Shown here: positions 1-32,000 of the stretch, in pieces
Position numbering within the stretch: the stretch's first letter is position 1
Layout of the letters: each line of letters opens with the position of its first letter
DNA from: Akkermansia muciniphila ATCC BAA-835
Lineage (GTDB): Bacteria; Verrucomicrobiota; Verrucomicrobiia; Verrucomicrobiales; Akkermansiaceae
Direction of reading: 5' to 3'
Assembly: GCF_000020225.1 (NCBI RefSeq)
Contig: NC_010655.1
Location: forward strand, 1,590,001 to 1,622,000
Length of the DNA: 32,000 nucleotides
Made by a program: the position numbers and the translations under genes
Notes under the pieces: model-generated
Database searches by the model: none
What the model saw: only the letters and a program-made list of their open reading frames with translations
What the model was told of the DNA's origin: nothing

Positions 1-1
1 G

Positions 2-2227
2 TCCTGGCAGATTTTCCTGAATCTTCTGACGGAGCTTGTATTTTTCCCCACGTTCCCGGAAGACGAGATGGAGCGGGAGAAGGAGGTCGTGCGCCGGGAG
101 ATGGCCATGTATGCGGATGATCCCGATTCCGTGGCCTACCAGCTTCTGATGCAGACGCTGTATCTCAAGCATCCCCGCCGCTGGCCCGTTCTGGGTGAGC
201 GCGCCGCCTTTGACTGCCTGACGCGGCAGGACGTGCTGGATTACCATGCCAGCCGTTATGTTCCGAACAACGTGGTTCTTTCCATCGCGGGGGACGTGGA
301 TGCCGCGGAGATTCTTTCCCATCTGGAATTGCTGGTGGAAGACCTGAAATCCCGTCCCCTGAACCGGGAACCCATTCCCCATGAACCTCACCAGTTCGGT
401 TCCCGCAGGGTGCGGAAGGAGTTTGCCGTGCCTTACTCCAAGCTGCACCTTGCCTGGCGCCTGCCCTGTTCCGCCCATCCGGATACGCCAGCCCTTTCCG
501 CTCTGTCCAGCATTCTGGGAGGCGGACGTTCCGCCCGTTTTTATGAAAAATTCCATGACCGCCTGGGCCTGGTGTACAGCATTGAGGTGCATTCCAACCA
601 GTCTGAGACGGATGAAGGGGCGTTTACCATCAGCATGGACGTGGACCGCGCCCAGCGCGACAAGGTGCGGGACCTGGTACTTCAGGAGCTTCGCAATCTG
701 GCGGAAGAGGATTTTACGGAGGACCTGAAGAGAGTCTGCAAACAGACCCGGGTCAGTCGCCTGCGCCGCAGGAGTTCCGCTTCCGGGGTGGCCTCGGAAA
801 TGGGGGCGGATTGGTTCGGCTCGCGCAATTTGAACCTGTCTTCCGAATGGCAGGAAGCTATTGAACGGGTGACTACGGAAGATTTGCACCGCGTTTGTTC
901 CACCTGGCTGTCTTCCCCGAATGTGACGGAAGTCAGCCTGGACCCCCCGGGCAGCAACGCCGGGGATGAAGAAAGGGCCTCCGCCTCTGCGGGAACGGCC
1001 CTGAGCGAGCATGTTCTTGGCAACGGCATGAAGGTGGTGATCCGTGAAGACCATCGCCTGCCGCTGGCCTATGCCTGCATGGCGTTCAAGGCCGGATGCC
1101 GTGCGGAGAATGAGCATGACGCCGGGGTGACGGACTTGATGTCCGAGTGCCTGCTGAAAGGAACCTCCACCCGTTCCGCGGCGGATATAGCCCGTTTTCT
1201 GGAGGACATCGGGGGAGCCATCAACACGTCCACCGGTAACAATTCCCTGAGCGTGGGATGTCAGGTTCTGGCGGAAGACCTGGACGCCGGATTGGAGCTG
1301 ATGGCGGATGTGGTCATGAATCCGTCTTTCCCGGAAGACGCCTTTCTGAGGGAAAAGGAATCTTTTGTGGCGGATGCGGAGGAGGATATGGAAGACCCTC
1401 TTTCCGTGGCGTTCCGGCAGGAGCGGAAGGTGGCTTACGGGCATGTTTCCTATGGAAATTCCCCTTCCGGCACGCCGGAAAGCCTGTCTTCACTGACGGT
1501 TCAGGACATCAAAAAACAGTATGAACGCATTATCTGCGCTTCCAACGCCGTGATTTGCATTTCCGGAGATGTCAGGAAGGATGAGGTCCTGCCTCTTCTG
1601 GAAAAACATCTGGGAGGCATGAGGGCGGGAACGCCTCCGGCCCTGATTCCCACGCCCGCGCTGCGGGCCGGCCGGGAAGTGGCCGTGCTGGATAAACAGC
1701 AGGCCGTGCTGGTAGTGGGGGTGCCGGGCGTGGACGTGGCTTCCCCGGAGATGGCCCAGGCTCTGCTGTTCCAGTCCTGGTGCAGTGATATGGCCGGTCC
1801 CGTTTTCACCAATATCCGGGAGGAGGCCGGACTGGCCTATTATGCCAGTTCTTCCCTGTTCATCGGCATGGATGCCGGAGGCATCTGCTTCTATCTGGGC
1901 ACTTCCCCGGAACAATTGGAGGAAGCCGGGCGGAGGCTGGAAAAAACACTGGAGATGATTGATGAACAGGGCATGACGGAGGAGGAGCTGGAACGCACCA
2001 GGGCGGCCGCCCTGTCTTCCCGTCTGCTGGCCATGCAGTCCAATGGAACTTTGTGCCAGATGCTGGCGCTGGATATCCTGTTCGGTCTGCCTCTGGAAGC
2101 GTTTGAACAGCAGACGGACGCTATCAGGAATATGGATCTGGCCCGGATGAACGCCTTTATCAGGAAGGTGCTGGATCCCGCCCAGCCGCGTTCCTGGTCC
2201 ATCGTGCGTCCGCCTGCCGGGGAGTAA
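2..2227 (+). CDS. M16 (pitrilysin/insulinase) family peptidase-like protein with tandem M16 units; 5' end lies outside the window
   Basis: The frame of ORF 68..2227 stays open back to nt 2 (..FPTFPEDEMEREKEVV.., M16-core-like). A second M16-type unit starts near aa 310 (LGNGMKVVIREDHRLPLAY..) and has no HxxEH zinc motif, so it is probably a non-catalytic half. Confidence 0.8.
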   Translation, partial: SWQIFLNLLTELVFFPTFPEDEMEREKEVVRREMAMYADDPDSVAYQLLMQTLYLKHPRRWPVLGERAAFDCLTRQDVLDYHASRYVPNNVVLSIAGDVDAAEILSHLELLVEDLKSRPLNREPIPHEPHQFGSRRVRKEFAVPYSKLHLAWRLPCSAHPDTPALSALSSILGGGRSARFYEKFHDRLGLVYSIEVHSNQSETDEGAFTISMDVDRAQRDKVRDLVLQELRNLAEEDFTEDLKRVCKQTRVSRLRRRSSASGVASEMGADWFGSRNLNLSSEWQEAIERVTTEDLHRVCSTWLSSPNVTEVSLDPPGSNAGDEERASASAGTALSEHVLGNGMKVVIREDHRLPLAYACMAFKAGCRAENEHDAGVTDLMSECLLKGTSTRSAADIARFLEDIGGAINTSTGNNSLSVGCQVLAEDLDAGLELMADVVMNPSFPEDAFLREKESFVADAEEDMEDPLSVAFRQERKVAYGHVSYGNSPSGTPESLSSLTVQDIKKQYERIICASNAVICISGDVRKDEVLPLLEKHLGGMRAGTPPALIPTPALRAGREVAVLDKQQAVLVVGVPGVDVASPEMAQALLFQSWCSDMAGPVFTNIREEAGLAYYASSSLFIGMDAGGICFYLGTSPEQLEEAGRRLEKTLEMIDEQGMTEEELERTRAAALSSRLLAMQSNGTLCQMLALDILFGLPLEAFEQQTDAIRNMDLARMNAFIRKVLDPAQPRSWSIVRPPAGE

Positions 2228-2245
2228 TTCCCCGGAAAATCATTT

Positions 2246-2270
2246 CCTTTTTCCCTGTCCGGGAAAAAGG
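2246..2270 (+). terminator. Hairpin downstream of the M16 gene (possible terminator)
   Basis: CCTTTTTCCC-TGTCC-GGGAAAAAGG forms a 10-bp perfect stem 19 nt after the stop codon. No clear T-run follows, so the call is weak. Confidence 0.35.
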
Positions 2271-2380
2271 CAGGATTAAATAAAAAGGAATATTTTTGCG
2301 TTACATCATCTGAAGGCTGGGGGAGGGGTGTAGCGGAATCGTGATTTTTATTTCAGTGGTGATGCGCTATAGTGGCAGCC

Positions 2381-3007
2381 ATGACTGAGATGGAGCCGGA
2401 CAGGAAAACTGCGGAACGGGCAATCAGGGAAGCGTATGAATCCAACCCGGGGGGCTGGGCGGAACATTCCCGCTATGTGGCGGAAGCCTGTAAAAATATA
2501 GCCTCGCGCTGTAAAGGGTTATCCGGTGAAAAAGCTTATGTCCTGGGGCTGTTGCATGATATTGGACGGTATGCCGGAGTAAGTTCCGAAAAGCATTTGA
2601 TAGACGGGTACCGCTATTGTGCGGCAAGAGGCTGGAAAAAGGCGGCGCAGATTTGTATTTCCCATGCGTTTATGATACAGGATATCAATACTTCCATCGG
2701 CACGTTTGACGTGAGTGGGGAGGATTACCTGTTCATGAAAGATTTTGTAGAGAACGCGGTCTATGACGACTACGACCGCCTGGTCCAGTTATGTGACGCT
2801 TTGGCCATGCCGACAGGTTTCTGCCTTTTGGAAAAACGGTTTGTAGATGTGACAATCCGGTATGGAGTGCATCCGTTTACGGTGGACCGGTGGAAAAAAA
2901 TTCTGCAGCTCAAGGCGTTCTTTGAGAAAAAAGCGGGCTGTTCCATTTATGAGCTTCTGCCGGGCGTCGTTGAAAACAGTTTTCGCCAGGAGGAAAGCCA
3001 TGCGTGA
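2381..3007 (+). CDS. HD-domain metal-dependent phosphohydrolase
   Basis: Contains the LGLLHDIGRY HD signature. The tracked ORF starts at GTG 2372, but ATG 2381 (MTEMEPDRK) is preferred. Confidence 0.7.
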   Translation: MTEMEPDRKTAERAIREAYESNPGGWAEHSRYVAEACKNIASRCKGLSGEKAYVLGLLHDIGRYAGVSSEKHLIDGYRYCAARGWKKAAQICISHAFMIQDINTSIGTFDVSGEDYLFMKDFVENAVYDDYDRLVQLCDALAMPTGFCLLEKRFVDVTIRYGVHPFTVDRWKKILQLKAFFEKKAGCSIYELLPGVVENSFRQEESHA

Positions 3008-3139
3008 TGAAGCGGAAGATTTTTTTGGAAACGGCACATCCCAATGCGCTAAGGCAAATCGCCCGGGAGGGGGAATTTCTGTGCCGGCCAGCTGCGTTGC
3101 TGTTGGGAGTCCATGCAGGGTTATCAGGCGTTTTTGACA

Positions 3140-4075
3140 TCAATAGCTGGAGGCCGCCGCGGGAGGCGGAGGATTCGGAAGCGCCCCTTTTTTCATGGCG
3201 GAACGTTTGATCTGCTCATGGTAAAAGTAATTCACGATAACCGGCGGTTCGTTGAACGGCCGGTGCATGGAATCGTCATTGCGCAGGTACGGCAACCCCC
3301 GTTTTTCCGCCAGCTGCCGTATTGCTGCGTCCAGTCCTTCCCAGTAGCCGCGGCTGCCTTTCTGGTAAATTTCCCGATAGAGGGGCACCAGGTGCGGATA
3401 GCGTTTGTTGATGTACTCCAGAATTACGGATTTGTAGCTGCCCCGCAGATTCAGGTTTTCCAGCCAGATCAGGTTGCATTTGTCTTCAGCCTGCTCCACA
3501 ATCGCCGGAATATCCGTAATGCCCGGAAAAATGGGGGAGATGAAGCAGGTGGTGCGGATTCCTGCCTCATGGAAGGCCTTCATGGCGGCCAGCCTCCGCG
3601 AGATGCTCACCGCCATGTCCATATCTGCCTGAAAGCGCTCGTCAAGCGTGTTGACGGACCAGGAAACGCGGGCATGGGGAAATGTTTTTATCAAATCCAG
3701 GTCCCTCAGCACCAAATCGGATTTTGTAGCTATGCTGATTTCCGCGCCGCTGCCTTGAAGCTGTTCCAGAAGCGCCCTTGTCCTCTTGTAGACTTCTTCC
3801 TGAGGTCCGTAAGGGTCGGTCACGGAACCGATAAACAGCTGTTTTCCCGCGTATTTCCCGGGGTTGCGTATTTCCGGCCAGTATTTGACGTCCAGAAAGG
3901 TTCCCCATGGTTCCGGATGCCCGGTGAACCGTTTCATGAACGAGGCGTAGCAGTATTTACAGGCGTGGGGGCAGCCCACGTAAGGATTGACCGAGTAATC
4001 GGCCACAGGCAGATTTGACGTTGACAGGATGCTCTTTACCTGAATTTCCCTTACTTTGATTGCATCAGCGTTCAT
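3140..4075 (-). CDS. Radical SAM protein, SplB/COG1533-like (annotated 'DNA repair photolyase'-type)
   Basis: N-terminal NPYVGCPHACKYCYA carries a CxxxCxxC motif and the protein is about 311 aa. Its start ATG overlaps the stop of the upstream DUF1848 gene (ATGA at 4072-4075). Confidence 0.75.
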   Translation of the reverse strand: MNADAIKVREIQVKSILSTSNLPVADYSVNPYVGCPHACKYCYASFMKRFTGHPEPWGTFLDVKYWPEIRNPGKYAGKQLFIGSVTDPYGPQEEVYKRTRALLEQLQGSGAEISIATKSDLVLRDLDLIKTFPHARVSWSVNTLDERFQADMDMAVSISRRLAAMKAFHEAGIRTTCFISPIFPGITDIPAIVEQAEDKCNLIWLENLNLRGSYKSVILEYINKRYPHLVPLYREIYQKGSRGYWEGLDAAIRQLAEKRGLPYLRNDDSMHRPFNEPPVIVNYFYHEQIKRSAMKKGALPNPPPPAAASSY

Positions 4076-4986
4076 GGTTTTAAAAAGCTCCTTTGCATTC
4101 CCTGCTGCACGGTATCGGAAGGGAGCAGATGCCCCAGCAGCAACGGAGAGTCCGGGTCATGGAGTTTGTAATTTTCACGGGCCTTTTGCCGGTTCGTATT
4201 TGCATAGCAGTATTTGCAGCCGTTAAGGCAGGTGTCATACGCTCCTATGTCCCGGCTCTCAATGCAATGGCAGCCCTGCCGCATTCCTTGATGTTTCAGG
4301 TTGCGGAATTGAACGCCGTTGGCCTGTCCCAGAATGTTCAGGGTCATGCAGCCGGAGGATGAAATGCCGTAACGCGTGTAATCGCCATTGGTTCCGCAGG
4401 TTTGAATGGGGATTTTATATTCGGCCGCGATCGCTCCCAGCCCGGCCGCCAGCTCCTCCTTGTCTTTTTCCGTGAGGGGGATTAGCTCCGGCATGTTGGT
4501 TTGCAGCTTCCTGTACATTTCCACAAAGCTGAAAATGCAGCGGTCGATGTGGCCGGATAAGAAGGACGCCATGCGTTCAAAGGTCTCCAGATGCCTTCTG
4601 ATGGTATATTCACTTGTCAGCAATACCGGGTCATACCGCCATGCGATGCGGTTTGCTCCGACAACTTCCGAAAGTTTTGCCAGCGTGGCCATGCTTTCAT
4701 CAATGCCGGGAACACCCGGTTCAATTTCCTTTCCGTAGGCCGTAATCGTATAGTGGAAGTAGGTATGGAAGCGCTCGGTGATGCTGTTGATATGCGGAAG
4801 AATGGGGGCATAATTTTTAGAGCAGAAGACAACACAGTCCACTTGGTCCGGCGTCAGTTCATAGCGGGTCACCTTATGTTGGAACAGGGGATTGCGGGAA
4901 AGGACATAGCCTTCTTCAAATCTCTTCAGCAGCCAGCGGGTGTAATACTGGACGGTGTCCGTCCGTCCTCCTGTATTGATAATCAT
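4072..4986 (-). CDS. DUF1848 family protein (Cys-rich, C-terminal CxxxCxxC)
   Basis: The N-terminus MIINTGGRTDTVQYYTRWLLKRFEEGYVLSRNP and the C-terminus ..RQGCHCIESRDIGAYDTCLNGCKYCYAN match the DUF1848 pattern as I remember it. An ATGA overlap joins it to the marR-like gene at 4983-4986. Confidence 0.7.
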   Translation of the reverse strand: MIINTGGRTDTVQYYTRWLLKRFEEGYVLSRNPLFQHKVTRYELTPDQVDCVVFCSKNYAPILPHINSITERFHTYFHYTITAYGKEIEPGVPGIDESMATLAKLSEVVGANRIAWRYDPVLLTSEYTIRRHLETFERMASFLSGHIDRCIFSFVEMYRKLQTNMPELIPLTEKDKEELAAGLGAIAAEYKIPIQTCGTNGDYTRYGISSSGCMTLNILGQANGVQFRNLKHQGMRQGCHCIESRDIGAYDTCLNGCKYCYANTNRQKARENYKLHDPDSPLLLGHLLPSDTVQQGMQRSFLKP

Positions 4987-5444
4987 AGCGTGTTTTTGTT
5001 GATGGATTGAAATTTCAGACGCATTTGTTCCGAAAAAAGGTCGGTTAAACGAATCAGTTCCGCTTGCTGTTCTCCACTCAATTCCGCCATGGCGTCGTTT
5101 TCCGCCTGCGCGGCAGGGGGGATGATGCGTTCCACGTATTCCTTTCCGGCTGCGGTGAAGCGTATCAACCTGATTCTCCGGTCGGTTTTGGATTCTTCAA
5201 AAGAAAGGTACCCCAGCTTCCAGAATTTTTTGATGGCGGCGCTGACGGTTTGCTTCGTGGCGGAGAGGCGTTCGCAAATCCCGGCCTGCGTGCAGCCGTC
5301 CTGAGCGAAATAGATGATATCCAGAATAAACAGCTCTTTGGTGGTTAACCCGTGTTTTCTGGCGTATTCCGTATAGACGGCATATTGTTTGTCCCGCAGC
5401 CGGCAGTAGTTGTTTACGTGGATATTGACGCTCTCTTTGCTCAT
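4983..5444 (-). CDS. MarR family transcriptional regulator
   Basis: Winged-helix MarR pattern (..LTTKELFILDIIYF..CTQAGICERLSATKQTVSAAIKKFWKLGYLSFEESKTDRRIRLIRFTAAGKEY). The tracked start at 5492 is a TTG, so ATG 5444 (MSKESVNIH, 153 aa) is preferred. Confidence 0.8.
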   Translation of the reverse strand: MSKESVNIHVNNYCRLRDKQYAVYTEYARKHGLTTKELFILDIIYFAQDGCTQAGICERLSATKQTVSAAIKKFWKLGYLSFEESKTDRRIRLIRFTAAGKEYVERIIPPAAQAENDAMAELSGEQQAELIRLTDLFSEQMRLKFQSINKNTL

Positions 5445-5523
5445 AGGCGGAGATGAATAAAGTATGATATTTGATGGTCTGATATTTGACAAAAAGAATG
5501 TAGCTCTTTACGCGTTTTTTGTA

Positions 5524-5565
5524 AAGCCCCAAATATAAAGCCCCAAATATAAAGCTCCAGATAAA
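5524..5565. repeat. 14-nt tandem direct repeat (2 perfect copies + 1 degenerate) upstream of the MarR operon
   Basis: AAAGCCCCAAATAT occurs at 5524-5537 and again at 5538-5551, followed by the degenerate copy AAAGCTCCAGATAA at 5552-5565. The repeat lies 80-120 nt upstream of ATG 5444 on the minus strand. Confidence 0.8.
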
Positions 5566-5684
5566 GAGGCGGGGGATAGGGACGGCTTTTTGCGTGGCCA
5601 GGCAAATTTCCGGAAACGGTGCCGGCGCGGCAATGGCTGCCGGCCTTTCAAGAATCCGGGACGTTTTCCGTTTTTATTCCCGTA

Positions 5685-5715
5685 TCTTCTGTTTCGCGGC
5701 AGAAGAGTTTTTTTT
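5685..5715 (+). terminator. Intrinsic-terminator-like hairpin + T8 on the plus strand in a gene-free gap
   Basis: TCTTCTG-tttcgcgg-CAGAAGA is followed by AG and then TTTTTTTT (5708-5715). No annotated plus-strand gene lies upstream of it. Confidence 0.4.
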
Positions 5716-5883
5716 GCCGCATGGCTTCGGAAGACAGGTGCCTGTGGCTGCCGGGGAAACGTTTTTCCGTGTTCACGGGAGTTGGAGAGCTTGCCCGGCG
5801 GGGCTTTTCCGCACCAGGGCAAGTTCCGCCTGCTCCGGTGACGGATGTTTCGCCGGAGGCGGGGAGAGAGCGTGGAGACTCAA

Positions 5884-5912
5884 TAAAAAACGCAGGCGGC
5901 GATGCGCCTGCG
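5884..5912 (-). terminator. Rho-independent terminator on the minus strand
   Basis: On the minus strand this reads CGCAGGCG-catcgc-CGCCTGCG followed by TTTTTTATT. The stem is 8 bp and GC-rich. It lies about 280 nt downstream of the bactofilin stop codon. Confidence 0.6.
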
Positions 5913-6194
5913 TGATATCCGGCGATGGTTCGGACAGAAGAAAGAAGCGGTTTTTCTGCCGGATGGTATTTGTGTAAAACGGCATCCGTCCGCTTCCTGA
6001 AGAACGGGAGATGACCCAGGGGTTCCCAGCAATTCCGCTTCCGGAGCGGGAACGGTATTTGGAAAAAAGTGCGGTACCTTTTTTCCGTTCCTCATTTTCG
6101 CCGCCCCCTGAGAAACCCCGGCGCGCTTTTACGCTTTTGGAGAAGCGGCCCGTACAAGGCAGGCACGCCAGGGAAGAACAGGGGCGGCTGTTTT

Positions 6195-6515
6195 TTAGCC
6201 GATTTCCGTGCGGCCCAGCAGGTGGGCGCCTTCCTCCATGGCGAGGCTGCGTGTCTTCATGTCCCCGACGACACGGGCCTGCTGCTTGAGTTCGCAGCGG
6301 TCAGAGGTGACCTTGCCTTCCACGTTGCCGTAGATGCGGACGTCTCCGGCAGTGATGTCTCCCTTGATTTGAGCGGTTTCACCGATGGTGACTTTTCCCT
6401 TGTCGGAGATGATTTCGCCTTCGATTTTGCCGTCGATGTGCATGTCATTCTGGAAACGGATGGTTCCCTTGATTTCGATGCCGGAGGCGAGGAAGTTGGT
6501 TACGTTGTCTGTCAT
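6195..6515 (-). CDS. Bactofilin family cytoskeletal protein
   Basis: 106 aa with the repetitive beta-helix pattern IKGTIRFQNDMHIDGKIEGEIISDKGKVTIGETAQIKGDITAGDVRIYGNVEGKV, typical of DUF583/bactofilin. Confidence 0.8.
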   Translation of the reverse strand: MTDNVTNFLASGIEIKGTIRFQNDMHIDGKIEGEIISDKGKVTIGETAQIKGDITAGDVRIYGNVEGKVTSDRCELKQQARVVGDMKTRSLAMEEGAHLLGRTEIG

Positions 6516-6539
6516 TGTCGTAAAATGGTTGGGGATGGG

Positions 6540-7106
6540 TTAAATGGTCATGATATCCTTTTCCTTGACGGCCACCAGTTCGTCAATCTCCTTCACGTAT
6601 TTGTCCGTCAGCTTCTGGATCTGCGTTTCCAGATCGCGCTGGCCGTCTTCCGTAACGATGTTTTCCGCCTTGAGCTTTTTGGCGGAATCCATGGCGGCCT
6701 TCCGGGCGCCGCGCACGCGCACACGGGCTTCTTCCGCCTGGGATTTGACAAGCTTCACAAGGTCTTTGCGGCGTTCTTCCGTGAGGGCGGGAATGGGCAG
6801 GCGGATGGAACGGCCTTCCACCAGGGGATTAAGGTTCAGCTTGCTTTCATTGATGGCGCGGCCGATGTCGTGGACGGTGCTCGGATCAAAGGGCTGGATG
6901 AGGATGAGACGGGGTTCCGGCGTGCTGATGACGGCCAGGCCCTTCAGTTTCATGACGGAGCCGTAGCTGGAGACATGCACGTCCAGGTTTTCCACGAGGC
7001 CGGGGGAAGCCTTGCCCGTGCGTACGCCGGAGAATTCCTGTTTGGCGAAGTCCACGGCCTTGAGCATGGATTCCTCCGTTTCCAATAATAATGTTTCTGC
7101 GTCCAT
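6540..7106 (-). CDS. frr: Ribosome recycling factor
   Basis: 188 aa; it contains ..GVRTGKASPGLVENLDV..YGS..LKGLAVISTPEPRLILIQPFDPS...LNLNP..EGRSIRLPIPALTEERRKDLVK.., the canonical RRF pattern. It sits downstream of pyrH, the conserved synteny. Confidence 0.95.
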   Translation of the reverse strand: MDAETLLLETEESMLKAVDFAKQEFSGVRTGKASPGLVENLDVHVSSYGSVMKLKGLAVISTPEPRLILIQPFDPSTVHDIGRAINESKLNLNPLVEGRSIRLPIPALTEERRKDLVKLVKSQAEEARVRVRGARKAAMDSAKKLKAENIVTEDGQRDLETQIQKLTDKYVKEIDELVAVKEKDIMTI

Positions 7107-7157
7107 GATGATGGTGGGTGCTAAGTGTTTTTGGTGGGTTGAAAAGGAATGCGGGGT

Positions 7158-7883
7158 TCAGCTGATGGTGGTGCCGATCGGTTCCCCGAGAAGCGCGCGC
7201 GTGATGTTGCCCGGCGTATGCATGTCGAATACGATGATGGGCTTTTTGTTGTCCATGCACAGGGTGAAGGCCGTGGAGTCCATTACTTTGAGCTGGCGTT
7301 CCAGGCATTCCTGATAGGAGATGGTGTCGAATCGCTTGGCGCCGGAGACTTTTTTGGGGTCCGCATCATACACCCCGTCCACGGAGGTGGCCTTCATGAC
7401 CACTTCCGCATTGATTTCGCTGGCGCGCAGGGCAGCCGTGGTGTCCGTGGAAAAGAACGGGTTGCCGGTGCCGGCGGCGAAGATGACGATTTTATTGTTG
7501 TCCAGATACGAGCGGGCCTTCAGGCGGATGAAGGATTCCGCGACATTTTTCATTTCAATGGCGGATTGCACCACGCAGGGGACCCCCGCGCGTTCCAGCG
7601 CGCTTTGAAGGGCCAGGGCGTTCATCACGGTGGCGAGCATGCCCACGTAATCCGCCGTGGCGCGGTCCATGCCGCGCACGCTGGCTTTCGCCCCGCGCCA
7701 GAAATTGCCGCCGCCCACGACCAGGCCTATTTGGACGCCGGCGCGGTGCGCCTGGGCGATTTCTTCAGCAATGCGGGCGACGATTTCCGGGGAAATGTTG
7801 TCCATGCTGCCGGGGCTGCGCAAGGCTTCCCCACTGAGTTTCAGAAGGATTCTTCGATAGGCTGGTGCGGATGTGTCAGACAT
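7158..7883 (-). CDS. pyrH: UMP kinase
   Basis: [13 protein letters not shown].., [12 protein letters not shown] and [23 protein letters not shown] are canonical PyrH motifs. Confidence 0.95.
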
Positions 7884-7949
7884 AGATGCGGATTTTACGC
7901 AGACAAGATTGAAATTTCACGGGGCAAAAAGAAAGCAAAAAGAGATTCC

Positions 7950-8852
7950 TTATTGATTTTTCTCCGGAGGTCCGGAGATTTCCACCTTGATGGGGCTTCT
8001 GCTCTCCAGGCTGCGGGTGGGGAAGGGGAAGGAAATGCCTTCTTCCTCAAAGCGGCGCTTGATGTCATGGGCGAGCGTTTTCTGGCAGTCCAGGAAATTG
8101 TCTTTCCGGCACCAGGCCCCTACGGTAAAGCCCAGGGAAGAGTCCTGGAACCCTGAAAACGAGATGAGGGGCGCGGGGTCATCCAGGCAGAATTTGTTTT
8201 GTTTGACTACTTCCCGGAGGACGTTCACGACATGCTCAATGTCGCAGTTATAGTCCACGCCCAGGCTCAGGTCGCACCGGCGCGTGGAAAAACGGGTGAT
8301 ATTGCTGACCGGATTCTTGATGATTATTTCATTGGGGATGCGCACCATGGTGTTGTTCGGCAGCCGGAGCTGGACGGACATCAGGTTGATGGAGTCCACG
8401 TTCCCGGTGATTCCATTCACTTCAATCATATCCCCCAGGTTGATCTGCTTTTCCCCTACCAGGAAGAGGCCGCTGATGATGTTGGACAGGGAGGTCTGGG
8501 AGGCGAAGCCTACGGCGACGCCGATGATGCTGGCCGCGCCCAGCAGGGTCAGGATATCGAACCCCATCAGGGCGAAGGCCTCCACGCCTATAATAATGTA
8601 GCCGACGTTTTTGACGATTTTTACCGTCAGGCGGGAGGCCTGGGGCGACATTTTCAACGCAGTGATTTTCCGGAGCACCTGGCAGAACAGTTTCAGGAGT
8701 ATCCAGCTGATCACCAGCCATACCGCCACATGCAGGATTTTGATTCCCACGGACTGCACCATTTCCAGCTTGAGCCAGTCCGGCATGTTCAGGAAGTCCA
8801 TGGTTTTTGTCCAGATATCTTCCCTGGAGGATGCGTCTGCCATGAGATTCAT
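7950..8852 (-). CDS. Mechanosensitive ion channel family protein (MscS-like)
   Basis: N-terminal transmembrane helices are followed by the MscS beta-domain pattern ..FLVGEKQINLGDMIEVNGITGNVDSINLMSVQLRLPNNTMVRIPNEIII.. Confidence 0.85.
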   Translation of the reverse strand: MNLMADASSREDIWTKTMDFLNMPDWLKLEMVQSVGIKILHVAVWLVISWILLKLFCQVLRKITALKMSPQASRLTVKIVKNVGYIIIGVEAFALMGFDILTLLGAASIIGVAVGFASQTSLSNIISGLFLVGEKQINLGDMIEVNGITGNVDSINLMSVQLRLPNNTMVRIPNEIIIKNPVSNITRFSTRRCDLSLGVDYNCDIEHVVNVLREVVKQNKFCLDDPAPLISFSGFQDSSLGFTVGAWCRKDNFLDCQKTLAHDIKRRFEEEGISFPFPTRSLESRSPIKVEISGPPEKNQ

Positions 8853-9071
8853 ATGAAGGATGTAGCAGACGCTTCTCCCCGGCTCAAGGGGCGCGCGCGT
8901 ATTCCCCCCGGTTTATGACAGTTCCTCCGGCAGCGGAAAGGGCAGGGTGTTCGGGCGAGGAGGACGTATAGGTTCATCCCGCAGAAGGGGGGGCGGTTTC
9001 CGGCGCAGGAAAGGCGGCGGATGCATGGCCGGATATGGCGCCTGGTTGGGAAAGAGGGGAAGGCGGGGATG

Positions 9072-9106
9072 AAAAAAGGCCGTTCCCCCGGAAGGGGAGC
9101 GGCCTT
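9072..9106 (-). terminator. Rho-independent terminator of the peroxiredoxin gene
   Basis: On the minus strand it reads AAGGCCGCTCCCC-ttccg-GGGGAACGGCCTT followed by TTTT, an 11-13 bp stem with one mismatch. It starts about 24 nt after the stop codon. Confidence 0.6.
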
Positions 9107-9128
9107 GAAATATTGCCGGGGGGGCTGC

Positions 9129-9752
9129 TTACTTGCTGAGGTAGGAGGCCACGCCTTCGTGGGACGGGGTCATGGCCGCGTCTCCCTTGTGCCAGCCAAG
9201 AGGGCAGACTTCCCCGTACAGTTCGAAGTGCTGGAGGGCGTCAACCACGCGGATGGCTTCATCAATGGAGCGGCCCAGCGGGAAGTCGTTGATGAGCTGG
9301 TGGCGGACGATGCCGTCTTTGTCAATCAGGAAGAGGCCGCGGTAGGCGATCAGTTCCCCGTTGACTTCCACATTGCCGTCTTCGTCAATTTCCTCGTCTC
9401 CGGCCAGCACGCCGTAATCGGCGGAAATGGTCTTGTTGATGTCGGAAACGATGGGGTAGGTCACGCCCTGAATGCCGCCCTGGCTGCGGGGGGTGTTGAT
9501 CCAGGCCCAGTGGGAGAATTCGCTGTCTGTGGAGCAGCCGACGACGGCCACGTCACGCTTTTCGAATTCGCCCAGGGCTTCCTGGAAGCCGATCAGCTCG
9601 GTAGGGCACACGAAGGTGAAATCCTTCGGGTAGAAGAACAGGATCACGTACTTTTTGCCCTTAAACTGGTCAAGGCTGAAATCCGGTACGATGGTACCGT
9701 TTACTACTGCGTTAGCGCTGAAATGAGGTGCCGGTTTTCCTATGAGAAGCAT
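9129..9752 (-). CDS. ahpC: 2-Cys peroxiredoxin (AhpC/Tsa family)
   Basis: Contains ..KYVILFFYPKDFTFVCPTEL.. (peroxidatic Cys) and a C-terminal ..GEVCPLGW.. (resolving Cys). The start was moved to ATG 9752 (MLLIGKPAPHF) because the 21-aa upstream extension in the track does not look protein-like. Confidence 0.9.
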   Translation of the reverse strand: MLLIGKPAPHFSANAVVNGTIVPDFSLDQFKGKKYVILFFYPKDFTFVCPTELIGFQEALGEFEKRDVAVVGCSTDSEFSHWAWINTPRSQGGIQGVTYPIVSDINKTISADYGVLAGDEEIDEDGNVEVNGELIAYRGLFLIDKDGIVRHQLINDFPLGRSIDEAIRVVDALQHFELYGEVCPLGWHKGDAAMTPSHEGVASYLSK

Positions 9753-9886
9753 GGTTGTTTTTTGGTTTGGTTCTAAAAGAATGATTCCAAAAAACGGACG
9801 AAAGTCAAGCGGCAATGATATCCCGTTCGTTCCAAAAGAGCCTGTTTTCTCTTGAAAATGAAGCTTTTTTTGTCAGTATTCCCTCC

Positions 9887-11596
9887 ATGTCATCCTCAAA
9901 GGCGCAACAAGACGAGTGGTCCGGAAAAATTGGCGTGATTCTCGCTGTGGCCGGCAGTGCCGTCGGGCTGGGAAATTTTCTGCGCTTTCCGGGGCTGGCT
10001 GCCCAATATGGAGGGGGCGCCTTCATGGTGGCTTACGGCCTCATGCTGGTTCTGGTGGGCGTGCCCGTGGCGTGGGCGGAGTGGTCCATCGGGCGGCGCG
10101 GCGGCCAGATGGGCGCCCATTGCGCCCCCGGCGTGTTCTGGTACCTGACCAAAGGGTCCAGGCTGTGGAAGTTCCTGGGAGTGCTGGCGGTTCTGGGGCC
10201 TTCTTCCGTGGCCTTTTATTACATGGTGGTGGAAGCGTGGTGCTGCGGCTATTTCTGGAAGATGCTCACCTGCCCGGAGGTTTTTGCCACGGCGGAGGGG
10301 ACGGCGCAGACTTTTTTCAGTTTCACGGGCATGTACGGCGACGGGAGCGCCCTGTTGTCGGACAACGGGCTGCTCTGGATTGTCAGCGGGGTCATCCTTT
10401 TGAACCTGGGGATTATTTACCGGGGCATCAGCAAGGGCATCGAAATGTTTTCGCGCTGGTTCATGCCGTTGCTGCTTCTGATTTCCCTGGTGCTGCTGGT
10501 GCGCATTTTGTGCATCGGCACGCCGGACCCTTCTTATCCGGACCGCAGCATCGAACAGGGGCTGGGGTATATGTGGAATCCCGGCAAGGTGCTGGTGGAG
10601 GAGCTGGACCGGAACAGCGGGGACTGGAAGACGGTTTCCATGGTTTCGGCCTCCCAGGCGGGAGCCATGGATGAAGCCGTGCGGCAGGTGGAAATGTCCG
10701 GAGGAACCCGGAGGCTGACTGAGGTGACCCTGTGGGACGGCCTGAAAAACATTGAGCTTTGGATTGCGGCTGCCGGACAGGTTTTCCTGAGCCTTTCCGT
10801 AGGAACGGGGCTGATTCTGACGTATGCCAGCTATGTAAAAAAGAAGGAGGATATCGCGCTGAGCGGCTTTTCGGCCGCCGCCTCCAATGAAGTGTGCGAG
10901 GTGGGCATTGCCGGCATGATGACGGTTCCCGCCGCCGTGGCGTTCCTGGGAGTGGCCGGAGCCGCCGGGCAGGGGACCTTCGCGCTGGGCTTCATGGTGC
11001 TTCCGCAGGCTTTTGCCAAAATGGGGTCCAGCGTGGTATTCGGCAGCCTGTTTTTCCTGCTTCTGACGGTGGCGGCGGTGACCAGCTCCATTTCCATGAT
11101 GCAGGTGGGCCTGTCCTTTATTGAGGAATTCATGGGGCTGAAACGCAAAATGGCTGTGGTGGTGCAGGGCTTTTTTACGGCTACGGGCACGTTCATCGTT
11201 GCCTGGTACAGCGGCAACCTGCTGGCGATGGATACTTATGATTTCTTTCTGGGCACGCTGTGCTTCTTTGTGAGCGCCATGGTGATGATGATTCTGTTTT
11301 CCTGGAAACTGGGGGTGGACCGGGGGTTGAAGGATCTGGAGGACGGTTCCGTCATCCGCATTCCCAGAATTTACCGTTTCATCATGAAGTTTGTGACGCC
11401 TACGCTGCTGCTGGCGATTTTCCTGGCCTGGCTGGCGCAGAATATCTGGGTGAAGCAGGCCGCGCCCATTGAAGCTCTGGGGCGTGGGGAACATGGAGCG
11501 GTCATTCCCATGGGGTTTCTGGCGGCTTATGCCCTGTTCCTGATTTTCATCACCATGGCTTCCGGAAGGCATAAGGTGTACCACGGTCCGCGATAG
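9887..11596 (+). CDS. Sodium-dependent transporter, SNF (neurotransmitter:sodium symporter) family
   Basis: WSGKIGVILAVAGSAVGLGNFLRFPGLAAQYGGGAFMVAY is the NSS TM1 signature, and the rest of the protein is multi-TM. The start was moved to ATG 9887 (MSSSKAQQDEW). Confidence 0.9.
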   Translation: MSSSKAQQDEWSGKIGVILAVAGSAVGLGNFLRFPGLAAQYGGGAFMVAYGLMLVLVGVPVAWAEWSIGRRGGQMGAHCAPGVFWYLTKGSRLWKFLGVLAVLGPSSVAFYYMVVEAWCCGYFWKMLTCPEVFATAEGTAQTFFSFTGMYGDGSALLSDNGLLWIVSGVILLNLGIIYRGISKGIEMFSRWFMPLLLLISLVLLVRILCIGTPDPSYPDRSIEQGLGYMWNPGKVLVEELDRNSGDWKTVSMVSASQAGAMDEAVRQVEMSGGTRRLTEVTLWDGLKNIELWIAAAGQVFLSLSVGTGLILTYASYVKKKEDIALSGFSAAASNEVCEVGIAGMMTVPAAVAFLGVAGAAGQGTFALGFMVLPQAFAKMGSSVVFGSLFFLLLTVAAVTSSISMMQVGLSFIEEFMGLKRKMAVVVQGFFTATGTFIVAWYSGNLLAMDTYDFFLGTLCFFVSAMVMMILFSWKLGVDRGLKDLEDGSVIRIPRIYRFIMKFVTPTLLLAIFLAWLAQNIWVKQAAPIEALGRGEHGAVIPMGFLAAYALFLIFITMASGRHKVYHGPR

Positions 11597-11700
11597 GCGG
11601 GGAAGGCCTGCTGCGCGGATGCCCGTTCCCCGCAGTTTGCGGCAGGCCGGGAGGCAATCCGGAGGCTTGACCGAAGCCGGATTTGATATAGGCTGGCGTC

Positions 11701-13260
11701 ATGCCCAGAATAAGGAGGATACGCAGGAAAAAGCCCCGTGCCGGCAGCGTCTGGAAAAAGCTGCTGCTGTGGGGCGTGCTGGGGATGCTTGTTCTGGCGG
11801 CGGCTGCGGTGGCGGGATCCTATCTGTACGTCAGGGCCTATTTGAAGAGCGATGGTTTTTTAGCCATGCTGGAACAGTCCGCCGTTGATGATATGAATGT
11901 GGAGACCGCCAGGATAGACCCTCTTGACTGGGACGGTTCCGGCATCCGGTGCGGCGGCGTAACGATGGAGGGGCATGAGTTTTTGACTTCCCTTCAGGCC
12001 AGGAACATTGAGACGAAATTCAGCCGCTGGGAGTTGCTGAAGCGCGCGTTTGTCATTACCTCCGTCAATATTGCGGAGCTGAAGCTTCAGCTCGCTCCCG
12101 TGCCTTTCCGTTTCCGGGAAAAACCGAAAGGGGCCAGGAGCTGGGCGGAAGAGAATATTCTGCCGGATACGTTCCGCTTGGAAAAGGGGAGCATTGATTC
12201 CCTGTTCGTTTCCTATGGGGAGGCCGGCCGGCCGTATGTTTTGGACGGAACCCGCGTGGAGAGCACCTATGACGCCGGTTCCAGCCAGTACAGGTTTGAA
12301 ATGCAGGGGGGGAGGCTGCTCCTTCCTTTCAAGGGATGCCCGGAGTTTTCCCTGATGTCCGGCACGGCGCAGTTTAACCATGCCAGCAGGAGGGTGAACG
12401 TTCCGTCCTGCCGCCTGACTACGGCTGCCGGCGGTTATCTGGACATCAAGGGGGACTGGGACGGCTCTTCCTCCTCTTGGACGGCGAATATGGTGGTGAA
12501 CGGCGTCCCCGCCTCTTCCGTCCTGGAAGGCCATTGGAAAAAGCATGTCCAGGGCAGCGTAAGCGGCGGGATAGACCTGCGCGGCGGACGGGACGGCGTA
12601 ACCCATGTGGCCGGGCTCGCCAGGTTGCAGGGCGGCATGCTGACCGGCCTTCCCGTTCTGGACAGGCTGGCCCTGTTCTGCGGTTCTTCCAGATTCCGGA
12701 ATCTTCCCCTGCACGAGGCGTCCGCCCAGTTCTCCTATCAGGAATCCGCCTGGCATATTTCCAATATTCTGGTGGAAAGCGAAAACCTGGTGAGGGTGGA
12801 AGGCTGGCTGGAAATCGGGAAAGGGGGGGCGCTGACCGGAAGGCTGCAGGTGGGGCTGCGGGCCGACGGCCTGTGGAAAGCTCTTCCGGGGTTTTCCGAT
12901 GTGTTTTCCGTTTCCCGCCAGGGAGCGGGAGGCAATCTGGCGTGGGCCAATGTGAATATCGGCGGGACGCTGGACAACCCGTCGGAGGACTTGTCCGCGC
13001 GGCTCATCAAGGCGGCGGGAAACCGCCTGACGGAAATAGGAATGGGCAAGGCGGCTGAGGTGGCGGATGTCGCGGCGCGGCTGCTGAACAGAGGGGCCGG
13101 GGAAAACGGGGCGGGGGATGGTGCGGAACGTAATGGCCGCAAGTTCAGGATTCCCGCCGCGGACGAAGTACCCGTCCCGGTTGTGCCGCGGCTTCAGGAC
13201 GCTGCGGAAAAGGGGCTTAAAACCGGGAATGACCTGATGAACGAACTAATGAATTGGTAA
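11701..13260 (+). CDS. Hypothetical membrane-anchored protein (basic N-terminus + one TM, large periplasmic/extracellular part; possibly AsmA-like)
   Basis: MPRIRRIRRKKPRAGSVWKKLLLWGVLGMLVLAAAAVAG forms a signal anchor. Codon usage looks coding throughout, and I recognise no firm family motif. Confidence 0.55.
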   Translation: MPRIRRIRRKKPRAGSVWKKLLLWGVLGMLVLAAAAVAGSYLYVRAYLKSDGFLAMLEQSAVDDMNVETARIDPLDWDGSGIRCGGVTMEGHEFLTSLQARNIETKFSRWELLKRAFVITSVNIAELKLQLAPVPFRFREKPKGARSWAEENILPDTFRLEKGSIDSLFVSYGEAGRPYVLDGTRVESTYDAGSSQYRFEMQGGRLLLPFKGCPEFSLMSGTAQFNHASRRVNVPSCRLTTAAGGYLDIKGDWDGSSSSWTANMVVNGVPASSVLEGHWKKHVQGSVSGGIDLRGGRDGVTHVAGLARLQGGMLTGLPVLDRLALFCGSSRFRNLPLHEASAQFSYQESAWHISNILVESENLVRVEGWLEIGKGGALTGRLQVGLRADGLWKALPGFSDVFSVSRQGAGGNLAWANVNIGGTLDNPSEDLSARLIKAAGNRLTEIGMGKAAEVADVAARLLNRGAGENGAGDGAERNGRKFRIPAADEVPVPVVPRLQDAAEKGLKTGNDLMNELMNW

Positions 13261-13274
13261 CCCGTTTTTTTCAG

Positions 13275-13499
13275 ATGAAACCTTATCCCTGCCAGATGGT
13301 GCAGGCGGTCGCCGTTATTGTGGAGCGTATCGCGGATACGGCTTTCCGCGCCACCCTTCCGAATGGCAAAACCGCCGTGGCTTTTGTAGAAAAAAAGAAC
13401 GCTTCCCTGAGGGATCTGCTCAAACCGGGCGACCGGGTGAAGGTGACGATTTGCCCGGCGGATTTTGACCGCGCCCGTGTGGACGGACTGGCGGAATGA
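13275..13499 (+). CDS. IF-1-like S1/OB-fold small protein
   Basis: VIVERIADTAFRATLPNGKTAVAFVEKKNASLRDLLKPGDRVKVTICPADFDRARV aligns by eye with the E. coli IF-1 core ([55 protein letters not shown]). The start is ambiguous between 13275 and 13296. Confidence 0.55.
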   Translation: MKPYPCQMVQAVAVIVERIADTAFRATLPNGKTAVAFVEKKNASLRDLLKPGDRVKVTICPADFDRARVDGLAE

Positions 13500-13614
13500 G
13501 GCGGACGTTTTTTCCTTCATTATGGGGGGAAAGAGGCGTTTTGCCCGGTGCAGGAAAACCGCTGTAAAGACGGAACCGTCCCCATGCCGGGATGGATGCG
13601 GAAAGGGCTTTCCT

Positions 13615-14223
13615 TTACAGCCGGGTGCGTCCTTCCAGAGCCTTCATCAGCGTCAGCGTGTCCGCGTGGCTGAGGCCGGAGCCGGCAGGCAGCCCCTGGG
13701 CAGGGCGGGATATCCTGCAATCCATTTCTTTGAGCAGATGGTGGAGGTAGGTGGCCGTTGCCTCCCCTTCCACGTCAGAGCCTGTTGCCAGAATGACTTC
13801 GCAATCAGGCTGCCGGGAGACGCGTTCCACCAGGGATTGAATGTTGAGGTCTTCCGGCTCCACATCATCCAGAGGGGAAAGCTTGCCGCCCAGGCAGTGG
13901 TACAATCCGCGGTAGGCGCTGCTGCGTTCAATGGGGATGACGTCCGTGGCCTGTTCCACCACGCAGATGAGGCGGCTGTCCCGTTCTTCATCCCGGCAGG
14001 CGGCGCAGGGCTCCCCTTCCGTGCTGAAGAAGCCGCAGACGGGGCAGGGCGTAACGTGTTCCGCCGCCTGGCCGATGGTGCGGGCAATCGCCTCCGCTTC
14101 TCCCATGTGCCCCTGGAGCATCCACAGGGCCATGCGTTCCGCGCCGCGGGTGCCGATGCCCGGAAGCTGTTTCAGGGCGGTTACCAGTTCAAGCACGGGG
14201 ATGGGATAGTCCAGATTATTCAT
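13615..14223 (-). CDS. recR: Recombination protein RecR
   Basis: Contains LKQLPGIGTRGAERMALWML (HhH), a CPVCGFFSTEGEPCAAC zinc finger, and a Toprim region (VCVVEQATDVIPIE..). The start was moved to ATG 14223 (MNNLDYPIPV, 202 aa). Confidence 0.9.
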   Translation of the reverse strand: MNNLDYPIPVLELVTALKQLPGIGTRGAERMALWMLQGHMGEAEAIARTIGQAAEHVTPCPVCGFFSTEGEPCAACRDEERDSRLICVVEQATDVIPIERSSAYRGLYHCLGGKLSPLDDVEPEDLNIQSLVERVSRQPDCEVILATGSDVEGEATATYLHHLLKEMDCRISRPAQGLPAGSGLSHADTLTLMKALEGRTRL

Positions 14224-14665
14224 GAGCGGAAGGAGGTTCGGAATGACGCCGGACAGGGGGCGTTTGGGGCCAGAGGATGGCGAGCGCGCCCGCGCTCCCT
14301 GCGGAAAGCAGGCATGGGACGGCATTGAAGAAAAGGCCCCACAGCCCCAGCACCGGGGTAAAGCTGGCCAGAAGAAGGAGGAAAGCGGCCAGAACGGCCG
14401 TTTTGCGGAGCGTGCCGCGGATGAGCAGCAAATCGTAAACGAGGGCCAGCGTCAACGCCATGCACAGCAGGAATCCCGTGCCGGGAGAAAGGGCGGGGGC
14501 GTCCGGGGGAAGCAGAAACGGGGCGGAGGCCATGGCTTCCTTCAGCTCCCGGCCCCAGACGGGAGTAAGGCCCAGGTAATAGAGCGCCACGAGCAGGATA
14601 AGCCCGGCTACGGAGAACAGGGCCCAGCGCATGAGCAGAATGTCCTGGTGCGTTTTGGCGGGCAT
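14216..14665 (-). CDS. Small hypothetical integral membrane protein
   Basis: Three or four hydrophobic helices (ALFSVAGLILLVALYYLGL.., GFLLCMALTLALVYDLLLI, VLAAFLLLLASFTPVLGLWGLFF). It overlaps the recR start by 8 nt. ATG 14665 is preferred over the tracked start at 14713. Confidence 0.5.
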   Translation of the reverse strand: MPAKTHQDILLMRWALFSVAGLILLVALYYLGLTPVWGRELKEAMASAPFLLPPDAPALSPGTGFLLCMALTLALVYDLLLIRGTLRKTAVLAAFLLLLASFTPVLGLWGLFFNAVPCLLSAGSAGALAILWPQTPPVRRHSEPPSAHE

Positions 14666-14752
14666 GGCTTTTAAATGAAAAAAGCGGAAGCGCGATGGCT
14701 GCGGTGGCCGCAAACATCAGCGCTTCCGCCGGAAAGGAGAGGCCTGAAAGGG

Positions 14753-16000
14753 TCAGGCGAATCGTTTCACGATGACGGAGGAGTTATGCCCCCCGAAGCC
14801 GAAGGAATTGCTCAAGACGGCGTCCACCCTGGTTTCACGGGCCTTATTGGGCACGCAGTCCAGGTCGCATTCCGGATCCTGGTTGTCCACGTTGATGGTG
14901 GGCGGGATGATGTTGTCCTGCATGGCCATCAGGCAGGCGGCCAGTTCCACGCCTCCCGCGGCGCCCAGGAGGTGGCCGGTCATGGATTTGGTGGAGCTGA
15001 TAAGCAGCCCGTTTTTAGCGTGGTCGCCGAAAACGGCCTTGATGGCCTTGATTTCGCAGATGTCGCCCAGCGGGGTGGAGGTGCCGTGCGTGTTGACGTA
15101 GTCAATGTCTTCCGGCTTCATTCCCGCGTGTTCCAGAGCCATCTTCATGCAGCGGGCGGCGCCGCGGCCTTCCGGGTCCGGGGCGGTGAGGTGGTAGGCG
15201 TCCGCGGAGATGCCGTAGCCGACGAGTTCCCCGTAAATTTTTGCGCCGCGCTTCTGGGCGTGTTCCAGCGTTTCCAGAATGACAACGCCGGCGCCTTCGC
15301 CCATGACGAAGCCGTCGCGGTCCACGTCGTACGGGCGGGAGGCCCGCTGGGGCTCGTCATTGCGGGAGCTGAGGGCTTTCATGTTGCTGAACCCGGCCAC
15401 GCCCGTGGGCAGGATGGTAGCTTCCGCTCCGCCGCAGACCATGACGTCGGCATCCCCGAATTTCATGATGCGCCAGGCTTCCCCGATGTTGTGGTTGGAG
15501 GTGGCGCAGGCCGTGACGATGGACATGTTCGGACCGCCGAGGCCGTATTCCATGGAGATGAGGCCGGAGGCAATGTTGCTGATCATGTACGGGATCATGA
15601 AGGGGGACACGCGGGCAGGCCCCTTGGAAAGAAGCGTGGCATGCTGGCTTTCCAGCGTGCCGAGGCCGCCGATGCCGCTGCCCACCATGACGCCGATGCG
15701 GGTTTTGTCCTCCGCTTCCAGATCCAGCCCGGAATCCTTGAGAGCCATTCCGGCAGCGCCCATGGCAAAGTGCGTGAAGCGGTCCACGCGGCGGGCGTCC
15801 TTGGGCGTCTTGAAGTACGGGGCGGGATCGAAATCCTTGACTTCACCGGCGATTTTCGTGGAGTAGCCGGTAACATCCATGGATTTGATGGTGTCAATGC
15901 CGCTGCGGCCAGCCTTCATGGCTTCCCAGGTGGATGCGAGATCATTGCCCAGGGGGCTGATCACTCCGATGCCGGTGATAACAATTCTGCGGTCGGTCAT
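14753..16000 (-). CDS. fabF: Beta-ketoacyl-ACP synthase II
   Basis: RRIVITGIGVISPLGN.., the active-site ACATS, and ..NTHGTSTPLGD.., ..SNSFGFGGHN are canonical KAS II motifs. The start is at ATG 16000 (MTDRRIV). Confidence 0.95.
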   Translation of the reverse strand: MTDRRIVITGIGVISPLGNDLASTWEAMKAGRSGIDTIKSMDVTGYSTKIAGEVKDFDPAPYFKTPKDARRVDRFTHFAMGAAGMALKDSGLDLEAEDKTRIGVMVGSGIGGLGTLESQHATLLSKGPARVSPFMIPYMISNIASGLISMEYGLGGPNMSIVTACATSNHNIGEAWRIMKFGDADVMVCGGAEATILPTGVAGFSNMKALSSRNDEPQRASRPYDVDRDGFVMGEGAGVVILETLEHAQKRGAKIYGELVGYGISADAYHLTAPDPEGRGAARCMKMALEHAGMKPEDIDYVNTHGTSTPLGDICEIKAIKAVFGDHAKNGLLISSTKSMTGHLLGAAGGVELAACLMAMQDNIIPPTINVDNQDPECDLDCVPNKARETRVDAVLSNSFGFGGHNSSVIVKRFA

Positions 16001-16274
16001 AATAAGTGTGAGTGGTTGCAAATAATGCTTGAACCAGAATAGGCGACATTACGGGAAAGTCAAGCTAATCCCCCCTGTTTCCCGGCACGGGGGAAACAGG
16101 TTGGGCGGAAAGGCGTATCCTGCTTACGGCAAGGATTTTGCGGGTCAAGGATATTCCCTGTTGCCTGCTGAGGCTCCGGGGCCGTGAACGGATTTCAGGG
16201 TAAATTCCGCCGCGGCGGCCGCATCCGGCAGCGCATGGAAGGGCGGCCGGATATTTTTTTCCTGCCGCACGCCT

Positions 16275-16826
16275 TTAACGGGGGGCATCCGCCGCTATCG
16301 GAAGAGGGGCTGCCCGGAATTCCAGGGAAAGGGAATTGACGCAGTAGCGCAGATTCTTCGGAGTCAGGCGTTCTCCATTGAAAATGTGTCCCAGATGGCC
16401 TCCGCAGCGGGCGCAGGTGATTTCCGTGCGCCGCCCGCCGCCCGCATGGACGCTTGTGACGGCGTCCGGCAGGGAATCATCAAAACAGGGCCAGCCGCAT
16501 CCGGCATCGAATTTGTCTTCCGACCGGAACAGAGGCGCACCGCATTTGCGGCAGGAATAGATGCCCGGCTCAAAGAAGCTGACGAATTCCCCGGAAAAGG
16601 GCGGTTCCGTTCCCTGGTGTTCGATAATGCGTTTTTCCGTTTCCGTGAGGGGGCGGCGCGTGCGGGCAGGGCCGGGATCGGGTACGTCCCGGGAGGCGGG
16701 AATCCCTCCATTCACGGCCATGACTCCAGCCACGCCTTCCGCAATCATGCCTATCCATGACGCCCAGTGTCTCCGTTCTTCCTGATTCATATGGCTTATG
16801 ACCAGGTTGGAGCGGGTTTTGCTCAT
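16275..16826 (-). CDS. msrB: Peptide-methionine (R)-S-oxide reductase MsrB with an N-terminal extension
   Basis: GIYSCRKCGAPLFRSEDKFDAGCGWPCF...CARCGGHLGHIFNGE...RYCVNS is the MsrB Zn/catalytic pattern. The roughly 50-aa N-terminal extension has uncertain status (alternative start 16790). Confidence 0.85.
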   Translation of the reverse strand: MSKTRSNLVISHMNQEERRHWASWIGMIAEGVAGVMAVNGGIPASRDVPDPGPARTRRPLTETEKRIIEHQGTEPPFSGEFVSFFEPGIYSCRKCGAPLFRSEDKFDAGCGWPCFDDSLPDAVTSVHAGGGRRTEITCARCGGHLGHIFNGERLTPKNLRYCVNSLSLEFRAAPLPIAADAPR

Positions 16827-16900
16827 TCCTGAAACGATATCTTGTGGGTATTGCCGTTTTTAAGGGGAGAGTCCTGAAAATATGGCAGTCTATGGAAGAG

Positions 16901-17980
16901 TTAATACTCCAGCTCCAGCCAGAGCTGTTCCCAGATGCCCTGCCGCTGTTCTTCCTGGGGATGGGAGACGGACAGCCCCAGAAGGCGGAATGTACGGTCC
17001 CCGGAATCCAGTTCTTCCATCAGGGTGCGGGCCAGGGGGAGAATTCCTTCTTTCTCCGTCAGGATTTCCGGAACGGTCGCGCAGCGGGTCTTCTGGACAA
17101 AGTCCGGGAACTTAACCTTCAGGGTAAGGGTGTTTCCCCGGAAGCCGGAACGGGCCAGCCGCCCCGCGAGTTCTTCCGCCAGCAGGGGGAGGCGTTGTTC
17201 CAGCGCTTCCGCCCTGGTGACGTTTTCCCGGTAGGTTTCTTCACAACCCACGGATTTGCGCATGCGGGAAGGTTCCACAGGGCGGTCGTCCACACCGCGG
17301 GCGAAGTTGTAGAAGATGGCTCCTGTTTTGCCGAAATGCCTTACCAGGAAGTCTTTGTCCCGTGCCCGGAGCTGCGCCCCGTTGGTGATGGAAAGGGCGC
17401 GCATGCGTTCGGCGGTGGCGTGCCCGACTCCCCAGAAAGCTTCAATGGGAAGTGCCGCGATGAATTTTTCCGCCCGGGATGGATGGATCGTGAACAGCCC
17501 GTCCGGCTTACGGTAATCGGAAGCGATTTTTGCCAGGAATTTATTGTAGGAAACGCCGGCGGAGGCCGTCAGGTGAAGTTCCCGGCGGATTTCCTTCTTA
17601 ATCCTCCTCGCAATGTCGACGGCCAGCGGAATGCCCGGCTTGTTTTCCGTGACGTCCAGAAAGGCTTCATCCAGGGAAAGGGGTTCCACCAGATCTGTGT
17701 AACGGTGGAAAATGGCGTGTATCTGCGCGGAGACGGCCTTGTACACATCCATGCGGTTGCGGGTGAAAATCAGATGGGGGCAAAGCTTGAGAGCCTTCAT
17801 GGAAGGCATGGCGGAACGCACTCCGAAACGGCGCGCCTCATAACTGGCCGCCGCCACCACGCCGCGCATTTCCGGCCTGCCTACGGCGATGGGCTTGCCG
17901 CGGTATTCGGGATGGTCCCGCTGTTCTATGGATGCGTAAAAGGCATCCATATCCACATGGATGATTTTTCTCTGGTTCAT
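16901..17980 (-). CDS. dinB: DNA polymerase IV (Y-family)
   Basis: KIIHVDMDAFYASIEQRDHPEYRGKPIAVG.., ..SLDEAFLDVT.. and ..SAGVSYNKFLAKIASD.. are canonical DinB motifs. Confidence 0.95.
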   Translation of the reverse strand: MNQRKIIHVDMDAFYASIEQRDHPEYRGKPIAVGRPEMRGVVAAASYEARRFGVRSAMPSMKALKLCPHLIFTRNRMDVYKAVSAQIHAIFHRYTDLVEPLSLDEAFLDVTENKPGIPLAVDIARRIKKEIRRELHLTASAGVSYNKFLAKIASDYRKPDGLFTIHPSRAEKFIAALPIEAFWGVGHATAERMRALSITNGAQLRARDKDFLVRHFGKTGAIFYNFARGVDDRPVEPSRMRKSVGCEETYRENVTRAEALEQRLPLLAEELAGRLARSGFRGNTLTLKVKFPDFVQKTRCATVPEILTEKEGILPLARTLMEELDSGDRTFRLLGLSVSHPQEEQRQGIWEQLWLELEY

Positions 17981-18166
17981 GGGAGCGCTTCATGATTCCT
18001 GATGGGGCGGGAAACATGAGGGAATGGGATGCCCCATCATAATCCGACTTATCCTGCAAGTCCAGTTGGAAGGAAAAGCTCCGGCAGGGAGATGAAAGAA
18101 AGGCGGATTTTTGGGGAACGGGACGATTTAAGTGAAAAAATCTTCCGGGTATGGTAAATTCCGGGC

Positions 18167-19486
18167 ATGTCCAGCGGAATGAAGGAACGCCTGTGCCGGA
18201 GCCTGGAAAAGGTGCTGCATGCGGAAACCCGCGAATTGCCTGCCGCAGCGGGGGGAATCCTCCTGTTTTTCCTGTTGTTCCTGGCCTATTCCATGTTGCG
18301 GCCGGTCCGGGAGACGATGGGCATTGCCGGAGGCGTTCAGAATCTGCAGTGGCTTTTTACGGCTACTTTCGCCGCTTCCATAGGGGGCCAGTTTTTATTC
18401 GGATGGATTTCCTCAAAGGTGCGGAGAAAGGCCATTCTTCCGTGGACGTACGGTTTTTTCATTCTTAACCTGGCGGTTTTTGCGGCGCTTGTGCTGGCAT
18501 GCCCGGGAAATGTCTGGACGGCCCGTTTGTTTTATGTGTGGCTGTCCGTATTTAACCTGCTTACCGTTTCCGTGGCGTGGAGCGTGCTGTCGGACGTCAT
18601 GAAGCCGGGGCAGATGAAACGCCTGTTTGCCCTGGTTGCCAGCGGAAGCAGCCTTGGGGCCATGGCGGGGCCGGCGGTGACGGCCGCCCTTGCCGGAGTG
18701 GCCGGCCTTTTGTGGTTGTTCCTTGCCGCCGCTGTTCTTCTGGCGCTGGCGATGCTGGCGGGAATGTACCTGCACCGCTGGCGTGACGGGAATTCCCCGG
18801 AAGATGAGGAAACGGGAGTTCTTCTTCCGGCCGATTGCCGGGAACGCCCTCTGGGAGGGAACCCGTTTGCCGGGGCGTCTGCCGTATTCCGGTCTCCCTT
18901 CCTGATGAGCATCGGGCTGTTCATCATCCTGCTGGCCGGGACCAATACGTTCCTGTATTTTGAGCTGATGAGCGTTGTAGCGTCTTCCTTTCCTGATCCG
19001 GTGCGCCAGACGCAGGTATTCGGAGTGCTGGACGTTGTTGTTCAGGGGTGTACCATGCTGCTTCAGGTATTTCTGGCGGGACGCATTGTTCGGAAATTCG
19101 GATTGGCGGCGCTGCTGGCGGCTGTCCCCGTTCTTATTTCCCTGGGTTTTGTATGGATGGCTTTCGCTCCGGTATTTGCCGTCGTGGCCGTGGTGATGGC
19201 GGTACGCCGCATCGGGGAATACGGAATGGTGCGTCCCGGCCGTGAAATGTTGAATTCCGTATTGTCCCCGGAAGAAAAATATAAAGCCAAGAGCTTTATT
19301 GATACGGTCCTTTACCGTGGCGGCGACGCCGTCAGCGCATGGCTGAAAAGCTCCTTTAACGTGTTGGGTGCCCATTCCCCGTGGGCCATGCTGGCCGGAG
19401 CCGCCATTTCCTTTCTTTGGGCGGCCACCGGATTCCTGCTTGCGGACAGGTTCCGGAAAATGGCCGGAGTACAGGGAAAGAAATGA
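18167..19486 (+). CDS. MFS-type transporter (about 12 TM; possibly of the nucleotide/ATP:ADP-translocase-like branch)
   Basis: 439 aa and multi-TM throughout. The N-terminal FLLFLAYSMLRPVRETMG resembles the TLC/Npt-like motif, but the subfamily is uncertain. Confidence 0.7.
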   Translation: MSSGMKERLCRSLEKVLHAETRELPAAAGGILLFFLLFLAYSMLRPVRETMGIAGGVQNLQWLFTATFAASIGGQFLFGWISSKVRRKAILPWTYGFFILNLAVFAALVLACPGNVWTARLFYVWLSVFNLLTVSVAWSVLSDVMKPGQMKRLFALVASGSSLGAMAGPAVTAALAGVAGLLWLFLAAAVLLALAMLAGMYLHRWRDGNSPEDEETGVLLPADCRERPLGGNPFAGASAVFRSPFLMSIGLFIILLAGTNTFLYFELMSVVASSFPDPVRQTQVFGVLDVVVQGCTMLLQVFLAGRIVRKFGLAALLAAVPVLISLGFVWMAFAPVFAVVAVVMAVRRIGEYGMVRPGREMLNSVLSPEEKYKAKSFIDTVLYRGGDAVSAWLKSSFNVLGAHSPWAMLAGAAISFLWAATGFLLADRFRKMAGVQGKK

Positions 19487-19931
19487 TCCTTATGGCGGGG
19501 AATTTTCCGTTTTGTCCGGATACGGCCCGCCAGATGCGGCAATTCCTGGTGATGCCTCTTTTCAGGCGGCTGCCGCCGTCAGAGGTGAACTGCTGGGATG
19601 CTGGGGAATCTGGCGCGTTTTGAAAAAGCGTGGCAAAGCCGTGTTCTGTGGAGGAATAAGTGCCAGGCCTTCCGTTGAGGGATAGTTGCAGGCAAGGGAT
19701 TGCGTGATGCCCTTGATGGCGGAAGCGGCGGGAGGCAAGACAGATGTTTTTCTCCGGCGATGAATAATTTCTGGAATGTTCTTTATTTGACGGCGGTTTC
19801 CCTCTGCGGCGGCAACATGCGGATTTTCAATCCGTTTCATGTGCCGGAGTGGATGGAGGGTTGCATGTGGCAGATGTCTTGCGGCATGGAGAAATTAATC
19901 TTTATTTTTAAAGTAACTTTTTTATATTAAA

Positions 19932-19960
19932 AATATTACATTTTGTTAAAATGTGATATT
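19932..19960. promoter_or_regulatory. 13+13 nt imperfect palindrome in the AT-rich intergenic region
   Basis: AATATTACATTTT-GTT-AAAATGTGATATT has one mismatch. It lies about 245 nt upstream of the PEP-CTERM gene start, inside the sharply AT-rich stretch 19,900-20,160. Confidence 0.3.
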
Positions 19961-20202
19961 AGTGTCAAAATTGTTTCCAAAAAAACAACAGGAAATGCCC
20001 GCCACGGCAGGGAGTTTTTTTGGAGGAAAAATCATCCTGAAAACAGGGTTGCAATGATACTTAAATTATTTTTCCACAATATTTAGTATTGATTCCGGGT
20101 TGAAAATCCGTTATTGAAGCCCAAGCCTCTGTGAGGCAAGTATGCTGGTCATCTTTCCGTTAGATGATTCCGTCATTACTATTGTTATATATTCCTCTGA
20201 TA

Positions 20203-21048
20203 ATGAAGAAGACACTCATTACGCTCATTGCTCTGGCGGGAATGGCTCATGCCGATTTTGTATGGAACGGCGGTGAGAGCATTACCCAGGAGCTTTGGCA
20301 GACAGAATCCAGCTGGTCCATCACCGGTTCAGATTCCTGGCCGTCGGCAGGAACCGGTCCCGGCACGCCCAATTCCAACGCATGGTCTCTTATTTCCGTT
20401 TCCGGTGCGAGCGGCAGCATTTCCCAGCTGGAAGGCTGGACATTGAAGCTTGCCCTGCAAAACGGTGCGGATTTGACTGTAGGGAACGTAAAAAAATTCC
20501 AGGGCGGCTGTTCTATTGATATTGATCAATCATCTACGCTGACCTTCAACAGTTATAACGGCGGCAACGATGGTGGGCGCACGACGTTGAACAACTACGG
20601 CACGTTTAACCTGGCTTATACCAAGAGCCAGGGCGGGGAAGGATTTTACGCCAATTTGGGAGCCACGGGCATCATGAACCTTACTTCCTCCAACGGTAAT
20701 TCATACAATGCCAAGATAGCAAGTCTGACTGCTACGCTGACTCTTGACGGAGGCACCGCCAGCGGAGTAACTGCCAGCGGTCATCAAATCCTGACCAGGA
20801 ACCTGGTTACCCTGGGAAGCAATATGTCTTTTGACGGCACGAACACTTCCCTGGAAATGCTCAGCGGCATTGCAGGCATTGATACCCTTACTGCTGTGGA
20901 CGATTTGACTAATGCCGAAGTAGGTTCTTATATGGTTACCAAGAATGAGAACGGGTACAGCGTTTCCTATGTGGTTCCCGAACCCGCAGCGGCTTCCCTG
21001 AGCCTGCTGGGCCTGGCTGGTCTGGCGATGCGCCGCCGCCGCAAGTAA
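20203..21048 (+). CDS. PEP-CTERM sorting-domain secreted protein
   Basis: Has the signal peptide MKKTLITLIALAGMAHA and the C-terminal VPEPAAASLSLLGLAGLAMRRRRK (PEP motif + TM + Arg cluster). The start was moved to ATG 20203. Confidence 0.85.
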   Translation: MKKTLITLIALAGMAHADFVWNGGESITQELWQTESSWSITGSDSWPSAGTGPGTPNSNAWSLISVSGASGSISQLEGWTLKLALQNGADLTVGNVKKFQGGCSIDIDQSSTLTFNSYNGGNDGGRTTLNNYGTFNLAYTKSQGGEGFYANLGATGIMNLTSSNGNSYNAKIASLTATLTLDGGTASGVTASGHQILTRNLVTLGSNMSFDGTNTSLEMLSGIAGIDTLTAVDDLTNAEVGSYMVTKNENGYSVSYVVPEPAAASLSLLGLAGLAMRRRRK

Positions 21049-21078
21049 CGGCAAACTTGGATTCCTGTTTCCATTCAG

Positions 21079-21112
21079 CTCCCTTCCGCGGTTAACGGAA
21101 GGGAGTTTTTTA
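21079..21112 (+). terminator. Rho-independent terminator of the PEP-CTERM gene
   Basis: CTCCCTTCCG-cggttaa-CGGAAGGGAG is followed by TTTTTTATT. The stem is 10 bp and perfect. Confidence 0.8.
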
Positions 21113-21586
21113 TTATTTCCCGGAAAGGCGGCGTATTTCCGGAAGATATCCGGGCGGAACGGGAGAGAGAAGCCGGGAGAGTGCGCATGCATGGGCCTAT
21201 TCTTCCCCGGAGGATGCCGTAACCGGATTAGCCCCGGCTATTGTTCTGCAACGCTGCAAGAGAGGAAAGGGGCCTGTTATTGCCGGGAGTAACCACTTTC
21301 TTTCAAAAAAAGTGGTAGGCCCGGTAGGAATTAATATGTTTATTTAGAATAATATATTATAAAATGTGTTCATTATTGTGATAATGTTGAGCACACGGAA
21401 GGATGAAAAATAGTCTGAAATAGGCCGAAAAAGGGAGTCTCCTTGAGCGTAGAGGCTCGAACTGGGTCATGGGTCATCTGTGTTTTTGCATGCATGGAGT
21501 TGAAAAATTTCATGCAACTATTCCAACAATGCAACGGGAAAAGTATAGGTTCAAGTAAAAGCCTGCGTGTCTGCCGTAGAGGAAAC

Positions 21587-21608
21587 GCAACGGGGCCGCA
21601 TTTGTATG
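21587..21608 (+). promoter_or_regulatory. Conserved start-proximal motif, copy A (GCAACG-N6-CATTTGT-ATG)
   Basis: GCAACG GGGCCG CATTTGT ATG, where the ATG is the gpW-like start at 21606. Confidence 0.6.
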
Positions 21609-21884
21609 TTACGGATTGCAAAAGCTCTTTATGCTTGGGGGGCGGTGGACGCTGATGAACGCATACCCCGTTTGAAAGAAGCTTTGGATAAGGCTGTTGA
21701 AGATATCATTGAAAACCAGGGAAAGGAAATCACTCAAGGGAACGTGGGGGACAGTTCATTCCAGTTCGCGCCAGGTTCCATGACTATTGATTTATGGGTG
21801 GAAGCTTTGGGGATTGCTATTCGTTCTCTTGAGCATGGCCGGTTTGAAGGAGGGAATAACGTTGCAAGGATAGTGTTTCGATGA
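21606..21884 (+). CDS. Putative head-tail joining protein (lambda gpW-like by position and size)
   Basis: A 92-aa protein immediately upstream of the portal gene and coupled to it by an ATGA overlap at 21881-21884. The helix-rich ..RLKEALDKAVEDIIENQGKEITQGNVGDSSFQF..SMTIDLWVEALGIAIRSLE loosely resembles gpW. The start is chosen at the conserved motif. Confidence 0.4.
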   Translation: MLRIAKALYAWGAVDADERIPRLKEALDKAVEDIIENQGKEITQGNVGDSSFQFAPGSMTIDLWVEALGIAIRSLEHGRFEGGNNVARIVFR

Positions 21885-23281
21885 AAGCAGGAAATGTCCA
21901 GATTTTGGATCAGTTCGGCCGGCCGTTTTCAAGCCGCCCCATTTACAAGAGCGGCAGTTATGATGACGGGCTGCAGCGGCTTCCGAATTATCTCAAAGAA
22001 CCGGAACAGCTTTCCGGGAACCTTACCCGGAAGAACCTTATTTCCGCATCCCGTCTGTTGTACAAAAATAATGGCGTTGTAAAAGGCGCCGTGAACATGA
22101 AGGCTGAATACTCTATCGGGAAAGCGTTTCTGTTCAAATCTCTGTGCAAGAATCCGGAAGTTGCGGCGAAGTATGACGAGTACATCAAGGCGTTTTACAA
22201 AGTTGCATGCGTGAACGGAAAGAATTTTCACTCGCTCCTGTATCTGATCTCCACCGCCATCGACATTGATGGGGATTGCTTTGTAATGTTGACGGAAAGC
22301 AAGACGGGGTTTCCTCAACTGCAATTTATCCGGGCAAACCGTGTTTGCTCTCCTAAAAATGGCCTTATTGACTCCGGAAAATATAAGGGATTGAACGTGC
22401 TGCACGGCGTCATAACCAATCGCATGGGACGTGAAATCGCTTATTGGCTGGACGGCGACGAACCAGGGGGAGGTGAAATCATCCCGGCATCCTCAATACT
22501 TCATATCGTGGATGACGACTTTCTTTCCACCTGCCGGGGCGAGCCTCTCTTCTCTCATGGCCTCAAGGAATTCCGATACATTGATGATATCAATACAGCC
22601 GAACTTGGGGCCATGAAGATTGCGTCACAAATTGCCCTGGTAAAAAAGAACGAAACGGGAGAAGTTGACATAACGCAGGCTTATGACAAACCGTCCAATA
22701 ATGGGGAGGTGCTCATCCGGAATACTGGTGATAAGCAAATTGTATTTTTGAAGTCTGAAGATTCCCTTGACTCCCTGAAGATTGAGCGCCCCTCTCCGAA
22801 CTACATGAGTTTTTCAGAACGGCTTCTGAAGGGCGTTTTATCCGGGGTGGGCGTGCCCTATGATATCGTGGTCAATCCGGACTCAAGCGGCGTTGGGAAC
22901 AGAATGTCTCTGTCCAAATTTGACAATACCACGCGAGATCGGGCCACGCTGCTTGAAGATGCTGCCAGACTGCTTGTACAGTATATCTTGGCCGTAGGTA
23001 TCCAGCGGGAGGACATCCCGCACGCGGAAGGCTGGTGGAACATGATGTTCAGCCGCGCCAAGCGTCCAAGCGTAGACATGGGCCGCGACTCCAACAGCCA
23101 GTTGAAAGAGTACAATGCCGGTATTAAAAACCTCACAGAAATCTGTGAGGAAAACGGAACGCAGGTTGAGGACCATTTGAGAATACGTGCCAGGGAAGCC
23201 GCCATTGCGGAGAAGTTGCGCCGTGAAGCTGAAGCAGAATTTGGAGTAGAAATCTCTCCGGATTATATCAGGAAGTTTTAA
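21881..23281 (+). CDS. Phage portal protein (lambda-B-like family)
   Basis: 466 aa, located between a gpW-like gene and an S49 prohead protease exactly as in the lambda W-B-C order. The acidic/coiled C-terminal region is typical of portals. Confidence 0.8.
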   Translation: MKAGNVQILDQFGRPFSSRPIYKSGSYDDGLQRLPNYLKEPEQLSGNLTRKNLISASRLLYKNNGVVKGAVNMKAEYSIGKAFLFKSLCKNPEVAAKYDEYIKAFYKVACVNGKNFHSLLYLISTAIDIDGDCFVMLTESKTGFPQLQFIRANRVCSPKNGLIDSGKYKGLNVLHGVITNRMGREIAYWLDGDEPGGGEIIPASSILHIVDDDFLSTCRGEPLFSHGLKEFRYIDDINTAELGAMKIASQIALVKKNETGEVDITQAYDKPSNNGEVLIRNTGDKQIVFLKSEDSLDSLKIERPSPNYMSFSERLLKGVLSGVGVPYDIVVNPDSSGVGNRMSLSKFDNTTRDRATLLEDAARLLVQYILAVGIQREDIPHAEGWWNMMFSRAKRPSVDMGRDSNSQLKEYNAGIKNLTEICEENGTQVEDHLRIRAREAAIAEKLRREAEAEFGVEISPDYIRKF

Positions 23282-23285
23282 TGTG

Positions 23286-24029
23286 ATGAAACCGTTATAT
23301 TGTGAAGAAACTGCATGGCTGGCGAAGATTCGCCAGCGGAAGAGCCTGGAACTGAAAGCCGCAGGGAATCCGGATTTTGACTTCTCATTTTTCATCCAGA
23401 CACGCCAAAAAGCGCGGGTAATTGGGTCATCCTTGGTGATTGACGTGATTGGGCCTCTATACGGTGACGGCGTGCCGTTGAATGAAGTCCTGGGCGGCAC
23501 GAATTATCAGTCCATCGTGAAGGAAATAAAGGGTGCTGCCGGGAACATTGATGAAGTTGTTTTCATTTTTGACTCTCCGGGAGGTGACGTGCAAGGCTGT
23601 CATGAAACAGCAGAATTGATTAAATCTCTGCCAGTGGAAACAGTGGCTTATGTCAAAGGCATGTGCTGCTCTGCCGCCTATTATTTGGCTTCCGCTTGTG
23701 ATCAAGTGGTCGTGACGGAAACGGCGCTGGTTGGCAGTATCGGGACGGTCATCAGCCTGTGGAATGCCAAGAGTGAGGAAATATTGACCATCACGAATGA
23801 TGATGCTGTTTTCAAGCATCCGGAAACCCCGATGAATACGGAGGCAATCGCCTATTACAGGGATTTGTGCAACAAGATCGCCGGGCGGTTTCAGGAATTT
23901 GTGGCTTCAGGACGTCCCGGTTTATCTGCGGATGCGTTTTCCGGCAAGGTTTTTGTGGCGGAAGATGCTGTTTCCCTGGGCCTGATTGATGATGTAATAC
24001 CCTGGGTCGATTTTCCTGGAGTGGTATGA
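23286..24029 (+). CDS. S49 (SppA/ClpP-like) prohead maturation protease
   Basis: VVFIFDSPGGDVQGCHETAELIKSL...YVKGMCCSAAYYLASACDQVVVTETALVGSIG is the S49 serine-protease core. ATG 23286 is preferred over GTG 23283. Confidence 0.9.
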   Translation: MKPLYCEETAWLAKIRQRKSLELKAAGNPDFDFSFFIQTRQKARVIGSSLVIDVIGPLYGDGVPLNEVLGGTNYQSIVKEIKGAAGNIDEVVFIFDSPGGDVQGCHETAELIKSLPVETVAYVKGMCCSAAYYLASACDQVVVTETALVGSIGTVISLWNAKSEEILTITNDDAVFKHPETPMNTEAIAYYRDLCNKIAGRFQEFVASGRPGLSADAFSGKVFVAEDAVSLGLIDDVIPWVDFPGVV

Positions 24030-24033
24030 AAAC

Positions 24034-24056
24034 GCAACGGTTTTGTCATAAGTATG
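24034..24056 (+). promoter_or_regulatory. Degenerate copy D of the start-proximal motif (GCAACG-N7-CATAAGT-ATG)
   Basis: AAACGCAACGG matches copy A over 11 nt. The spacer is one nt longer and the proximal box matches at 5 of 7 positions. The ATG is the scaffold-like gene start at 24054. Confidence 0.35.
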
Positions 24057-24443
24057 GCACTATTCAAGTCTGATCAAAATATCGTTGATGCGCTCAAACA
24101 AGAGCTTGCCCCTTTTGGGGCAGAAATGAAGAATGGGATTAAAGAAATCCAATCCTCTATTAAAGATCTTTGTGAGCGTGTCGAAGCCCTGGAAAAGGAG
24201 AATGTCAAGCTCCACGCATCCGTTGCCCTCAAGAAAAACCAGCTTGAGGAAGAAGCCGATACGAAGGCGAGCCAGAAGGCCGCTGAAATGGTGGCTGGTA
24301 TGGGACATAAAGCCGTAGTGGATAAGCCGGAAGACGGCGAAGAAAACTCCTCTATCCTGGAGCAGTACTCAGCTCTTTCCGGAGAGGAACAGAGGAAGTT
24401 TTATGCTGCTCATAAGGATGAGTTGGCAAAACTTTGCAAGTAA
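24054..24443 (+). CDS. Putative capsid scaffolding protein
   Basis: A 129-aa acidic protein predicted to form a coiled coil (..IKDLCERVEALEKENVKLHASVALKKNQLEEEADTKASQKAAE..), located between the protease and capsid genes. Confidence 0.5.
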   Translation: MALFKSDQNIVDALKQELAPFGAEMKNGIKEIQSSIKDLCERVEALEKENVKLHASVALKKNQLEEEADTKASQKAAEMVAGMGHKAVVDKPEDGEENSSILEQYSALSGEEQRKFYAAHKDELAKLCK

Positions 24444-24483
24444 TCAATAACAATATTAACGATTAAAACCATTTTTTAGAATT

Positions 24484-25320
24484 ATGGCTCTTTCAGATGC
24501 TCACAAGATAGTTATTCACAGTGAAGTCATTTCTTCTTTGCGTAAAGCTCTGGCTCCGCTGGAATACTTTAAGAAGGATTTCCGAATGGAGTATGCTTCT
24601 GAGATTAAATTCAAGAATGTAAAAGCCGCCGGAAATATTACTGAAAACCCTTCTGATTACCAGACGGATAAAGAAAATGAAGGGGATTTAATCCCCCTGT
24701 CACTTACTGAACTCCATCAACCCTGGCGCATTACGCCCGCCGAAAAGCGGAATGGGTGGAAATTGGCGGATTTGGCAAAAACGAACGCTACGGCGTTTGC
24801 CAATAACTTGAACAAGCGCATACTTTCCCTTGTTACAGCGGATGGAGCCAAGGTTATCGGTACGGCTGACGCTTTCACAAAGCGTAAGTGCATCAACCTC
24901 AGCGGAGACGTAGAATCCGACGAACCTCGCCTTTTGCTGGCGCCTGATTATTACCGAGCTATTCTTCCGGAAAATACGACGGAATTCCGGCTTGATGGAG
25001 GCGCTTACGGATTTGATTCCATCCATAAGGTCAAGACCTCCGTCTTTGCTGATAACGTAGTCGGTATTTCCTATGATGGAGGTGCGGTTGCTGTTGGTTC
25101 CGCCCTTCCGGAGATCGACGAGGCTTTCAAGGATGATATCCATTCCGAGGTCATTCAGGTGGAAGGTCTTGCTGGTCTTTCTATCCTGTTTTGCACTTGG
25201 CTTGATTTGAAAACTCGCGCGGAATGGGCTTCTCTGGGCCTGATGTTCGGGGCAAAGATTCTCGAGGCTGACAAGGTGAAAGGATACGTTGCCGCTGCTG
25301 TTGCGTCAGATGAAGGCTGA
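24484..25320 (+). CDS. Putative major capsid protein
   Basis: The call rests on position (after protease and scaffold, before a strong terminator) and on its clean, well-expressed-looking ORF of 278 aa. I recognise no family motif by eye. Confidence 0.55.
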   Translation: MALSDAHKIVIHSEVISSLRKALAPLEYFKKDFRMEYASEIKFKNVKAAGNITENPSDYQTDKENEGDLIPLSLTELHQPWRITPAEKRNGWKLADLAKTNATAFANNLNKRILSLVTADGAKVIGTADAFTKRKCINLSGDVESDEPRLLLAPDYYRAILPENTTEFRLDGGAYGFDSIHKVKTSVFADNVVGISYDGGAVAVGSALPEIDEAFKDDIHSEVIQVEGLAGLSILFCTWLDLKTRAEWASLGLMFGAKILEADKVKGYVAAAVASDEG

Positions 25321-25347
25321 TTTTCTTTGTATTCATGCTGGTGTTTA

Positions 25348-25377
25348 CCGTCCCGGATTTGTCCGGGGCGGTTTTTT
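25348..25377 (+). terminator. Rho-independent terminator after the capsid gene
   Basis: CCGTCCCGGA-tttg-TCCGGGGCGG (10 bp with one G.U pair) is followed by TTTTTT. Confidence 0.8.
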
Positions 25378-25379
25378 GT

Positions 25380-25401
25380 GCAACGCACCGCCATTTGTAT
25401 G
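25380..25401 (+). promoter_or_regulatory. Conserved start-proximal motif, copy B
   Basis: GCAACG CACCGC CATTTGT ATG begins 3 nt after the terminator T-run. The ATG is at 25399. Confidence 0.6.
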
Positions 25402-25698
25402 AGATTCACAGAGGCTGCCAACGTTGCTCACCGGAGTATTAACCGGGTATTACCACAGACAAAAATTGTCTACAATGGCCAGACGTACCGGGGGTACATG
25501 AATTCCCGGGACATAACCATTGAACGCCAGGAAGGAGGGTATTGCAACCAGCGTGACCGCATCATTCACATCCAGACAGGGGACGCTTTTCAGATTGGGG
25601 GGCGTGTGGGGTGCGAAGGGATGAAATTCAAGATTACCGCCGTCACAAGTAATTGTGTTTACAAGGTATTAACTTTATCAGCCGATTTATATGAGTAG
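25399..25698 (+). CDS. Putative head-tail connector/adaptor protein
   Basis: A 99-aa beta-rich small protein, the first gene after the capsid terminator. The start is set at the conserved motif, because the tracked start at 25327 would run through the terminator. Confidence 0.45.
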   Translation: MRFTEAANVAHRSINRVLPQTKIVYNGQTYRGYMNSRDITIERQEGGYCNQRDRIIHIQTGDAFQIGGRVGCEGMKFKITAVTSNCVYKVLTLSADLYE

Positions 25699-26446
25699 CA
25701 TGGAAGTCCGGATAGATGTGAAAGGAATGGATAGCGCCTTGAAAAAGGTGAAAACGAATATTGAGCGTTTCGGAAATTTATATACTACGTTGCTTGCCTA
25801 CAATACCGCTAGCGGGATGTGCTTTAACGCCACTCTTCCGCTGGGAAAAAATCGCAAATCAAAGGTTTCCGGAAGAAAATCCGGGGAAGGGTCTGTCAGC
25901 CGGGACGTTTCCCGCGCCGGGCGCGGTGTTGGATCGTTTATCAACCAACTAAAGGAAAGAGACATAAAAAGGGCAAGACAGGTTGCCGGCATGCTTTCTT
26001 TAAAGGCAGATCCTCAAAAGGCTGCCGAAGTGGCGACGGATGTTTTTGGGCAGGTTGTGCGCTTTTATCAGAGTTACAGCCCGGAATTTCATACTTCTGC
26101 CCGGAAGAATGGTCGTGTGTCCTCCTTTACTGGGAATGTCGTGCTCAATAGAAAGAGTACGGAGAACTATAAGAATAAGGTATTCAAGCATATCGGGAAG
26201 GCAAAATCAGGGTGGCTGATTAATACTTCTTATGGATGGGCTGCTCGTGCGCCTCAATGGATTGCGCGGCATGGGAAAAACGGGACAATCAAGAAGTTGC
26301 CTGATGGAAGTGTCGAAATAGAAAATAATCTGTCTTATGCCTCGGAGGCTATGCTTAAGGCGCTTGTACCGTTTGTCCAAACCAAGGCATTGCAGGCCAC
26401 GAACTTGAAATTGCACCATGAGTGGCAAAGGAGAAACAGGGTATGA
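25691..26446 (+). CDS. Hypothetical phage neck/head-completion protein (N-terminus HK97-gp10-like)
   Basis: It overlaps the upstream gene by 8 nt. The N-terminus MEVRIDVKGMDSALKKVKTNIERFGN resembles the gp10-family opening, and a basic low-complexity insert follows (KNRKSKVSGRKSGEG..). Confidence 0.4.
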   Translation: MSSMEVRIDVKGMDSALKKVKTNIERFGNLYTTLLAYNTASGMCFNATLPLGKNRKSKVSGRKSGEGSVSRDVSRAGRGVGSFINQLKERDIKRARQVAGMLSLKADPQKAAEVATDVFGQVVRFYQSYSPEFHTSARKNGRVSSFTGNVVLNRKSTENYKNKVFKHIGKAKSGWLINTSYGWAARAPQWIARHGKNGTIKKLPDGSVEIENNLSYASEAMLKALVPFVQTKALQATNLKLHHEWQRRNRV

Positions 26447-26778
26447 TTATGGATCGTGTCATCAGTCATTTGAGGAATTCCGGGTTTACTGTCTACAAAG
26501 CCGGGAATAACAGCGACATAGAACGGAAGCCCTGCGTCGTCATAGGCATGGTCGGGTATACTCAGCCTTGGACGCCTTTGCCCGCCAGGGAATATACGCT
26601 TTCCATGATTCTGATCAATAACCGGTCTGATTCGGAAATGGAAAGAACCCTTGTGGAGACGTTATTCCGGCTGGATTGTGGTGAACAGTGTGATTTTTTC
26701 AATATTACGGATTATTCGGCTACGCTGGATGATGATGACTGGGTAACTACCTGGACATTGCGTTATATTGAAAGATAG
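26443..26778 (+). CDS. Putative tail-completion/neck protein (DUF3168-like)
   Basis: An ATGA overlap joins it to the previous gene. MIMDRVISHLRNSGFTVYKAGN....KPCVVIGMVG resembles the DUF3168 opening. 111 aa. Confidence 0.4.
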   Translation: MIMDRVISHLRNSGFTVYKAGNNSDIERKPCVVIGMVGYTQPWTPLPAREYTLSMILINNRSDSEMERTLVETLFRLDCGEQCDFFNITDYSATLDDDDWVTTWTLRYIER

Positions 26779-26945
26779 TTTTATACTATTTTGATAATCA
26801 ATGGTTGTACTTCTTGTACCCCTTCATATCCTTTATTTCCGGCTTGGTTATCGTGCCGTTTTAGTCTTTTTACTCACGTTCTGAATGTGGGTTGAACTAC
26901 GCGTTAAACGTGTTGATGGGGAGCGAGAAATTTTTCAAAGTTTTC

Positions 26946-26967
26946 ATGAACTGAATATTCAGTTCAT
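26946..26967. promoter_or_regulatory. Perfect 22-bp palindrome upstream of the amidase gene (candidate operator)
   Basis: ATGAACTGAAT|ATTCAGTTCAT ends 31 nt before ATG 26999, within a 220-nt non-coding gap. Confidence 0.5.
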
Positions 26968-26998
26968 TCAACAATAAACGATTAGAAAGCATAACATT

Positions 26999-27937
26999 AT
27001 GGCTATATCAACAATACCATTCCACCCGCTCGACGCCGAGAATAATCCTCGTTATAAAGTGAAGAAAAAGGACGCACCCAAGATCGTCTGGCATGAGACG
27101 GAAGAAACCGGGGCGCATGATTGGGAAGGATACATTCGTATTCCCTTCGATAAGGAATGTGCCTTTACCATTCAGATGGACGACAACGGTTACTTGGAAA
27201 TCGACAACCAGAAAGTGGTGGAACTCAACGGTAGCAACTCATCCAAGAAAGCGGAGGGTAAGAAGGAGCTCAAGCAAGGTTACCATTATGTCAAGCTCCA
27301 TCATGAAAATTTGAAGGTTCCGGATGCAATTGCTCCCTATCCCAATGCGGAAGAATTCGTTCCTCAAATGGATGGTGTTGACCTGGAACTTTGGGAAATT
27401 GATGCTCCCACGAATCTCTGGAAGATGGAGGATGCCCAAAAACTGCTGAAATGTTACAATGTGGTGGATTATGTCACTATGCCTGATCCTGGACAGGTTT
27501 GGGCTTATATTGGGGGGTGGCTCTACCAGGCTCACTTAAAGGAAATTAAGGACAATGTTCCGGAACAATCGCGCAATTATTATAACAGTTGTGCCTTGCG
27601 AATGAGTATTGCTCTAAGTTCCTTCGGAAAGGATTTGAAGGGTGAAGCAGGAGCGGAGCTCATAGGAGACAAGGCGAACGCTGATACAATAGGAGGTAAA
27701 ACCCATGTCATCACCCGTGCACGGGATATGGCTGCTTATGTGCAAAAACTCTTGGGCGACCCTGATTATCCCGACGCCCAGGATAAAGGTTATTGCAGCC
27801 CGCAGCCGGGCGACATCATTGTGTTTGCAGGAAATGGCCATGTAGGAATGTGTCCGGGAGACAACATATTCATTGGCAGTTTTCTGACTGGCCCTATTTG
27901 GTTAATCAATCGGTCCACATTGAAAGACGCTGAATAA
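26999..27937 (+). CDS. PA14-like domain + Tae4-like (T6SS amidase effector 4 family) peptidoglycan amidase
   Basis: The N-terminal half, WEGYIRIPFDKECAFTIQMDDNGYLEIDNQKVVEL...LKQGYHYVKLHHEN, has a PA14-type pattern. The C-terminal half has YYNSCALRMSIALSSFG (compare Tae4 ..QNACPIRMSYVLNATGF..), ITRARDMAAYVQKLLGDPD (compare IYRVNDMIDYLTHTMGKPD) and GDIIVFAGNGHVGMCPGDN (candidate catalytic His/Asp). No signal peptide is present. Confidence 0.6.
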   Translation: MAISTIPFHPLDAENNPRYKVKKKDAPKIVWHETEETGAHDWEGYIRIPFDKECAFTIQMDDNGYLEIDNQKVVELNGSNSSKKAEGKKELKQGYHYVKLHHENLKVPDAIAPYPNAEEFVPQMDGVDLELWEIDAPTNLWKMEDAQKLLKCYNVVDYVTMPDPGQVWAYIGGWLYQAHLKEIKDNVPEQSRNYYNSCALRMSIALSSFGKDLKGEAGAELIGDKANADTIGGKTHVITRARDMAAYVQKLLGDPDYPDAQDKGYCSPQPGDIIVFAGNGHVGMCPGDNIFIGSFLTGPIWLINRSTLKDAE

Positions 27938-27956
27938 TTCATAAACTTCTCTTTCA

Positions 27957-27993
27957 CGGGGCGAATGCTGTTAGAGCGTTCGCCCCGTTTTTT
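27957..27993 (+). terminator. Rho-independent terminator between the amidase gene and the downstream gene
   Basis: CGGGGCGAA-(13-nt loop with inner GCT/AGC pairing)-TTCGCCCCG is followed by TTTTTT, starting 20 nt after the stop codon. Confidence 0.8.
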
Positions 27994-28006
27994 GAACATA
28001 ATGGGG

Positions 28007-28020
28007 AAAAAATAATATAT
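28007..28020 (+). promoter_or_regulatory. A6-TAATATAT element immediately upstream of ATG 28027 (candidate -10 / A-rich leader)
   Basis: AAAAAATAATATAT shares 13 nt with 29211-29223. A TTGAAC -35-like hexamer lies at 27992-27997. Confidence 0.3.
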
Positions 28021-28026
28021 ACTTTT

Positions 28027-28593
28027 ATGGATAAAACATCTCTCTTTTGCTGTTTGCTTTCCGGTCTGATGGCGTTATCGGTTAGTGCTACGTCTCCTGT
28101 TGCCACGCAGGCTGAAGTGTCCGGGGATATTTCTCTCCGTGGTATAGCCAGACTCCTGCAGAAAAGCGATATTGTCTTAGCGGTTGTCATTTATAAGACG
28201 GTGGAAACTACCCAGGAGACGATATTCTACGCCCGCGTCATTCAGTCCCTCCGGGGAGACATTCCTGTAGAAGCCCTGGTTCAGTGGAGAGGGGCGGCGA
28301 ATAATCTCCCTGTGGGCGGCTCTCCTAAAACAGAACTGTATTCGAGTTGTAATCTGAGTTATGTCCTTGCGACTTCAAAGGAGGTAGAAAAACTGCTGGG
28401 TACGCCGGAAGATTTTATTCCGGCTGACAGCATTTATGGACTGGCTTCCTACAATTTGGGAAATGACGTCAGTTTTTTCCCGATGACGGAGAGTAACTCA
28501 GGCCGCGCCATGAAAAAGCTCCTCCGTATCGAACCGGCCAAAATTACTGAAGAATCGGAGGCGGCCCGCTTCCAGCCGGAATCCGGCGAGTAA
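28027..28593 (+). CDS. Secreted (Sec signal peptide) hypothetical protein; candidate periplasmic immunity partner of the amidase
   Basis: MDKTSLFCCLLSGLMALSVSA|TSP is a signal peptide. The protein is 188 aa with no recognisable family. It lies directly downstream of the Tae4-like gene and has its own terminator. Confidence 0.45.
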   Translation: MDKTSLFCCLLSGLMALSVSATSPVATQAEVSGDISLRGIARLLQKSDIVLAVVIYKTVETTQETIFYARVIQSLRGDIPVEALVQWRGAANNLPVGGSPKTELYSSCNLSYVLATSKEVEKLLGTPEDFIPADSIYGLASYNLGNDVSFFPMTESNSGRAMKKLLRIEPAKITEESEAARFQPESGE

Positions 28594-28632
28594 TCCGGTT
28601 TTCTCTCTACGCTTCGATTTTATTTGAATCAT

Positions 28633-28664
28633 CCCCGTTCATGAAATATGAGCGGGGCTTTTTT
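28633..28664 (+). terminator. Rho-independent terminator after the secreted-protein gene
   Basis: CCCCGTTCAT-gaaat-ATGAGCGGGG (10 bp with one G.U pair) is followed by CTTTTTT. A second, weaker hairpin with a T-run follows at 28668-28692. Confidence 0.75.
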
Positions 28665-28692
28665 GTGGAGGAGGTTCATTCTCCTGTTTTTT

Positions 28693-28702
28693 GGGGGGGG
28701 GG
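28693..28702. repeat. G10 homopolymer tract
   Basis: Ten consecutive G residues lie between the double terminator and motif copy C, 27 nt upstream of ATG 28729. Confidence 0.9.
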
Positions 28703-28709
28703 CGGAAGC

Positions 28710-28731
28710 GCAACGCACGGCCATTTGTATG
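28710..28731 (+). promoter_or_regulatory. Conserved start-proximal motif, copy C
   Basis: GCAACG CACGGC CATTTGT ATG is identical to copy B at 21 of 22 positions. The ATG is at 28729. Confidence 0.6.
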
Positions 28732-29166
28732 GCAAAAGCATCTGATTTTATCCAGCACGGAGAAGGTATTTTCGGGCTCAATTATTCCGGTGAACAGGAA
28801 TTCGGAGCAATCATTTCTTCCGTTAGTTATTCATGGTCGGCCAAAGGTGATGTAGAACTTACTGGGGACAAGGGATTGATGGAGGGGAACACGCTTTATG
28901 ATTCCCGCTGTGAAATTACCTGGGAAGCCTATATGAGAAAGACTGGCACGGAAGTGCCCCACATTGGCGATATTGTTGATGTGCATGCTGATGTCTTGAA
29001 TCTCTGCATCAAGAATTCCGGTGAAGAAATTCCGGCAAAGGTGACTAAGGCCATTTGCAAGAGCGTGGATGTGAAGATGGAGACGCAGAATTATAGGAGT
29101 TTCACGGTTAAAGCTACTTATGGTCCTAATATCGTTGCTCTGAATCCGGATATTGCTTCCGAATGA
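28729..29166 (+). CDS. Putative major tail (tube) protein
   Basis: A 145-aa beta-rich protein upstream of the chaperone pair and tape measure gene. The start is set at the motif, because the tracked start at 28648 lies inside the terminator hairpin. Confidence 0.45.
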   Translation: MAKASDFIQHGEGIFGLNYSGEQEFGAIISSVSYSWSAKGDVELTGDKGLMEGNTLYDSRCEITWEAYMRKTGTEVPHIGDIVDVHADVLNLCIKNSGEEIPAKVTKAICKSVDVKMETQNYRSFTVKATYGPNIVALNPDIASE

Positions 29167-29210
29167 CAAATTTAAGGGGGGTGAGCTTCACGCCTCCCCT
29201 CCCCTCAAAC

Positions 29211-29225
29211 AAAAAATAATATAAT
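29211..29225 (+). promoter_or_regulatory. A6-TAATATAAT element (contains TATAAT) upstream of ATG 29235
   Basis: AAAAAATAATATAAT contains a TATAAT hexamer at 29220-29225, 9 nt before the start codon. Confidence 0.3.
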
Positions 29226-29234
29226 AGACAGAAC

Positions 29235-29609
29235 ATGAATAATATAATCAATATTGAAGATATTAATCTCGCCAGCGCTTTGCTCGCTGCTACAGCCCCT
29301 ATCGCCAAGCGGGCGGAGATAATCATTACAGACCGGGGAGAACGGAAGGTTTTTTATTTTACGGATACCCTGGAGACGCGGGAAATGATCAGGAAGTGGA
29401 AGGATCCTGATTTTGTGAAGAACAATCCGGAAGATCCGTTTGCCCTGGTCAAGGCGGCCTTTGATTGCCGCCGCGGCATTCTGTCTGGCCTTTCCCGATT
29501 CCGGAAAATAGCCTGCATCCGTTCCAGGGATGGGGAGAAGGTCGCCTTAATTCCGGAGAATTGTCCGGAAGAGGATAAAATGGAAATCATGGGGCGTTTG
29601 AACTCTTGA
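29235..29609 (+). CDS. Small hypothetical protein (DUF5659-like opening)
   Basis: NIEDINLASALLAATAPIAKRAEIIITDRGERKVFYFTDT resembles the (D)LxLAxxL..-F-F pattern of DUF5659 proteins as I remember it. It is inserted between the tail tube and chaperone genes. Confidence 0.3.
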   Translation: MNNIINIEDINLASALLAATAPIAKRAEIIITDRGERKVFYFTDTLETREMIRKWKDPDFVKNNPEDPFALVKAAFDCRRGILSGLSRFRKIACIRSRDGEKVALIPENCPEEDKMEIMGRLNS

Positions 29610-29619
29610 GTGTTGGAAT

Positions 29620-30003
29620 ATGATGAAAGATGAGGAAAAAGCCTTGAAGCTCCGTCCCCTGTCTATTGGGAGCATGGAGCTGATGCAGCGGTTTAACTGT
29701 GGATTCATGGACGGGAGCATGAATCTGGGCTGCATTGTGGAATATATTTATATTCATACGGAGGATATTGAAACGCTTGAGTCCATGAGCCTTGAAGCGT
29801 TTAAGGAAGCCGTCCGAAGATTCAAATATGAATTAAGCCCTGATGAAATGCAGCGTATTTCCTCCCTGGTAGGCCTGCAGGCGCAGCAGGTGGATGAAGC
29901 CGCTTTTACTGTTGAGGACTCCAAAAAAAAACGGGAGGGGACAGGCCGGATTATTTTATCCAGGTGGTTTGGGCGATTGCGTCGAAAACGGGCTATCCCT
30001 TAA
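29620..30003 (+). CDS. Tail assembly chaperone (lambda gpG analogue), zero-frame product
   Basis: An acidic 127-aa ORF immediately upstream of the tape measure gene. It contains the slippery A9 run near its 3' end. Confidence 0.6.
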   Translation: MMKDEEKALKLRPLSIGSMELMQRFNCGFMDGSMNLGCIVEYIYIHTEDIETLESMSLEAFKEAVRRFKYELSPDEMQRISSLVGLQAQQVDEAAFTVEDSKKKREGTGRIILSRWFGRLRRKRAIP

Positions 30004-30170
30004 ATTACATTAAATATGATATTCCCTACAGCATGATCCTGCAGTTCCTGATGAGCGAGTGTGTTGCAAATGGCGTAAGCTGTTATTACACCCATGCCCG
30101 GAAGGTGGATCATGCTGATTTGGAGCGTTTGGACGCTCTGTTTAACAAGCCTGTTGATGTTGAAGAATGA
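29620..30170 (+). CDS. Tail assembly chaperone frameshift fusion (gpGT analogue), about 183 aa via -1 PRF at 29923-29931
   Basis: The G / G-T arrangement upstream of the tape measure gene is conserved in long-tailed phages. The -1 extension ..TGGDRPDYFIQVVWAIASKTGYPLNYIKYDIPYSMILQFLM.. looks protein-like. Confidence 0.5.
29923..29931 (+). other. Slippery A9 run (A AAA AAA C), a candidate programmed -1 ribosomal frameshift site
   Basis: The zero frame reads tcc aaa aaa aaa cgg. The -1 frame is open from 29916 through 30167 with its stop at 30168-30170, and the tape measure ATG at 30167 overlaps that stop (ATGA). Confidence 0.55.
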
Positions 30171-32000
30171 GTGCCGTAAAATTTAAATTCTCCGGAGATT
30201 CTTCGGAATTGCTCAAAGAACTGGAGAACATTAAGGAAAAGATCCGCGAGACCTCGGGGCAGGCGGCAAATATGCGTGTTGCTAAGGGCGGTAAGGCTGA
30301 CGTAGAGGGATTGGGGGCGTCTTTCAAGAAGTTATTGCCTGCAATTACGGCTGCCGGCGCTGCCGCGGCAGGATTTGGGGCGGCATGGAGCGCTGTCAAA
30401 ACAGGAATCAATGACGCGATGGATGATGAATACATGGCGGTACAGTTATCTTCCTATACAAAAAATATTGAGTCGGCCAGGGATTTGCAGTCCCAGCTTG
30501 ATCATCTGGCGGCAAATGGCGTTGTTAGCCTGGACGATTTAGGGAAAGCCGCTCAAAACCTGGCCATGCATTTTCGGACAAATAATACGGCTATCATGAG
30601 CTGGTCGAAAGTTTTTGCAGATATTGCCGCGTCCGGAAAGATTTCCGCAGAGCAGCTTTCCAATTCATGGGCGAAGGTGATGGCAAACGGATTTGCCGAT
30701 TCACGGGCCATTAACCAGCTGCAGAATCAGGGCATTCCCATTATCAAGGCTTTGGCGGAAGAAATGGGCGTGGCGGAAAGACAGGTTGTTGAGCTCGCCA
30801 AGAAGCGGGAAATTTCCGCTGACCAGTACGTGAACGCCATGAAGAAAATGCGTGACGCGGAATTTTCCGGGAAGAATTCCGCATTGTCTAATACGACCAT
30901 CGGTTCATGGGAAACGCTCAAGGCTACTTTTGAAAATACTATGGGGGATCTGGTGAGTGATAATGTCTCAAAAACGGCCGGGCTTTTTCAGTACCTGACA
31001 TCTCGAATAGAAGAGGCCTCCGAGGTTGGTTTTCATTTTTACGCCATGAATCAAGAGAATTTATCTCTTTTTGAGATCATGTTATCTAGAGTTCAGGCTG
31101 GTTTTGCTGGTCTTACAGGGATTTTTGTGAATGGAAAGTGGGAAAATCCATATCAAGAGGGGACGTATGACCAAAGGAAAAATCTGATTGATTACGGTTC
31201 ATCTGATAAAATCAGGGAAGAAATATCCAAGGCCAAAAGCAATGATGAAATTGAGCTTGTTCAAGAGCGGCTAGGTAAAGAATGGGATGATCTTATTAAA
31301 CAACGCGGCATCCGTCAGAATTATATTGCAAACGATGGCGTAAACAGTGCAGAAGCAAAGGCGGAAATTGAGGCTATTGACAGGATGATTGCCGCCCGTC
31401 AAGAACTTCTTGAGGAAATAGAAGAAGGAGTTTTGTGGAGGGAGAATGAGAAGCAATCAATTAAAGAGATCGTAGAAAACAATCAGAAGGAAGCGAGGGC
31501 TGCCGCTGATTTGAACGATGCAATGGAGAAGCTTAATGAAACAAGAGATAAAGCAAATAAGCAAAAGCCTAAAAAGAAACAGGATGATTTATCAGTCGAT
31601 GGTCTAAAGAAACAGCTTGAAGACGAATTAGCCGCTGTTCAACATATTTCCTTGGATGATTTGGAAGAGGAATTGAAATTACTTGAAAAAGAATTCCAAG
31701 CAGGAGCTTTAGATTTTAATGCAGCCACGAGATATGAAAAGCTGTTATCCGTGGCTGACTCCATCCGGGAAATTAACGCTCAATTAAATAAAAAGAACAG
31801 AGCCGTTAATGATGTGAGACAGGATGCGCAGGAAGAAATTGCCATCATGCAGGCCGAACTTGACGGCGAAAAGGAAAAGCGGCGCGAACTGGAAAAGCAG
31901 CGGGATGTGCGGAAGGAAATGCAATCCCTCGTGAAAAGCGGCATGAATGAGCATGACGCCCTGGGGCTGGCGGAACAGAAGGTTTCCCTGACATACAAGA
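30167..32000 (+). CDS. Tail tape measure protein (3' end beyond the window)
   Basis: My own translation from ATG 30167 stays open to nt 32000 (more than 611 aa). It includes a TMP N-terminal-domain-like segment (..ISAEQLSNSWAKVMANGFADSRAINQLQNQGIPIIKALAEEMGVAERQVVELAKKREISADQYVNAMKKM..) and a long coiled-coil region rich in E, K and Q. Confidence 0.85.
   Translation, partial: MSAVKFKFSGDSSELLKELENIKEKIRETSGQAANMRVAKGGKADVEGLGASFKKLLPAITAAGAAAAGFGAAWSAVKTGINDAMDDEYMAVQLSSYTKNIESARDLQSQLDHLAANGVVSLDDLGKAAQNLAMHFRTNNTAIMSWSKVFADIAASGKISAEQLSNSWAKVMANGFADSRAINQLQNQGIPIIKALAEEMGVAERQVVELAKKREISADQYVNAMKKMRDAEFSGKNSALSNTTIGSWETLKATFENTMGDLVSDNVSKTAGLFQYLTSRIEEASEVGFHFYAMNQENLSLFEIMLSRVQAGFAGLTGIFVNGKWENPYQEGTYDQRKNLIDYGSSDKIREEISKAKSNDEIELVQERLGKEWDDLIKQRGIRQNYIANDGVNSAEAKAEIEAIDRMIAARQELLEEIEEGVLWRENEKQSIKEIVENNQKEARAAADLNDAMEKLNETRDKANKQKPKKKQDDLSVDGLKKQLEDELAAVQHISLDDLEEELKLLEKEFQAGALDFNAATRYEKLLSVADSIREINAQLNKKNRAVNDVRQDAQEEIAIMQAELDGEKEKRRELEKQRDVRKEMQSLVKSGMNEHDALGLAEQKVSLTYK

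Follow-up and report, generated by a model that had tools for sequence, protein, structure and literature searches.

The genes at 26999–27937 and 28027–28593 of the window (the whole stretch of 32,000 nucleotides from Akkermansia muciniphila ATCC BAA-835 that was analyzed) form an optional cassette, or moron, of a lambda-like Akkermansia prophage. The first gene encodes a 312-aa fusion protein with an assigned PA14 domain in the N-terminal half and a Tae4-family amidase domain in the C-terminal half, whereas the second encodes a predicted secreted protein of 188 aa, hereafter SecP. Both open reading frames lie exactly where the original prediction had placed them, on the forward strand like all other features of the window described below. 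We consider it rather probable that the two genes constitute a polymorphic antibacterial peptidoglycan-amidase toxin and its periplasmic immunity protein, carried by the prophage as a moron.

An optional cassette among prophage structural genes

Alignment of filled and empty sites places the cassette at approximately 26804–28702. On the left it is flanked by a gene for a 118-aa protein (26422–26778), the last of three head-tail genes, and on the right by a gene for a 146-aa protein (28726–29166), a putative tail tube by its position; both assignments come from synteny, which for the left gene was followed in 17 related elements. Since neither flanking protein matches any family in the Pfam, PHROG and NCBIfam scans, the names "tail completion" and "tube" are taken from gene order only. 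Downstream of the tube candidate follow a gene for a 124-aa protein, two overlapping chaperone-like open reading frames (29620–30003 and 29964–30170), and a tape measure gene from 30167, the last assigned through the TMP_3 Pfam family found in sister loci.

The cassette is missing from 13 of the 17 related elements, in which the preceding gene runs straight to the following gene. In five of these cassette-less elements (L025–L029), the flanking proteins are mostly 94–100% identical. At the left junction, conservation between filled and empty sites extends through ...GATAATCAATG, ending at 26803, and at the right junction it picks up again at CGGAAGCGCAACGC (28703). Empty sites contain an alternative spacer of approximately 340–460 bp in place of the cassette. 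The right edge is marked by a T6G10 homopolymer tract (28687–28702), located 24 bp ahead of the next gene. The length of this tract differs by locus among near-identical elements (T6G8, T6G9, T6G10, T8G8, T7G7, or T6G6), and the aligned elements without the cassette lack the run at their right edge.

Each of the two genes is followed by an intrinsic terminator, identified by a scan and by reading of the sequence. The terminator directly 3' of the amidase gene (27956–27994) has a 14-bp stem with 9 G-C pairs and a subsequent T-run; the one 3' of the SecP gene (28633–28665) has an 11-bp stem with a subsequent T-run, and reading of the sequence reveals a second hairpin behind it (28667–28685). The comparison of related prophages with and without the pair, which the original prediction had recommended, thus finds the pair optional at a fixed junction. 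The terminators, the conserved junctions and the cassette-less sisters uphold its description as an inserted moron, and synteny in the 13 cassette-less elements upholds the proposed location between the tail completion and tube genes.

Promoter-like sites (8) occur about as often as in shuffled sequence (7.8). A TTGAAC-N18-TATATA element ahead of the SecP gene was noticed by eye only. The G+C content of the whole element is approximately 0.47, compared with 0.58 for the host.

The arrangement resembles that of known phage morons, such as bor and lom of phage lambda, and of the P2/P4 defense hotspots, in which an optional insert with its own terminators is located between conserved structural genes. 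The likeness extends to defense cargo, since a Septu defense system occupies the same junction in two sister prophages (L001 and L002). In contrast to these examples, the cargo described here would be a toxin/immunity pair rather than a defense or virulence gene, and the evidence for promoters of its own does not exceed the shuffled background.

Domain architecture of the amidase and its secreted partner

The amidase gene was characterized from the list of open reading frames, Pfam matches, homologs, a structural model, and hydropathy. A highly conserved N-terminal peptide (residues 1–16, MAISTxPFHPLDAENN) precedes a PA14-like beta-sandwich domain (27047–27415, residues 17–139 approximately), which was assigned from Pfam, Foldseek and pairwise identity. 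The Tae4-family, papain-like amidase domain (27416–27934, residues 140–312) begins just past the WEIDAP junction motif, which is invariant or nearly so in the alignment of homologs. The motifs quoted in the original prediction, NSCALRMS, DMAAYVQKLLGDPD and GNGHVG..GD, are all present in the translation. Tae4 (PF14113) matches the protein with 29.4 bits (E = 9.1e-7, gathering score 27), residues 194–259 being aligned with positions 1–58 of 125, i.e., the first half of the model, and PA14 (PF07691) matches the N-terminal half with 24.9 bits (gathering score 24). As both scores barely exceed the gathering scores, the two domain calls were put to additional tests.

When the PDB was searched with a C-terminal domain profile built from 15 homologs, only Tae4-family structures were retrieved. 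The best match was Ssp1 (4bi3, 3e-7), and the C50A mutant of Ssp1 scored approximately 6 bits below the wild type (27.7 vs. 33.5 bits); further matches were the Tae4 structures 4jur, 4hff, 4j30, and 4hfk (approximately 3e-4) and 6ijf (8e-4). The predicted catalytic nucleophile, Cys198 (codon 27590–27592), is invariant in 29 homologs, is paired with the catalytic C50 of Ssp1 in the profile alignment, and is also invariant in the alignment bridging to canonical Tae4 domains. The predicted catalytic base, His281 (codon 27839–27841), is likewise invariant in 29 homologs and corresponds in the alignment to the G-H motif of proteins with a full-length Tae4 domain, including P0203, which matches the complete Tae4 model (E = 7.7e-20, positions 1–125). 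The candidate column for the third member of the triad, located after His281, is occupied by D, N, H, or Q in the homolog and bridging alignments and is not invariant. A weak CHAP match covers residues 263–284. By homology, the domain would cleave the gamma-D-glutamyl-mDAP bond.

For the N-terminal half, the evidence is mainly structural. The AlphaFold model of the 312-aa protein has a mean pLDDT of 91.6, and the best 50 matches in both fold searches are to PA14 only, with a Foldseek probability of 1.0 for the PA14 lectin domains of Epa1, Flo1, and MpAFP. PA14 domains of phage tail proteins were matched as well. A phmmer search links the protein to the PA14 protein 6qdi (1.3e-4), and the DD motif of the PA14 domain (D61 and D62) is invariant in the homolog alignment. 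No hydrophobic segment was found at the N-terminus, where the 15-residue Kyte-Doolittle mean reaches at most 0.18 within the first 30 residues. RHS/YD repeats, PAAR or other known trafficking domains are absent from the amidase, in which Pfam recognizes PA14 and Tae4 only, and no translocation motif was identified in it.

Homologs of the amidase (47 proteins) belong to Akkermansia or Akkermansiaceae in every case in which a name is given, and 50,697 phage records contain no match. Because some of the homologs already carry the NCBI name "T6SS effector amidase Tae4 family protein", the assignment of the Tae4 domain is not new. Among public assemblies, 3852 indexed blocks contain the exact amidase sequence.

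The partner gene was delineated from the list of open reading frames, homologs, and synteny. SecP starts with a Sec-type signal peptide (28027–28092, residues 1–22 approximately) whose hydropathy peaks at 2.13 over residues 5–19 (Kyte-Doolittle, 15-residue mean); the likely cleavage site, after SVSA, was read by eye, and the signal peptide contains no classical lipobox. N-terminal hydrophobic segments are kept in all SecP homologs. The homolog search for SecP yielded 62 proteins. SecP has no match in Pfam (including Tai4), PHROG, PADLOC, or NCBIfam, and no relation to the known Tae4 immunity families Tai4 and Rap1a emerged from Pfam, NCBIfam and structure searches. A structure search with its poor model (mean pLDDT 56) yielded no match. 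SecP is the first member of an unannotated protein family and probably the antidote of the amidase, i.e., a predicted periplasmic immunity protein. The domain content and topology announced by the original prediction, namely a Tae4-like amidase with a PA14 domain and without a signal peptide, followed by a Sec-exported protein, were therefore all recovered. Of its "T6SS-type" label, the homology to T6SS effectors stands, and nothing beyond that homology.

The closest described systems are the Tae4-Tai4 and Ssp1-Rap1a pairs of Salmonella, Enterobacter, Serratia, and Agrobacterium. They share with the Akkermansia pair a homologous catalytic domain with the same Cys and G-H motifs and a gene order in which a signal-less effector is followed by a downstream gene for a Sec-exported protein. 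However, known Tae4 effectors are single-domain proteins of approximately 160–175 aa that are delivered by a T6SS, whereas the Akkermansia amidase has an additional N-terminal PA14 domain and no T6SS in evidence. Moreover, SecP has no similarity to Tai4 or any other Pfam family, and the Akkermansia locus is a prophage moron.

Polymorphism, distribution, and toxin relatives of the pair

The two halves of the amidase differ in their variability. Pairwise identity averages 0.68 for the PA14/N-domain (0.76 for residues 1–30) and 0.49 for the amidase/C-domain, and the N-domain is the more conserved one in 90% of 406 pairs; in some pairs N-domains that are 81–83% identical are joined to C-domains with only 43–47% identity. 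In the homolog search, the conserved N-terminal module was found with the Tae4-type amidase domain only. To judge from this pattern, its tie to one type of amidase fits substrate binding at least as well as delivery.

In all 19 distinct loci of the Akkermansia lineage, the gene 3' of the amidase gene encodes a member of the partner superfamily that has a signal peptide. This 3' partner is of the SecP or protA type in 18 of the 19 loci, whereas locus L020 contains a tandem of two paralogs that are more distant. The paralogs of the Verrucomicrobiales locus L021 flank the amidase gene on both sides and lie on the opposite strand. The loci contain 1–4 partner paralogs, or two-domain fusions, and some loci contain extra orphan copies. 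The partners all fall within a single diverged superfamily. The type of the adjacent partner differs by amidase class, each class having its own, although such a match does not prove an interaction, as a common history of recombination is enough to make linked genes co-vary. Frameshifted amidases are common (P0033, 335 members; P0039, 99 members; and a genome copy in L062), and the partner remains intact where the amidase decays (P0054, 172 members; P0055, 447 members).

The pair is not confined to this prophage. It also occurs in other prophage backbones, where its positions are not equivalent, and at a conserved chromosomal site flanked by housekeeping genes, which argues against a role as virion cargo or virion lysin. 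Thus, the cassette is indeed inserted here, as originally suggested, but neither the phage nor the position is special to it.

Relatives of the C-terminal domain are rare, with 231 representatives at E ≤ 0.001 among 1.84 billion proteins, and in every listed match that includes the whole amidase domain, this domain is located at or near the C-terminus. Fusions to RHS repeats (P0123, P0173, and P0141) and to the eCIS_core domain (P0176, P0168, and P0198) were both identified. In locus L063, an Rhs-like C-terminal module matches the amidase with 39% identity (E = 6e-35, match from residue 144); the module opens with a motif like the end of the Rhs core, as read from the sequence, no RHS Pfam match being recorded. 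The signal-peptide protein encoded directly after this module resembles SecP (hhalign probability 84%, E = 7.6e-6; BLASTP 1e-4). On sequence evidence, the amidase domain is a mobile toxin module that has common ancestry with the Rhs- and eCIS_core-linked toxin domains.

These observations liken the locus to Rhs and other polymorphic toxins, in which a conserved N-terminal part is joined, past a junction motif (WEIDAP here), to a variable C-terminal toxin, an immunity-like gene follows immediately 3', and orphan copies occur in some loci; in addition, true Rhs proteins terminate in the same amidase domain, with a SecP relative after one such module. In contrast to Rhs proteins, the constant part in Akkermansia is a 140-aa PA14 module that lacks RHS/YD repeats, PAAR, and any known trafficking domain. 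In contrast to other polymorphic toxins, the variation concerns classes of one enzyme family rather than unrelated toxins. The effector/immunity reading of the original prediction gains from this set of features: a variable amidase on a conserved N-terminus, class-matched partners, paralog arrays and decayed amidases beside intact partners, and related domains at the ends of Rhs and eCIS_core-domain proteins with a SecP relative after one Rhs module. None of the findings that the original prediction had named as refuting it turned up in the analysis.

Proposed function, delivery, and alternatives

The mechanism that we propose is inferred throughout, from the enzyme activity and its target bond to toxicity, release, entry, and immunity through binding. 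The papain-like domain would use Cys198 and His281 to hydrolyze the gamma-D-glutamyl-mDAP bond in the peptide stem of the cell wall, and the PA14 sugar-binding domain would probably anchor the enzyme on an envelope or wall glycan. The amidase would be synthesized as a cytoplasmic protein that carries no export signal. SecP would be taken to the periplasm by the Sec pathway, where it would bind and block the amidase of the matching class, so that carriers of the cassette would be protected. Once in the periplasm, the amidase would lyse cells that lack a matching partner, and lysogens could thereby gain an edge over related Akkermansia strains.

No export route for the signal-less toxin is visible, and an amidase entering from outside would have to cross the outer membrane too. 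Our preferred guess is a T6SS-independent delivery via prophage-induced lysis and/or membrane vesicles, and the model for such a release route is pesticin with Pim, a lysis-released bacteriocin with its immunity protein. Pesticin-Pim and colicin M-Cmi are systems in which bacteriocins attacking the cell wall or its synthesis are released without a secretion signal and are countered by periplasmic immunity. By analogy, the Akkermansia pair would share with them a signal-less toxin, periplasmic action, immunity exposed to the periplasm, and N-terminal targeting combined with a C-terminal enzyme, as well as release by lysis of the producer, for which the prophage offers candidate lysis genes in cis. 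There is, however, no sequence or fold relationship to these bacteriocins, and neither a TonB box nor a receptor-translocation domain was identified in the amidase.

Akkermansia clades exclude one another, one clade usually dominating a given gut, and vesicles of one clade have an inhibitory effect on another that involves loss of structural integrity; what drives the exclusion is an open question (PMC11923206). These data make the toxin reading ecologically plausible. A more specific version of it, which we offer as speculative and on balance doubtful, is that of a T6SS-independent wall-degrading bacteriocin, which would be released from some of the cells by prophage-induced lysis or in vesicles, dock through PA14 on a surface glycan of sister strains, enter their periplasm, and lyse them unless a class-matched immunity protein of the SecP family is present; the repertoire that prophages spread, consisting of amidase classes and of immunity genes both cognate and orphan, would help to decide which clade wins a gut. 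If true, it would explain both the single-clade dominance and the vesicle-mediated inhibition (PMC11923206).

It seems unlikely that the amidase is an effector loaded on a T6SS, an extracellular contractile injection system, or a phage-like particle, with the partner serving as periplasmic immunity. The Tae4 domain family is defined by T6SS effectors, many of which are also cargo without a signal peptide, close relatives carry an eCIS_core domain or RHS repeats, and the gene adjoins tail genes in the window. Nevertheless, no T6SS or contractile-sheath gene was detected among the window and locus proteins scanned, in line with the original claim for the window; searches of the literature found no Akkermansia T6SS, and we know of none described. 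The usual loading domains are missing, Pfam recognizing PA14 and Tae4 only, and the pair is also located at chromosomal sites and non-equivalent prophage positions. As 13 of 17 sister elements do without it, the cassette is not tied to the structure of this phage-like particle.

Superinfection exclusion of the T4 gp5 lysozyme/Spackle type, in which a wall-piercing amidase of the virion would be paired with a partner that inhibits the enzyme of incoming related phages, appears quite improbable. The likeness consists in a phage-encoded wall hydrolase accompanied by a phage-encoded periplasmic protein that would neutralize it, and several features suit such a scheme: the location within the structural module, the predicted periplasmic partner, a terminator between the genes that would permit separate expression, amidase classes with matching partners and extra partner copies, as expected of an arms race between phages, and the known occurrence of PA14 domains in phage tail and host-specificity proteins. 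Yet T4 gp5 is an essential part of the virion, whereas the Akkermansia enzyme is missing from 13 of 17 sisters, five of them with mostly 94–100% identical structural genes, and is therefore not a required virion part. It also occurs outside phages, between housekeeping genes of the chromosome, and at varied positions in unrelated prophage backbones. Its domain relatives are bacterial toxins rather than virion proteins, and the phage records contained no match. The absence from sisters and the chromosomal, non-phage site likewise led us to reject a constant virion lysin.

We attach very little credence to an auxiliary lysis module, composed of a second modular endolysin and a secreted partner that regulates or assists lysis. 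The backbone retains a separate endolysin candidate (PG_binding_3 at 3.7e-8; PHROG 315 endolysin at 5.3e-14), which is preceded by a small membrane protein and is present with the cassette or without it; of the 11 sister loci whose sequence reaches far enough downstream, 9 contain it. The cassette itself is optional and encodes no holin or other membrane protein, and SecP is unlike spanins, because it combines a single signal peptide with a beta-rich core and has neither a lipobox nor a C-terminal membrane segment; for these reasons an ordinary holin-endolysin-spanin cassette was rejected. Chromosomal copies outside prophages, partner arrays, and Rhs-linked relatives are also unexpected of a lysis gene. 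What speaks for the lysis module is the presence of a predicted signal-less wall hydrolase on a prophage, a layout of binding and catalytic domains resembling modular endolysins (in some lysins of Gram-negative phages the binding domain is N-terminal and the catalytic domain C-terminal), and read-through of the late operon, which would express the amidase during lysis.

Finally, a housekeeping or niche amidase (a cytoplasmic or surface enzyme for wall-peptide recycling or glycan-linked substrates) with a functionally unrelated or substrate-binding secreted neighbor is very improbable, since the one copy at a conserved site among housekeeping genes, the exclusive association of the PA14 module with the Tae4-type domain, and the lack of an identified delivery system are outweighed by the presence/absence polymorphism, the low G+C content of the element relative to the host, the fast swapping of catalytic-domain classes and frequent frameshifts, the strict linkage to diversifying secreted paralogs, and the relationship to toxin domains linked to Rhs and eCIS_core.

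Under the favored reading as a toxin and its immunity protein, the Tae4 amidase family would extend beyond type VI secretion, with PA14 as a new N-terminal module and a new family of immunity-like proteins, and the junction between prophage structural genes would be a hotspot for competition cargo as well as for anti-phage defense cargo (Septu). The cassette is very common, polymorphic, and prophage-mobile, and genetically it shows all the hallmarks of a toxin/immunity system. Among candidates for next-generation probiotics, Akkermansia muciniphila is a leading one, and the cassette is a concrete candidate for strain-level antagonism and for predicting the engraftment of probiotic strains.

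The phage-like element and its optional cassette

The window is chromosomal from base 1 to ~19,500 (G+C near 0.58) and encodes there an M16 peptidase, an SNF-type symporter, MsrB, and an MFS transporter of the Akkermansia chromosome. The G+C content drops to ~0.47 from ~20 kb, where a lambda-like head-tail module starts. A gene for a PEP-CTERM-sorted protein (20164-21048) follows the host MFS gene, precedes the first phage-like gene, and is kept there in sister genomes (96% identical in locus L027). The module comprises a small gpW-position gene (21567-21884), genes for a lambda-family portal (21881-23281; Pfam, 1.2e-29) and an S49 head-maturation protease (23283-24029; PHROG, 2.2e-44), and then a scaffold-like gene, a capsid-position gene, and three head-tail genes, up to 26778. 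A strong intrinsic terminator (25347-25372; 11-bp stem, 8 G-C pairs) is located inside this structural operon, directly 3' of the capsid-position gene. Past the cassette follow a tube-position gene (28726-29166, 146 aa), a gene for a 124-aa protein, two chaperone-like ORFs that overlap, and a tape-measure gene continuing beyond the window end. Both proteins flanking the cassette lack a family match in Pfam, PHROGs, and NCBIfam, so that "tail completion" and "tube" are names by gene order only. A scan of the window for RNA genes yielded no Rfam family and no tRNA.

The order of the element was derived from the window (19500-32000) and loci L044 and L064-L069: gpW-position, portal, protease, capsid, and tail genes, a small terminase (PHROG, 1.4e-15), a GpA-type large terminase (Pfam, 1e-30), a 517-aa protein, an 84-aa membrane protein, a 193-aa endolysin candidate (PG_binding_3, 3.7e-8; PHROG endolysin, 5.3e-14), and HicAB, the terminase genes being placed downstream of the tail genes. 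These ~24 kb showed no integrase, repressor, or replication gene. The exact window amidase is very common, being indexed in 3852 blocks of the sequence collection, and in the six places listed for it (two in complete genomes) the chromosomal site is the same, after DinB-type polymerase, MFS, and PEP-CTERM genes. The element may be defective or domesticated, GTA-like, rather than a complete temperate phage. The HicA/HicB-like toxin-antitoxin pair just beyond the endolysin candidate (L044, 15225-15955) was named by eye from the sequences, as were the apparent Vsr-like and Dcm-like genes of the low-G+C block that follows it (L044, 16145-20869).

Both ORFs on which the original prediction was built, the amidase (26999-27937, plus strand, 312 aa) and its partner SecP (28027-28593, plus strand, 188 aa), are present, and the motifs quoted for them occur in the translation. 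The proposal that they form an inserted cassette (moron) was borne out by 17 related elements obtained by scanning viral contigs with the tube-position protein. In thirteen of these, a spacer of 350-465 bp is all that separates the tube gene from the last head-tail gene; the other four contain a cassette. In five of the 13 cassette-less elements (L025-L029), the flanking structural proteins are mostly 94-100% identical to those of the window. When filled and empty sites are aligned, the conserved junctions fall at ~26803 and 28703, and the cassette was therefore delimited as ~26804-28702. Each of its genes is followed by a canonical intrinsic terminator (27956-27988, with a 14-bp stem, and 28633-28657); promoter-like sites were no more frequent than in shuffled sequence. 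In loci L001 and L002 a Septu anti-phage defence system lies at the same junction, after the last head-tail gene and before the amidase gene (in L001 at 5493-7591 on the minus strand, opposite to the cassette; PtuA 463 aa, E = 1.3e-83; PtuB 236 aa, E = 2.1e-41), which marks the junction as a hotspot for accessory genes.

On its right side the cassette ends in a T6G10 tract (28687-28702), located just after a hairpin and 24 bp upstream of the tube-position gene. Its length varies among otherwise near-identical elements (T6G8, T6G9, or T6G10 in L064-L069, T8G8 in L001, T7G7 in L003, T6G6 in L007), and the aligned cassette-less elements show no such homopolymer run at their right edge. The tract could be phase-variable, tuning read-through into the tail genes, or could reflect homopolymer sequencing noise.

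Domains of the amidase and its partner

The Tae4-like and PA14 domains predicted for the amidase are both recognized by Pfam, with marginal scores (29.4 bits against a gathering score of 27 for Tae4, and 24.9 against 24 for PA14), and hence each domain was tested separately. A profile of the C-terminal domain (A3, 15 homologs) retrieved seven significant sequences from the PDB, and all seven are Tae4-family effectors, including Ssp1 (3e-7), the Salmonella and Enterobacter Tae4 proteins (~3e-4), and Agrobacterium Tae4 (8e-4). The Ssp1 C50A mutant scored ~6 bits below wild-type Ssp1, which aligns C198 with the catalytic cysteine of Ssp1. Since the Pfam and PDB alignments end before the histidine, the Akkermansia classes were aligned with bridging proteins that match the whole Tae4 model (e.g., cluster P0203, 7.7e-20, positions 1-125); a C-A-x-R-x-S motif and a G-H motif are invariant throughout this alignment. 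The AlphaFold model of the amidase is confident (mean pLDDT 91.6, pTM 0.81). Its N-terminal half matches the PA14 lectin domains of Epa1, Flo1, and MpAFP with a Foldseek probability of 1.0, and the top 50 matches of the model in PDB and BFVD are all to the PA14 domain. Neither the amidase nor the partner matched PHROGs, PADLOC, or NCBIfam, and tblastn of the amidase against 50,697 phage records gave no match. In every homolog that keeps the N-terminal module, this module occurs together with the amidase domain or its frameshifted remnant, which argues against a generic "delivery domain"; PA14 may serve only to attach the protein to its substrate or to the cell envelope.

As predicted, the export signal is confined to the partner: the amidase has no N-terminal hydrophobic segment, and the partner carries a Sec-type signal with a hydrophobic segment at residues 5-19, an SVSA-type cleavage site, and no lipobox. 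The structure model of the partner is poor (mean pLDDT 56), and its fold-search matches, the best of them NTR/C345C-like (E-value 0.18), were discarded as meaningless. The weak model shows a beta-rich core and not a coiled coil, so that the partner does not look like a spanin; this identity and that of a lipoprotein were rejected, as it has no lipobox, coiled coil, or C-terminal membrane segment. The original prediction had also allowed for an ordinary lysis cassette. This alternative was dismissed, since the backbone has its own endolysin candidate, at 77-100% identity in 9 of the 11 sister loci reaching far enough downstream, with or without the cassette. The cassette is not the lysis system of the phage.

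The amidase and partner genes are strictly linked. One to four signal-peptide proteins are encoded downstream of the amidase, and stepwise pairwise BLASTP joins them into one diverged superfamily that takes in SecP types 1 and 2, "protA", and the paralogs of loci L020 and L021. Each amidase class has its own type of adjacent partner: SecP1 for class I, protA for class II, a SecP1 variant for class III, and SecP2 for class IV; the L020 amidase adjoins two tandem paralogs, and some loci add extra copies or protA-SecP fusions after the adjacent partner. Fusion ORFs are located downstream of class II amidases in L003 (6396-7535), L007, and L016 (~9700-10830). In these two-domain immunity-like proteins, the protA-type domain keeps its signal peptide and the SecP-type domain has lost its own. 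A distant amidase homolog (28% identical) from an uncultured member of the Verrucomicrobiales (L021, 8431-12733) has four signal-peptide paralogs around it, on both sides. They start with MKKL[VI]L, are all encoded on the opposite strand, and include at least three that are protA-like.

A putative shared toxin module, its polymorphism and decay

When 1.84 billion representatives were searched exhaustively with a profile, only 231 proteins with the amidase domain reached E <= 0.001. In all matches listed that hold the whole domain, it is located at or near the C-terminus. RHS repeats are present on long members (2157 and 3088 aa) and on a 487-aa Prosthecobacter protein, and other members carry eCIS_core, a Pfam domain named for extracellular contractile injection systems. 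In locus L063, the amidase of a further module is 39% identical to the C-terminal domain of the window protein (E = 6e-35), the alignment beginning at residue 144. The module start was read from the sequence as an Rhs core end (...DPIEEQGGVNLYGFV...DRLGL), with no RHS Pfam match recorded for this protein. The 160-aa signal-peptide protein encoded directly downstream resembles SecP in a profile comparison (hhalign probability 84%, E = 7.6e-6; BLASTP, 1e-4 over DIVLAVVIYKT...YARVIQSLRGD). According to the established paradigm for Rhs systems, immunity to a C-terminal toxin is encoded by the gene located downstream of it. Combined with this paradigm, the L063 arrangement provides the strongest indirect support for SecP as an immunity protein.

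The locus bears the genetic hallmarks of a polymorphic toxin system with immunity genes. Divergence among 29 homologs is concentrated in the amidase part, where pairwise identity averages 0.49, against 0.68 in the PA14 part and 0.76 in residues 1-30; N-terminal identity exceeds C-terminal identity in 90% of pairs, some of which share 81-83% in the N-terminal and 43-47% in the C-terminal part. The two parts meet at a nearly invariant WEIDAP motif. Cluster P0008 (410 aa, on a 1978-bp contig) joins a GH2-type N-terminus, exactly at the LWEIDAP junction motif, to the amidase domain of the window (identical where aligned). It represents either an assembly chimera or a genuine domain swap at the junction, and was not relied on.

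Frameshifted amidase alleles are abundant (clusters P0033, 335 members, and P0039, 99 members, and the genome copy in L062), whereas the partners remain intact (P0054, 172 members; P0055, 447 members). Loss of the toxin with retention of the antidote is the pattern expected of toxin/immunity systems. The chromosomal amidase copy (L062, 7000-8000; P0033, P0039, and P0005) is frameshifted in many A. muciniphila genomes by differing lesions, next to an intact partner gene. The shorter homologs in these three clusters, once considered as alternative C-terminal toxins, are frameshift products.

Homologs of both proteins are restricted to Akkermansia and relatives. In L003 and L007, the backbone is ~99% identical to that of the window and the amidase only 57% identical. 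The pair also occurs on unrelated prophage backbones, between an HD-domain-like gene (by sequence reading) and a 701-aa fibre-like gene in L004 and L010, and at the prophage end in L015, as well as at a chromosomal site between an M23 peptidase gene and rpsA, prfB, and trmD in L062 (A. muciniphila LN831787.1) and L018. The cassette is thus not tied to the phage of the window. Two cassettes of different class coexist in MAG11749 (L013 and L018) and in A. glycaniphila (L017 and L020).

Proposed mechanism and its rivals

The cassette probably encodes a peptidoglycan-amidase toxin and a periplasmic immunity protein, a reading we hold with reasonable rather than high confidence. The amidase would cleave a bond in peptidoglycan and be toxic, the partner would confer immunity by binding it, and the delivery route is the most tentative part of the scheme. 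As a preferred route, the amidase may be released by prophage-induced lysis and/or vesicles, in functional analogy with pesticin-Pim or colicin M-Cmi. Such release fits the presence of lysis genes in cis. It also fits the finding that one Akkermansia clade is inhibited, with loss of structural integrity, by the vesicles of another, an effect for which the authors tentatively invoke Rhs proteins (PMC11923206).

That the amidase is instead cargo of an injection machine appears unlikely. This would require a T6SS or an eCIS, neither of which was seen in the stretches examined; the original observation that the window has no visible T6SS gene extends to all of them. To our knowledge, no T6SS has been described for Akkermansia, and our literature search found no statement on the matter. 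Injected cargo is also hard to reconcile with a gene that exists in chromosomal copies and is missing from sister elements. Superinfection exclusion of the T4 gp5/Spackle type would account for the arms-race pattern but is improbable, as the enzyme is missing from 13 of the 17 sister elements and present outside phages. We consider a role as an auxiliary endolysin equally improbable, because it leaves the partner arrays, class swapping, frameshifts, and Rhs homology unexplained. A housekeeping enzyme, the least credible reading, founders on the same four features.

The domain call is not new, since some homologs are already named "T6SS effector amidase Tae4 family protein" or "PA14 domain-containing protein" by NCBI. 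The literature search found no paper tying Akkermansia to Tae4 or Tae4 to prophage carriage, and none on this PA14 protein, the PA14-Tae4 architecture or its occurrence as an exchangeable prophage moron, the SecP/protA immunity-like superfamily, or amidase class polymorphism in a lineage without a known T6SS. The PA14-Tae4 cassette would belong to the known category of polymorphic toxin/immunity systems and does not constitute a new one.
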